This document shows positions 1-64,000 of a stretch of DNA of 64,000 bases, in pieces. Below the pieces are notes generated by a model. It was not told where the DNA came from. It did no database searches and was given only the letters and a program-made list of their open reading frames with translations. Positions within the stretch are counted from its first letter, which is position 1, and every line of letters begins with the position of its first letter. The translations under genes and the position numbers were made by a program. The stretch spans positions 124,001-188,000 of the forward strand of contig JAQGDQ010000151.1 in the NCBI GenBank assembly GCA_030141605.1. Direction: 5' to 3'. The stretch is from Tubiluchus corallicola (lineage: Eukaryota; Animalia; Priapulida).

Positions 1-59
1 CTAGAAACAGCTTTGACAACAGTGTTCAAACTTTTTGAATTAAACTCTACTTTTCATCA

Positions 60-660
60 CACCATAATATAAATATTTTCGTTTTTTGTACATATGTCAT
101 GCAACTGTACATGAAAACTATAATTGGAAAACATACATGAATAAGGAAAATGCTGCTGCTTGCTACAATACTTCAGTACCACGTTATGGAACAGCTCAAG
201 TTCCCCAGTATAACAAAAGTTTATTAGGTGTGGTAAAGCCTTCATTAAGCTTTTATCCAAAACAACAACTTGTGGAGCTTTATGAGGTGACCCTGCCTCT
301 AGCCATGATGTAGTTTTTTCTTCATCTGTTGGTAGCAGCTCATGAGCACATTTGTGGTACAGCACATCACCCACCCAACTTGGTTTACTAGATATGTGGT
401 TCAAAGTAGAGACACATTTCCCTGCACAAAATAATGTCAGTATTAATTGAAATTTAGCTATAATCACCAAATATGTGTAAAAATTCACGATTTGAATACT
501 AAAAGCCATTAAATTTTTTTACAAGCTTTTGTTAGCAATTGGGGATCTCTTGCAAATTCTGCAACACCACCACAAGTGATTACAAATGCTTTGGATTCAT
601 GACCCAGGTCTTTGCAAGATTTTGATTTTGATGTTATCATGTTTCATGTTTCAGCCTATT
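60..660 (-). mobile_element. Degenerate DNA-transposon transposase fragment (Kolobok-like)
   Basis: Minus-strand frames give IQSICNHLWWCC, HKCAHELL..WLEAGS and FCYTGELELFHNVVLKYCSKQQHFPYSCM, which I recall as the C-terminal pattern of Kolobok-type transposases; frameshifted. Confidence 0.55.
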
Positions 661-1455
661 CAATGATCTCTTGTGACCTTCCGGCTCCATAGCGTTTGAG
701 TTTTTAACCTATGCAAAGAAAATACATGTCGAATTAATATCCCATAATATGTGTTATCAGTATGTTATTCCTTATTTAATTTTTTGCAAACAAAAATAGT
801 TCGGGCTGACAATTGATGCTTTTATTACTTGTCAAATTGTGATTTAAATGTCTTGGTGTAAATTTAGAATGCCTTTTAACAGTTGCTGTTGTAGTTATCT
901 GTAATGTTGAAGGAATAACTGTGGAATACTTGAGTGGTCACGTTGTATGCTTGATTGCTAAGAAAACGAATGCAGGGCTTAGTTAATAATTAGACTGATG
1001 ATTGGCCACCTGTCAGGAAATTATAGTTTGGACAAAATGCAATTCCTAAGTAATTATACATGGCAAGTTCAACGGAGGCAATACTATGCCCTTCAGGGCC
1101 TTGATACCTATGAAAAAGCGATAAGTTCTGATTTCACTAAGCCTTCAATTGTCAAGCACAACAGCTCTTATTCAAAATTATTCTAAATCTTGTTTTAAAA
1201 ACATTTTAACTATTTTAAAACATTTTTGTGTAAAAAAACAAAAGCTGTCACATAAAGCATCTCCTGTCCCATAAGCAGAATCTTACCACAGTTTTTACAC
1301 AGTCAAAACGGTCCACTAGTTATTATTATAGATAGTAAAAAGGATTTGGAACTCACAGGAACCAAAAAGGAAAATATGGCACAAAACATGTTACAGTAAA
1401 TTGCTGTGTCTGGGTTTACATAACTGTTGGTACTTATAGTGTACATTTTTGACAG

Positions 1456-1712
1456 GTGCGTGAAAAATTGTAAAGAAAAGATAAATCCTAATGAGAACCT
1501 GATTTTGCGAGCAGAATGCTCTGATTGCGATGAAGAAGCTTTAGAGTCGATTTCATACGATTGGGAGATTATCCGTGGAAAACCTAATGTTGAGCGGCCG
1601 TATATTGTCTACAATACTAACTTCTATTTAACATACTTTCCTCAGACGGACCACATTACTTTACTAGCAGAGCTTTTCTTTGAAGGATTTGAATACTACA
1701 TAAAACTTAAAG
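1456..1712 (+). CDS. PKD1-like exon 1 in window (REJ)
   Basis: gacag|...aaag|gtatg; [24 protein letters not shown]...YYIKLK. Confidence 0.9.
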
Positions 1713-4700
1713 GTATGCAGTGCATGCTGAAGCTTTTCTACTATTTGTAGCCTAAAGCAAAGAAGTAATTTTTAAATGTACAATAAATACTTTTGATATC
1801 GAATACAAAACCCTTTTAAGTAACGTTTTTCGGATTACTAAATTAGATTGGGGATACATTTGTTAATCGGGAATAAGTTATTCAAATTCATTTCAGTTTT
1901 TAATAACATCTTATAACAGTTGAAAGACATAAAATGACACAACGTTTCAGTTTATCCCAGTGAATTATCTTATTCATTTGTTAGTATTAATTAGGCACAA
2001 AAATGTGTAATTTGCACTAGTTAGTAAAAATGAGCAAAAAATTCTATAATTATATTAATTGTGACCTAAATTTTGTCTACATCTGTGTGCCATGGATGAC
2101 AGCAAAGGACTAAATTTTCAAAGAGATTCACTGCTTGTCAATTCAAATGGAAGCAGATATATATTGAAAAGTAAAGGAAGATTTAAAACATTTTAAAAAC
2201 CTTAATAAGCAGAAATAACACGAACTTCTGAATGAAGAAAATAGCAAAAACACACAGAGTGGCATAAACATTGAAACGCATGTTTTTGAATTGTATAATG
2301 ACGAATGACAGCTTGTTTAAATGACGTCAGTGATGTCATCTGAACTACATCAATATAGGTAATTCATTCCAGCGGCAACACAACCTATTACGGAATGTGG
2401 CCACTGGCAGTTGGTTCTGTTTCTATTCAAAAACACTCAACTATGCATACAGATTAATCGTGAATACTACCGCTGTGGCACTCGAGATTAATATGTTTGA
2501 GAGTTGCAGCCAATGACTGCATGGTTTTGATTTTTGAGGCACATGTAACGCCTTGCAACTTTCGTTTTCGTTTCTCTTTCTTTTCCTGTTTTTATTCTTT
2601 CTTTTACTCGATGATGGCTTACACCAGTAAACTTAAACATCGTGTTTTTTTTCAATTCTTTATTTTGGGATTCTTCTTTCATTGTTGAAATTCCTGTTAA
2701 CAATTCTTTGTGTTATCAAATTGACTTTTATTTGACCATAGTACTTATAGATTGGAACATTTTATTATGTAGATTTTCACATTTCCAAACAAATTATTGC
2801 TGCATGCCGGATCAAAAAATAATATTCAAATACTTTGTTACCCACCCTCATACATTTTGGCATAAACGACTACATGCATTGCTTTTTAGTGTTAAAACAA
2901 CCTGCCCCATTCTGTCATTAAAATAAATTGATTTGATTTGATTTGGTCACTACTAGTTTTACTAGTTGATTAAAGACCACTATGGGTAAGATGACTCATC
3001 TTGGATGAGATTCCCCTAATTCGGTCTTCAAAATGTGCAAGACTAAACTGCATCTCTATTTCTCTCCACAGTATGCTTTCACTTTCGCTGAACCTTATTT
3101 AAAATATTCTAGGCTTTTTCATTTTAAACGTCACTAAAAACTGCTCAAGGTTTAGAAATTTGTTAATTGGCTGTCACTATGTTCATGGAGTTGGATATGA
3201 ATTATATTGCAAAAATCAGTATGCGCTCTATCTATGCTGATAGAAGCAGTATTGATGTTCAATGCATTTTAATAGAAATGATTACCAGGCAAATGAGCAA
3301 CATGATTAAATTAGCATATTCTTTCTTACCTTGAACTACTGCAGGTCAAATGCTTTACCACTGCTTCATTGCTTATACTTAGTGCATGATTTATGAGACT
3401 GTTAAGTGAATTATGACATTAGCAGGAATAATATTCGGATTATTATAAACCCAAAAAAATTCGCTTTTTGAAAAAGCTAGTAGGTGTGATGTTCAATTTC
3501 CAAGTGAGTTAGGAACCCCGGTGGTTTAGGGACCCCTGTCAGCCCACCCCTTTGGGGAAAATTGAATATTCCAATCCCCCTAGGTTGGTGGTGTGTATTT
3601 CCACGTTTGTTTATTTGTTTGTTTACTTTTTGTCCATGGAAAAAATTTGCTATCGGAGGGATGAAATTGGCGATCTGCGAACTGTTAGGCGGGTTCCCTT
3701 TGCCTGTTCTGGCTGAGCCAGCTGGGCTTGCTGGCACTATGAGTACTAAATGTGGCGCACCATTGTTTAAAAGCTTTCTGAAGCATGTTCGAAATTATTT
3801 CTAATTGCTTTAGTAAATTACCTCTAATTGCATTAATGATTTTCTTTTCCAGCCGATGAAAAAACTTGCATGCGGGATTTGTGGGTGCGCATCGCCGCTA
3901 ACATGTCGAGAAGAGTTTGCAACGGTTTTCCAAAAATGAGAAAACAACAAAGATTATTGTCGAAGGCAATTTGACGTTAAATTTAATCGATTTAATGAAT
4001 TGTTTTAAAGGATTCTACCCTCTCCGGCTTCGCGGAATGACAAATGGGTAGATCTTTGTCACAATTATCAGTGCACGCAAGACGGAGAGAGAGAATTACT
4101 CGCGGCAACCACCAACATTATTACGGCTCCGTAATAGAGAATTATCTATGACCAACACCATGTCGGCTCTGTAACAGAGAATTATCCATGTCCATCACCA
4201 CCGTAGTATCAGAGAATTATCCACAACGCAAAGAGTTCTAATAATGGCAGTTTGCCGAACCATTGCTTATTAATTACAAAATGATAATTTTATTAATAAA
4301 GAAATTAATCTTGCTTATTTTATAATGCAAAATTACTATTAATGTAACGGTTTACATCAGATAATGCCAAACTCCAAAAATCGTATTGCCACAAATGTTT
4401 TTTATTGATGGATTACAAAAAAATCTACACATTTTTTTACAAATACATGCATTTTAGTAAGTACAAAAACTGCTAAAACTAAATTAATGTTACTAACATC
4501 AAGCAAGCAAGCAAACATAATCATAATCATAATCTTTTTAATTTATCTTGCAATACACAGTAATTTTCTCCCTCCATCTTGCGCACACTGACAATTGCGT
4601 AAAAGATCTTCCACATTGTCGCAAGCCGTTCGACGAAACTGTCAAAGATAGCAGCAGACGAGCCTTTAAGACAAAAGGCGAAATTACAGAAACATTTTGG

Positions 4701-7700
4701 GTATTAGATGGCCAAAGAAAATTTCAAACAAAGATCTATATGAAAAAGTAAAAGAACCTTGGACAAGAAAAATAAAAAGACACCATTTAAGATGGCTTGG
4801 GCATATGCTTAGACTACCTGATGATATTCCAGTGAAGGTAGCTCTTCAACAAGCCATAGAACCAGCTAAAAAACCTGCAGGAGGACAAATGTTAACATAT
4901 TTAGATTTTGCACAGAAAGATTTAAACACTTCAGCATTGATCCTTAGAAATAAATGTACTTGGGGGATTGTGGCGAGCAGGGAGTCCTGGCATAGGGAGG
5001 TGAGCAGAATCATGTCACTGGACGTGTGATTCATTGGATGATGATGATGATGGCAAAGATAGGATCATTTAAAATAATTTATTAGATCGATTAAATTTAA
5101 TGTCAAATCGGCCCTTGCATTAATTAATTATTTGACAATAATATTTGCAGTTCATTTCTCGTTTTTGGAAAATCGTTGCAGCTCTTTAAACATGTTGACA
5201 GCGATGCAGATCGCAGTAATTCCTGCCCACATGCCCCGAGTGAACATTGTCGCCTGGAAAAGAAAATCATTAAAGCAATATTAGATTATTCGTAAAAAAA
5301 TCATTGTAGCAATTGGAGGTAACCGGTTAAAGCAATTAAAGATAATTTCAAACATGCTTCGTAAAACTTTTAAACAATGGCGTGCGCACAACTCATAGTA
5401 CTAGTAAGCCCGGCCAGATGAGCACCGCCTCTGTGGCACAACAGGTGAAGTGCCCAACTAACAGTCAGTGAATCGCCGATTCGATCCCACCGAGAGAGAA
5501 TTTTTTCCGCTGATGAAAAGTAAAGAAACAAACAAATAAATAAACGTGGAACTACACACAACCAACCTAGGGGGATTGGAAAATTCTATTCTTCCCAAAA
5601 AGGATGGGCTGACAGTGGTCCCTAAACCCCGGGGGTCCCTAACTCACGTAGAAACCGAACATCACACTTACTGTTGCAGATTCAAATCCGTTGTGCATTC
5701 CAACTTTTTAACTTTCATGTCCTTTATTTTTGGTTAATAATGGGGAAATACCTATGTATAGTATAACAATGTATAGTCAACACTCGTCATCAAGGCCAAG
5801 ATCACACTGAACAATGTATAATCAATACTCATAATCAATGCAAAGATCACACTGAACAATGTATAGTCAACACTCATACTCAATGCAAAGATCACACTGA
5901 AATATGTATAGTCAACATTCATAATCAATGCAAAGATCACACTGAACAATGTATAGTCAACACTCATAATCAATGCAAGAGCACACTGAACAATGTGTAG
6001 TCAACATTCATAATCAAAGCAAAGATCACACTGAACAATGTATAGTCAACAATCGTCATCAATGCAAAGATCACACTGAGTAAGAATAGTGATAAAAAAT
6101 AGTTTGGATAAAGATGGTCATGGGAGTGGGTTTTACGTATTATGTTTTTAGTTTTTTGAGAGGTGATTATGTTTTAATTTTTGCAGGATTGTAATTAATA
6201 ATTATAAAATAGTTTGTGTTAATTTTTTATTTTATTATTTTATATTTATACATTATTAATAAGATTATCAGGATTATTAATACTCATACATTATTAGTAA
6301 AATAAATTCTTTCATAAGTTATTAGTGAAATTTTTTTGAAATTTTGATATTTTGAAAGCGTAAAGACAGAAAGAGTAGATGGCTGTAGGTTAGAGCATGT
6401 TAGTTGAATAATAATAAAGTAAGTCAGCAAGCCAGATTAGACAGGGATGTGTACCCAAATATATGTTTGTGAAAACCAATGTAAAAATTGGTCCTTGAAA
6501 TGCGATAATCAAAGAGATTACGCTAAGTACGAGCATATGTCTTAGGCTGTACTGAAGTATATATCGCTAAGCAGCGGCCGACCAGCTAAGTGGCACATGG
6601 CAATTGTTAGTATATGTAGTTTGTACTAGAGAGAAAAGAAATATATAAGAATGTGAAAAAGGAAAAAGTAAGGCAGGTCAGCAAGAACAGGACAGCATTA
6701 AAAAATAGTTTGGAGAAAGAGGGTCATGGGAGCAGGTTCACACATCATAGCTTTAGTTTTTTGAGAGGTGATTTTATTTCATTTTTGTAAAAGTGTAATT
6801 AGTAATTATAAATGGTTGTGTTGTTGGAGAGAATTTTTTATACTTATATTTATAATATTTTGCAAGGAGCATGTTATGAAGGAGTCAGGAATACAAAACA
6901 CGAATACAAATACAGGTTTTTTGGAGTCCTCAGGAGGAGACTTGAGAGACGAATTTCGGCTGCTAATATATATACTATATTATGATAATAAAGATAGACT
7001 GGTGAAATGACACACTAAAGAAAAAATAGACTGGCAAAAAGATAAACTAGCAAAACGATGCACTGGTGAATTGTGATGTTGCAATCACTTAAAACCTTGA
7101 AACATCTAAGAGTCTCGCACAAAGGCTGATACAGTATAGTGGCACTATGCCATTTTTCATATTCTTGTTCATATTGTTATTGCCAATTGTATTTTCTCTT
7201 TATTTTGTAATGTGTTGTAAGCGTTTCAAAGACACTGCAACAAATATTGGTTAAATCACATTGTGTTAAAAAAAGACCTTTTGCTGTACAAAAGACAAAA
7301 CTTTAAATAAATAAACTGACCCATGGTTTTGACACAATGAATACATGAATAATAAATACAAGTTCATGAATACCCAATTAAAACCTGTCCTCCTTTTTGG
7401 TGCTCAAACATGATTATCTAGCTCCTTGCAGTTCTTGCGTGATGAATCTCTTGCACTTTGATTTTGCCGTAAGTGACTAGTTTAGTAATACTACAGTTAT
7501 GAAGCCCATACTAAAACCTAGGAAAATGTGACAGTATTTTCAGGTGTAAAATTGAATGATTATTTGTTTAGCTGGACCGTCGAAGTTTGGACTTGCTGTG
7601 TATGTAGCTGATGTGTCAAATTCTCCACCGGAGAAGAAGAACTGTACTCTCAATCCTCCTCAAGGTAACAAAAAGCGCTTAATTAATATTAAATATCTGT

Positions 7701-10700
7701 TACATTTGCTAAGTTTTTAAAAATTGTGAAAAGATGATTTTAGTGGAATATTTGGGTGTAAGTAATTAAGTTATAGTTAGATTTAAAAATAAACTCAGAT
7801 TTTGGCAATAAATAACAGAAGTAGAAAGGCATTTTGGAGATTTTAGCTGTGCACTGCAATACTTATCTTGTTACAAAGAGAAGGACGTTTTGGAGATACA
7901 CTGTAATATTCCTCTAGTTGCATTTTTTACGAAAATATTTTGTTAGTGTGAATATGCATAACTGACTTATAAGGTTTCTGTTGTCTTTTGTTTGGCATAC
8001 TGTGAAACTGGTAATTTCACGCTGAGTATAAAAGTTGATACAACATTGATACAAATGAACTGAAAATAAAATAAATCGAGTTTTTAAATTCCAATGTAAG
8101 GTTAACAATTTTTTTTTATTTTCAATGCGAGCCTCACCCGGGAATGTTGAATTATTTGGGCTGAAAATTAGTCTTGCTGAATTCTCTTGCAATTTTAATT
8201 GACAATACAACAATTAACAATATGAATCTAAAACCAGGCCGGTTTCTCTCCCCGACTAATGAAAAATTGAGCATTTTCGTCACAGTATAACATACACTGG
8301 CAAAACATAGTTGCAGCTTAAGTGCTCTATTGTCCCAAAAAAGCGGCGAGCCATTTTACAGGCGCGTGAAAAGTCATGCTGATTGAGATATCAGCAGAGC
8401 TTGACTGATAATGATTGACATTAATTAATTGGTGTGCAGACATTTCGGCACAAGACATTTGGACACAAAAACATTCAGACACATAGGACATTTGGACACA
8501 AAGACATTGAGACACATTACTTAAGCTGTTTACAAAAGGAGTTTTGAACACTTGGTATTTTTGGCATTGGATATTTAGGTAGGTTGGTAACCTGAATTCA
8601 GTAACTGTTCAGTCACAAAAAGTAGCATTTGGATTCAATCGGGAGATCATACCGTTTATCAACATTGGTTATTTAGTTAGGTACTGTCCTGGAGATAAGT
8701 GAATTTAAATCTTTATTTGTAAAATCAAGGGCTTTCTAATGTCTAATAAACGATTATATAATTCACTTTGAAATATTCGTTTTCTCGCTTTCTCGAATGC
8801 AATCTTTCCTCAACAATAACTGCAATTTCTAGGTTTAAAGTAGCCGTAAATATTAGGGTGCATAGTATGCAGACATCCAGATGCAGTGATGGCAGTTGTG
8901 GTGATTACGGCAATTACGGCAATTACGGCAGGTGTGATTGCCACAGTGCGGCGACTACGACGACCACAGCGAAATTGCTGTAACTTTTTACACTGCACTA
9001 GTAGGGGTAATGCATGAAGACTGCGTGATTTAGGGATCCCCGGGGTTTATCCCGACCCCCCTCATTTTTTAAATAATGAGGGACCTATCCATTCCTATCC
9101 TTAACCCTAGCACCTTCTAAATAATGTCCAAGCATAACCCTAACTCGTTAAATTATGAGTTAACCGCCGGATCGACGAGTGTCGACGTGAAGTTATCGGA
9201 ATTGGTTAAACATAAAATTATGAAATTATTTTATTGGTAGTATTGGCAGTATTGGAAATTATACACGGTTGAAGTCTACTACAGAATACGATTGAATGAT
9301 GTCTACCACAGGATACAATACACATCTTCCTGATGAATTAATTATTAGTGAGATTGGTAACTTAGACGTCAGCAAAGAAATTAAGCAGATGCTTCAGACT
9401 CCTGAAATTTTACAAGCATTTTCAACGGTTGTGAGTTCATTGGTTCCCAAAATTACTATGAAGCAGATCAAGGAGGAGATGGTAGAAATGCGTGAAGAGA
9501 TTAAACACCTTCGTCAAAAGACTAATAACTTGCAACAGTACAGCAGAAGGTGCAGTGTTGGATTTTTTGAGAAGCCTTAAAGAGAAGATGAAAACGTCAC
9601 TGAAATGGTGATAAACTTTTGCAATGAAGTGCTTAAATTAGATCATATAAACGTGAAATCTATTGAGAGGTTCCATCACGCTGGGAAAGCAAGAGATGGT
9701 AGGCACAGAGCGATATTATGCAAATTCATTTGTTATGATTATAAACGGGACGTGATTCTTGCAGTTAGAAATATTATCAAGGAATGCCGTAGAGAACCAT
9801 TGCCTCGTCTAAAAGTATACGAGGACTTAACCGGATCAAACATGGAAGTGGTTCGAGAAGCCCTAAAGTTACGCAACAAAAAGAAAGTCCGTAGTGTATG
9901 GACGGCCGACGGAAAAATAATGATTAAGAACAATAGCAATAGAATCGTCCCTATAACTAATTTGTCCGAGCTACGTGAAGTATTTAGAGACGATGCGATT
10001 GAATCAAGTATTGTAGAGCAACGCTGCCACGGAGTTTACTGGGTGTACTGGATTTCTGCCAGTGAATCAGCAGAGTGTACTACACCAAGAAAAAGTGCTG
10101 GGTCATCAACGTCAATTTCCGAAGCCTGATATGTCCACCAGGTCTCTTCACAAATTAACTTATTATGGAATCCGAGGCATTGCCAATACTTGTTTTGTCA
10201 GTTATTTAACCAGTCGTACTCAACAAGTAAGAAGTAATAACTGTTTACCGGGTGTCCAAACTATGAAATGTGGCATTCCCCAGGGTTCCATATTGGGACC
10301 TCTGTTATTTTTGCTTTAAATAAATGATCTAAGTAATTTATTACCTAACTCGAATCTATTTCAGTTTACTGATGATGCAACTCTATTTTTTAATCTCTCT
10401 TCTTATTCAATAGAACAGATAAATGAGATGCTACCTGTAATTGCAGATTGGTTCGGATCTAACAAATTATCTCTTAAACCCAACAAAACAAAATGCATGA
10501 TTTTTCATAACAAAAACAAAAAAACTTCTAAATGATATAAATATATACATTGATGGATCTTTGATTGAGCGTGTAAATACTTAGGAATAGTCCTGCACGA
10601 AAATTTAGGCTGGAAGCCTCAGATAAACACGATAGGTCAAAAAATTGCAAAACAACATTAATTGGGTTAATTGGGTCAAAACACGTCATTCCCATAGTAG

Positions 10701-13700
10701 TATGAGTCCATTAAGCGGCGCCTACTGTATGTGTTTTTCTTCATTTTCCTCCTGCTCTACATCTTGTTCTTCTTCTCCTTTTATACTAGTTTGTTTGCCA
10801 TTTTCCTCTTTTGTTTTTATCGTTTCTTTGAAATTTCAGTAATTTAATATCAAGCTCTTGGTTCAGCTTCTTTAGTGTTTCACATTAGTTGTTCAAGTTA
10901 TTTGCTATCTGCCTTTCTTCAACTAGTTTCTCTGTATTTTTTCGATTTTTTTTAAAAACGATTACTTCTTTTAGTTTCTTAATTTCTTTTGCTTTCCTCA
11001 CATTTTTTCGCCAGCTCTATCTTTTCTTGCTGACTATTTGAACTGTTCCTGGCTTGTTTCCCTTGTTCCTTTATTTCTTCATTTAATGTACTGATATCAC
11101 AACAATTTTTTCGTTATATTGGAGCCTGTTCACCTCTTCTATCTCTTTTTTCTATGTCTTGTTGTTGCCTAATTATTTCTCTGTACTTTTCCTCTTCTTC
11201 AAGAAGTCAATAATTTTCTTCATCCCTACACTTCAGGATGCGGATCATGGTAACGTAATTTTTTATTTTAGTTATATCCTTCTGCATGCTATCACATTTG
11301 TCTGACAGAAACTGTGGCTTTTTTGTACTTCTTTGAGCTCATTCGACAATGTTTTGAAATGAGCATGCATATCATGTTTCATAGTCTTCATCATTGTCAT
11401 CAATCTACCTTCAGCAATAGCAATTTCATCATCATCCCCATCAGAGTAAAAGTCATCATCTTCCCTGTCGCCTCGATGACTGCAGTTATCTCTGTCTTCC
11501 ACCATGGTAGAAGCAACTACTAAATAGTAAATACGCACTGTTACACGCTACAATAATATTAGCAACCAGACGAATGCGTGCATAATAAAGTAGTATTTAT
11601 TAAACTAATTAGGAACTTAAACAAAGAAGATCAGAGCAGCATGACAATCTAGAATGCAGAACACTGGGCGCTATTACACTTTCGCACCGCCTAGTTTTTT
11701 CTAGGTTATTACTCGTTTCTAGGCTCGTAGGTGATTATTCTATTATTCTCACGTCATCAGTGAATGTTTCCGCTAATCTAATTGTAATTTAATCATATAT
11801 TTACGTATAATTACCAATAATTACGCTGTATTCACAGTTCTACACCTATACAGTTCGTATTGCCATCTTGTCACGTGACGAATTTCGTACTAGTTTATGC
11901 ATTATGAGGGCCTAGCTTAAAAGACGCGTGACACACTTTTATCTTAGCCGCATTTACGAAATAAAGAAAGAACCTTTACTTTTATATTGTAATAATACTA
12001 CAGTAATAAATAAAATTAATGATAAATAACTGTAGTCGTCTAAAACCCCATGGCTGCAACCCTAATAATCATAAATTATGCGAAAAAAACGAAAAATACA
12101 TGTTAAGGGCCATACAGTCACTGCGCGAGAGCGATTGCGCATCAGTGGTGTAAACACAGCTATTCACGTGGAGCTTTTTGCGTAATGGTGACGGTAAGTA
12201 ATGTATGATTTTAATCTGGAATTATAAGGCCTGAAAACCAATAATATTATGGGAATATGGTGTATATTACGCCTGTTGGTATGCTTTCTGGCCTGCAGGC
12301 GTGAAAACAACCAATAGGCCAGAAAAAACTAGGCGGTGCGAAAGTGTAGTAGCGCCGAACACTGCTAAGCAATCACCACGATCTTTGATCTACACAAACC
12401 ATATCTATGGTATTGTTACACGCACTTGGCGAACAGCTATCAGCATGAGATCTGTAACTATCTTGCTTAGATGCAGCAGAATTTTTCTTGTTGCTTCTTC
12501 TGGCTTTCTTCTTAGTGCCAGGCATTATGTTACTTCGGAAAACCAGAATACTTTCACAGTACGGTAAAGTTTGGTCTAGCACTGTATTAAGTCAGCATGG
12601 ATACTAACCTGGTCCGACACTTGCATTCCAAGAAGCTTATATTCACTTATTGACGAAGTTTTAATCTATTACTTTTTATTCTTTAGCGTTTACTTTGTGT
12701 TAAATAAATAGTGTATTCACTTCGTTTACATAATTTATTTGTTTCCCAAAAATTTGTAAAAACCACCATATTGCGACAACAGCGCCCCCTACTAAAAGGG
12801 ACTAATGTAACTCGGGCATGCAATGTAAGGGTCATTTATGGAATGGAACAATCAACTTTATTCCATTTCCGTAGTCTAACAAACAGAAGAATATAGTAAC
12901 TTAATAAATCTTGCAGACGAGCCCGTGATCAAGTAACATAGAAAAATACATCGCAGGCTTGATGTTCGTATGTTTAAAGGCAAGAGAGACAATATTTTTG
13001 TTGCTCATTTATTGCAAAGCAAGGCTAACTGGCTTAGTTTTTTATTATATTTATGTCTCTGTATTTTGTAGTGCTTTGAAACTTCGTCTCTACATTCTGT
13101 TTAAATTTCGTTTTTTGGCTACTTGAAATGTTAATTTCGTGTTAAGATAGCTGTTGCTTTGCAAATTTGTTTTTATGAAAAAGAGAAATCAGTTTATCTG
13201 TTGATTAGACATGAGTTGTGACTGGGATGTTGTTTATTTATTAGTTGTGACTGTCATGTTGTTTAGTTTCGTTTAGTTTGGCTTAGGTAGTTGTTGTCCT
13301 GGGTGAGCTGTTGTCCCTAATGCTCCTGAGCGTGTTTACGTTACAGCAGGAGTGGAGCGATAGACCAGTACGTTTCACGTCCATTATTCAATTGTGAATG
13401 ATCACGGCATATAATTGGCTACAGAAGTTAAGCAATGCCGTGCCAGGCAACTGATTTGCTGGTAGACTACTTAATAATCTTACTGTTAGGCGGTTATTTT
13501 TACTATGATTCCGAATTATTTTGTTTCTCTCTTAGCATTTAGCAAAGATGTACCATGCATCCAAATGTAACTGTGACATATCTGCCAGTTTAATATTTCA
13601 TATTAGAGGCTTATTTTGATAGTGAAATGGATCTGGTTACTGTAAAAACAACCTGTTAAATGTCTTGCACACAAGCATAATTTATTGGACAAATATCGAC

Positions 13701-16700
13701 CCCAAAATATTCACAAATCTATATAGTTTGTAAAGACTTCTTTTTTGCAATTATTACTTATTAAACTTTATTTCAAATCCTGTAAAATTCAACTGAATTT
13801 GTTGTATTACACACAGCAAACGATACACTGCAAATTGCTTTGAGAAAACAATTTCATTCTAGAAACAACTTGAAATTGCAGCAACGAAGTTTCTCAAAAA
13901 ACATTTTTCCATAACTGACTTAACAGTCAGATTGACTTTTAAACATTGTTGACGTTTTAAATTTTGGGCAGTCATTTTTGTAGCAATTTTTAGCAATTTC
14001 TGGGAAGTTGTGTTTTCTAGGAAATAGTTTTTCTGTGAGAATTTTTTTTTTGGGAAACGCTTTCTCTGGGAAACAAACCTAATACCCTAATGGCTAGACC
14101 TACTGTTTGAAGAGGTTGGTCTGGAGCCTGTTTTATAACAGACAGTGTCATTGTGGATGAGGCACTACTCTATTCACTGCTACCTTACTAGGTATGCTCA
14201 GTGATACTAGTTTGTTATACCTCAGTGAAAGAGGTAGTCAGACCTTTGTACCAAATAAAAATGCTTAGATTCAAATTTCAAAGGATTCGCCCATCCATAC
14301 TCTTATCAAGGTCGTTGTAGCTTAACAATTACAAGTCATAACCACTCATTTATTTTTCTCTCCACCTCTGCTAAGTATTACTGTTGATATAGCTGTTGAT
14401 AAGCTGTTGATTTTATTTTACTCAACAAACCAGACATATTGCTTTCAGGTGGTTACCTCGTTTCAGCATAGAGCTGATATTGCAATTCATATTTTTAGTT
14501 TAACAAAAGCCTTATCAAAATTGCACAAAAGCAGATGGCTCAATAGATCCCTGGAAACAATTTATGTGGCTATTCTTCAGAGAACTGATCAATAAACGAT
14601 CACTAATCGACCAAAACTTAATAAATACATAATACTGATATATCTGGATTGAATGTACTGCCTCCTCAAAAAGTGTGCATGTGAAAGTGTTAAGGTGATG
14701 CAGTACTTGTCCAGTGCGTTTTGCAAGTTTATTTTAGTTTGGTTTACTGCCATTAAAAACATTCATGCATGTAATAATGGATTTATATAAGTAAACGTGT
14801 ATAAATAAAAATAAAAGGGAAAAAATTGTTAATAAATAATATAATATAACTGTTGGTAAACAATCAAACAGTAAATACAAATCAAACAATTATATCTCAC
14901 CACAAAGTCACCAGATTTATAGCACCACATTCACTAAAAGAAATACACCTTTTCAATAATGAAAATAGTTATGTATTTTATTTGGCATTATAAAAAGTAT
15001 GATTTTCATACTTCAATTCTTTTTAAAACACCAAATGCCTAGTTATTCCATAAAATAGGGCCATATAAATGTTGAAATTTTTCATAAGGTCAGTTCTTAT
15101 TTTTGCAATAATATGGTAATCATTGAGTTGCTTTGGACTTTCCATATAAAGCACTGTATTGTCTCTTGTAACAACATCATATAGCAACTTTTTTCTTGTA
15201 TCCAGATGTACTATGTGTCTAAATGGTCTATGTGTGCAAAAGTCATTTGACCAATTTTCTTGTGTCACAATGCCATATGCATCTTAATACCTTCTGTCTT
15301 CATATGTCCTTGTGCTTAAATATACTATGCGTCCAAATAGCCTCTGTCGAAATTGCTTATGTCAAAATAGCCTGTGTCCAAAATGTTACACCTACTTATG
15401 CCATGATGCTGACATTAGTATTAATAATTAGGGGTTAACTGAGTAAATTCATTGAATTACTATTTGTAGCGGCTTTTCATTCCTGGGCTCGAATGCATTT
15501 TTTACTTTCTTTAGTTACTGGTTAACTCATCATTTAACAGTTATAATTATTATTGGTATTATATTGTATTGGCTTTGCAAATGTTACTTTTCAATGTCCA
15601 GGCAAAGTATGAAATAAGGATTTTCTTAAACAAAGTTTATATTTTATTATGCTGTTTGTCTAGGTAAAGCATTGATCACAGATTTCAAAATAGAGTGTGA
15701 TCCATTTTTTGACGATGACACACCGCTTACCTACAAATTCTTCTACAAAACTGATCCTGAAAATTTAGATGATAAAGGTAGGTATCTTAATTTAAGACAG
15801 AATTTATGTATAACCATATGCAGTGCGTCATATGTAATAATTATACTTCACCTGAACTCTCCATAAATTGTGGTGTTCCTCAGGGTTCTGTTTTAGGACC
15901 ACTATTATTTTTGATTTTTATCAACGATATCAAAAACATTTTTACTTGTTCTCATATAATTCAGTTTGCTGGTGACACCACACTTTTTTCAATTTGCGAT
16001 CAATTTAGCCTTACTAACACAAATAATAGTTTAACAGAAATTTAGTAAAATTGTCTGATGGTTTGTTCTCCATTGTTTACTCTGCTGAAAAAGATTTTGC
16101 GTGATGAAAACCATGAAACAGGGTTTGTGGTGTGCAAGCTTTGTAAACACGTCTGTCATTCGTTTCGAGGAAGCCAGTTCGGACATCATGTCGTCCACCA
16201 CCATTAAATCTCCCGTTCGTATTTCCACATTTATGTCGTCACTGTACTCCATTTGTCGCAGTTCTTCGTCGGATGGCTGACTTTGCGATATCAACAACAC
16301 CCTCCTGGGTTTGGTATCGAACAATACGCTCCTACAGAGTACCAGATTTTTCACAAAAGTGCTGTTACCGGCATTAACATAATGCTACTAAATTGCAGTC
16401 TAGCATCGAAAGTTTGCTTCATCATAATCAACACACTAATTGTTGGATTAATTAATTTATTAATTAATCAAACAATTAGTGTGTTTATTATTAAATTAAA
16501 ATTAATTAAATAACTAAATTTTAACCTGCTAAATGCGTGTTCTTTTATAAGTTTTTAGTACTACAATCCATCAATATGTTTATAGCAAACAAAATGGAAG
16601 CGTGCAAACACATTCTACTCAAAACTGTGTGGGTGACTTGCTTGCACAAACATGTTCTACTCGATTGCAAAGCGAGTGTGGTTGATACGTCTCATGAGGG

Positions 16701-19700
16701 GATTGGTTGGTCTATTTTTAGTGCTGATCTTCCATTGGTTGTTGGCCATATACTAGAGTGTTTCGGAGCAAGTGCACTGATTTGCTTTGTGGATACCGTT
16801 GATGACACATCTCTCTCTGGATTAAAGAAGTTATGAAAAACACATACAGCAGTTTTTTCTCTCTCGTAAGATTTCTCTGCATCAGTCAGTACATCCATAC
16901 AGGTGCAATTTCAAGGGGTGTACATTTTGTTTTCATTTCACATTCGAGTAGTTACGTAAAATTTTCGCTAATTAAAAAGAGCAGGAATGCCTTCAAATAT
17001 TTTTTGTCCATTTATTCTTAGGTTCATTTTCGACGGTGTCCTAAATATGATATCATTAGTAAGATGACAATTAGGGGCAAGAGCCTCGCCTTAACCGTGA
17101 TGGAATATCCAGACTCATGGCTAAGCAGAAGAAATTAAAGGTGGCATTGAGCAGTGGAAATAGTTTTAGCAAACTAGACATACAGTTGTCTGGAAGACTG
17201 AGTTTGCTGGTGGCTGACTGGTGGCAATGACTCGTTTCCCTTGAATTTCGAAGGAATTTGAACGTTCTTCAAGTCGTCATTTCTTCTCAAGCGGTTTGCT
17301 CAAACCGAAACTTGCCCACTATTGGGACAAAGAGGAGATAAAATTCACACCTCCAGGCATGTTATTTCTCTCTGAGCAAATCTTCGGACAATGGACATCC
17401 AGACCTGACATTGCCACTAGACGAAGCATAGAAAAAGAACAGACCATCATTCCGGGCAAACCTGGCGTCAACCTCCAACTGCAAGAGTATGAGAAAATGA
17501 TAAAGGAGGTGGAAAAACTAGAGTGCGACACTGGATACTATGAAAACTGGTTGTTGCAGCGAAGCAAACTGAGCATATGGGAAGGATATGAATCGAAGCT
17601 GTAAAAGATCTCAAGATAATGGATGGACAATACGTCATTCTCAATCGAAGAGTACGCCAGATATTGGCGAGCGAAAACGAGTTCATAGGGCAATCAGTGA
17701 ATAACCTATGGCACAAAAAGCTTCCAAAAACAATGACGACAGTGACAACGTCAATGGTAGTGGCACTGAAACCATCACCACTACCACCACCAGCAGTGGG
17801 GACAGCGTGCTAGCAACAACAGCAAGTATCAGAGTTGGAGAAAAATGACTCATAATTCATCTGGATAAAGAAGAAGATCAGGGCATAGCCAACTTGTTTA
17901 CTCTGCCTCTGTGACCCCCACCCATGTTTCACCCATTTTGGCTACTGCTCCTGAATAAACTGAAAAATTTTTGCATCATGTAAAAACTTATCTTTTCTTC
18001 TCTTGTGGGCTTTGCAAAATCCACCTGCTCCCTCCAAACCGGCAACAATGTCAACAACAACCACGACTGCATGTGCCGCCATGAGGAGGCAGACGTATCC
18101 ATCCTAGCAAAATTTCGTGCCATCGGCGGCAATAGAGTGCTGCAGAAATACACCTTTGAGAAAGTCAAGTAATTGCTCTTTGAAAACAATCAGAAGAATA
18201 TTGTCATAGTCGGCAAACTGATTGCCACAGATGAGTGAATCGGGCATTGTCCTCACCATAGATGCCTTCCAGTGCAGGAAGAATACCAAGTGAAAAATTT
18301 GATAATTCACGAAATAGAAACTGGCATATATCACAGCTACAGTTTCAAACCGCCTCACCCATGGCATCGAGTTCCCCACTACAAGCGATCCACTTACAAC
18401 TATCAGAGTAGACACATGGCGCCTTGTGGGAGGAGGGTGTTGAAGTATTCGGAGTTAGACGACATTGTACGACAAACCAGCAGAAACCGAATCATGTATG
18501 TGAAAAGGCTCGAGATGTACAGATTCGTCAAAAAACATCTACCCAAAAATCTCGTAATAGTAAGCATAGAGGATCTATAAAATGAACGACCGCCGCCGGC
18601 CATACGATGGCAGAGCGATCCGGGCAGCCGAAACCTTGGCCAACTATCTACTAATTCTACGATCAGAACAGTCAACATCGTCACCGCGGCTTTGTTCGTG
18701 CATCATTTCAATCTGAAGTTGCTGCAAGCCAGGTTGGGTGGAAAACGGTACACTTGGAAACTGCAAATGCTTCTGCTGAAGCAAGGGAGTGATACTTTGA
18801 CCTCCGGATCAGCAGTTATTAATGGATTTTCACAGAAATGAAACACAGAAAATGCCATCCTTGAACTCTCTAACACAACGGACTGACACTCTCTGCACCT
18901 GCAGTAATTCAAACAATCACCAGGGCTAAAATTCCCTACAGACTGAACCTACTTGCACTATATCGGGAACTCTTAAAGTTACTGTGTTGTTTTAATGAAG
19001 TACTTCACGAAGTAGAACTTTTTCCCAAATTAACTTGTAAATGTGGTTAAATCATGCTAAATGTTTATCACATTGGAAGCATAATAATGATGGGGGAACA
19101 GACTTGAAAGGTTTCTTGCATGTTTCTCTTAAATTTAATGATTCCGTATACAAGAAAATATTGTTTGCTTGCCTGCTTAACGATTGTCATATGCAACTTG
19201 TTTGGGTTTTATGGTGACAAACAAACAAAGTCATCAAGTATTGCATAGCACAATATTGTATTGTTTGTACACCATCATCATAGCACCATCAGATGTCACC
19301 ACCTCACACAAGTAAGAACAGGTAAGTTAACTTAATCTAATCAAACGCACATTTAACTATTATTATTTGAAATGCAAGAACAAATATTTTGGTTATTTAC
19401 AAACAAAAATCCTTGACATCGCCTCCTTAAATGTATGTTAGACATTTACTATTTACTACAAAGAGTTTAACAGAGCAAACATTCGATCTTTATAAACTGT
19501 ACAATTCAATTTTTACAGTGCTTCTCCTTTAAACTCATGAAGTGAGCTTTCTATCAAGCATCATCTGTGAATGGGGGCGCTGCAGTTGCCCATCCTTTCT
19601 TTTTAGTGTTACGCTTCTCACTAGGCTGTCTCTTCCAACATGTTTTTCCGTTATTCGAGCAAGAAGCCAACAGCTTCTGGGGATTTCATCCATTATCAGT

Positions 19701-22700
19701 ACAACGTCACCTATTTCGACATCCTTCTTCTGACGATTCCATTTTGAGCGGATCTAGAGAAGCGGCAAGTATTCTGTCTGCCAACGTCGCCAAAAGACAT
19801 CAGCTAACTATTGGATCTGGCGCCATTTGCGGCGATAGATGTCTGCTAACGTTAACTTTCCAGGAGGTAAGTTTGTTAGGTTACACTTTGCCAACAGCAG
19901 GTGATTGGGTGTCAGAGCACTACAGTCTTTTGGGTCGTCCAAGGTTGCCATTAAAGGCCTACTATTTACAACGTTTTCAACAATGCAGAATAGTGTTGAG
20001 AGCTTCATCATCAAGAGCTTGTTCATTTGTCACAGAAAACAAATTCTTCTTGATATTCTTGAACATTGGTTCCCATACTCCTCCCATGTGGGGAGCTCGG
20101 AGCGATTACACTCCCATTTGATGTTCTCCTGGAGCAAGTCTGTCTGAATAATGCTGTGATTCCACTCTTTCATAGCTTTGGAAAGTTCATTATTGGCACC
20201 TATAAAATTAGTGCCACAGTCGGACCTAATTCTGTTAGGTTTGTTGCCTCTTCTGCTACAAAATCTGTGGAGTGCTTTAATGAAAGAATCTGTAGACATC
20301 GAGAAGATTACCTCCAAGTGAAGCTACGTGTGGCTAAACAAGTGAAAAGTGCTCCATAATGCTTCACCTAGATTCGACCGCGTTTGACCACAATTGGTCC
20401 AAAGCAGTCTACACCAACCGCAGAGAAGGAGCCTTGTTGAACTCTCTCTGGGGGTAAATTGGCCATATTTTGTTTCAGTTGTTGAGAGTAATGCAGCCTA
20501 CATTGTCTGCATTCATGGATTCCCACCATCACAATGCTCTACGGACTGAAGCCATGACATGTTCTCTTCCTGTATGTCCATTTACCTCGTGGAAGTGCTG
20601 TATGGCAAGCCAAGAGAGTTTATGATTTTTGGGAAGAATAACAGGATGGCGAGCTTCATGATCTGCTAAAGCATCTTACAGGCATCCGCCAACACGAAAA
20701 ATTCTCTCTTTGTCAATAAAGGGATCCAGCTTATACAGGCAGGATGATTTGGTTACGGAGTGTTCTCGGCATGTAGATTTGTTAAGGGAACACATCGTCT
20801 TATATTCTTTGCTGAAACTTTGTTTCTGTGTATGTCTGATCAGCTCATTCTGTGCCTCATTTAATTCAGTCAGAGTTAGATTTGTGGAGCAATCCATATC
20901 ACTTTCGCCAGAAGCTTTTCTGTGCAATATGGTTTTGGCTCGTAATAACCAGGCTAAACCTCTTTTTAGCCTGCAAAACGATTAGTAATGCTGCAACAAT
21001 TGATCTCTGACATTATTTGAAGTTCCTTTGCATTCTATGACGTTCACAGTGGCTGACTGCTTTACTTCTTTGTCATTAGCTAGTATGTCATCCGAGCCTA
21101 AATCAGTCTGCGGCCACGAAGCTTCATCTTTTTTTAAGAATGATGGACCAAACTTCCATCTATTGGAAAGTATCAATTCTTGAGCACTCATGCCTCGGGA
21201 TGCATCATCTGTCATGCATCAGTGCAGTTGTTTGTTGACTGTTGGGCTAACAAACCGCCATTAAGTTGGTGAAGAGACTTGCAAGACGAATGGCCAGATC
21301 ATTCCTAATGGGTCATAGACTGACGAAATGCAACTTAACATTCCTCATTTTATACTAGGTTTGTCTTTGAGTGAAACCAAAATCCCAAGGCAATCTTCCT
21401 CAACTAGCCATTTGACCCCCAGTATGCGATCAATTGGCAGAGGGCTCTGAGCTAAGGCAAGATTCTTGACTTCGCTTCCACGTTCTTCAACAGGCACAGA
21501 TGCCAAGACCTCATGTCTGTTGCTCATCCATTTAGTTATGTGGAATCCACCAAGAGACAATAAGGCAATCGGTTGCGAAACTAGATGCATGGCTTCATTC
21601 ACTGTGTTTAGCAATTTTAAAAGATCGTCCTCATAGAAGTTTCTCAAAATGGTAACGACAACATCTGCGGGAAACAGATTTGCATTGTCTTTTGCAGTCC
21701 TTCGCAAAGCAAATGATGCAACGCTCGGAGACCACACCCAAGCAAACAAGTGTACACACATTCTAAAAATGCATGGTTGACTGTTAAGATTCCCATCTTT
21801 CCACCAAAGGAAACGCAACATATCTCTGTGTTTTGGAGACACAATCACCTGGTGGAACATCTCCCGGATATCCTCTATTACTGCAATGGGATTGTCTCTA
21901 AACCGAAGCAAAACTCCAATGCACATGTTTGTAAGATCTGGCCCTTGCGATGCTAATTTATTTATAGATATTTCATTTGCTTCCGCTCCTGCATCAAAAA
22001 CGATGCGAGTTTTCTCCAATTTATTGGCATTAAATACCGAAAAATGGGGAAGAAACCATTTCCTGGAGTTAGGGTCATCATCGACCTCTTCTGCATACCC
22101 TTTCCTGAATAGGTCATTCATAGCTATAGTGTATCATTTGTGCAATTCTGGGTTCCTCTGCAGCCGTTTACGTAGACTTTCTAATCTAGTTGAAGCCATT
22201 TATAGCGTATCTGGTAAAACATCATACTCAGATTTAAATGGCATGTCCAACTGGTAATGCCCATGTGTTTTTGTGCTTGAAGCCTCCCATATATCGAGAG
22301 CACGCATATCATCTCTAGAGAATTGTCTGTCAGACTCGCTAATTTCAATTTGCCAGAATTGTTTTCTTTGCTGCTGCAAGGGATTGGTTTCTCCATATGA
22401 CAGTGCATTTGCCTGGGTCAAATTACTACAAATGCACCCTAAATTAGGAATGCCACCTCCTATAGGTCCATTAAGGGTCCAGCCTAGCTTCGTCTTCACA
22501 GCATGTGGGGTTAGTCTAGGACCTGTTTGTACCTCAAGGGGAATCAGTGTATCAGGAACATCCTGGCTGATCAAAAGGCCCAGCTCAGTTAGGTTCTGTA
22601 TCTGTGAACGATAGCGGGATTCCTTGCAAATGCGGCCATTGTTCTACCATGGCCAGGCAGTCCTTTTCTAGTAACAATGAAGGCCTAACAAAAACATAAG

Positions 22701-25700
22701 GCAAAGCTATTTTATTCCCAGTGTTTACCCCAATAACAGACATCTTCGTGATTAAAGTGTTTATCTTGGAATATTTCTCTTCTATAGTGGTTAAATAGAG
22801 CGTTCGTTTTTGTCCAGTAGCCCCAAGTTTGTCGAACAATGCTGCTGTACAAAAAGTGTTAGTCGAGCCAGGGTCAAGTAGGGCTAAAGTACGCATGGGC
22901 ATCTTCCCATCAACTTCAACCAAAACTGAGACAACAGGGAGAGCTACTTTGCCTCCTTCTTTAATACTAGCACAACTGCTAGAAGCCTCTGATTTGCAAT
23001 GTGTTGGCGCATTTTTCTCCTTGCTTTCATCATTGTTTTTAGAAGATGACATTTTCTCCAAGGCAGCAAATTTGAATGCTTATGACTGCAACCTTCTACA
23101 TCTCATCCTGCTTTGAAGCATCGAGCAGCCCTGTGCTTTCCTTTAATAAAACGATTGAAGCAAAGACCTTCTTTTCTGGCGATTTTCAATCTATCAGAAT
23201 CATTCATTGACTTAAATTTATTGCATAGCCTGAGTGAATGGTGTTCCATAGAATTACATAGAAAGCAAGGTATCTCTCGACGTTGAGAAGCCATTTTGCT
23301 TCCACTTCCGGTTGTATTTCCGCGTTGTCGTTCACTATTGTATTTCGCAATTGACACAAGTTCCTGCTCTGAGCTCGCTAAATACCCTTTGGGCTCCTGG
23401 TAGGCTAACTAACATTAATGTTGCCAAAGACAGGATGATTCATTTTGTCAGCTGCATCCTAAGTGAATTCGACTACATCCAATATCGTCCGATTCCTGTG
23501 CTCATATTTCAGAAGCCTGGCTACAACATCCTTCCACCTATCCTGGAACTTGAATGGGAGTTTTTTAATTAATTGTAGTAAACTGCACTGTGTATTAATT
23601 TGCAAACGTTTTTCACTATTTTCAAGGTTTCCACACAAGCCACAACCAAATCAGAAAATTCCTGTAACTTTCCTGACTCATTTATATTTGTGGGCTCAAA
23701 TTCAGCAATTCTGGAAAGCCAAACCTGTGTGACAACAATTGACAAGCCGAATCTTCCAGTTAAAAGCTGTTTAGCATGCCCATATGCAAAACGGCGGTAC
23801 ATGTAATTACAACTGTCAACAACTCTTAGCTTTACCAATGCAGAGTTGGGTTATCCTAGTGTACCTCGCTGCATTATCTTGGGTATAGTTCTCCACGATG
23901 GCTTCGAAACGCTTGATAAAGCTCCAGAACTTCATTACGTCACCATCAAACATTTCAAGCTGCACGTGGGGAAGCTGCATAGCATTGTACATTCTTAAGT
24001 GTTGTCTTTGGCCTTCCAACATGAGGTCCATAAAAACGTTCATGTCATTCTGACTAGCCCTACCGGAGAAATTCCTAGAATTATTTGAAAACGTTCATGC
24101 CATTCTGACTAGCCCTACCAGAGAAATTCCTAGAATTATTTTGAACCCTGTTACCATAAGAAGCCTGAGGCAATGTAGCCGGAAGTGGAAGTTGCGTATT
24201 CCCTGGGACGAAATATTTAGAGTTTGTTCAATCTGTGGTGATTTAAATGCAGCATGGAAGAACGGCGTAGTTTGTTTAACGCTCGGTTATAAACCGTCAC
24301 TGGGGGAATTTTCGAAGCAGGGCTGTACATCAGTCAAATAGATATCCCACCATCTACGAAGATAACCTGATTCATAGTCATCCGAAAAATTGACGGAGAT
24401 CTCCCCTTTTTCATATTCATTATAATCCCAAGGCTTGTTTCGCCCTAAAAAGTGCGCAACTTTAATCTTGCTACTGAACTGCTTCATTGCGAGAAGGTAA
24501 CCATAACGACCTTGGACGGAAGCATTATACACAAAAGGTAGACGCTTGTCAAACTGTGAACTCCAGTTTGGAAAGGCTAAATTTAATAAACCCTGTTCAC
24601 CGCCATCAAATGAACAGGCTTCAGTTTGTGAGTGACAACAATCTACTGTAAATTTCCAAACTAGGCTGAAATACAAACATCCCAGAATTAAAACAATCAG
24701 GCCACCCCACATCTGGGGCAGCTGCAAGCTCATTATAATTAAATAACTCATCAATATTATCTAATACTAAAGTATCAGCATCTAAGAAAACGCATTTAGT
24801 GAACTGTGTCATAGCCCAACAGTGCAATGTCGAGAATGTTACATTTACCTCTGGCCTACCTAGCAATTGCAAGTTATCAAAATCACTACTCTTTAATAAA
24901 TCAATCATTTGTACATAATCAAAAACATTACTATGCTCTGACATAAGTTTGCTAGGGGTGGGTGACCAAAATTGCTAGATGTCGAGTTGTACCATCTCGT
25001 CGCAAACTGTGTGCCAAGACAGCATAACTGTCGTTCGTTGCCATGGTGTGATAGGCCTCCATGGACGTATGATGAACTGCAGGCTTGGTGTCTGGTGACT
25101 GAGCTTTGGTGACGTCACACATTCATTGAAGCCAATCTTGTCCTTGTCCTTGGTTGACATGGGTTTCCTATCTAAAGTCTCGTCATTAGTTTCAGGTGAG
25201 GTCATGGTTGTACGCGACTTCTGACTGGTTGCACTACTATGTGAAGCAACTTCACTCTCAAGTCTCAACTGTTTTAATTTCATTGCTTTTAATTTAAGCT
25301 CCTGTTCCTGAATCCCAAGCAACCTTAATTCACTGACACTTTTCTTCGACCGTCTAAATTTCGACTGACTAGCACCTAAAGATGCTTTGGAAGGGCTGCA
25401 CTCACCAACTTGATACTGCGCTGTCTCTGTAGCTGCATCATACGATGACGTATCAGACACTTCACATGACATCACATTATATGAATGATCTGGATTCTGC
25501 TGACTTGTTAAGAGTCTGAATTAGCTCTTCTTTACTACCAGAAACTGACAGTTGTTTGGCAGCAGATATAAAATTGTTTGGGTTTTACGGTGACAAACAA
25601 ACAAAGTCATCAAGTATTGTTTAGCATAATATTTTATTGTCTGTACACCATCATCACAGCACATGCCCCTTCGTCATTTACTTCATATCAGACATGCACT

Positions 25701-28700
25701 GAGACACCATTTCCCAAAATTATACATTTTATCTGGAATGAAATGCAAATTCCTTAAATAAACTAATTGATTTCTTATCAAAATGTCAATTACAATTAAG
25801 TGAAATTAATCCAAGACTTTCAGTATATAACTAAATAAAATTAAACAAAATATACATACATCTTTGGCATCAAATCGTGAGTTACACAGAAAATTTGTCA
25901 ACACGCTATCACTGCTTTGAACACATTGAAACTTGAATGACAGGTATTTAAAACTAGGTCGCTAATATTGAAGCCAGATGTCACCACCTTACAAGTAAGA
26001 ATAGGTAAGTTAACTTAATCTAATCAAACACACATTTAACTATTATTAGTTAAAATGTAAGAAATGTAATCAAATGTAGAATTCTTTTGTACTCATAATT
26101 GTCTTTCATAAATAATTATGAATATGTAATTTTTGTGTTTGAAGAAATATTTTAATCTCTCTTGGGGTAAAACAAAATTTTCTCTGCATTAATTCAATTT
26201 CCTTAGCTATGAACTTTCCTAGATAGAACAAAACTTAATTAAATAGCATGTGTTGTTGAATAAACAAGGTGGTCTATCGTACATGTTAACCGTAACAAGA
26301 ATTACACAAGATTATTACGCAATCATAAAAAGCAATTGCATAAGATCATTACACAATCTTATAAACCAAATACACGAGATTATTGCACAATCCTTAGCGT
26401 GGCAAAGATTTTCACTTAATACGGTAACAAATATTAGAATATTTGCCGTGCGCTGTTGACACCTGGTATCAAACACGCATTTACTTGAATGAAAGTAGTA
26501 GTAGTAGTAGTAGTAAAAGTTGCTTGAGACCGTCACGTGATGCTAATGGAATGCAACCTGTCAGTAGTGTAATTATGCATGTACGCGCTGGCGCTCTGAT
26601 AGGGCTACTAAATAGGATAGGGTTTTTTTAACAACACGATAGGGTTACTAAATTAGGGCTAGAGCGAAATACTTCTGTTTGCGCTATTAATGGTAGTAAA
26701 GACTTTCACTTAATACAGAAACAAATATCCACTATCAGTGTTTAAGATTCTAAACCCACTTAAAGACAAATTTCATCCCAACAAGTTAAGGCTACTTAAT
26801 TAGGGTTTAGTCCTAAGGTTAGAGCTAAAGCAACCTCGCATGCACAAGCCTACATCACATTTCGCAACAAGTTAGGGTTAGAGTTAGGGTTAGTGGGTAA
26901 AGGTGAGGACTTGCACGCAACCGATTGTTGGTTCAAATCCCGCTTAAGCAAACTTTTATCTAGTTAGGATTAGAGCTAGGGTTAGCAACTAGTGTTAGGA
27001 TTAGTCATTATTTGGAGGGGGTTAGGGTAGTTCCATTATTTGGAGCGGTGAGCTAGGGTTAGCAGCTAGGGCTATGTTAGGAGTGTCCCAGGGGAACCCT
27101 AAATCGCCCAGATCGAGAACATCACCACTACTACTCTCTGTAAGAAACAGGCTCTTTTTCAAAATTTTATCCCAAGTTTTTTTTGATTCACAAATTATAA
27201 ATAATTTTTTATTACCAAAAATTTTTAGTACAAATATGTTTTACCATTTTTTCAGGAATTTACTTACACTACAGTCATAACTCTAGATTGCCACCTACAG
27301 TTCTTTCAGCAGGACTAAAATCTAGAAACTATCAAGCTGAAATTCTACTAATTGTTTCTGATTTCTACGGGGCATCTGTTGAAACTACATTCAACATTAC
27401 TGTGAGTCACTTTTGACTAATTAGCTACGTTTATGATCGTTGGTCTCCAGTAAAATAATAACAAACAATGTAAGCAAATTGTAATTGGTATTATTCTTGA
27501 TCTTTCTCCAGGAGGTACCAGTTTGGACTACACAGACTACACAAATTTAAAGGCTGCAAAACCGGTCAGGCACATAGCCAGGCGGCAGTGAATATCCGGA
27601 CTCCCCCATTCATTGAATCTTAAAAAAATTATGCACATTTTATATCATTCCTAACTGATACCCACAATTTGCATAGAGTGAGAGCAAGTGTGGTATACTT
27701 TATAAAATGTGTGTTTTAATGTAAGTTTAAATCATTACTCCTACAAGAAGCGTCACCTATCAGTGGATTGATTGTACGATCAATTCTCTATCCAATGATG
27801 TGCCACATGGCCGCCACTAGTACAGGGCTGCCACGCTACGACAGTTTTTTGGACCCATATCAGTGCCATACTTTTAATTTATAAAGCTGGTATCGACATG
27901 GTTTCCTTTAAACGATCTCTGAACGGAAGCCGTTAGTCGTACAGATGTTCTATATATCGTTGGATTCGCAATGGACCAGAATCAATCTAATGCGCTGTGT
28001 CAAAGTCGCGAGCCGATTTTTGTTTAACCTCAATACTGCAATAAATAGACTGTCTGGTCGAAAATTTGACGTTCAGGATCTGCTGTTATTTTCATTGTTC
28101 ATTGTCCGAGATATGCGCCTTTTTTGGAATAACTCAAAAACTAGATTGATACTTGACTAAATTTGGTCATATTTGTAGCTAGGGTAGAGCGCCAATTTAG
28201 CAGGCAATTGCGTGTCGTAACCCATTAACTCGTCTCAGTTATATGACCCAAAAAAACCCTCAAAATCTATCAATTTTTGATAAAACATTACTCCTGCAGG
28301 AAGCACCTCCTATTCAAACAAAAAAGTAAGTAAAGTACTATGCCTTGGCTATAGATACCCGCTCCGTTTTCTCGAGCCCTAAGTTGCTGCCGTTTTACAA
28401 GGCAATAAATTCCATACAATGCTTCCACTCTTTGAACGGAGGATGTAGGTCTTACAGAGGATTGCCATATACTATTGGATTTGCAATGAAACGTAGAATA
28501 AGGTGCTCTGTGCTAATATTTTTTTTGTCTTTTTTGTTTACCCGGACACTCATAAAACACATGACTTTCAATTTGTTCTGCAATATTTCCATTATTAACT
28601 GGCAAAATGACAAAAATGTTGCAAAATATGCACTGGCAAAGTGTACTATTATTTAAATACTTACTGCGCTATCCAGCGCAATTCTTATGCAATTTTGTAG

Positions 28701-31700
28701 CTGAACGAAACACTTGCAGTTTTCGCGCAGTGTATCTCTGATACTGCGTTTTATAGCTAACCGAATGTATTGCACACCCCTGTACGACTTAGAACTTCGT
28801 TTACACAGTGTCTCTAAACGTGCCGCCAAAACAGTTATGCTGTCGATATACATGGATACATGTTCCAAAGTGCGACACTAGCTATTGTCAGTACACAGTT
28901 AAATTAACGTGAAACCCCTTCATTGAAACCACATGGTTCCACGTTGAGACGTCTTCTAATTTTAAAATCCAGTACATTCCAGTTGGTAAAAAAAGGTGTG
29001 GCTACCATAATATGTATTTAATGTATAGAATTTTTGGCTTCATACCATGCATAGACTGTAGTCTGTGTGTGTCATGTAGCAATGCCTAAGTCCACGTAAG
29101 TTCACAACCATATAGGAAATTAAGCTGTCGGGAGATGATGTGTGGCGAAATATGTTGAAGTATGTATGATGAAGCTCAAACAAATTGGGGAAGAGTTGAA
29201 TTAAAAAATAAATCGTCAATACAAAAAGAAACTTGAATATTCGCTGCCAAAATACAGTGAAATTTGATCTTGCAAACTAAGAAGAATTTGCTTATCTGTT
29301 GGTGAAGTGGATATTTAGTGGAATCACAAAAATCAGTTTCCAAGGCTATAAATCTTGTATTTTTTGTTCTATTGACCATGAACTAGACTTCTTACTTAAC
29401 AAGTGCACTTTAATAACTGGAAAACTGTGATTACATGGTCTGTTAATAAATTCCACTTTAGCTGGTTTGTTCAATCTTACATTTATTGATTGTGAGTCTA
29501 TTATTTGTTCAACACTCTATGGCCAATTATAGTACTTACTCTGCCCAGTTTTTGTGAAAATTTCTTCATCTTCCAGGTTTGGCCGCATGAACTTTTGCTG
29601 CCTAGCCAGAACAACATCTCATCCATTACAGAGTCTTTCAACTTTCTAAAAACGTTTGTCATATCGAGCCCTAACAGCACCTGCAGGTTGGATACCATGA
29701 TTAAAGCAGGTGATTTTACTGGTCAGTATAAAAGCCTTGTATATATTTAGTTAGTCTAATATTGAGTTATGGCTTGTTCACATAGTTTTTCAAAAGAATG
29801 GTACTCAAAACATTAAACTCTGTCCATACAATCAGTTTCACTGACAATTACTTTGCACATAACTATTTGTTGAAGGTTGAACTTCTCTTTCTTTCTGAAT
29901 AGCACCAAAACGACTTGTATGAAACTGAGTTTTTAGCGGAAATGAAAAAAACGAACTTCAGCGTCAAAATGAATCAAGAAATTACTTTGAAATATTTCAG
30001 GTATTAAAAGCAGAAGCACGAATTGTTTTTTTTTAATTATAGTCCGATAACACCATTTATGTTCTGATACTGGACAAATTTTCATCTTTAAATAACGCAG
30101 AATAATTAGGTTGTCATAGCATCATCGCTTAATGTTTCCTCAAATCTAACATTTTTTATTTGTGAGGTTTTACTAAATTTCAACAAAATCACTCCCGTTT
30201 TTTGCTGGTACAGGTGGTCGATTGATTAGGACAATGGACAGTGAAGTCTGTAGCGTTACAACTACTCTCTGCCTGATTCTGATCTCACAGCCTCTTGCAG
30301 TGATTCAGACAGTTGTCATATATTGATCTTTTGTGCCTTCAGCTAATGAGGTGTTTTGTTGTTCTTTTGCATACTGAAAAATTGACACCTGCAGACAAAA
30401 ATAAAATTTCATTAGCTGGGGACTCAGTCCTTTTGAGGAGAACCAAAAATGATAAACAACAGTGACAAACCATTAAGAATGGTCAGCTCCTACATACTAA
30501 CTTGAACATAAGCATTTTTCATCCTGTCAAATTGACATTTGTTTAACCCCATGATAAATTAGTCCTTATTTTGTTAACAGCTGCTGCACGCATTATGTCA
30601 TCTGTGTCTGCTGAAGTAAATGCTATTGAAGCAGGACAAGATGCACTCAATACTCCACCAAACACCGTAGAAGATCTAGAAGCAATGAAAAACATATTGG
30701 AAACTAAATCTAAGGTAAACAAAATTAACATTTTGTCAGAGTATGTCAGAAATGCCCACATATAGGTTTTCTTCGGATTTGTTCATAGTCTTACCTATAA
30801 ATTTGTGTAATATTACAAAATGGTGATCAGAACTTTTTAGGCAATGAGTATCGTGAAAAAGACATCCTACTTACTTCATTTTATATTTTCTCTTAATGAG
30901 CCTTTCTCTTACGTGTATGATGCAAAACTTTCACTGAAATGCAAAATTTTCACTACGTTTAGAGAATTGCATTTGAATTTTTGTGGCAATGACAGTGTGA
31001 CTAAACTCCATCTCATTTCACAAACAGACTGAGAAATTGCCATTCCCATACATTCTCCGAGTGCAACACTACTCGCAGTAACTTTCTTCACTTCTAGGGC
31101 ATTTTTTAAGTCATTCGTATAATTTCAGGTGAGAACAATAATAGTGAAATCCATATCAAAACTACCAATTTACAGCTTCAATGCAGCCAAGCAGTCAGCC
31201 AATTTACTAAACCAGACATTAGGCACATCCACAGATTTTACGCCAAAATTACAGGTGAGTCTTTCCTTAATTGATAGATGACACTGCCCAACAAAACCCT
31301 GCTGAAATCGCCGAACCAATTAACCCATAACAATAACCTTTGAAATGTTAGTCTTTGTTTTATGGTATTTCACTGATTCTGTGTTTATTTGCATTAGAGC
31401 TGAAATGTTTTAAAGGTGCAATGGTAAAGCGCTTACTTTTTCTAAATTTTAGTTAGCAAATTGGATATTATTTTAATCTGTACATCATGGGAATATTCAC
31501 TGTATATCTTCTTGACATTTGGTAGAGTATATAAGTCTATTATTAGCACACATTTTTATGAGTAGCTTTTGCCAGTATGTAGGTTTTTCTGAATTGGCCT
31601 CAACCAGTAATTCCAAACTAGTACAAGGTATCCCAAAAAAACTTTGCAGTGGTAATAGACAAAATTAACTTGGAATTATGCATTATTATACCATAATGTC

Positions 31701-34700
31701 ATAAAGATAATTTTACACTTTTGTGCCATTATTGCAATTTTCCTACCCTATAAATTTGTAAGACCACAATTATTAGTGCGGCCATTGTGGTTATTATTAG
31801 ACTTGCATAATATTTTTAAGCTTATAGTATTGTCAATGAATGTTTTTTGGAACATTCAATTCATTACACATATATGAGAGAAATTTATGTATGCTAAGCA
31901 GTAGTTAGTTTTTCACATTACATTTTGTTAAAGCAAACGCATTTGTTATAAATTTTTAACAACCTTAAACTGAGCTCTTTTAGATTCGAACGAAATTTTT
32001 GCAAAATCAAAAATTTACTGAAAGTGCTCCTGCCTAAAGGTTGTTATATTAAACATGAACAGAATTTGTGAAGTACTCATACTGCTGTCATTGGCTGTAA
32101 CAGGAAACTAAGGGCCTTGCAAAAACTGTGTATCTTTTCAACAGAAAATTCAACACTTCTAGCAAAAATTGTTTAAACATTTTATAGCATAAATAATATT
32201 ATACAGGCCAGGATTGAAAACATTTTGCTTTTTTCTAGACATTACTGGACACAAACTAGCATAATAAAGTGACAGAGTTTAAACTTTCTCAGTCCTTGAT
32301 GGCAAAAACGTCCAAATGCTAAGAACTTTATCATACCACAGTATGTATGCCTATTGGATGTAGGCTATAGTAAAAACTGCACAATAAGATTTTGCTTTGT
32401 TCAATGTTGTTCTACTGCTTTACGCATACTTAATTGCCTTACATTGCTTAGTCTTTTTGTGACTTTTTGTTTACAGATTAAAAGTTTGAGTGTTTTTGAG
32501 CAAATTGCAACCTTTATGGGAAAATATGCAGTAGAAGCAGATGCAGATGAATTGAAAGAGTCTACAAAGTATGTATGAACATTGTTTTGCTAAATATTTT
32601 TCTTAACTACAAATTTGCTCACTACTGTCAAAAAATCTGCATAAATTTATAAATACTGCAATTTCGGTTTTGTTTTGCATATGCGTAAATCTTCAACATG
32701 TATTTTATTTTGGCGCCAAGCTGATTTGCAAGGTATGTACAATTGTAAATATATTGGACACAACATTTGGGGCTTGGAAAAATTTGGCACTGCTATTTTT
32801 GCACCGAACACGTGGGCACGAGACATTTATGGTCCCAGCACCGACGCACAAGGCGATTGCGGTTCTGTTTTGTGCTACATATTTTGCTGCCTAATAGGCT
32901 GAATTTATTTTGGAATTCCTCCTTTAATATCTGATAGTCATACTTTGTGACTTTTACAATATCTACAGTAATTTTTTCTGAAGCATCTTAAGCATCTAAA
33001 AAACGTTTTTGTAAGAAACGAAATAATATTATGATTTTCGTGAGTACGACCGTAATAATACAGGAAACAACTAGGTATTGTAACTAAAAACAAGGCTGCT
33101 GAACGTATAATGTTGTAACGGAAGCGAAATGCCAATTATTTTCGACCCCTCTCTACATTGTGATGGCCTCGTCTGTTCGAAGCCATTGCATAGTGGGGTT
33201 GAATACTGGGTATGAAACAGTCGCTATGCCCCATTGATTCAGCAAGGTGTGTTTACCAGCTAAGCACCTGTTCTGTAATTGCAACCAGCATAAGGCACAC
33301 GTGATGATGTCTGGCAGTTTCTTCTTATAAATTTCCTGTTCAATTTGCATTTTTTACATCATCACTACTGGGCATATGGCACTAGATTGCAACAATCCAG
33401 TATTGAACGCTGAACCTCTTGACCACCGTCACTACTGGGATTATAACACAATGAAGGTTGTGACATTCCAGTAGTCTTTACAGTATTATCATGTATTTCA
33501 CAAGTGATACAGCAAAAACATTTACAGTCTTAACATTGATAGGTATACAGTATTTAATTTGCTTGCTAACTAATCTAACTAGTTGTTCTGGAACTAACAG
33601 CTAGTTATAACCAACAAATGAACTAAACATCGCATTCTAGATCAGTTTTTTTTTCAAAAAAACGCAATGCGTTCAGTGAATATAGTGCGTTGTCATATAA
33701 CACTAGTTTTGGTGCGAACGAATTTTTTGTGTCGTGCATTTCTGTTATTTACTGATTCACTAGCTATTTCTGAAATGAAACTCTGTCATGTTTTGACAAA
33801 ATGCTAATGTAAACTTGTAGAGTCTCCTTTCATTTTATAAATAACACACAAAATACCGAATTAAAATGAAAAATTAGAATGTGTAAAGTCATTTGATTAT
33901 CATATTATTATCTTATTCTGCTGCAGTTAACTGTTTGACATTGTTTAATTTGGTGAATCCATGATTCTTAAAAAATTTAATAATTTCCTAAGTAAAAATA
34001 AAAATAGGTACAACATCAAATTTTATTGGTGCTCAAATGTCTCTGTGCCCAAATGTCCCATGTGGAAATGTGTCTTCCCCAAGTCTCTGTGTCCAAATGT
34101 CTGGTGGTCAATTTGGCCGGTCTGCTCGTTAGTTTTTATAGATACGCAAATTACAGATACAAAATGTTTTATAATTAATTCAGTGATGCAAAAAGCCACA
34201 GTTTGGTGCAATGCATTCTTCTGGTGTCATGTTTTATTTTGCAGTTTGCTGTACAGAAACTATTTGCATTTGATTACCTCTCGATAGCTTGTTTTCGCTT
34301 GACTCGATCTTTGATCAACAAGGGGGTTCAAGACAACTATATCACCTCTAAGTATACTCTTGCCAGCTGTCACACAGAACATATGGTGTACACAAGCATA
34401 TCGCTTTTGCAAAATTTGCTTAGTTAATCTGGTCCAATTCAAACAGTTTTGAATCGTTTTGGGTGACATGAAGTTGAGCTATGCTATTGATAAACTGAGG
34501 ACTTCATACTTATTTGAATTGCTCTTTCCAGATTCGTTGTTACTGGAGTTGCAAACATTTTTAGTTATTCAATAAATCAAACTCTAAAAGCTGTACAGGG
34601 CAACAGAGATGAGCTTGGCATAGGAAAACCTGTGGTCATTCCCGACACTCGGTCCACAGAAGAGATAATAGAGCAAGTAAGGTTTCAGCTGATTAAGCAT

Positions 34701-37700
34701 ATATAATTTCAATGACTGCAATTCTAATTGTTGTTCACTTGCATTTAAAGTGCAAGTATCAAATTAGAATATGACATCAGTTTGTGAAAGAATTTGATTA
34801 AAATGAAAAAAGCTGAGTTACACTTTATTAATTTATTAGTCACTTATCTATTGTGAAAGTGTGTTGTTGGTATGCACACATTGTAGTTTCTATTTTTGTA
34901 TTTTTAAACTTCAGTGCTTTTTCTGCTTTATGTTCTTGGATGCAGTTTTTCTTTTTGTCATTTAAAAATTCATTGTGCTCGAATATTTATCCGAGTGGTA
35001 TGCTGGGCTTTCAGTACACCAGCAGTTTAACTTGTACGGGATTATTCTTTTATTAAATATTTTGTGTTTTTCTCTATCTTTGATAATTCAGTTTTATTAG
35101 CTCTTACTGTTATTTGCTATCACACAAGCTATGCTTAGTGTGCTATCGACCATTTATTTTTTCTGGAACGGGACTAAATACTGATATGGCAAAATACGCA
35201 GTACACTCTTGGATACTGGTTTAACAGTATTTATTGATAATTTTAAATTATTTCTTGGCAAAATTCTCAACAACATTTTATATTGTATTATTTAGCAAAA
35301 GAACATAACAAAGAGGTTTGTGTACTTTACTGATTTGGTTTCTGAGACAATTTTTTTGAATGCCATTCCGGGGGATGAGCCAGTTATCCTTAACACGGTG
35401 CCTCTTACTCTTAGTCTTGAGCGTCAGAGAGCACGTCATTTAAGAGGTAACTGTGCTATGATGCTTTTTTCACATGGCAACACTGTTAAAAATGGATTAA
35501 CTATCATTATATGTGTAATTTTATTACTAAAACATTTTTAGGGATAAAGCTCTACTGTTTTCAACTGATATGTATGTTAGTTCAGTTTTTGTTGGCTAAT
35601 GTGATGTGCCAGTCTTAGTGCAAATGATAATCACTAATTAGCATTATGCTGACTCAAGTAAAGGAGAACCACAATAACTCAATGATTTTTATATGTAGTA
35701 TGATATGCATTTCCCTGTGGTTTGGTAATTACCTATTTAATTGATATGAGAAAAAGCTTAACACAAAAGCTTAGGACTTGTAAATGAAAAACAAACATAT
35801 TTGTATGAAATGCAAAGCTTTTTCATTGTATAAGGCTTACTAAAATGGCTGGATGACTACTGGGAGATCATTTCTGAACACTTTAATTTTCCGTACTGGC
35901 CCTGGCTGTTTTATTATAGGAAAAATGTATATAAACCTGCACCTGCAAGTGGCTTTACGGTAAATCCCTGTGACTACAACTATTCATCTGTAAACTCTGC
36001 ATTGGGAGGCGCCGTGGTATGGGAGTGGCTTTGGTCATGAAGCAGAGCTGGAGTACCAGAATAATGCATAGTTGTATATACTTAGTGTGTTATCATTTTT
36101 TGGCTTGCCGAAACACACACACCTACACACCTGCACTCAGGTGCGTCCTCACACACACATTAAGTGAAACACACGCCTGCACTCAGGTGCACACTCACTC
36201 ACACGTTAAGTGAAACACACACACACACCTGCACTCAGGTGCGCCCTCACACACACATTAAGTGAAACACACGCCTGCACTCAGGTGCACCTCACTCACA
36301 CGTTAAGTGAAACACACACACACACCTGCACTCAGGTGCGCCCTCACTCACACATTAAGTGAAACACACACACACACCTGCACTCAAGTGCGCCCTCACT
36401 TACACATTAAGTGAAACACACACACACCTGCACTCAGGTGCGCCCTCACTCACACATTAAGTGAAACACACACACACACCTGCACTCAGGTGCACCCTCA
36501 CTCACACATTAAGTGAAACACACACACACACCTGCACTTGGGTGCACCCTCACTCACACATTAAGTGAAACACACACACACACCTGCACTCAGGTGCGCC
36601 CTCACTCACACATTAAGTGAAACACACACACACACACACCTGCACTCAGGTGCGCCCTCCCTCACACATTAAGTGAAACACACACACACACACACACACA
36701 CACCTGCACTCAGGTGCACCCTCACTCACACATTAAGTGAAACACACACACACACCTGCACTCAGGTGCACCCTCACTCACACATTAAGTGAAACACACA
36801 CACCTGCACTCAGGTGCACCCTCACTCACATATTAATTGAAACACACACACACACCTGCACTCAGGTGTGCCCTCACTCACACATTAAGTGAAACACACA
36901 CACACACACCTGCACTCAGGTGCGCCCTCACTCACACGTTAAGTGAAACACACACACACCTGCACTCAGGTGCGCCCTCACTCACACATTAAGTGAAACA
37001 CACACACCTGCACTCAGGTGCGCCCTCACTCACACATTAAGTGAAACACACACACACCTGCACTCAGGTGCGCCCTCACTCACACATTAAGTGAAACACA
37101 CACACCTGCATCTACCTGCATCAGGGCCCTCACTCACATAATTAACACACACACACCTGCACTCAGGTGCGCCCTCACTCACACATTAAGTGAAACACAC
37201 ACACACCTGCACTCAGGTGCGCCCTCACTCACACATTAAGTGAAACACACACACACACCTGCACTCAGGTGCGCCCTCACTCACACATTAAGTGAAACAC
37301 ACACACACACACACCTGCACTCAGGTGCGCCCTCACACACACATTAAGTGAAACACACGCCTGCACTCAGGTGAACCTCACTCACACGTTAAGTGAAACA
37401 CACACACACACCTGCACTCAGGTGCGCCCTCACTCACACATTAAGTGACACACACACACACACACCTGCACTCAGGTGCGCCCTCACTCACACATTAAGT
37501 GAAACACACACACACCTGCACTCAGGTGCGCCCTCACTCACACATTAAGTGAAACACACACACACACCTGCACTCAGGTGCACCCTCACTCACACATTAA
37601 GTGAAACACACACACACACCTGCACTCGGGTGCGCCCTCACTCACACATTAAGTGAAACACACACACACCTGCACTCAGGTGCGCCCTCACTCACACATT

Positions 37701-40700
37701 AAGTGAAACACACACACACACCTGCACTCAGGTGCGCCCTCACTCACACATTAAGTGAAACACACACACACACCTGCACTCAGGTGCACCCTCACTCACA
37801 CATTAAGTGAAACACACACACACACCTGCACTCAGGTGCACCCTCACTCACACATTAATTGAAACACACACACACACCTGCACTCAGGTGTGCCCTCACT
37901 CACACATTAAGTGAAACACACACACACCTGCACTCAGGTGCGCCCTCACTCACACGTTAAGTGAAACACACACACACCTGCACTCAGGTGCGCCCTCACT
38001 CACACATTAAGTGAAACACACACCTGCACTCAGGTGCGCCCACTCACACATTAAGTGAAACACACACCTGCACCAGGTGCGCCCTCACTCACACAGTGAA
38101 ATGAAACACACACACACGCACCTGCGCCCTCACTCACACATTAAGTGAAACACACACACCTGCACTCAGGTGTGCCCTCACTCACACATTAAGTGAAACA
38201 CACACACACCTGCACTCAGGTGCGCCCTCACTCACACATTAAGTGAAACACACACACACACACACACCTGCACTCAGGTGCGCCCTCACTCACACATTAA
38301 GTGAAACACACACACACTTGCACTCAGGTGCGCCCTCACTCACATATTAAGTGAAACACACACACACCTGCACTCAGGTGCGCCCTCACTCACACATTAA
38401 GTGAAACACACACACCTGCACTCAGGTGTGCCCTCACTCACACATTAAGTGAAACACACACACACCTGCACTCAGGTGCGCCCTCACTCACACATTAAGT
38501 GAAACACACACACACTTGCACTCAGGTGCGCCCTCACTCACATATTAAGTGAAACACACACACACACCTGCACTCAGGTGCGCCCTCACTCACACATTAA
38601 GTGAAACACACTCACACACACCTGCACTCAGGTGCGCCCTCACTCACACATTAAGTGAAACACACACACCAGAAGTTAGATGACAGAGGTAATAATTACT
38701 GACAGTAACATTTAAATTCTTACTACTACTCCTGTGCCTTTCTTAGTTTGTGAAATGTTGAACTTCTTTGTTAATATTTCAGGATCTGAGGTGACCATTG
38801 AAGGTGACTCGCACTTTAAATTACCCTCTAGATTAACATTCCTTGATGGAGAAGATAGTGAAGTTCATGACATCAAGGTTGTTACCATATGATACATAAT
38901 TGTTAAAGTTGTGACATTCATTTAAAATTTAATTGTTCTACATGAAAAACTGTAAATGTTATTTATTATTCGATATTTCAAAGAATAAATTCAGAGTCGC
39001 CAACTGGAGTTGTTCGGCTTAGACATAGACATCAATAACTTGACTTGCAACTCAACATAAAGACTTTTTCTGACGTCTGCGTATACTTAAGTGCTTGAAC
39101 TTGTTTTTTTATTGTTAAAAACATTGAATAAGCAATATCTAGATATTAATTATGTAAATATAAACAAAAAGTTTACTTCTTGTGCTACAGCTGAAATTAG
39201 CATACAGTGCCATACTCGCTTTGTTCACAACTAAATATTTGACTTGGGTCCTCCTAGGTTGTGGTTTTGCACATTTCTCCACAAAATATTGTATTTTCAT
39301 TCAGAATGAGCAAAAACAAATAAGTTATTGCAGTTTAAGTATTGATTTTATTGTAAAAGTTGCTCTTCTGTCCTGGAATTATGAAACTTACAGTCCTTCT
39401 TGCAATGCCTTTTCATAGATATGTGTTTATTTAAATGTCTTACAACAACAAAGATATTAGACATATTATAACAGAGATTTTAGACTTTGGATCAGTGGCA
39501 TGAAAAACCTGTTAAATAATCGGAGTGAATAAGGAAATTTCAATCAGGCAATATGAAAATCTCATAATAACGGCTTATTTAAATGAAAATCATAGAACTA
39601 TAAACAATTATTAAATTTTGTCCTGTTGTAAATAAGGGCAAACTGCATGAACACAATTGTTATACGTTAAATTTAAAATTCTGTTTTTGTGATAGCTTCG
39701 TAACTGAATGAAAAACAGAAAAGCTTTACTACTAGAAAACATTCAAATTTGTTGACACATTTACAGGTTGTAAACCTACGCACTAACCCATACAACTGGG
39801 ATAACACTTCAAAGCTGGTAAATACATCCGTTGTCAGCATAGATGTTAGACAAAAGCACGGTGACACTGACCATGAGGGGCATTTGACAGATCCCATGCA
39901 TTATTTCTTAGAAATACCAGGTATAGCTGCATGCATGTGAACTATTGCTTTTTCTATAAGTCTGGTGTCAACAGGAAAAGAGCTGTAAAGTTTGATTGTT
40001 TAAAAATGATTTAGGAGTTTTATAATTTTAAAATTATAGCTAAGGAGTGCAGGAATTCAGTTGGCATCCGTAAAAGTTAAATACTTTTTACAGTTTATTC
40101 ATATAAATCTTTCAGTAAGCATATGTCTTCTGTCTTTATCCAGTGCAATGTGCTCTTCCATTCCTTTAGGAGACAATTTTTTTACTTTTGATACAAATGG
40201 TTACATTGTTCTTTAAAAACACTGTTTGCTCTTTCTCTTAAAGTGACAATAGGAAATTTCATTCCTTAGCAAGAGGATGTCATTTTTATCGGACAATTGC
40301 AGTGAAGCAATCTTAAAGATTGGGCATGTAACAATTGCAAATTTCAATAGTAAATTGGTATTTCAAGTTTTTACAGTACCAGTACTTTTACAGTCTGTAT
40401 AGTGCCAGTATTTACCGTTTTTCAATGTAAAATAACTGAAGTAGCAACCTGTTATAGGTTAAGCAGTATGTTATAGATTGGATGTTTCACTAGCATTCTT
40501 CATCTAACAGTTTTTTATGTAGTATTCATGTAAGGACTTCCACAATTAATATAAATTTACTTGTGAGTGTTTTAGGCTTTATTAACATTTAAATTAAATC
40601 AGCCTTACAGCTTTTGCTTCTGGTTTTTCACATTCTTCGTTACAAGCAAAAATGAAAAGCAGGTACATTTATAAACTCAATGTTTTATTGGTCTTAATTG

Positions 40701-43700
40701 ACTTCTTTTACGCTTTTATTTTGTAACGTTTGCAGCATTTTTAGCAGTGTAAGTAAGTGTAATAAGCTAAGCATGTTTAGAGTAATTAGGACTCATCAGC
40801 TAATTTACACTTTAGTAACTTTTTGTGAATCATTTGTTGGGCTTTTTCTCTACCCAACTATCTATTCATTATATTGAAGTTGCAAGTTCTAATATGCTTC
40901 CATACAAGTTTTCCCCAATGTCTGTTTAATCACGGTAAATGATACTAGTTTGGTGTTAATCAATTATATTTTCAATTTTACTTATAAATGTGATTGATGG
41001 ATTCATAGATGACAGCTCAACTCAGTCCACAAATCTATCAATTATAAAAACATTTGTGTGCATTCAGTTATGAATGCCAAACCTATTGAAAATTTTAATT
41101 TTATTTTAGGCGTTCCTGAAATTGAAACAAATGTTGTTATAAATCCGCACATAAACACAGATAAAGATATTACTGTGCACAGTTTTATTATAAATGGAAA
41201 CAGCTATGGAAGTGCGTCTTTTCTAAATTTACCTGAGGATATTTTACTTAAGGTAATTTTTGACATTTATTTGTAATTTAGTACTCGTAAGTGACATTTG
41301 TAGAATTATTGCTGGAATAAAAATGTGATCTGGTCAACGTTAGAACTAGTGCTTGATTACTACAGGACCAGTTCAATCATTAATCTTCTATCTTGGCTTG
41401 GTAAGCTGAATTTTTATCTTCGCTACACACATTTTGCTGTTCTTAGTATAGATCTCGATGTGGTTGGACAATTTTTCTCAAACCGAAGGAAGCCATTTTG
41501 ATGCATGTGAAGACCTGCTTTATATGGAAACATACAGAAAATCACACACACAACACACTTTATTTCATAAGTATTTGATATTGGAGGTCATATCACCATT
41601 TAGGCACATGATTAGGGAAGTGCAAGTGGTTTTTATATTGATGGATTTTTAAAGCTGTAAAATTTAAACCAACTTACATTTTTTGCTTAATTTCATTAAA
41701 ACAATAATAATGATGTAGTTGTATAGCAATATAAATATAATATAAAAGAAATATTTGACAACACATGACTAGCAGAGAGTTTAGTCTAATGGTAACCCTT
41801 TCTGTCTGAGAGGTCGTGAGTTTGATACAGTGGCGAGGTCGTAACAAAATGGTATGGATTTTTAAAAATGGTACCTGCAGTTACACTGATTGGCATGTGG
41901 TATTTCGAGTAATGATAGCCTCTGTTATATTGATTATTATTTACAGTCGGTCCAAGTGCACTTTGGTGCTTATGTTAATTGTTCATTCAAAAAAGCCAAC
42001 TATGGATATAAAGATTATTACTATTATCATTATTATTATAATAATTAAGTGAAAAAATATTTATTATTGCATTGATGAATTTTTATGTAGGCCTGTTTTC
42101 CTTCTGTTTTCAGTTATAAAACATTGTGTAATTTTATTGTCCTAAATAATTCCCAGTTTGCCTGCAACAAACAAAACATTTGAATGAACAAAATTCGAGA
42201 CAAACCTGGACAGTCAGGCGATCGTGCATGTAAAATTGTTAATTCTTTTAAGGTATGGTGCTTTGAAGGGACTCTAATCTTGTTTTTGACAGCTTGTTCT
42301 CTGGCATTGCATCAGAATATTTTGCTAAAACAGTAACTAAACATAATTCTACAGTTATAAAATATTTGCATTTATTTTTTAGGTTTTGTACAGAATTGCA
42401 CTGGAATTTTGTGGAGTTTTTTTTTCGAAATGCATTAACTAGTAAAATTTAATGTTTCCGATTGTTACACTGACATATTATTGATAACTATTTTGTAAAG
42501 TGCCTGCTTAATTTCTTTGACCACGTTTGATTACAGGTAGTTTTAAAGAGATCTAGCAAACCGGTGATTGATGATTTTAAGAAAAAATCTCTAGTGCATT
42601 ACATTCCGAGCTCACGCAATGAGTCATACCATGCTTCTTACTACCAATTTCGCACTATAAACGTTTACAATGATAAAGAGCATCCAGACGTATGGTATGT
42701 GGGGATTTTGTTTGACTCGTATTACGATCCTTCCTGCTACAAACCACTACAAATTTGTTCGACCAAAACAGATGAGTGTAGAGAACAGCGCAACGTTGAC
42801 CAGTGTCAGGTGAATGATGACGATTGCAGAACTAGAACGTACCTCTCTTGTGGTATTGATATTTGCATGGAGAAGCAACCATGTTATCCCGACTGGGTAG
42901 CTTACTGCCAAAAAGCAATGGAGGTCTGCATTAGGCGACAAATCAAATGTAATTTATCAAACTTGAACAAATGTGACATATATTTCAGGTACTGTGTGGA
43001 TGGTTGCAAAAAGTTCTCGAATGACACAACTTGTAGCTATCATTGCAGTCAAAGAGAAATTAACTGTACTAATGCTGCGAACAGTACATGCGAATCGACT
43101 GCTGTTTGTTTAAGAAAGAGAAATTTGTTATGTGTTGAAACGCTGTTTCTCCTTCCCAAAAGGCAGTATTGTAAGGACGTTTATTACAATTGCAGCGCAG
43201 AAGGCGAGGCGAGGTGTGATCGCGAACTTGCGAACTGCAACGGCGAGTGTCGTTTGTGTAAGCCACGTTGTGATTCAGCACTCCTGGGTGACTGTCTTGC
43301 TTTCTGCGATCAGGAACATTTTAACTGCACAAAAGCTAAACCGGAGAAATGCAAAAAATTTACGCAACAGTTTCATAATGACTCTTTGTGCGATCAGATA
43401 TTATGGCCAGAAGTTGAACTGACTAACAGTGTGCAAGAGCCAGAACCTGCAGCAAATGGTATGATTTGTTAGAAGGCTAGGTGCAATAATAACATGGCCT
43501 AAAATTGATACTCTATATAAAAGATATTATGTTAGCATGTCATGAACCGCTTATCTTAAGTATTTTTTGAGCCAAGGTTTCACAGGACTGCGACTTTTTT
43601 TGCGGTAAACGAAAATTTTCTAAATCCAACTGTCACCAAAATATTCACCCGAATGTATTTTGTGTCTAACCATTTGTGTGAAGTTTGTGTGAAATTCATA

Positions 43701-46700
43701 AATTTATGGTTATCTTTAACGACTTTAGTGACACTTGTATGACAAAGCGAATGTCACAAGACATTCGCATGTGTATCATTCCCAAGTTTTTGCGGATTCT
43801 GAAATTGTTAGAAACATTTGGCGACAAATTTTCACAGGTCTGATACATGTTACTACAACCATGACAGTTTGGCGAAGCTTTGGCAAGGTATTGAATTTTG
43901 AGTAGTAGTGGGTGCGGTCATTTACAAGATTACTTCGATTACTTAATCACAAGTCTCTGGTATTGATTACTTTGTTATGTGATTGAATATGAACAATTAC
44001 TTTTATGCCTAGGAATTTTTAATATATTTTGATTTTTCAAGAATGGCAAAATTTGTTTGAAATAATTTTTAACGTGGCAAAATCATGGATGTGAACACCA
44101 TACGTGTGTAAACACAAAGCTTACATATCTACACCTTCTTATACCGACTCCAGTTAAGTTTTATCAGTTTAGCATGACCAGAAACCTAGCAAATTTGCTG
44201 ACTCTGTAATTAATGCAGGTACAAATAAGCATTTTAATGTAAATAGCTTCAAAACCTTCTGACAAATAAATTTTAGGAAACTTTGTAAATAAAACATGAT
44301 AAAAGTCTCATACTTTATTATAGGGAAGGTCTATAATAACTAACTGCTGAAAATTCTAGAGACTTAGGCGTTATTCATAGCAACTCTGTGTGCCAAAAAT
44401 ACAAATCTGTACATAGAGAGCCAATCTCAGTAATCGATTACTGACTGAAATTAATCAATAATCGCAACTCTATTTGAAATCAGCGGTATCACCGACCACT
44501 AGTTTTTCGACTTCAATGACAAATTTCAATGAAAAGATTTTTAAAGCCGACGACCTTGGAACTTTTTTGCAATTGTTTGGCAAACTTTTGGCACATGTTT
44601 GGCGAATGTGGGCTTTTCGGATACTCACCGAAGTCGCAAACCCTGTGAAAGGATTCTTGTTTTTTATCTTAGATTTGAATATCTGTCTCTTAACAGTTCA
44701 GCTTGCTCATGGGCAGCAATAGCAGATTGAACTTTATGCCACTATGAAGTTGTAGCTTATGATTAAATGTCAAACGCGTTATTACTGTGAAGGGACTTTA
44801 TTATGCCTTTTGCAATGTAGAAGCTGGTTTATTTTCTTTTTTTTTACAGTTGGTAATGTTCTCTATCACATTGCATTGCTGACAGCTGATGTACAGTTTA
44901 GTGGAACAGCTGCAACTGTGTTTGTTTCTCTTCATGGCAGTTTGAACAGTACTCATGGAAGAGCCTTGGACAGCACAATACGCGACTTCAGTCGGGGACA
45001 GTAAGTTTTAACAGTGCTGAGAGAGCTTCGGGATCGTTATTCACAGAGTTACTTTACACCGTAGAAACTGATTCTTTTAGCAAATGAAAACAGCAAGTTA
45101 TACAGTGATGAAAACTTTTGAATGTTGTTATTTTAATCGGAGTCCCAGGAAATACTACATTTAACCTACACGTGACTAACCTTCACCGCGCAGTGAAGGC
45201 TGTACATTTTCACTGTATATTACATGATGTGTTTATTGTTTATTAATTTAAAAGAGCTGTAAAGCAGCTTACAGTTCTAGTAATTGTTAATATGTACACA
45301 GACTAAATGTGGTAATAATTGTTGGTAATAAATGTAGTGCAGGAATAATTTTTTGGTAGCCTGTTTTATCGTGTTGTACCAGTATACATCTTGGTGTATA
45401 CATTGTGTTTGATTGTACATTATAAGAGTAATTGATGTCAAACATATTAGTCTATCGCTCCGCCCCCGCTGTAATGTGAGCACGCTCAGCAGCACTCGGG
45501 ACAATGGCTCACGCAAGACAACAACTGTGTCTAAACTAAACTAAACTAAACAACATGACAGTCGCAACTAATGTCTAATCAGCTGACAAACTGATTGCAC
45601 TTTTTCGTAAACACAGATTTGCAGAACACAAAATTAACACTTTAAGTAGCCAAAAAATGACTCAGTTTGAACAGAATGTAGAGACGAAGTTTCAAAGCAC
45701 TACAAAATACAGAGACATGAGCATAATAAAGAAACTGAGCCAGTTAGCCTTGCTTTACAAGTAGTGAACAACAATAATATTAAGTCTCTCTTGCCTTTGA
45801 ATATACGAACATCATGCCTGCAATGTATTTTTTCTACATTAACTGATCATGTGCTCGTCTGCAAGATTTATCCAGTTTTTGTATTTTTCCATTTGTTAGG
45901 CTACGGAAATGGAATAAATTTCACTGTTCCATTCCTTAGCTTAGACGACCCTGAATGCCGGAGTCGCATATGTCCCAATAGCATCTTTTAACCATGATTA
46001 TAACCAGGAAAATAGTGTAGAATTAGCTAATATTACATTGATGTATTTTATAAGTTTTGACCACATTTGAATTCATTTTGACTGTGAAGATGAGGTTTCT
46101 TAAAACTGGCCAGAAAACAAAACAATTTGTTTTGTCCTTATTTAAAGTTAATCGAATAGTTGTTTTTATCTAACTTGCAAAACCATAAGCTAAACTAAAT
46201 TGCCTATTTTCCTGATTGCAAAATGGTTTAATCAGCAACTCATAGACGTAAGCATTGTGCATTTCTTCCTATATACGAAACTGAACTATATATTTCCACT
46301 AATTCATTTGCAATTTCAATTGACAGTAATAAATCTAGAACCAGGCCAATATTTCTCCCGCTAACTAATGAAAAGTTGAGCAAAATAACTTGCACGCTGA
46401 TAAAATTTCAATGAAAATGATTGACGTTATGTTAGACGTCAATTTTAAGCTCTTTTTCACTTGGTATTACAACCAGATTTGTGCATGATGGATGAATATT
46501 GGGCTGTATGGTTTTCTTAAAAAATTCTAAATCCTGCAAACATTCAATGGCTGGTTTATTCAAAAATGAATGGTCGTTGTGAAATAGGAATCTGAGTCAT
46601 TATCAAGTCTATGACTCGAGATTTAGGACTAGTCAATAAACACATTTAGCTGTGTATACGTTCTCTCTCAGCATGGTTAGAGTAAAACCTAATACAGTTG

Positions 46701-47056
46701 ATCTATCCGCCCACTAATCAGCTTGGTTAGTCAATTAGCCAGTCATTTTTAACTTCGGTTGCCAAGATGACACCACATACACTAGGCCATGCATCTTGCT
46801 CCAAGGCGAGTTCTTTAAAAAGACACTTTGTTACTTTCAGAGCCTCAGACAGAGATCTTTCAGCATTTTAACAAATGCAGATTTGTATGAACAGATTTGA
46901 AAGAATTAATTTGGACATACATGTATACATGTTCAACAGCTTTGTGAGAGAAATGTATTTACAAGACTTAGTGTAACACGTTTAGACACATATTGATACT
47001 GCCCAAATCAGTGTTGTATTTGTGTGTGTGTGTCTGGGTGGTGGGGGGTGCGTGCT

Positions 47057-47125
<69 letters not shown>

Positions 47126-50100
47126 TATAGGTAGAATAGATTTTTAAACTCAGTATCTGTTATATCTGAAGATCTCCGTGGTAAGTCTCTCAGTTTTTTC
47201 TAGTCTCCTCACTTATCTTCTTCAGTCAAATTGGCAATATAAATATTTTATGGTGCTATTTACTTTCAGAGTTGACTGGTTTCATTTTGAGGATACAGAT
47301 GTGGGGCAAATAAACAGTATCAGTGTTTGGCATGACAATACTGGACCAGACCCAAAGTGGTTGCTCGAAAAGGTAGTCCCTGGTGGAGAAAACTAGTTTC
47401 ACTAATCTCAAGCTCTGTGTTTTGAAAGGAGACATTACATGATTTACTCTCGCAATCTGACTATATAAATTTACTTTTTATGTAGATCTATATCAAATAA
47501 AAAGCAAAAATAAATATTCTCATACATGCATGTATGTAAGCCAAGTCCATACAAAATTGTTCAAAATATAACAAGTCAATCAATGTTTTGCTGATCACTA
47601 TAATAAATGCAAAACATATTGGAATTTAATACTAAAAATTGACTTTTGTAACTTCCTCCCAGCTTCTCTGCTTAAAAATGTAGTATTTCAGTTGAAAAAA
47701 CTTGTATTTTCCAACTCATGGTATGTAGCTCATGGAAGCTGCCATTTTGCTTGCAGTGCTTCTTGTTGTCAAGCCAACTATAGCAACCATTTTCAAATGT
47801 GACATCAGATGCACTTACAAAACCCATAGTACTACGTTTTTGTAATTTTACCATGTTGTTTTTCTAGAAATGGGACAAAAACAATGCAAACTTTAACAGT
47901 GACTTTTTTCAAGACTAACTTTCAGTGTTCATCTCAAACAAAGATCACCTCGGGTCAGAATTAACATAGAGTGATGAGCTTAATATTAAAATGATCCTTA
48001 TGAAGCACGAAGACTGGGGACATGTGAAAAATTAAAGTACAGTACGAACTATGAAGAACAGAAGTTGAACAACAAAAATATATTTATGTTCGTACAAGTT
48101 ATTTGGTATCAAATGGCCTGAAGTTATGAAGAAAGGCCTTTGGATTAAGCAGATCCAAATAAGAAAACTGCTTTGGACTAGATCTGCATTACGATTGCCC
48201 AAAATCATTTCTTCCTACAATGCTGCTTAGAGTTCTTATGTCAACAATAGCCAACCACTCACATAATTAAATGTTCATATTTAAAATCAACACAACTTTA
48301 TTAAATCTCACTTTACAAAGTTAAAAAGTTAAAACCATGCCAAACATTTCGACAAACTACTGCTGCTATAATGCAGTGGTACATTTACAATCATACAACC
48401 ATTTTATATAGTCAGAGCCTATTATGCAGTAATTAAGTAGTTAACAGAAGCCAAATAGGTAATGAATAAGCAGAGCAGTAAAGAAATTGATACAGTAACT
48501 TAAGCACGGATCGCTAGTAATTCATTAGTAACTAGCACTAAGCATTAAACAACATACTTAAACGCTAAGCTAAGGTAAGAATTTGTAAACATTTGGAGTT
48601 TTTGTCTGAAACTGGCAAAAAATTAAAAAAGGTCTCCTCAATCCAGCATTAATGACCATATTTGTGCATTTAGCCACAAAGCTGATTTTGATAATGTCAA
48701 TGTTGTGACCAGAGCTACAAATAACTGAGACTTATTAATAAATGAAAGTTTATCTAGGTACCATAATAGGCCTTATCTTAATGTACAAAGCAATTCAATT
48801 CCTTTTACTTTATTTTCAAACACTTAGCTATTTGTTACTGTATCAATTTCTTTTCACCAGGTCTGCTTATTCATTACTTATTCATTATTTGGCTTCTATT
48901 AAGCACTTGATTAGCGCATAATGGGCTGTGCCTATTTGGCCCGATTTTGCCGTTTATAACTATAAATGTTTAAGTGCCTGTAATAATTAATTGTACCACA
49001 AAAGGACTTAGCAAGTACATCTCCAAATTTAGTACATATCGTATGTAGTTGCAGCTGACGGAAGTATCCGACATCAACAAGTTGGATCGACTTGTGTTTT
49101 AGATGACAAGTAACTAAGAAAGCATAATTGCTGATGTGTACATGTTTTCGCTTTGCAAGCACACATGTAGCACTTTATGAAATGCTATTGTGAATGTGAA
49201 AATTTCCAATTAGAATGTCTGTTCATTCCATGCACGTGTATTTGAATGTGAATTTTGTGAATACTTCATTAGGTTATCTTGGTGAAAGAATATTATCAGT
49301 TTACTTGTCCTTGCATGACATGGCTAGAGGGGCCTCCTAGCATCAATCTTCAGACAATACCGTGCTTTCTTAGTGCAGATTATACTCCTCCAGGTATTTG
49401 CTTAGATTTATTTTGTCATACTAGCAGTTAGACATGTATGCATTTTCCTTCGACAATCATTTTATTTAAATTGCAAGTTTTTCTTGATGACTGTCCAAAG
49501 TAGTATGTTAGCAAAGCAATCATCAAATTAGTCTCTTTTCCAGAAAAATATACTCTGTTTCAAATTTAATAACATGTCAGTTGTAATATTACTTACATAT
49601 GCTGGGTTAACATTTTAAACTTTTACAAGACAGTTTTGTTTATTTATTATTAATATCAAATGCACCCTGCATGGGCGATACTTGATGTTCATGGACACTT
49701 TTTTCCTTTTCCCTTTGAGAAATAATAGCATAGCAGCATCCTTGTGTGGTAATTGCTTTTAGATTTCTAAAATTTAGCAGTGTTGTCTCATAGCTGCAAA
49801 AAGCCGTGAAGATAACTTGAAAACTTTGTGGTGTGAAAATAAATGAGTTCTTACTGTATGCTTCAGAGGTTTCTTCAAATGTTAATGCAGGAAAGAGCTT
49901 GTTTATAAGTAATTATCACAGTTAATTCGAGATGCAGAAACTTTGAAAGTGAAGAAAACTGTAAGTATTACAAAAATATTAAATTATAATTGTCTTCCAC
50001 GAAAGGTGCCAGAAAATATTATTAATGTGAAGTGCTTGTTTGTCTATGAGAATCGCACTTATCACGTAAAACTTCTGGATTTCTAATACTGTACATTACT

Positions 50101-53100
50101 ATGGTTTTAGTTAATAAAATCCCTTATAAACAGAAACCTGTTGTACTTACTTTTGTGTGAAAGTGTAAATATTTACTTTTTTCAGATCCAGAACTGGCGC
50201 GTGTAAACTTCAAAATAAGTTTTGCGACCTTTCAGTGTTTATTCTGGAATTTCACATTGGAACAATGGTCTTCTGAGAACTGTATGGTAATGCTGATTTT
50301 GTAATCATTAGCTTAACACTTTTGTTGATAAAAAGTGCAGTTACTGTTAAACACATATCAAAACTTTAAGTTCTAGTATTCACAATAAAATTTACTTCCC
50401 TCATTTGGTTATAATCACTACAAGGTATCTGTCGATGAATGGAACTTCTTGCATGGATTTGTGCTACAGAAAACAGTTTCGCCCAATTAAAAATGCCTAC
50501 TGATCAAAATTTTTGCTTGTTCATGTATCCTGTAGAGTTTTCTGAACAACACTATTGTGTTGCACCAAAACGTGATGTTAAATTGAAAGCATGTTTTCCG
50601 TAAGAAATAGTATAAAAGCTTGCAGATGCAACTTATAGAACCAGTGCAACTTTTTGTAGAAACGATAGTGTTAAAAGACAAGTAATGACGTCATTACTTT
50701 CAAATTTTCTTTTTGAACTATTTTATTACTTATCCATAGGCACCTATATAATATAACAAACAAATTCATAAACCTCTCAGCAGTTGAAAAAATGTTTGAA
50801 AAGTCATTTTTGGCCTTGTAAGCCTAATTTTGCCTAGTTCTGTTTGATTTACAATGCAATAATATCATAACACATCATGAAGCCATTTTTACAGGTTGGG
50901 CCTAACAGGACATGGAACAAAATCCATTGTCAGTGCCTCCACATGTCTACATTCGCTGGACGTTTTTTTGTCATGCCAAACAAGATCCATCCTTTCAAAG
51001 ACATTGTCTTGTTTGCCGAGTTTTTCAATAACCCCGTCATTGTCGTGTTTGTTTTGTCTATATGGATGCTGTACTTTATTGTGTTGATTTATGCAAGAAG
51101 AAAGGATCGGGAGGATGTAACACGGGTTAGTTATTTATATGCTATTAAACTAGGGGGACATTTTGCGATTGTCTTTTTGTTTAATATATAAGTACTTTCT
51201 TTATTAACATACTTACATCTATCCATGTGCACACTTGTTAGCTCTAGCTGTTACTTAACCTGGAAATCAAAGATCAGTTCTGATTCAGGATTCTTTATTA
51301 TTGACAATAATATGAGGAGGAAAAGAAAGTCATTTACTCGAAAAAAATTAATGGTGTTATATCATCTAATAGCGATACAGTAACTTGAATCAATTGGCCT
51401 TAAATAAGGAATAGATTCGAAAATAATGGTATAAACTTATACAGTACGATTTCAGTAAGCAGTATAGTACAGCTTAAGCAGTTAAACTTTGCAGTGAAAT
51501 GCATTTTTTTGTCGTCTGTAGTACACAAAATAAGTTTTTTAGTTAAATTTTGTTTATATTTCCAGTTGGGTGTGACAGTTTTGGAAGAGAATAATCCCTT
51601 TGACAAGTATACATATCTAATAACTACACATACTGGTATGAGGCAAGATGCCCAGACAACTGCTTTGGTTACAGTGGTTTTACATGGTACACTTAACATA
51701 TTGTTTAAATAGCGTTATGATGAAATCACTAACGTTATCAATCTGTTGCTATCAATTATATTTTTTGCTTCCTTGCAGGGAACAAAAAACTAGTGTCTGG
51801 AATTATTTGCTGTCTGGAAAGAAAACTTAAAAGCAGCTAATTAAATAAAAGACTGCAGTTGCGACCCCTATTTAATTTTTTTGACTAAGATATATCAGCC
51901 AGGTGGTCAAACTTCAACTGTCCAAAAAGTCTGATTTTTTATTACTCAAGAATTAGAGAAAATATTTTTGGTCACTTTAGCAGTTATAATTACTTTTATT
52001 TGAAAAGAAATATATGAGTATTAACATATTATTTTATCAGATTAAATTTAGTTTGTTGTATGAATTGAGGAAGATGTGGAAACAGTCAAACAAACAATTT
52101 GTTAAATGATATGAATAGCATAGATACTAGTGTTTATTAGTAGATTATTTGGGTAATATTATTTCAATCAGGTTACAAATGTGTTTAAAGGCTAGTGATA
52201 AGTACTGGCTGCAAAACTAGTTTTAAGGAAGTATATTTACACTACAAACTACATTATATACTTGTTTTATTTTGTCAGGAGAAGTAGGACAAAGTTTGCC
52301 AATAGCACTTTTCGATAGAAATCGACCTGTCATGACTAAAGCATCCCAGGACTCGTTTGTAATGACCACACCACATTGCCTGGGAAATTTGCATTCTCTT
52401 CAAGTTTGGCATGACAATAAAGGAGACAATCCTTCTTGGTGAGTACATGCTTGCAATAGCACTCGATTTTACACAAGAAATGTTTTATCTGTTATGTAGG
52501 GCAGGCATTTTGATATACAATTTATGTAGGATAACTGTTCCTGAATTGTTTCTATGCAAATTATCATAAACAAAAGTGCACTAGCTTTTATTATTTGAAC
52601 AAGAGTAACATGTCGTCCATTATATTCATGCTATAAATACTTTAGTATTGTCTATTTTACAAGTTATGAAGCAGCATTTATCAAGAAATGAAACGTCTTC
52701 CTTGTACCTCATCCTTGTGTAAAGTTTTAGTTTACTGATAATAAGCAGCTGGCCAATGACAACTGCTAAATGCATGTTTTTTTAGTTTTAAAAGTCAATG
52801 AAAGAGAATGAAGATTTCTTACAAAATGACAGTATTTACTTTTTAAGGTTTTTGAGACAAATCATCATAAAGGATATACAGACAGACCATACTTGGTTTT
52901 TTATCTACAATAACTGGCTAGCCGTTGATCGTGGACCTAAGACCATTTGTTGTATATTGAAGCCAGCTGGTGAAGATCAGTTGAAGGTAACTTTATAATC
53001 TTGCACAAGTATTTTTTATATACAATTTGCCATTTTATAAGTTGTTGTCTAACCATTCACAGCCAGGTCTTGTTTAATGATGATGGTTTGATGTGTGTGT

Positions 53101-55282
53101 GTGTATGCATGACCATGTGTGTGTCCTGTGTATGTGTATGAAGGTGCGTGTGCATGCATGACCATGTGTGAGTGTCCTGTGTATGTGTATGAAGGTGCGT
53201 GTGTGCATGACCATGTTTGAGTGTCCTGTGTATGTGTATGAAGGTGCGTGTTTGTGTGTGTGTGCAAGCATGTGTGAGTGTCTTGTGTGCGTGTGTGGAT
53301 GGGCAGGCGCATGCGAAATTGAACTCATTAACAGTAATAGGTTGTTGAACTGCCAAAAATGCCTTGGCCATATTTGGACACGTATCCACCTGGATGTTCT
53401 CAGTGAAATAAATAGTAGCTTTGTGAAAGCACCCAAAAGCAGTTATTTTAGCAAGCATCATTCATTGTTTCAATCAACCAAATCTGACTTTGCTTAACTT
53501 TACTGTTGCTTGAAACTAACATTTGGGAGGTTTTCAAGTAAAGAGAATACAATAATGGAGCTCGAGCTGTTACAATAATATAGTATATCTTGTCAAATAA
53601 TGTTTAAAATGCAAAAAACTAATAATCGTTCTCTCATTTAATAGTCAAAGTCAGTTAATTCTAATTTTAATGTAGAAACAGAAAATCTGCAAACTGAAAT
53701 AAGTTTGTAGTAGAAAACAGATAGTTGTTTCGCAGTTTTTATACTACAACAGTATCAAACAATCGGATTAACAAGCTTGAAGAACTACTGAAGTTAATTA
53801 GCTCAGCTAACCAATCCGTATTAAATACTTGCACTAGCATTCTTTTATCTATTTCATGATATAAACCTTAGTTATTTCAACTAATAAAAACGACTAATTT
53901 TAGTTGGTAGTCGGTAACTACAATGTCACCAGAGCATAAAAACTCACATTTGTGTCACTTTATTTTGACAATTATGCAACATATCACTGAGCTAAAAGCA
54001 AGCACATGCTTAAGGGATTCAATATGAGCACCAGTATAGAATATATCACTATGACTATGCATAATGAAAAATGAAAATAAATGGAACATTTTTTTCACAA
54101 GATCTGCTCCCAGTTTTATGAGAAATAATAATTCGCTATTAAAAATGATAATTTTTTGCAGCAATTCTCTCACCTCTTCACAAATAAATTCGTGGGAGAT
54201 TTGAGAGATGATCACCTGTGGGCCAGCATATTTTGGAGACCTCCACAAAGTGCTTTTACTCGAGTCCAGGTTTGTGGTGCTTTGTTTTGTGGGCTCTTTG
54301 TCTTTCGCCTTTCCTATTGCATTTGCCCATAGTATTAGTTACAGTGCTCGAACTTTGAGTGAACCTCAATGCTTCCTTTGACTAAATTTCTCTCTTAACT
54401 TGGCAAAATCCTCTAAAGTTTTTTATTTTTCTTTGTTGAGTTTAATTCATTAGGTTGAATTCTTTTTAGTTGTTTGTCTGATGGTTTGAATTGCAGATTT
54501 GGCATGTGGTTTAAGTGAAATGATTGTAATTAGTAATTATCCATGGTTTCCTTATTATAGTTACTATCGTCAGTCAATAATACAGAAATGTGTGTTTCGG
54601 CTTTATTTAGCATTTCTCAAAACTTTCTAATAGTAGTTAATCGATAAAATAATCAATAAACTACCAAGTCAAAATTTTCCAAAAAATAAATGATATAAAA
54701 AGTCAGCTTTGGAACTAAAACTTCTGAATAAACTTGGCTATGCATGTGTGGTCTTAACTTTCGACTTAAAAATAGGTAGATTTTGAATTAAAATTGAAAA
54801 TTCTGGAGTTTGATTTATTCTGAGTAAGAAAATGAAAATTGTTTTATTGTTTTTTGTTACGCCTTTTAGAAAGAAAAACCTAGAAGTATTTAAAATTTTT
54901 TACTATCTTTTATACTAATCAAAAATGTGCTCTCCTTGTCAAATAAATAAATTTGCTCTAAACTTAGCAAGAAGCTTAACTTTTACTGGACAACTGATTG
55001 GCTTATTAAAATCTAAAAAAGATCTAAATTTCATATAGGTTAAATGTGACAACCACAATATATTTGCAGTTTAGCTACATTTCCCAATATAGTGTTTCCC
55101 AGGAAAGACAACTTCCCAGAGCAGACTTACCAGAAAAATTTTTTCCCAGAAAAATTTTCCAAAAAAATATTTTTCCTAGAAAATTTGTTTCACAGAAAAA
55201 ACACCTTGTTGGGATTTTAGTTGCAAGATCTGCTATTTTAGTAGAACAAAGCCCTTGTTCTTTATGTTTAGCTCTATCCCTG

Positions 55283-55340
<58 letters not shown>

Positions 55341-58300
55341 CCTCTCTCTTTCTACTTCTAATTGCTCTACAGTGGTTTAATTAAGAGGACTATCAGAATA
55401 ATTGAAAATAACGCAAAGAATCTTGTATAGCAGACAGTCAGAATGTGCCATATTTTTAAAAGGCTTAACTCGTGTTGATACTGCCTCATTGTCCTCAATA
55501 TTTTCACAGTCTTAGGCAGATGCCTAAATCAGCAAAAAAAATGGCATATCTGTGAAAGGAACTACAAATTAGTTAGTCTTAATAAGTAATAATTGTAAAA
55601 AACAAAATAAAATGGAGGCCTTACAAACTATAAAGATTTGTGAATATTTTCGGACCAATACGTGCCCAATAAATTATGTTCATTTGCAAGACTTTTTAGA
55701 GGTTCGTTTGCGGCAAGACCAGATCCTAGTTCATTATCAAAATAATATTAAAAATATTAAACTGGCAAATATATCACAGATACATTTAGATGTATGTTAC
55801 ATCTTCGCTAAATGCTAAGAAACGAACGAAATAATTTTCAGTCAAAGTAAAAATAACTGCCCAACAGTAAGTTTCCTAACCAGTCTCCCAGCAAATCAGT
55901 TGCAAAGCTCGACATTGCTTCACTTCGGTAACCATTCACATGCCATGATTATTTACTATAGTGTATAAGCAAAAATCAACATGGTTTGCTATATAATTGT
56001 TCTGACATTACAAAAATATTTCGTTGCTTTAACGAGTTGACCAAATTTTTTTATTGTATAATTTATATTAATCAATAAACATAGTTAGAATGAACTACAT
56101 TTTGTTTTGTATCATCTAATCATGATTTAAAAAGGATTCATTACATTTTCTGGGAATTTTATTTTCAGGGAAATGGCTGTTCTTAGAAAAATCTTTTCTG
56201 TGGAGTAAATTTTTCTGGCAAAAAAGTTTTCTATATATATATATACTAATCTTTATTTGCCATTAAAACATTGATAATCACTGATAAAAACTTTACAGAG
56301 ATAATCAATCAGTGTTAGTTAATAAAAACTTACACTGCTGAAGGCAAATGCGTCAGTGCAATCTAAACTACTGTGCAGTAATGACGAATAAAATCAAACA
56401 TATTTACAACCATACACAAAACAAAAAAAAAACAAATTATGATTTAATTAATATGGCCGTGGGTATATGAATTCTGAATTAGTGTGTATGTTGTCGTACT
56501 GGTGTGATGGTATTTCATATCTGGTTAATATTAGTGATTTTAATTTTGTTTTAAATGCTGATAGGGACTTGATTTGTTTAACCTGTAATGGTAGAGAATT
56601 CCAAAGTAAAATTGCTTGTTTGATTACAGAGTTCGTTCCATAGTGGGTATTTGTCCTAATTTGTTTGTTTTTTCTGTGATGTTTTGTTTGTCAGGAAAAA
56701 AATTGAGCTGGCAAAAACTTTTCTGGGAAACGAGTTTACTTCATATTTTGCAGAACAAATTATTGCAAACATAACAATTTGCTCTAACTTTTAAAAGACA
56801 ATGGTAATGATTAATATTATGACGATATTGACAGAGATGATTCTAATGATAGTAATGACGAAGACGTTAGTGATGAGACCTATATTAAAGGTCTGACCTA
56901 TATAGAAATCTTTCAGATTTCTGCCCTAAAATTTGCAATCCTTCTTATAATTCTATGTCATATATTAGATGAATATCTGGTAGATTTTCTAACTTCTCAT
57001 AAAGCTTTTGTACTGAACTAAGCATTTTGATGTTTTATACTGTTCATTGCATATTTTAATGGTCTGTTTTATTGGCTTTGCAGAGATTGTCATGTGCCTT
57101 ATCATTATTGCTTCATGCTATGCTAGCCAGCATTATGTTTTATGGAATTACTGAGAAACCGGAAGACCAACTTGCCATAGGGGAGTTCAAAATTTCTATA
57201 CAACAATTTCTTATTGGTACATCTTAATTTATTCATAATTCTTATAATTAATTGACACTCTGTTATGTTTAATCTTCACTAGTTATATAATTATACAATA
57301 TATGTCATGAAGCTCACGATTTCTTGATTTGATTTTTATTATTTATTAGTTTGTAATTATTATCAATAGTCATATTATTACATTCTCTTGTTAAAATATT
57401 AAATTAAAATCCCACACAAGAAATTTCATCTGTGAAACAAGTTTATTTCTTTGTATACAGTCCAAACTTTCATCCTTGAACTAGTATGCATAACATTTAC
57501 CTTCATTGAAATTTAACCTGGGCATTTGGTTTTTACAGATCACTATCTGTAAAATTGTAAGCATGTGACTTGAGAGAGAGAGAGCTATGTATGGTATCAC
57601 TACTGATTCATAAAATAAAGTTTATGAGATATAAAGCGAAACTCACCTGTATTCTACTTGATTTATCAGTGTCTTAGCAATTACCTTTAGAAACGTCTTC
57701 ATAATACATATGGTACATGCATTCTTTTAACAATTGCCATATTTATGGCTAAAAACAAAGCTGTCATCTAGGTATATGTCTAATGTTAGTCTAGGATTGC
57801 ATATACTCTTAATGTTAGGAATATCTGTAGTGAATTGCTTGTTGAGTGGTCATTTCTTAATTTTTTTGTTTTTTTAATTGCAGGTATGCAGACTAACTTA
57901 ATCGTTTTTCCAATCAATTTGCTTGTAGTCCAGTTATTCCGCAGGACAACTACCCATGAAGACAAGACCCCAGAATTTATTAGAGAGCTGTAAGATTTAT
58001 TAATCTTTTGTTAGTGATGCTGTTGTTAGTGAAGCTAATTTGTTGACATGTGCTGGTTTTAAATATACCAGCACTACTCGGCTATAAATAAATTGTACAA
58101 GTTTCTCTACACGAATATACACATTCAATGTTCGTTTCAAGAGTTAATTACTTTGAATACTTTTTTGATGGCATACTGCATTGATTTAGTTAATAATTGA
58201 AATAGTGTGTGGAAAAGTGCATGACTATAATATAGCTATGTTCACATTTATGCACTTTTTCTGTACATGCTCCATAAATGTCAATATATACTGATATATT

Positions 58301-61300
58301 TAATCTTGCTTGACCTATTCCATTCTTCACTGGTTTCTACTAGTCTTAGGATCGGAAATTCTGCAGACAGCTTTTTTGTCTGCATTCTCCACCAATTTCT
58401 CTCGGCTGCTACTATTGCACATTCTGTTAGTGCTTTTACTTAGCTTTTTTTTAATTATATTACACATCTATCCATCTCGGCTGTCTTCCATGACCGCTTT
58501 TGCTTCATTTTGTCCTCAAAAGATAGACACGTTCGTGCCAGTTACACTGCAAAATGAAACAGAAACTTCTGGGATGGATTGGTCTGCTTTTGGGCTCGAC
58601 GCCAGGTCCTCAACTGCTGATAAGTTGACTGAGCTGTAGAGATACATTTACCTGATCCAAAAAATGACTGCTTTCAGTCAGTTTAATACATTACTTTTTT
58701 TTAAATTATCCTTTTTCTGGTTGGGAATATGCTAATTTTTATTTAATTTTAAACACATCCAAAAACTAAATTGTCAGATGATCTTTTCGAAGCAACCAGT
58801 TTAAAATTTTCAGGTTCTTGAGTTTTCTGTGTTAATAGTGTTTAAACTTTTAAAACTTGTCTTTCAGATACACTTTTCAGTGAGTTTTTTATGTTTTCAC
58901 AGTAAAGAGAAAACTGCAGATGCAATCGAAAGAGTAACGGAACAATTTCGGGACAAACAGACGGGTTCATTTGCTGCCGGATCTTTTTTTAGAATATCTT
59001 CATGGGTAAGTACAGCAGCCAAATAATATTAAAGCATTTTTAGAGTAAACTAACTTTTTTAAGTTGCTGATCAAACTAACCAAACTGGATGTTAACTACA
59101 CATTGTGGTTTCATCATACTTAATAACTTGGGAAATTTCGTCTGCTTAGCAATTTGTCTATAAATCTTGACCAATATCAGTGAAACATTAATTTCATATG
59201 TTTGCTGCCGCTTGCTTGGAAATGTTTCGGAAACATTTCTGTGCTAAATAAATTAAGCATGTATTTTCAGGCTTGTTAATGTTAATGATATAGGTCACCA
59301 TTCATGTTGTTCATGTAAATGATTTTCTAAATTATCACTCTCAACCACTGCAATCTTAATTAGATTACTTAATCGATCTGTTATGTTGAATTGTTTATGT
59401 TGAGAAATAACAAAGTTACTGGCAAACTAACCTCCACTTTGTGTGTTTGCATTAATGCATTTGAATGACTGATGTTGATGTCAAATGGAGCTGCATTGCA
59501 TTTTACAAATGTTACTATTGCTGCTTTTATTATTTGAACATTAATCATCTTGAAATGTCATGCATGAATAATAAAACTGTTCATCCGCACTCACGTTTTA
59601 AAGTTTAGCTCTTGGACTGGCTTTTATTTGCAAAATCATTTTTTTTCAGGTGGGAAAAAGCGAAATAAAATTTGAAACGGAAGAGGACTGGTTAGCCTGG
59701 TTGCGGAATTCTAACCGTTTAGAAGATAATACCGAAAAAGAAATATATGAGGAACTCAAAACCTCGAACAATGTGTTGTTAAAGATGGCAAAAAAGTTTA
59801 GCAAAGGTGCACAGGAGGAGTTCAGAAAAGCTTATGTAGCCCAAAGGCAAATTCTGAAACGTAGAGCAGAACTGAAAAAGAGAGGCGCGAGCATATACGA
59901 ACCTGATGACTGGTGGGGATATGAACTCATCTACATTAAAAAAGAACGAAGTTTTTGGGATGGCATCATTGCCTTGTTTAATATTCTCTGCTGTACTTGT
60001 GACTGTGAATGTGAGTTACCATGGTGGTGTCTCTATGTTGCCTGGACAGTTCTTGTTGTTTCCTCATTAATTTCTTCTTACCTAGTTATGCTTTACGGAC
60101 TAAGTTACGGATATAACAAAAGCGTTGACTGGTTGATTTCCATGGTGACATCATTCTTTCAAAGCCTGTTTTTCAGTGAACCAATAAAAGCTTTGCTTAC
60201 TGCTGCATTTCTCGCTTTTCTATTTAGAAAGCCGCCAGAGTTGGAGGGAGAACCTTATAATGTTCCTCTGCAAGAAGGTGAAGAATATCTTCAACAAACC
60301 TATTTTGATACCTATCAAAGGTGAGAAAAAATATTCCATTATAAAAATAAGTGTCACAATTACGTGCACCGTGTGAGCAATCCCTATTGCAACTGTGTTA
60401 TAGATATTTGTTCACACTCTTCCTCAAGCATAGTCTGTAAATAGGATGTTTTTCTCATATTGAATTTTGATGTCACAGTCTTATAGGCATTTGATTCTTT
60501 CGGCCACTTCTTATGTTTTGAGTGCAGATGAACTTCTACTTTTTTAAATACTGACAAAGAACTTACTTCCAGAGAATGCCACTGACTGTATAGGCCTTCT
60601 GGCTACTTTATTTCTATGCATACTTTCTTCTTCCAGCTATATGCTGTAACCTGATAAAAATATTCCCATGTATTGGACATCGGCTTCCATGAGTATTAAT
60701 TAGTGCATCACCAAATTTGTCCAAATCAGTTAATACTTAAAGTTTTTTTAATTTTAGTTGGTTTTCTTGTCCTGAAAAGTTGATGAAAAGTTATTAAAAA
60801 ATTTACTTGCATTAAAAAATTTACTTGCTTGCTTATGCTTACCTTGTAGATTTTGTAGTTTCCATAATTACAGAAAACATTCCCAGTTTTGTTGATCTGA
60901 GAAAATGTAAATGCTGACTTGAAAAATGAACACCGTGTAGCAACATTTCACTATACTCATACATTTTGTTTAACTTTGTGTGTATTTTGCCCACAGCTAT
61001 TTTTAGCTTTCTACATTTTTAGCTTGCTTCAGCGTCGGGAGAAATGTCAACCTCCAGATGAGAGGCAAATTGCTGCCACCAGGGAACGGCTCGTTTACCG
61101 ACGAAAAATGCGGCGGCTTCTTAATGATATTGCACTATACTTTTGTTATGCTTTGGTACTCTCCAGATTCATCTACCATGTTGTTGATACCAGGTAAAAT
61201 TTTCCACGCTAATCTACTATTATATTAATATTCTTGGTATGGGCTTAATATATTTATTTATATATATATAAGATTCGAGGCTACAGCTTCGACGAGGGCA

Positions 61301-63765
61301 CCATTTGCGGCGATCTATACATCAAACGAAAGGTCTCGATCTAGTGTCGTGCCATTGATGGTTTATTTTTCGAATTGGGTCCACCGCGAGGAAGGGGAGG
61401 CGAAAAACCTCCAAAAATGGCCCTTTTTCGGCCGTTTTTTGCAAAAGTTATACGGCTGAGATGTAGAGAACGGGAACAGACCGAGGGGGTACTGGGTACG
61501 GATAGATAGCCCGTTCAGCGGTGGGTGTAGTAGGCATATTTAGAATTCCCGAGAGGGCCAGGGCGCCCTGCAACGGGCGTTTTCCCGGACCCAACTCGCG
61601 ATTTTTTCGAAATTTTGACCAAACAGCATGCGAGAAAAACGTTCTAGCGGCGCCCGGTGGGACTCTCGGAAGGAGATATATGGCTCTTTAGAAAGAGGAA
61701 GGACAGGGCTACACGATGGTGTGGGTTACATTTTAGGGCAAGTCCACCGAGAGGAGTATTGGCAAGTTAATTAGATGTTCTATTTTCGGCGATTTTCGCT
61801 TAGAAAACTGTGGTGACGCATTCCATTGTGCTGACGTCATCCATTGTACTCTGCTGTAATCTTATAACTTTAATTCAGCAAAAAGCTGCCTGCTACGGGT
61901 TTGCGTTAGATAAACAGGCATACAGTAGACAGGATGTTACGGGCTTTGTGTTATAAATGAGGACTGTGTAGGATGTTCGCGTGTTATTGATTATACATGG
62001 TTTTTTACGCAAAATCTTTTGCGGGGCCTTTGCTAGTATAGTATTATTTCTCATAAAAAATTTTTTTCTCTAAATAAACGAACTCAATCAGTATATGTGA
62101 ACCAGACCATTAGTGTTATAGACTCTATAGTACCTTCATAGTGAGAAGTATTGCATGAAAGGGTTTTCACTTTTTAGATAATTTTGGATTTGAACCTTAA
62201 CCTTGTTTTACTATTTGTGCCATCACCTATCCATTATTAGAAGTCAAACAGTCTGGCAACTGGAAATAGGCCTTGCTTGCCGTAAGCCAACTGAACATTG
62301 CTGGAAGGCAATTTTGTTTTTTCTAAAATTGTGTACAAGTGGAATTTCTGGGAGGCGATTTTAAGGTGACATTTTTGGGGTCGACTTACACATACGATAT
62401 GTTTTGGGAGTTGTCGCTAAAGTGTCATCTACAATATGAATATGTAAAGAAATAATCCTTCATTATACGCTCGACTGAATGAACACTCATACTGTGATAC
62501 TTCACATCCGCGAATGTTCGCATTTTGACATTACTTCACAAAATTAACAAATATTACTGTAATTTATTTTAATGTATGTGAAATTAAGTTAAAATTTATA
62601 TATTACCGGTAAACAAACTGGCTTCTGCGGGAAGTTTTACACTTGCCTTGAATATACGTGTTTTATTGGCAAAAAATATAGGCTAATGATTTATTACTCT
62701 GCCATTGTTGACATCATTTACTCAGGAAGATTTTAATATTTCATGGTCGACTTGTACACAGGTAATATATAAAATTATGCAATTTTTGGTCTTAAAGTGC
62801 ACATCAGCTTGTACACACGTATATACGGTAGTATTAATTCTCGTAAAAATTTCATTTCTTTAAATAAACAAACTCAAACAGTATACGTGAACCAGACCAT
62901 TAGTGTTATGGACTCTATAGTACCTTCATAGTGAGATGTATCATATATTGCATGAAAAGATATTCATTTTTTAGATAAGTTTGCATTTGAAACTTAAACC
63001 ATGTTTTGCTATTCGTGTTATCACCTGTCCATTATTAAAAGTCAAACAGTTTGGTAAGTTGAAATAGGCCTTACTTACCTTAAGTCAGCTGAGTTTGTGC
63101 ATTGGAAGGTTGCTGAAGGCAATTTTGGTTTTTCGAAAATTTTATTTCCGTCTAAAATATGGTATGTTACCATATGAGATACAAAGCTTAAATATTTTTC
63201 CAGTGACAGAAATACTTAATTTGATTTTACCAATAACTACATTAAAATTAAGTTGCAAGTGCTTTTAATTTCACATGGCAAAGTTGGATAACTAGAGTAC
63301 GAGAGAAGAGAGATAAGGAGCAAGGAAAGAGGAATGTGTGAAAGAGAGGAAGGGGAAGAAAGAGAGGGGGATCGAGAGAGTAGAGAAGAGAGATGAGTGA
63401 TCTAAAAATTAGCATGCAAACAACATGTAATGCAAGTCTTTGCCAGTATATGTATATTTTAAAGCTTTGGGTATTAAGGTTTAATTATTTGCTTTGTATT
63501 CTGAAGAATTTTTTTATTAAATGACTTGATTGTGGTATTGCAAACTATGAACAGTGAGTAACAGTGAACAAAAGTTTCATAGAATAAAATTTTCTGTAAT
63601 AATAAGCTTTCTGTGTATATGCAGTACTAAATCACTATACACATGCTGTAAAAGCAATTCTAGATTATTTAGTGTCCTTTTCTTTGCAGAGCTTATTCCG
63701 TAACGAAGTCGGTTGAAGATCTTGTTATTAATCCTAAAATGCCTGGACAAACCAAATTTAGTCAG
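1456..63765 (+). CDS. Polycystin-1 family (PKD1-like / PKD1L2-PKDREJ-type) multi-exon gene, partial (29 exons in window; 5' and 3' ends outside)
   Basis: 29 AG/GT-bounded exons splice into one open frame of about 1737 codons. Motifs: REJ ([24 protein letters not shown]), GAIN (PGDEP, NPYNW), GPS ([19 protein letters not shown]), TM1, PLAT ([17 protein letters not shown]), [28 protein letters not shown] and later TMs. Exact orthology cannot be determined by eye. Confidence 0.95.
3479..5672. mobile_element. Long inverted repeat pair (arms ~3479-4016 and ~5061-5672); foldback/MITE-like
   Basis: agtaggtgtgatgttcaatttcc... matches the reverse complement of ...cgaacatcacacttact; the ORF track shows homologous peptides on opposite strands ([17 protein letters not shown] / [17 protein letters not shown]). 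Confidence 0.8.
4640..5053 (+). mobile_element. 3' fragment of RTE-like non-LTR retrotransposon with (GAT)n tail
   Basis: [14 protein letters not shown]...[23 protein letters not shown], then a stop codon and a gatgatgatgatgat tail. Confidence 0.8.
5765..6079. repeat. 45-bp minisatellite, about 7 copies
   Basis: Unit aacaatgtatagtcaacactcataatcaatgcaaagatcacactg. Confidence 0.92.
7572..7664 (+). CDS. PKD1-like exon 2 (REJ)
   Basis: tttag|...caag|gtaac; [30 protein letters not shown]; phase 1-1. Confidence 0.88.
9296..10670 (+). mobile_element. Internally deleted CR1/L2-group LINE: ORF1 (coiled coil + RRM-like) joined to an RT fragment
   Basis: ORF1: [43 protein letters not shown]: [42 protein letters not shown]. 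Stops present. Confidence 0.85.
10720..11540 (-). mobile_element. Probable LINE ORF1 5' remnant (acidic + coiled coil)
   Basis: Degenerate K/E-rich coiled-coil frame ([28 protein letters not shown]). Confidence 0.4.
11667..12356. mobile_element. MITE with ~37-bp TIRs and 8-bp TSD (Merlin- or hAT-class)
   Basis: TIR ggcgcta(t/c)tacactttcgcaccgcctagttttttct at both ends; gaacactg duplicated at 11659-11666 and 12357-12364. Confidence 0.9.
12810..13290 (+). repeat. Interspersed repeat; inverted copy at ~45515-45965
   Basis: ttattccatttccgtag..aaatcttgcagacgagc..ggcaagagagac..gctttgaaacttcgtctctacattctg is shared in opposite orientation. Confidence 0.8.
15664..15777 (+). CDS. PKD1-like exon 3 (REJ)
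   Basis: ctag|...aaag|gtagg; [28 protein letters not shown]. Confidence 0.9.
15830..16047 (+). mobile_element. LINE reverse transcriptase fragment (CR1/L2-like)
   Basis: [21 protein letters not shown]...FAGDTTLF. Confidence 0.85.
16050..18600. mobile_element. Polinton/Maverick (adintovirus-like) remnant
   Basis: Minus 16060-16290: [27 protein letters not shown], typical of the A32/FtsK-like packaging ATPase (Walker B onward). Plus ~18250-18580: IDAFQ..VKNLII..SFKPP..W..YSEL..MYVK..IEDL, resembling a Polinton accessory (exonuclease-like) ORF. Confidence 0.7.
19199..19418 (-). repeat. 3' LTR of the BEL/Pao element
   Basis: TG...CA termini; purine tract aaggaggcga on the minus strand just internal to 19418 (putative PPT); homologous to 25575-26063. 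Confidence 0.75.
24320..25062 (-). pseudogene. GYG1: Intronless glycogenin (GT8) catalytic domain embedded in the LTR element
   Basis: [34 protein letters not shown] / [63 protein letters not shown] / [37 protein letters not shown]; two frame breaks (~24950, ~24620). Confidence 0.93.
25575..26063 (-). repeat. 5' LTR, interrupted by a ~310-bp insertion (~25663-25973) and truncated at its outer end
   Basis: Matches the left LTR with about 7 differences in the first 88 bp; homology resumes at agatgtcaccacct (~25976). Confidence 0.8.
26494..27135. mobile_element. Small element bounded by (AGT)n...(ACT)n with degenerate TTAGGG-like repeats inside
   Basis: agtagtagtagt at 26494, actactact at 27127, gttagggttagagttagggttag at ~26871; partly related sequence in inverted orientation at ~8980-9145. 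Confidence 0.45.
27256..27401 (+). CDS. PKD1-like exon 4 (REJ)
   Basis: ttcag|...act|gtgag; [30 protein letters not shown]. Confidence 0.9.
29577..29721 (+). CDS. PKD1-like exon 5
   Basis: ttccag|VWPHELL...IKAGDFT g|gtcagt; an alternative in-phase donor exists at 29709. Confidence 0.8.
30581..30714 (+). CDS. PKD1-like exon 6
   Basis: aacag|[13 protein letters not shown]...TKSK|gtaaa. Confidence 0.88.
31129..31254 (+). CDS. PKD1-like exon 7
   Basis: ttcag|[13 protein letters not shown]...TPKLQ|gtgag. Confidence 0.88.
32477..32568 (+). CDS. PKD1-like exon 8
   Basis: tacag|[11 protein letters not shown]...ESTK aa|gtatg. Confidence 0.85.
34532..34676 (+). CDS. PKD1-like exon 9
   Basis: ttccag|[10 protein letters not shown]...EEIIEQ|gtaag. 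Confidence 0.85.
35296..35446 (+). CDS. PKD1-like exon 10 (GAIN)
   Basis: tttag|QKNITKR...[10 protein letters not shown]...HLR g|gtaac. Confidence 0.88.
36112..38670. repeat. Satellite: cacctgcactcaggtgcgccctcactcacacattaagtgaaa + variable (CA)n, roughly 45-50 units
   Basis: Directly visible tandem array in intron 10. Confidence 0.97.
38783..38877 (+). CDS. PKD1-like exon 11 (GAIN)
   Basis: ttcag|[15 protein letters not shown]...HDIK|gttgt. Confidence 0.85.
39767..39920 (+). CDS. PKD1-like exon 12 (GAIN)
   Basis: tacag|[27 protein letters not shown]...EIP g|gtata. Confidence 0.9.
41110..41252 (+). CDS. PKD1-like exon 13 (GAIN)
   Basis: tttag|VPEIETN...TVHSFII...ILLK|gtaat. Confidence 0.88.
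41768..41915 (+). mobile_element. Degenerate tRNA-derived SINE fragment
   Basis: A/B-box-like agtctaatggtaa...gtgagtttgatac followed by taaaaatggtacctgcag..ttggcat, reminiscent of a conserved SINE central domain. Confidence 0.4.
42537..43458 (+). CDS. PKD1-like exon 14 (GAIN segment plus 32-Cys insert)
   Basis: tacag|[14 protein letters not shown]...WYVGI, then a Cys-rich tract, ...PAAN g|gtatg; 922 bp open. Confidence 0.9.
43575..44650. mobile_element. Probable MITE with a nested insertion
   Basis: tttcacaggactgcgact...agtcgcaaaccctgtgaaa imperfect inverted ends; inner segment ~43905-44502 has its own tagtg..cacta ends and gtaatc/gattac motifs. Confidence 0.45.
44850..45000 (+). CDS. PKD1-like exon 15 (extra PLAT, N-part)
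   Basis: tacag|..[26 protein letters not shown]...FSRG ca|gtaag. Confidence 0.9.
45515..45965 (-). repeat. Interspersed repeat, copy of 12810-13290
   Basis: Reverse-complement similarity seen directly. Confidence 0.8.
47061..47124. repeat. (TG)n microsatellite
   Basis: About 32 TG units. Confidence 0.97.
47270..47372 (+). CDS. PKD1-like exon 16 (extra PLAT, middle)
   Basis: ttcag|[34 protein letters not shown]|gtagt. Confidence 0.9.
49273..49393 (+). CDS. PKD1-like exon 17 (extra PLAT, C-part)
   Basis: attag|[20 protein letters not shown]...YTPP g|gtatt. Confidence 0.87.
50186..50286 (+). CDS. PKD1-like exon 18 (GPS first half)
   Basis: ttcag|..[28 protein letters not shown]|gtaat. Confidence 0.92.
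50895..51125 (+). CDS. PKD1-like exon 19 (GPS cleavage site, TM1)
   Basis: tacag|[31 protein letters not shown]...NNPVIV...YARRKD..TR|gttag. Confidence 0.95.
51566..51686 (+). CDS. PKD1-like exon 20 (canonical PLAT)
   Basis: tccag|[40 protein letters not shown] g|gtaca. Confidence 0.92.
52279..52438 (+). CDS. PKD1-like exon 21 (canonical PLAT)
   Basis: gtcag|..[29 protein letters not shown] tg|gtgag. Confidence 0.93.
52848..52986 (+). CDS. PKD1-like exon 22 (canonical PLAT end)
   Basis: ttaag|[29 protein letters not shown]...QLK|gtaac. Confidence 0.92.
53092..53300. repeat. TG-rich minisatellite (~55-bp unit)
   Basis: gcatgaccatgtgtg..tgtcctgtgtatgtgtatgaaggtgcgtg, about 3.5 copies. Confidence 0.85.
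54162..54269 (+). CDS. PKD1-like exon 23
   Basis: tgcag|QFSHLF...[21 protein letters not shown]|gtttg (hallmark PKD1-family motif). Confidence 0.93.
55285..55350. repeat. (CT)n microsatellite
   Basis: Direct observation. Confidence 0.95.
56400..56660 (-). mobile_element. LINE 3' end fragment
   Basis: Minus frame [23 protein letters not shown], typical of the C-terminus of CR1/L2 ORF2. Confidence 0.6.
57084..57216 (+). CDS. PKD1-like exon 24 (TM2)
   Basis: tgcag|[21 protein letters not shown]...QFLI g|gtaca. Confidence 0.93.
57884..57989 (+). CDS. PKD1-like exon 25 (TM3)
   Basis: tgcag|[21 protein letters not shown]...RE ct|gtaag. Confidence 0.92.
58903..59005 (+). CDS. PKD1-like exon 26 (cytoplasmic loop)
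   Basis: cacag|[10 protein letters not shown]...RISSW|gtaag; its 2-0 phase bridges exons 25 and 27. Confidence 0.8.
59650..60320 (+). CDS. PKD1-like exon 27 (loop, TM4, TM5)
   Basis: ttcag|VGKSE...[10 protein letters not shown]...YGLSYG...[15 protein letters not shown]...YQ ag|gtgag. Confidence 0.95.
61023..61193 (+). CDS. PKD1-like exon 28 (TM6)
   Basis: tttag|[16 protein letters not shown]...[16 protein letters not shown]...DT ag|gtaaa. Confidence 0.9.
61257..62036 (+). mobile_element. Non-autonomous Helitron-like element
   Basis: GC-rich island starting at a (TA)n tract; perfect hairpin cgcaaaa-tc-ttttgcg (62008-62023) about 10 bp before a terminal CTAG followed by T; no TSD or TIR. Confidence 0.75.
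62040..63140. repeat. Direct duplication (~62040-62330 vs ~62830-63140) flanking a one-ended pogo/Tc1-like MITE
   Basis: gtgaaccagaccattagtgtta..ctctatagtaccttcatagtgaga occurs twice; the spacer has gtcgactt.tacac motifs and ends in tatacggta. Confidence 0.75.
63690..63765 (+). CDS. PKD1-like exon 29 (start of TOP/polycystin domain)
   Basis: tgcag|[25 protein letters not shown]|gtatc. Confidence 0.82.
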
Positions 63766-64000
63766 GTATCCATATTATTAGTTGATATTAATGTGACAAA
63801 CGTGTTTAATCTTGTATCACTTGTTGTGTATATGTATGAAATTTATTGTAACACATAAATTGTGAATCTTCTTGTACACTTTGCCTTGCCAATTTTATTT
63901 TTTTCGAACCTTAAATGGGTTATTCACATTTTAATGTTAATTTTATGTATGTTTTCTACAATAAATACAATATTTCATGGTTTTTTATTGCAAATGGAGA

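Follow-up and report, generated by a model that had tools for sequence, protein, structure and literature searches.

A BEL/Pao retrotransposon lineage with a glycogenin domain in its Gag linker and a possible tie to host glycogen

Glycogenin starts glycogen synthesis. Why, then, would a glycogenin catalytic domain lie within the Gag region of a retrotransposon? The window analyzed here, the whole 64-kb stretch of Tubiluchus corallicola DNA (64,000 nucleotides), raises this question and several that follow from it. Is the surrounding element what it appears to be? Does the domain belong to a family of elements, or did it fall once into a single dead copy? Is it open and under selection, and, if so, for what?

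The surrounding element

The surrounding element is a BEL/Pao retrotransposon (Table 1). Its domains follow the order Gag, protease, reverse transcriptase (RT), RNase H, and integrase, with RNase H partly deleted in this copy, and Pao polyproteins of 1800-2000 amino acids align collinearly in tblastn with the Gag core, knuckles, protease, RT, and integrase. A Gag that ends in three Cys/His knuckles is a feature of BEL/Pao elements, and three can be found by eye in the translation here (23270-23060), decayed. At least one of PF05380, PF03564, and PF18701 is present in 118 of the 120 RT matches listed of 259, with PF00078 alone in one of the other two and none in the last; the closest RT relatives among the matches listed are cluster P0122, with its Asterias members, and sea-urchin elements, and the second-best match belongs to a cluster that contains starfish members.

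Table 1. Parts of the element in the window, with the evidence for each
Feature	Position	Strand	Basis
Decayed BEL/Pao element	~26063-19199	-	LTR-like repeats and collinear Pao domains
5' LTR, start seemingly lost, edges approximate	25575..26063	-	Repeats; 91-93% identity to 3' LTR
Gag N-terminal segment (Ser-rich, predicted coiled coil, linker)	25063..25475	-	ORF 24975-25520, translations
Glycogenin (GT8) catalytic domain, intronless, own Met to WWxIY helix	24320..25062	-	phmmer, Pfam, tiling contigs of X1/X2/X3, partly X5
Pro/Gln/Ser-rich linker joining GT8 to Gag core	24044..24319	-	Translation; bridged by X2 records 9 and 13
Decayed Gag core with three Cys/His knuckles	23064..24043	-	tblastn of Pao polyproteins; translation
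Aspartic protease region (LLDPGS)	22594..23063	-	Weak Pfam Asp_protease_2 match (E 0.02); tblastn
Reverse transcriptase and beginning of RNase H	21276..22589	-	53-55% identity to best Pao proteins
RNase H end, integrase, C-terminal domain, decayed	19556..21275	-	Pfam rve (E 3.7e-4); tblastn
3' LTR, purine-rich tract before it	19199..19418	-	Sequence, repeats, alignment

The window copy itself is dead. Its LTR-like repeats are alike at 167 of 181 aligned bases (83/89 plus 84/92, or 91-93%), their ends being approximate and the 3' LTR some 300 bases shorter than the 5' LTR. In tblastn, ~166 codons are deleted at 21276 in this copy, a gap relative to all 11 relatives printed, and X2 contigs (see below) have a loose end at 21286, close to this RT/RNase H deletion. 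Single-depth unique contigs start at 26058, beside the 5' LTR. With regard to a target-site duplication and a primer-binding site of the element, the start of the 5' LTR is seemingly missing and the 64-kb window contains no tRNA. About 300 bases of the 5' LTR (25665-25960) have no counterpart in the 3' LTR; the depth of contigs, when summed, peaks over them, so that many LTR copies seem to carry those bases.

Other features of the window lie outside the element. We take three fragments to be like a Polinton/Maverick packaging ATPase (16031-16384, minus strand), a LINE reverse transcriptase (15791-16045, plus strand), and a LINE ORF1-type protein (9581-10129, plus strand). A 240-amino-acid frame with membrane segments (59602-60324, plus strand) looks polycystin-like by eye; it has no Pfam match, and a weak Atlas lead points to a PLAT-bearing cluster (0.78). 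The 313-amino-acid, very Cys-rich open frame at 42531-43472 (plus strand) has no Pfam match. A tandem array with a unit of ~52 bases occupies 36050-38630, and degenerate telomere-like hexamer repeats stand amid other sequence at 26600-27100, directly ahead of the element.

A glycogenin catalytic domain in the Gag linker

Pao polyproteins align nowhere between 24150 and 25700 in tblastn. What fills this gap? Its central part is the GT8 domain, which spans three minus-strand frames (25062-24320) in this copy. The N-terminal piece, with its (Y)xTxATNDxYA motif, begins with the ATG found at position 25062; the middle ORF (24974-24624) matches human glycogenin-1 in phmmer (E 4.4e-41) and Pfam PF01501 at 24.7 bits, over the cut-off of 24.3; and the C-terminal piece (24640-24290) matches solved glycogenins in the PDB (E 2.9e-23). 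Residues ~7-265 of animal glycogenins are covered, gaps of intron size are absent, and identity to the best homologues is 52-56%, a value for the decayed copy with X put at the breaks. The initial ATG lines up with the N-termini of host proteins, and the end falls a few residues past the WWxIY helix. On each of these points (an intronless glycogenin catalytic domain on the minus strand, borders that match the folded domain, and frameshifts in this copy) an earlier note on this DNA was correct, as it was in reporting no poly(A), UTR, or target-site duplication (TSD): a check around GT8 found no UTR remnants, neither AATAAA nor an A-run (6 or longer), and no direct repeat on its flanks (7 bases or longer). 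A weak Pfam match to SseK/NleB (E 0.04) was discarded as an echo of the GT-A fold.

FLDAD (DxD), FNSG, and HFLG..KPW are intact in the window copy and the equivalent of Tyr195 is kept, with TFSTLH at the catalytic Lys site and DGGEQG in place of DGGDQG (the first Asp retained, the second replaced by Glu), all of which the note had read in the same way; equivalents of Tyr197 and of the dimer contacts W128 and D160 are also kept. The synthase-binding tail motif, present in 128 of 158 host proteins, is absent from the three frames downstream of GT8; this is therefore a glycogenin catalytic domain and not a complete glycogenin.

The segment upstream of GT8 looks like Pao Gag N-termini, being Ser-rich with a coiled coil, but it scored no higher than shuffles against a profile of 48 relatives, and an Atlas comparison was uninformative. 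We call it Gag because of its position and frame; the note's placement of GT8 between a Gag N-terminal segment and the Gag core thus holds for the place, and the name of the N-terminal segment follows from position and frame instead of a profile score. Across the 48 relatives, the stretch ahead of the Gag core measures 66 to 484 residues. From the ATG to the Gag core there are ~490 codons here and ~245 without GT8, and since the latter figure falls within that range, GT8 is an extra piece in the linker. Such tolerance of length also favors a rather unlikely alternative in which the domain is a tolerated passenger, captured fairly recently and open only because breaks would kill Gag-Pol, with the enzyme idle; we return to it below.

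Family-level presence of the insert

Does the insert exist beyond this dead copy? Contigs from public sequencing runs X1, X2, X3, and X6 were aligned to the whole element and those from X1, X2, X3, and X5 to 24150-25250 (16 + 45 + 31 + 6 = 98 contigs); X2 and X3 represent one sample, and X1 and X5 come from separate studies. In X2, unique flank contigs identical to the window have depths of 185-220, and contigs ~93-96% alike have depths of 1300-1900 across the element as a whole and of 961-1682 over the greater part of GT8; in X3, depth is 50-64 over GT8 versus 8-11 in the flanks. These deep contigs, at 5-8 times flank depth, tile GT8 and bridge both junctions. Contig depth is not copy number, and we take it only to mean several near-identical copies. 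The presumed RNA run gave a single 49-base match to the element, in RT.

Several individual records cross the borders of the domain. X3 record 24 (24910-25202) joins the Gag N-terminus to GT8 with ~150 and ~140 letters on the two sides, X1 record 6 is a narrow bridge over the same 5' junction, and X5 record 29, a more divergent variant, bridges it as well (24838-25250). At the other end, X2 record 13 extends from the Gag core (23759) into GT8 (24395), and record 9 likewise bridges GT8, the linker, and the Gag core. No joint skips GT8, either in the 1 joint listed for the 98 contigs of 24150-25250 or among the 15 joints listed of 24 for the whole-element alignment. The junction-bridging contigs and the lack of a GT8-skipping joint mean that the insert belongs to the family: the capture of a glycogenin catalytic domain into a BEL/Pao Gag is real and is found at the family level. 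The note had named family members lacking the insert as the case against its proposal; the deep contigs and the X5 variant carry GT8.

Could the domain nonetheless be a one-off processed pseudogene that dropped into a dead element? The window copy is intronless and decayed, as such a pseudogene would be, yet GT8 crosses the junctions in deep contigs of three runs and, in a fourth run, in a divergent variant, TSD and poly(A) are absent, and the breaks are private to the window copy; a version of this idea that invokes a duplicated dead locus is contradicted by the open frame of the contigs. We regard it as having a vanishingly small chance of being right.

Some further observations on the contigs are recorded here for their own sake. 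The X1 contigs identical to the dead copy match the family-type ones in depth, and the two kinds alike are deepest over GT8 (depths of 96-127 and 61-66 versus 12-37 nearby); any one of capture enrichment, RNA, and local duplication could account for the peak. X5 record 28, a contig of 1254 bases, matches just 40 conserved bases (24685-24724), on both sides of which it has a different glycogenin-type coding sequence with a short motif absent from 369 homologues; it may be a host glycogenin gene or a second GT8-bearing element. X2 and X3 contigs contain no host-type exon on GT8 at 80%, a result uninformative for dating the capture.

Reading frame

If the family carries the insert, is it open? 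Between 25475 and 24043, the window copy has five frame changes (near 25138, 24955, 24630, and 24209 and at a 55-base tandem duplication in its linker, 24033-24141) and two stops (near 25124 and 24288). None of these seven lesions is common to the deep contigs, whose length differences cancel each shift in a hand tally; three of the shifts lie outside GT8. The tally starts at the first ATG (25475) and runs across short tiling contigs, no single record spanning the whole element; the indel table is complete, and the stop check covers substitutions among those listed (68 further). The K-to-T change at the catalytic Lys is likewise private to this copy, as contigs of all four runs differ there. 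Based on these contigs, we infer that in the family a single frame leads from the Gag N-terminus across GT8 and on into the Gag core, and GT8 is very probably an in-frame domain at the family level. The note had suggested just this, and the continuity of gag, GT8, and gag that it wished to see checked emerges from the tally as a single predicted frame.

Conservation and selection

Is the domain merely open, or has it been kept for its function? Across 158 homologues, 87 columns are at least 95% conserved; the window copy departs from the consensus at 14 of them (host mean, 0.94). Nine of the 14 could be assessed from the full difference lists of X1 records 5 and 6 and X2 record 11, read by hand. 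Four of the nine are private, the deep contigs having the conserved residue (the catalytic Lys site included), and three of these four are radical; the remaining five are non-canonical across the family, and all are conservative. With one further aromatic swap at a near-invariant column, seen in X1-X3 only, the family has 5-6 departures at such columns in all, of a conservative kind. The deep contigs retain the two acceptor-arm tyrosines, and X2 record 11, with 4 differences, has the acceptor Tyr.

These residues bear on whether the domain still works as an enzyme. It might instead be a non-catalytic scaffold or decoy, either a Gag dimerization module or a binder of host glycogenin that diverts glycogen priming. 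The dimer-contact residues are kept, this copy has Glu at the second Asp of DGGDQG, and GYG2 offers a precedent as a poorly active regulatory glycogenin (excerpts of PMC12267440). Among homologues, that site is Glu in 0 of 369 and Asp in 301 of 369, and Glu, if common to the family, would argue against normal catalysis. Against such a role, the DxD, the catalytic Lys site, HFLG..KPW, and the acceptor Tyr are intact in the family wherever the contigs can be read, and we consider it improbable.

Divergence among lineages bears on constraint. Between the X5 variant and the window copy, GT8 differs at 48 of 475 positions and the adjacent Gag at 28 of 152 (Fisher p=0.0096), a contrast based on two contigs at depth 7. 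X1 goes in the same direction without reaching significance, both for GT8 versus Gag (17/368 versus 15/171, p=0.08) and for GT8 versus RT plus integrase (p=0.13). How much of this could neutral drift produce? In simulations on 56 host coding sequences, 84% of invariant columns were retained in 90% of simulations at 5% drift, in 12% at 10%, and in 2% (0.019) at 12%. Neutral drift of 5-8% from an ordinary glycogenin can account for the profile of this copy (about 7% of simulations), and so this profile does not by itself show selection. The profile would do so if the path since capture exceeded ~12%, as the divergence of the X5 Gag and the decay of this copy suggest.

The drift fit is compatible with an idle enzyme in a length-tolerant linker, and the fusion was not found in other taxa (among the protein and metagenome matches listed; see below). 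However, that account must face the better conservation of GT8 than of adjacent Gag between lineages (p=0.01), the split between family-shared departures, all conservative, and private ones, mostly radical, the coincidence of the borders with the folded domain, and the survival of the domain through 7-9% LTR divergence and into near-identical deep copies. The sequence comparisons thus give moderate support for purifying selection on GT8, and we think that the domain is probably selected for a GT8 function.

Origin of the domain

Two quick trees place GT8 among animal glycogenins on a long branch (1.9-2.0) with no stable sister. A crustacean donor was considered, based on a MEAY start and NSGMF that GT8 shares with P0074 and krill and on a grouping at 89 in the first tree, and was dropped when the grouping was lost with more rows and the sharing of rare residues favored no group. 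The long branch was also set aside as a sign of age, because the decay of this copy inflates its length. We posit that a spliced glycogenin mRNA was captured by template switching during reverse transcription and trimmed to the folded domain; the reasons are the lack of introns, the start at the host Met, the end at the domain border, and the absence of TSD and poly(A).

A proposed mechanism

What might a glycogenin do in Gag? A Gag segment that precedes the capsid core would face outward or be removed by the protease. As described in excerpts of PMC12267440 and PMC8203840, glycogenin is a dimer, with Tyr197, Asp160, and Trp128 as dimer contacts, that transfers glucose from UDP-glucose onto Tyr195 and binds glycogen synthase through its C-terminal tail. 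We predict that Gag assembly would gather GT8 copies as dimers and that dimerized GT8 would build a short alpha-1,4-glucan on the kept Tyr. Being tail-less, GT8 would then need either the glycogen enzymes of the host or a host glycogenin as partner for attachment to glycogen granules, and a granule-bound particle could be sheltered there or carried in glycogen-rich germ cells and eggs.

Our overall reading, to which we give slightly less than an even chance, is of a BEL/Pao lineage with a host-derived glycogenin domain in its Gag linker, likely translated in-frame within Gag-Pol, that is predicted to self-glucosylate Gag and thereby link particles to host glycogen. Its components differ in strength. 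Whether GT8 actively self-glucosylates is a matter of even chances; human GYG2 has the Tyr yet rarely self-glucosylates (PMC12267440), and mimivirus R707 has the Tyr and does not self-glucosylate (PMC9614988), precedents by which a kept Tyr alone would be no guarantee. That glycogen tethering is the purpose of the domain seems doubtful at present. Still bolder, and unlikely, is the idea that the particle sits on or in glycogen granules through GT8-Gag self-glucosylation and host chain extension, hidden from silencing and delivered to reforming egg nuclei. In frog egg extract, nuclear assembly around naked DNA needs glycogen (PMC2119932); a link to glycogen could be of benefit because glycogen takes part in the assembly of chromatin and nuclei, which is not evidence for the element.

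Must the acceptor be Gag itself? GT8 could act in trans as a glucosyltransferase, possibly released by the protease, with Gag glycans or host restriction or silencing proteins as acceptors. R707, which polymerizes glucose without self-glucosylation (PMC9614988), is a precedent, and the lost synthase-binding tail, the 5-6 family changes at near-invariant columns, and the long branch (1.9-2.0) would fit. Yet the element retains the two acceptor-arm tyrosines as well as the equivalents of W128 and D160, decay of this copy inflates the branch, and no acceptor is known. We judge action in trans to be quite unlikely.

If the self-glucosylation of Gag is true, a metabolic glycosyltransferase fixed in Gag would be a new class of accessory domain, and retroelement particles would be tied to glycogen biology through a natural self-glycosylating intracellular capsid protein. 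The use of glycogen granules by genetic parasites as a germ-line shelter or means of transport would become testable. More generally, the accessory domains of retrotransposons hint at the limits that hosts place on elements.

Searches for further cases

Is this lineage alone? Pao Pfam domains are found in 0 of 120 GT8 matches listed of 1422 (206-2000 amino acids) and in 0 of 120 GT8 matches of 1093-3481 amino acids (all matches), and similarity to Pao proteins at 1e-5 in 0 of 240 listed GT8-bearing proteins. Conversely, PF01501 is found in 0 of 120 RT relatives listed of 259, all of at most 2000 amino acids and shorter than a full fusion. The best 150 of 2356 representatives include 129 new proteins, none of which has a Pao match; Pao flanks occur in 0 of 80 metagenome loci examined of 496 (mostly short contigs), and viral contigs gave nothing for the RT of the element or for GT8. 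Transposable elements are usually masked from protein sets, and these blanks are therefore weak. The note knew of no described example, and none turned up in the 489 listed proteins, in the 80 metagenome loci, or in the literature searched for retrotransposons with a glycogenin or GT8 domain (sources other than subscription journals, Repbase, Dfam, and GyDB). With no second case found, the fusion looks lineage-restricted, albeit with weak power.

Comparison with known systems

As a BEL/Pao element (Belpaoviridae), this one is conventional in its LTR-gag-PR-RT-RH-IN-LTR order, its Cys knuckles, its RT (53-55% identical), and its length, which lies inside the 4.2-10 kb range given in excerpts of a BEL/Pao survey (PMC3118150). 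It differs by ~250 extra GT8 residues in Gag, with PF01501 in none of the 120 relatives listed; the excerpted survey mentions env as the sole extra (PMC3118150). Compared with animal glycogenin of the GYG1 type, the whole catalytic domain, the DxD, the acceptor Tyr, and the dimer contacts are alike, whereas here the domain is embedded in Gag, lacks the C-terminal linker and synthase-binding tail, and has several conservative changes at near-invariant columns.

Other retroelements have acquired domains as well. Excerpts of published work describe a retained AlkB domain in orchid Gypsy elements (PMC9289625), an SF1 helicase (insect), a chromodomain, and an exonuclease as accessory domains of LTR elements (PMC6338049), and apoptosis and ubiquitin domains (BIR/BCL2/MATH) in planarian Burro (PMC6431247). 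As in the AlkB, SF1 helicase, and Burro cases so described, a captured cellular or viral domain is retained through replication, sometimes in-frame; in contrast to those cases, which concern nucleic acid, chromatin, apoptosis, or ubiquitin, the domain here is a carbohydrate-active enzyme, in a BEL/Pao element and in a Gag linker. Another parallel is the mimivirus glycogenin paralogue R707, likewise a glycogenin-like enzyme of a mobile element, which excerpts of PMC9614988 propose to glycosylate the virus's own particle proteins. R707, however, is encoded by a giant DNA virus as a gene of its own, has 26% identity to glycogenin-1, and does not self-glucosylate (PMC9614988); the element described here carries a close relative of animal glycogenin, fused into a retroelement Gag.

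Follow-up and report, generated by a model that had tools for sequence, protein, structure and literature searches.

In the publications on PKD1-family proteins consulted here, the receptors have one PLAT domain, placed after TM1, and this agrees with the initial annotation of the locus described below, which held that the sole usual PLAT of such receptors is cytoplasmic and follows TM1. According to the sections of PMC11697300 consulted, PKD1-type GAIN domains carry an extra beta-sandwich, an S10 extension and a prolonged stalk, and no experimental PKD1 GAIN structure is available; alignment A4 likewise matched no PKD1 GAIN structure in the PDB. PLAT domains bind lipids and proteins, as stated in the parts consulted of PMC9672506 and PMC10889196.

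An in-frame insert between two GAIN strands

The window, by which we mean the whole 64,000-nt stretch of DNA that was analysed, carries a gene that its sequence identifies as a polycystin-1-like receptor, a member of the PKD1 / polycystin-1 family bearing an unusual insert (Table 1). A REJ module, a GAIN domain with a GPS preceding TM1, and a cytoplasmic PLAT after TM1 are all present, and the order REJ, GAIN with GPS, TM1, cytoplasmic PLAT and further membrane region is that of the family. The stalk and TM1 are presumably most like those of the PKD1L2/L3 type. The membrane exons match relatives up to 61194, and the remainder of the 11 membrane helices typical of the family, with the polycystin channel half, lies beyond the window. 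The start of the gene is upstream of the window.

Table 1. Features of the polycystin-1-like gene (positions in the window).
Feature	Position	Strand	Phases	Evidence
Open frame with REJ exon	1424..1747	+		Pfam PF02010, E 8e-08
Open frame with second REJ exon	15630..15863	+		Pfam PF02010, E 1.7e-05, 24.1 bits, slightly below cut-off 25
GAIN exon, core beta strands	39767..39920	+		Profile from other loci, E 4e-09; splice ends
GAIN exon, first strands of polycystin-specific sandwich	41110..41252	+		Aligns in chain without insert
Large exon, first part: GAIN strands through WYVGI (42693-42707)	42537..42722	+	0-1 (whole exon, 42537-43458)	Chain score; alignment A4
219-residue tract with 32 Cys, exon shared with WYVGI	42735..43391	+		P0002 homology; no Pfam match
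Linker, acidic and proline-containing, closed by phase-1 donor	43392..43458	+		Sequence
Inserted PLAT, exon 1 of 3	44850..45000	+	1-2	Pfam PF01477 positions 1-48, 16.9 bits, below cut-off by itself
Inserted PLAT, exon 2 of 3	47270..47372	+	2-0	PF01477 positions 54-82, 16.0 bits, below cut-off by itself; loci profile, E 1e-07
Inserted PLAT, exon 3 of 3, and short linker	49273..49393	+	0-1	Completes frame and domain; without own match
Extended strand S10 (VNFKISF at 50209) and first half of GPS	50186..50286	+	1-0	Profile and alignment
Second half of GPS (H-M-S at 50940-50948), stalk, TM1	50895..51125	+		Predicted cut between M and S
Ordinary cytoplasmic PLAT, 3 exons (51566-51686, 52279-52438, 52848-52986)	51566..52986	+		Loci profile, 123 bits, E 2e-40
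Exons of further membrane region	54135..61194	+		tblastn with L016, L037 and L070; reading frames

At the DNA level, the five exons from 42537 to 50286 and the one that follows, with the second half of the GPS, are each bounded by AG/GT and join into 543 residues with no stop. WYVGI and VNFKISF are thus split in frame by the Cys-rich tract, the linker and a whole PLAT, as the initial annotation had proposed; the distance from motif to motif measures 381 residues, where about 370 had been given for the insert. The exon chain including the GAIN piece scored 51.5 bits, whereas 500 shuffles of that piece never exceeded 38.3, the acceptor at 42537 was the best of 117 acceptors, and the identity of the flanking strands comes from a profile built without the window sequence. 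Taken by itself, the piece before WYVGI was missed by the profile in the full open frame and gave E 0.2 on a 70-residue cut. The transcript is probably spliced as modelled.

The three exons of the inserted PLAT form a phase 1-1 cassette that can be kept or skipped only as a whole: two of the eight keep/skip combinations (all and none) leave the GPS in frame, and with the cassette skipped a 256-residue insert remains. The complete insert holds eight N-glycosylation sequons. The inserted PLAT ends about 13 residues before S10.

The insertion site and the same loop in relatives

As read from alignment of the sequence, the insertion site is the variable loop before extended strand S10, in the polycystin-specific extra beta-sandwich. 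The earlier placement between neighbouring GAIN strands held, with the correction that the site is this loop and not the cleavage pocket (PMC11697300). Because of this position, control of the tethered agonist, which had been suggested for the insert, is only a possible and putative role.

Our comparison set consisted of 119 polycystin-1-like metagenome loci (L001-L119), a narrow control that was pattern-picked and is not a full sample; 35 of the 119 have at least 2 kb ahead of the GPS. Of 57 loci, 45 allowed the same loop to be measured, and in these it spans 12-73 residues (30 distinct loops, median 53), which bears out the claim that the two strands are normally split by a short variable loop; in the other 12 an intron or contig end intervened. 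No PLAT or Cys-rich tract was found in that loop in the 45 measured loci. By eye, the loop of L028 is about 17 residues long across an intron, and that of L004 at least 85. A PLAT-like fragment before the GPS of L023 lies outside the loop, after the S10 exon and ahead of a GPS start that is duplicated, and was set aside as belonging to a disturbed contig. Among the distinct loops, 19 of 30 carry a basic R-x-K/R-R site together with two Cys, a decoration that is likely to be a protease-cleavable mini-module; the R-x-K/R-R site is absent from the insert in the window.

Since the loop in relatives tolerates 12-73 residues and all flanking strands are kept, the GAIN domain probably folds around the insert. 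Since S10 starts in the extra sandwich, which also holds the prolonged stalk to TM1, topology alone makes it likely that the loop sits at the membrane-near end of the ectodomain.

The Cys-rich tract and the inserted PLAT

The 219-residue length of the Cys-rich tract was confirmed, counting from the first to the last of its 32 Cys. Spacings of 3, 6 or 7 residues account for 23 of its 31 Cys intervals, compared with 15 at most in 10,000 shuffles. Because both AlphaFold runs of the large exon gave low confidence (mean pLDDT 36 and 35), the reading of the tract as disulfide-stapled helices, which we consider likely, is drawn solely from this spacing. The tract had no Pfam match in searches up to E 10 and no usable match to a described Cys-rich domain in the PDB and ESM Atlas, blanks that do not prove novelty; PDB sequence searches returned nothing or chance matches. 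An ShKT domain was considered and rejected: the six-Cys pattern matched once, loosely, in the window and not at all in P0002, and Pfam gave no match to E 10.

Three word-index searches for homologues (311, 8 and 3 candidates; proteins of up to 2000 residues) yielded none at E 0.001, and a full phmmer search yielded two matches, P0001 and P0002. We rejected P0001, a repetitive sequence matched over 29 residues. P0002, an unnamed protein that had no usable match in the ESM Atlas either, has 24 of 27 Cys in common with the tract up to its end, at 26% identity, and it also stops shortly past the tract. This conservation suggests that the tract is an old module, one that appears to predate this species. 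None of the 71 pattern matches obtained by scanning metagenomes with alignment A1 was confirmed. DNA contigs of run X1, possibly the source sample of the window itself, cover most of the tract with no gap; among the changed codons listed, 8 of 17 are silent and no Cys is lost, the excess of silent changes being weak (p 0.014 for all changes listed, p 0.15 within one contig). Run X2 gave a single repeat contig, which has no bearing on expression.

The joined inserted PLAT scored 59.6 bits (E 1e-20) on a profile from the PLATs of 23 other loci, and E 2e-13 by tblastn, so that at the DNA level the gene has two PLATs. Its single exons stay below the Pfam cut-off, and the third is the weakest, since it has no match of its own in Pfam or with the loci profile. 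The domain keeps its core motifs despite deep divergence and stands on a very long branch in the tree (end branch 4.0). It may resemble the LOXHD1 type. For the second exon, polycystin-1 and Rab6-interacting protein 1 matched equally weakly (E 0.1), and a possible lipase-like end found no support in the PDB sequence search. A recent copy of the gene's own PLAT was rejected, given 32% identity, differing intron places and a tree in which the two are not sisters. We infer that exon shuffling brought the PLAT into a phase-1 intron of the GAIN loop and that the Cys module was acquired in a separate event; in 5 of 11 loci, these being all the loci with any candidate, the same loop contains candidate phase-1 acceptors.

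Possible roles, alternatives and known systems

We see roughly even chances that the in-frame exons equip a surface loop of the GAIN domain with a predicted outside binding arm, made up of a helical, disulfide-stapled module and a second PLAT. If the receptor self-cleaves, the arm would stay on the N-terminal fragment. More tentatively, the putative ligand of the PLAT would be a lipid surface or partner protein near the membrane, and any load on the arm would be passed to the sandwich holding the stalk and would thereby tune channel gating or signalling. It is doubtful, on present evidence, that we are looking at an animal lineage with a polycystin-1 receptor whose self-cleaving GAIN domain carries two folded domains, a helical, disulfide-stapled module not described before and an outside PLAT, that bind membrane or partner near the cell surface and pull on the tethered-agonist sandwich.

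A real insert might instead block or replace GAIN self-cleavage, leaving an uncleaved variant in which it is a spacer or shield unlinked to the tethered agonist. The cleavage tripeptide of the gene, H-M-S, is atypical for a family with H-L-T/S and occurs in none of the 119 loci (101 HLT, 17 HLS, 1 HFS), asparagine replaces the glycine that stands ahead of the second GPS cysteine in all 24 other rows of alignment A5, and the large insert lies immediately ahead of S10. We nevertheless think loss of cleavage unlikely: all four GPS cysteines, the histidine, the serine nucleophile, the phenylalanine and the stalk P-N are retained, and the tripeptide count comes from loci that were pattern-picked. 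Methionine before the cut occurs in some cleaved adhesion receptors.

Unlikely, too, is a main protein with the 256-residue insert and one PLAT, the three PLAT exons being a cassette that is optional or in decay and usually left out. Survival of the frame without all three exons, the long branch and the unmatched third exon would fit such a cassette, but all three exons, although scattered over 4.5 kb among introns full of repeats, have stayed open and in phase and retain the PLAT core motifs, their acceptors are 67-89% pyrimidine (61-78% in the flanking ones) and their donors score like the others. That the chain is an artefact is hard to credit, be it an assembly error, a pseudogene, fragments of a different gene or a Cys-rich tract largely spliced out from an internal donor. 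Two internal GT sites in phase 1, at 43170 and 43287, do score like the modelled donor, and the tract has a single homologue; yet the conservation of P0002 extends past both sites, no phase-1 site before 42948 scores 3 or more, 597 candidates gave no alternative short exon, and the X1 contigs cover the tract, with no stop in any joined exon. The 67 open frames of the intervening DNA also had no Pfam match, a comparison of low sensitivity.

The predicted binding arm bears on polycystin-1 activation and on the role of the GAIN extra sandwich. That a 381-residue insert occurs naturally singles out a loop able to accommodate whole domains and decorated in many relatives; the loop is a testable engineering site, at which one can ask whether load on the sandwich frees the stalk. 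The gene further contributes an old Cys-rich module that has no classification, and a polycystin whose PLATs would lie one inside and one outside the cell. Were the two-domain pulling arm true, nature would have provided in this loop a handle through which polycystins can be gated, and human polycystin-1 should tolerate tags or force probes at the same site; were the arm passive or skipped, it would be a lineage-specific oddity only.

In the literature searched, at the level of article text, we found no description of a PKD1-family layout with a PLAT and a Cys-rich tract in the GAIN loop. The suggestion that the architecture may be undescribed is consistent with this. The PLATs of lipoxygenases, lipases and Rab6-interacting protein 1 belong to the same domain family and bind membranes or partners in the sources consulted in part, but unlike the inserted PLAT none lies inside a GAIN domain. 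L001-L119 share the strands and the loop with the gene in the window, most have a phase-0 exon start ahead of the GPS cysteines, and the loop is often elaborated, whereas in the 45 measured loci it has at most 73 residues and no folded domain. In sea urchin SpREJ7, a large insert likewise interrupts a conserved ectodomain module, 428 residues splitting its REJ domain; that insert is in REJ and not before the GPS, and the part of PMC1934368 consulted reports no PLAT in it. The module order is common to the gene and the PKD1 / polycystin-1 family (PKD1, PKD1L1-3, PKDREJ, sea urchin SpREJ3-6 and a coral REJ-domain protein), from which the gene differs by its 381-residue insert before S10, its second, outside PLAT, its Cys module and its H-M-S tripeptide.

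The exon chain between the two GAIN strands

The window (GC ~36%) is AT-rich, animal-type DNA, and a single polycystin-1-like gene on the + strand spans it, starting upstream and ending downstream. When the six exons from 42537 to 51125 were spliced in silico, they gave 543 stop-free residues. Both motifs that the initial annotation had taken for GAIN strands, WYVGI (42693-42707) and VNFKISF (50209), were found where it had placed them, and in this modelled, DNA-level chain they lie 381 residues apart. The insert opens with about 9 residues, continues with a Cys-rich tract 219 residues long (32 Cys) and a linker of some 23, and closes with a PLAT of 117 residues and about 13 further ones. The claimed in-frame succession of Cys-rich tract, linker and PLAT was borne out by the stop-free joins, while the claimed size of ~370 residues gave way to the counted 381.

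Features of the polycystin-1-like gene and of its introns
Feature	Position	Strand	Basis or description
REJ exons	1424 and 15630	+	sequence match
Non-LTR retroelement remnants, intronic	4670-5026 and 9296-10532		judged by eye
Non-LTR retroelement remnant, intronic	15791-16042		reverse-transcriptase match, E 2e-07
Decayed LTR retrotransposon, intronic	19195-26063	-	terminal repeats 91-93% alike; gag-pol-like frames with many breaks
Intronless glycosyltransferase-8 piece inside LTR element	about 24290-24974		Pfam E 1.5e-04
GAIN exons	about 35300 to 50990	+	
52-base satellite, GAIN intron	36117-38669		50 copies, 89% alike
Insert-region exons	42537-43458, 44850-45000, 47270-47372, 49273-49393, 50186-50286, 50895-51125	+	AG/GT ends
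High-copy repeats, PLAT-cassette introns	45234-46676 and 47639-49081		summed depth 150-2500 versus ~10 elsewhere (sequencing run X1)
TM1	near 51040-51095	+	
Cytoplasmic PLAT	51566-52986	+	PLAT profile
Membrane exons	up to 61194	+	match to relatives

From its motifs, we take the LTR element to be BEL/Pao-like; the glycosyltransferase-8 piece, which presumably reads like glycogenin, is possibly a host message captured by it.

Position of the insert and the same loop in relatives

A GPS pattern that had a single match in the window, and none in 100 shuffled versions, fetched at least 119 polycystin-1-like loci from metagenomes. A GAIN profile built from 26 of these, with the window excluded, recovered the window exons at 39767 and 50186, and the window chain with the insert omitted aligned through WYVG at 51.5 bits, compared with a mean of 33.6 and a maximum of 38.3 when the 42537 piece was shuffled (500 trials). 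The exon start at 42537 ranked first (71.9 bits) when the interval 41300-50140 was screened for possible exons (597 candidates, 117 acceptors); acceptors outside that exon reached at most 35.5 bits. Because the 42537 piece scored by itself had no significance against the profile, the strand before the insert was placed by context and by an alignment of the GAIN region, A4; the insert-free chain score, the acceptor screen and A4 support WYVGI and VNFKISF as adjacent strands.

A modelling study reports that PKD1-type GAIN domains have an extra beta-sandwich between S9 and the extended S10, which also houses the prolonged tethered agonist (PMC11697300). Since VNFKISF directly precedes the conserved C-x-x-W of S10, its sequence places the insert in the last loop of this sandwich; the annotated location inside the GAIN domain stands, but outside the cleavage pocket. 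As the stalk exits via the same sandwich towards TM1, this topology makes it likely that the loop points towards the membrane.

The S10 exon is present in 57 of the at least 119 loci, and the loop before it was measured in 45 and left unmeasured in 12, the preceding strand being located by a strict in-frame motif in 30 loci and by eye in 15 more. Its length of 12-73 residues in the 45 loci (30 distinct, median 53) agrees with the short variable loop claimed for relatives, and by these sequences it is an established variable site in polycystin GAIN domains. As tblastn queries against the at least 119 loci, the inserted PLAT gave 37 matches, all 3' of the GPS, and the Cys tract gave none. The sole PLAT fragment that the PLAT profile placed 5' of the GPS, in locus L023, was rejected as lying outside the loop on a disturbed contig. 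With only 35 loci reaching 2 kb upstream of the GPS, and many near-copies, this narrow set shows by sequence that the inserted-domain layout is not the rule among polycystin-1-like loci, which does not imply uniqueness.

An R-x-K/R-R motif with two Cys occurs in the loop of 27 of the 45 measured loci (19/30 distinct loops), L002, L005, L007 and L037 among them. This conserved mini-module may be a target for a furin-like protease, with a disulfide keeping it together; a literature search with furin found no description of a basic-site GAIN loop. Uninterrupted polycystin-1-like frames in L070:4842-14904 (4574 residues) and L037 (2517 residues) are usable as intron-free family references.

The Cys module and the inserted PLAT

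The Cys tract had no match in Pfam, PDB or ESM Atlas, and a search of 1.84 billion proteins returned two matches. In a 190-residue alignment with its homologue P0002 (216 residues, from one Logan contig of 2806 bases), identity is 26% and 24 of 27 Cys coincide. Because spacings of 3, 6 or 7 predominate between Cys (23/31, versus at most 15 in 10,000 shuffles), the tract fits helices with Cys lined along one face, a reading based on spacing, two predicted models being too poor to count. Run X1 supplies DNA contigs that span most of the tract gap-free; of the 17 changed codons listed, 8 are silent and none loses a Cys. Compared with 19% silent sites, these silent changes give p 0.014 (p 0.15 for one contig), which hints at a real coding tract, X1 possibly being the window's own source sample.

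On a PLAT profile made from 23 cytoplasmic polycystin domains, the inserted PLAT scored 59.6 bits and the gene's own 123. Identity between the two is 32%, none of their introns coincide in position, and in a tree the inserted domain forms a very long branch without a supported neighbour. Phase-1 introns bound it on both sides, and of 11 loci inspected for acceptors in this loop, 5 have phase-1 candidates there and 6 gave no candidate. Exon shuffling into a pre-existing intron is its likely origin on this sequence evidence, with no donor lineage singled out.

Possible function, rival readings and known polycystins

We see an even chance that the GAIN domain would fold with the insert in place, that the insert would form an outside arm attached to the N-terminal fragment, that its PLAT would bind lipid or protein by analogy with other PLATs, and that load may reach the stalk. 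PLAT domains elsewhere bind lipid or protein (PMC9672506, PMC10889196) and the stalk drives polycystin-1 signalling (PMC9672506); taken singly, an action on the stalk of load on the inserted PLAT is a tentative and rather doubtful step.

That the receptor stays uncleaved and carries the insert passively is unlikely in our judgement; in favour of this reading are the loss of one glycine and H-M-S at the predicted GPS cleavage site (50940-50948; usually H-L-T/S), found in 0 of the at least 119 loci. We think it quite unlikely that the PLAT cassette is skipped; of eight keep/skip combinations of the PLAT exons, two leave the GPS in frame, namely all kept (381 residues) and none kept (256), and the large exon 42537-43458 is not droppable because skipping it would remove GAIN strands and disrupt the reading frame. 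An artefact, or use of an internal donor, seems highly improbable, although two internal phase-1 sites equal the modelled donor in strength.

For the outside arm, the comparison is with polycystins having one PLAT, 3' of the GPS, as papers on sea urchin, planarian, fish, human and coral members describe (PMC1934368, PMC11448475, PMC5318412, PMC4890752), in line with the annotated single PLAT after TM1. No PLAT or folded domain within a polycystin GAIN was found in the literature searched (mostly open-access, supplements excluded), and within it the proposal of an undescribed architecture holds. At DNA level the layout is a real, apparently undescribed variant of a known family. SpREJ7 also has a long insert, of 428 residues, yet it is located in REJ, whereas that of the window lies in GAIN (PMC1934368).

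Follow-up and report, generated by a model that had tools for sequence, protein, structure and literature searches.

The window examined here is a stretch of 64,000 nucleotides from Tubiluchus corallicola (GCA_030141605.1 JAQGDQ010000151.1:124001-188000), with positions counted from its first letter. The DNA is intron-rich and of animal type, with a GC content of about 34%, and it carries a receptor gene that extends beyond the window; a C-terminal polycystin cation-channel domain, a further feature of the family, would lie outside it. Matches to REJ, PLAT, GPS, TM1 and PLAT, found in this order, show that the predicted product is an animal PKD1-like (polycystin-1-like) receptor, as listed in Table 1. 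The domain assignments rest on single exons, most of which score under the Pfam cut-offs. Two consecutive in-phase exons cover parts of the 45-position Pfam GPS model, one matching 2-22 (E 0.0013) and the other 28-43 (E 0.023); taken alone, either match falls below the cut-off. A hydrophobic segment (TM1) follows the motif. The Phe that follows the first GPS Cys is present. The match to the cytosolic PLAT scored 23.7 bits, above the cut-off of 23, and the exon at 59650-60320 gave a weak match to residues 534-605 of PDB 6a70_B (E 0.021). NCBIfam searches with 27 pieces and PDB sequence searches with five single exons returned nothing relevant. The TM1-PLAT region presumably resembles PKD1L2 most. 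The exon at 59650-60320 also holds six Cys, and a tight Cys cluster and a long charged, helical-looking stretch stand ahead of its TM segments; the cluster is possibly a cytosolic lipidation site.

Table 1. Features of the PKD1-like gene in the window.
Feature	Position	Strand	Basis and remarks
REJ-domain exon	1424..1747	+	Pfam REJ, E 8.2e-8, above cut-off; profile 209-254 of 452
REJ-domain exon	15630..15863	+	Pfam REJ, E 1.7e-5; profile 326-360 of 452; 24.1 bits, under the cut-off of 25
Five exons, mostly helix formers	30581..35446	+	Predicted GAIN subdomain A or end of REJ
Three beta-rich exons	38783-38877, 39767-39920, 41110-41252	+	Predicted first part of GAIN subdomain B
Large exon	42537..43458	+	922 nt, phase 0 to 1; AG/GT ends, open, in phase with both neighbours
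Beta-rich stretch before the module	42537..42734	+	Read from composition as GAIN subdomain-B or accessory-sandwich strands
32-Cys module	42735..43391	+	219 aa, 7 sequons; predicted all-alpha with 16 disulfides; relative P0010
Predicted hairpin arm 0	42735..42851	+	Cys1-39, 8-31, 15-24; best nested pairing; beyond P0010 coverage
Predicted hairpin arm 1	42906..43133	+	Cys58-133, 65-125, 72-119, 80-111, 87-104, 91-100; best nested pairing
Predicted hairpin arm 2	43170..43391	+	Cys146-219, 153-206, 161-198, 168-191, 172-187; loop pair 175-179
Extra PLAT, three exons (44850-45000, 47270-47372, 49273-49393)	44850..49393	+	Phase-1 introns on both sides
One strand, GPS and TM1, two exons	50186..51125	+	H-M-S at the cleavage position
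Usual cytosolic PLAT, three exons after TM1	51566..52986	+	Pfam E 8.6e-5 on 52227-52439
Exon with two TM segments	59650..60320	+	phmmer match to PDB 6a70_B (human polycystin-1)

The gene shares with other members of the PKD1 family (human PKD1L1-3 and PKDREJ, sea urchin SpREJ1-10 and ascidian s-Themis) a REJ domain, a GPS before TM1, a PLAT directly after TM1 and further TM segments, as far as the family is described in the available parts of two papers (PMC1934368, PMC7018956). It differs from them in three ways. A 32-Cys module stands upstream of the GPS, a second PLAT does so too, and the predicted cleavage tripeptide, located at 50895-51125, is H-M-S instead of the H-L-T/S of the family. 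Large insertions do occur in the family, and the same source gives 428 non-REJ residues within the REJ of SpREJ7 (PMC1934368, in part).

All 23 exons from 30581 to 61193 have AG/GT ends, contain no stops and have matching phases; these exons were chosen by hand and eye, so the phase agreement is partly by construction. In order, helix-rich exons come first and beta-rich exons second; the large exon then supplies 66 beta-rich codons, the Cys module and a linker, after which come the three-exon extra PLAT, one strand, the GPS, TM1, the cytosolic PLAT and further TM segments. RNA from one run gave two short intron matches and zero exon cover. A preliminary description of this DNA had spoken of the 32-Cys stretch in terms of secreted proteins. 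The module does not belong to a free secreted protein; it is a portion of one exon of the receptor gene. That exon, at 42537-43458, holds the 66 GAIN-B-like codons, then the module, then a linker of 22 residues. The motif in its first part is presumably comparable to the GAIN-B of PKD1-like (PKD1L2-type) proteins. The reading frame of the exon runs through 313 codons without a stop (P about 3e-11 at local composition), and the five other frames contain 10-34 stops. The donor of the exon scores 7.3, within a range of 2.5-10.3 for the donors of the gene. Four internal donor-like sites, after 42694, 42809, 42988 and 43213, also score within this range, and none of the four is in the phase required by the following exons. 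Since no phase-1 donor within the exon reaches the score of the third-weakest donor of the gene, no simple in-frame form lacking the module is apparent.

The position of the module relative to the GAIN domain was then considered. The GPS constitutes the last five strands of a GAIN domain of roughly 320 residues (PMC3321182, in part), a domain that is common to PKD proteins (PMC9672506, in part). The module and the extra PLAT together span about 366 codons. Since only 17 residues separate the end of the extra PLAT from the first GPS Cys, the rest of the GAIN must be upstream of the insert, where helix-rich and then beta-rich exons stand in the order expected for a GAIN. The distance from exon 30581 to the first GPS Cys is about 795 codons, or about 430 once the insert is taken out. 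The latter number falls within the REJ-to-GPS gap of 379-460 residues in five fish PKD1-like proteins, obtained by subtracting boundaries tabulated in the available part of PMC5318412, and the end of REJ used in this comparison is approximate. These data suggest that the module and the extra PLAT are likely inserted in the GAIN, just before the strand entering the first GPS Cys. The flanking GAIN pieces had no profile match of their own in the Pfam and NCBIfam searches. PKD1 receptors usually have an uninterrupted GAIN of about 320 residues and lack a PLAT ahead of the GPS, an arrangement that is not a requirement for family membership and that this gene does not show; we infer that the insert lies within the GAIN.

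One alternative is that the gene model is partly wrong, with the exon shorter, skipped or non-functional, or with the module and extra PLAT outside the GAIN. The choice of exons by eye, the internal donor-like sites within the range of the gene and the GAIN-B pieces without a profile match would all allow for this. It is nevertheless very unlikely given the long open frame, the wrong phase of every internal donor, the short distance between the extra PLAT and the GPS, and the conservation of the module in a relative, P0010, described below.

The placement within the GAIN can be compared with what is known of this domain. As in the GAIN of adhesion GPCRs and PKD1 proteins, a GPS with Cys and Trp stands before TM1, with helix-rich and then beta-rich sequence upstream. 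In contrast to the usual GAIN, about 366 residues with two apparently folded modules would lie directly before the extended S10. The PKD1-type GAIN has been described, in the available part of PMC11697300, as having an additional beta-sandwich between S9 and S10 that includes an extended S10 and an elongated tethered agonist. According to the same part, GAIN loops are variable and often longer than 50 residues, and the supplements of that paper cover 2738 PKD1 GAIN models and their loop lengths. A folded domain inserted before the extended S10 is not among the features described there. Another assignment, that the insert corresponds to flap 1 of the adhesion-GPCR GAIN (10.1101/2023.03.12.532270, in part), was also tried. 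The residue count fits ADGRB2 (19 versus 20 residues before the conserved Phe position), but flap 1 was dropped because the S9-S10 sandwich is specific to PKD1, so the count from ADGRB2 does not transfer. Among the literature matches listed, no title or abstract opening mentioned a PKD1-type GAIN into which a PLAT or a Cys-rich segment had been inserted, and no such insertion is described in the available parts of PMC7018956, PMC4890752, PMC4810088, PMC13197933 and PMC12716839.

Two exons of the extra PLAT each matched part of the 117-position Pfam PLAT model below the cut-off, one at 1-47 (E 0.026) and one at 54-82 (E 0.02); the third exon, 49273-49393, had no Pfam match. The two exons fit the N-terminal and middle parts of the PLAT/LH2 model in the correct order. 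They differ from the usual PLAT/LH2 in that the domain is predicted to be extracellular, and it has one sequon as well as three Cys in its last exon. Compared with the exon of the cytosolic PLAT of the gene, it shows 10 identities in 20 positions, and the exon matches between the two are partial. We take the extra PLAT to be more like the repeated PLATs of the LOXHD1 type than like the cytosolic PLAT of this gene. Phase 1-1 cassettes are the exon-shuffling class. The phase-1 introns at both ends mean that the extra PLAT could be skipped or could have been shuffled in. Extracellular PLAT domains may also be present, unremarked, in other invertebrate PKD1-like proteins. The PLAT of the PKD1/REJ family is given as always intracellular in the available part of PMC1934368.

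Next, the Cys pattern of the module was analysed. Translation of 42735-43391 on the + strand confirmed an even number of 32 Cys in 219 aa, a content of 14.6%, and 7 N-x-S/T sequons were counted where the preliminary description had spoken of several. The Cys pattern is real. Steps of 4, 7 or 8 residues account for 23 of the 31 Cys steps, compared to a mean of 6.2 with random placement, and none of 20000 trials equalled this. Two internal repeats had been noted, and their coordinates are correct (Cys65-Cys119 at 42927-43091 and Cys146-Cys206 at 43170-43352), as is the spacing that they share, C-6-C-7-C-6-C-3-C ... C-3-C-6-C-7-C. The second of them has two additional Cys, 175 and 179, within its loop. 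The spacing had also been called palindromic around a turn. Mirrored Cx3C and Cx6-7C spacing of this kind, a feature of laddered hairpins, is present as two exact 3-step mirrors, but it is weaker than had been implied. Random Cys placement gave the mirrors in 15 of 20000 trials, whereas reshuffling the observed steps gave them in 775 of 20000, and they are borderline given the step sizes. A direct repeat of the Cys steps was reached in 21% of step shuffles. The ends of the two repeats are indeed similar in sequence (8 of 21 identities, E 0.005), but the whole repeats align no better than Cys-fixed shuffles (741 of 2000). With this result and no long DNA repeat, the two repeats were rejected as a demonstrable duplication.

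The absence of any likeness to EGF, TIL, LDLa, WSC or kringle spacing held up, with no Pfam family matched at E up to 10 by the module, the exon or P0010. Single arms of the module gave only unrelated Pfam matches (E 0.23 and 2.9), and no PDB sequence matched the module at E up to 10. A match to a known Cys-rich family, which would have argued against a novel module, was thus looked for in both Pfam and PDB sequences and none was found. Another possible explanation for the Cys content is that the residues bind metals, in a zinc-binding or metallothionein-like manner, in place of forming disulfides. The high Cys content and the one CxxC, at 172-175 in both the module and P0010, would suit such a role. 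CC and CxC steps are absent from all 31 Cys steps, the module carries sequons, and it lies N-terminal of TM1, which is extracellular in the PKD1 family (PMC3321182, in part). We therefore regard metal binding as highly improbable.

Homologues were searched for in several protein collections. The preliminary description had raised the question of whether the module occurs elsewhere, and the answer was one true relative and no further one in the scans. A full scan of 1.84 billion representatives gave two matches at E up to 0.001, P0009 and P0010. P0009 is a low-complexity repeat that matched over 27 residues and was discarded. P0010 is a protein of 216 aa from a contig of 2806 bases. Its alignment with the module spans 181 columns with 49 identities, of which 24 are Cys and 25 are other residues, and its score was not equalled in 2000 shuffles under any of three nulls, including one with Cys fixed. 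By this alignment, P0010 is a true relative of the module. The shared part has 27 Cys in each protein, and P0010 has exactly the same Cys steps from 153 to 206, among them those mirrored in arm 2. The N-terminal part of P0010 has two Cys displaced by four residues, and in residues 20-83 of this protein, equivalent to arm 1, 11 Cys simply recur with an 11-residue period (R 0.93 at 98.2 degrees). Due to this periodicity and the displaced Cys, arm 1 of P0010 fits a ladder less neatly.

Other searches did not add to the family. The module exon retrieved none of 311 candidates among proteins of 539-2000 aa, and alignment A1 retrieved one of 91 among proteins of similar length, which was P0010 itself, and none of 730 among proteins of 385-2000 aa. 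Proteins longer than 2000 aa were covered solely by the scan of 1.84 billion representatives. None of 143 pattern matches in a metagenome scan with A1 was accepted. With the GPS exon, one of 137 metagenome pattern matches, L001, was followed and rejected as a chance match of 15 residues. L001 (1-2288) is an AT-rich, gene-dense contig unrelated to the module, and its first frame presumably encodes a chaperonin C-terminus. ESM Atlas had no usable match for either of the queries P0001 and P0010, from which neither absence nor novelty follows.

The fold of the module was then considered. The Cys phase in the long arms of both homologues was best at 97-98 degrees per residue (R 0.83-0.96), and the heptad value of 102.9 was not preferred. 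Periods of 11 and 15 residues suit straight helix pairs. Two AlphaFold runs, with one and two sequences, gave models that are helix-only and sheet-free, with helix breaks near 95 and 168-180, but at mean pLDDT values of only 37.0 and 39.7. The helix ends at residue 94-95 in both. A beta-rich or disordered prediction would have spoken against helical hairpins, and neither of these low-confidence models contains a sheet. The extracellular, disulfide-rich, helical reading is supported by the even Cys count, the sequons, the position in the ectodomain, the Cys stripes and the helix-only models. Thus, the module is very likely extracellular with all of its Cys paired in disulfides, and it very probably consists of helices bearing a Cys stripe. 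This part of the preliminary description stood, and the receptor and GAIN context is what it had missed.

The arrangement of the helices was examined by scoring nested Cys pairings. The best nested pairing was the same with or without P0010 and gave the arms 1-39, 58-133 and 146-219, with the short pairs 44-50 and 175-179. Its score was equalled by 108 of 400 step shuffles for the module alone and by 33 of 400 with P0010. A sequon is present at the turn of arm 1, and a Pro at the turn of arm 2, in both homologues. Pro and Gly tend to be found at the proposed turns (10 of 100 versus 10 of 240 residues, Fisher p 0.045), with the arms having been defined post hoc. The preliminary description had proposed antiparallel helical hairpins stapled by a disulfide ladder. 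This is the best reading of the pattern, but the frequency of equal scores in step shuffles and the mean pLDDT under 40 of both models limit it. We somewhat favor a ladder of nested pairs that forms three arms roughly 3-6 nm long. The rigid rod into which the hairpins had been thought to assemble did not hold. A single out-and-back rod was rejected with a global mirror in only 4 of 15 pairs, and the best pairing forms three shorter arms.

The main rival explanation accepts the same gene and place, and makes the module one or two compact disulfide-linked helical bundles with non-nested Cys, forming a globular ligand-binding domain. The better AlphaFold model (pLDDT 39.7) packs residues 46-153 as a generic four-helix bundle instead of an open arm. 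A wide structural search with this model matched generic helical bundles, and only over these residues, at best with Z 8.9, an rmsd of 3.3 and 105 aligned residues, and the mirror is weak against step shuffles. However, the model is of low confidence, Z scores under about 13 are common among helical bundles, and the two homologues agree exactly in the mirrored steps of arm 2, which makes the compact bundle unlikely, if still the strongest of the alternatives. Foldseek, which the preliminary description had suggested as a check, gave no match at E up to 0.001 with the low-confidence model as the query. Alternatively, the Cys stripes could belong to long uninterrupted helices with 11- and 15-residue periods that are joined to a helix further away or to a second receptor molecule, resulting in a cross-linked or oligomeric ectodomain. 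In favor of this, P0010 holds one Cys phase over residues 20-83. Such long helices are nevertheless quite improbable, because the turn of the module at 91-100 contains a Gly and a sequon and spans a 9-residue step, because neither AlphaFold model continues the helix through it, and because the number of Cys is even.

The predicted laddered hairpins can be compared with the vicilin-buried peptides (alpha-hairpinins) and the nemertean neurotoxin B-IV, which have two antiparallel helices, nested ladder disulfides and spacing of the Cx3C type. Laddered helical hairpins are described in the available parts of 10.1101/2020.05.26.118075 and PMC6410017 as free peptides that are 23-55 residues long and contain 0, 2 or 4 disulfides. 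Here, in contrast, there would be a receptor module of 219 residues with a predicted 16 disulfides and no PDB sequence match. The likeness would be one of design and not of membership, and the two would work alike structurally.

Taken together, we favor the reading, at a probability of about 55%, that the 32-Cys stretch belongs to an exon of a polycystin-1-like receptor, folds outside the cell into three disulfide-laddered hairpins and is inserted with the extra PLAT in a loop of the GAIN. The module would form three antiparallel helical hairpins stapled by disulfide ladders, with 16 disulfides in all. Together with the extra PLAT behind it, it would hang on the GAIN loop before the extended S10. 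The stiff, glycosylated arms and the outward PLAT might bind a partner and pass a pull or the binding of a ligand to the sandwich that holds the tethered agonist. A coupling of the module to the tethered-agonist strand is a hypothesis that we hold as doubtful. It fits the proposal that ligand or force exposes the polycystin-1 stalk (PMC9672506, in part). Still less likely is a built-in lever in a lineage of polycystin-1-like receptors, in which a three-armed, 16-disulfide antenna and an outward PLAT are grafted in the GAIN sandwich and a partner membrane, a ligand or a pull directly releases the agonist.

The module is real and uncharacterised, and its architecture is unusual within a known receptor family. 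How PKD1-type receptors are activated via the GAIN by ligand or force is an open question. If the favored reading is true, it marks a GAIN loop that tolerates about 370 residues, which could be useful for tagging or force probes, and provides a lever on the tethered agonist that can be put to the test. Laddered helical hairpins would then be found not just as small peptides with at most four disulfides but also as a receptor module with 16, and a PLAT would lie outside the cell in a family where PLAT is held to be cytosolic. The reach of the finding is limited by the single relative.

Several other elements were found in the window. An intron of the PKD1-like gene contains a 52-bp minisatellite of about 50 copies at 36117-38669. 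LINE-like remains are present in the REJ-region introns at 9296-10532, 4670-5026 and 15791-16042; a reverse transcriptase match (E 6e-5) was found at 10320-10532 and the latter two were judged by eye. A decayed LTR retroelement with terminal direct repeats 91-93% alike lies inside an intron at 19195-26063 on the - strand, with matches to an integrase core (E 4e-4) and an aspartyl protease (E 0.018). We take this element to be BEL/Pao-like. At 24290-24974 it carries an intronless piece of a GT8 glycosyltransferase, which we assume to be glycogenin-like; this piece lies in two reading frames (Pfam E 2e-5 and 1.5e-4) and looks like a captured host mRNA.
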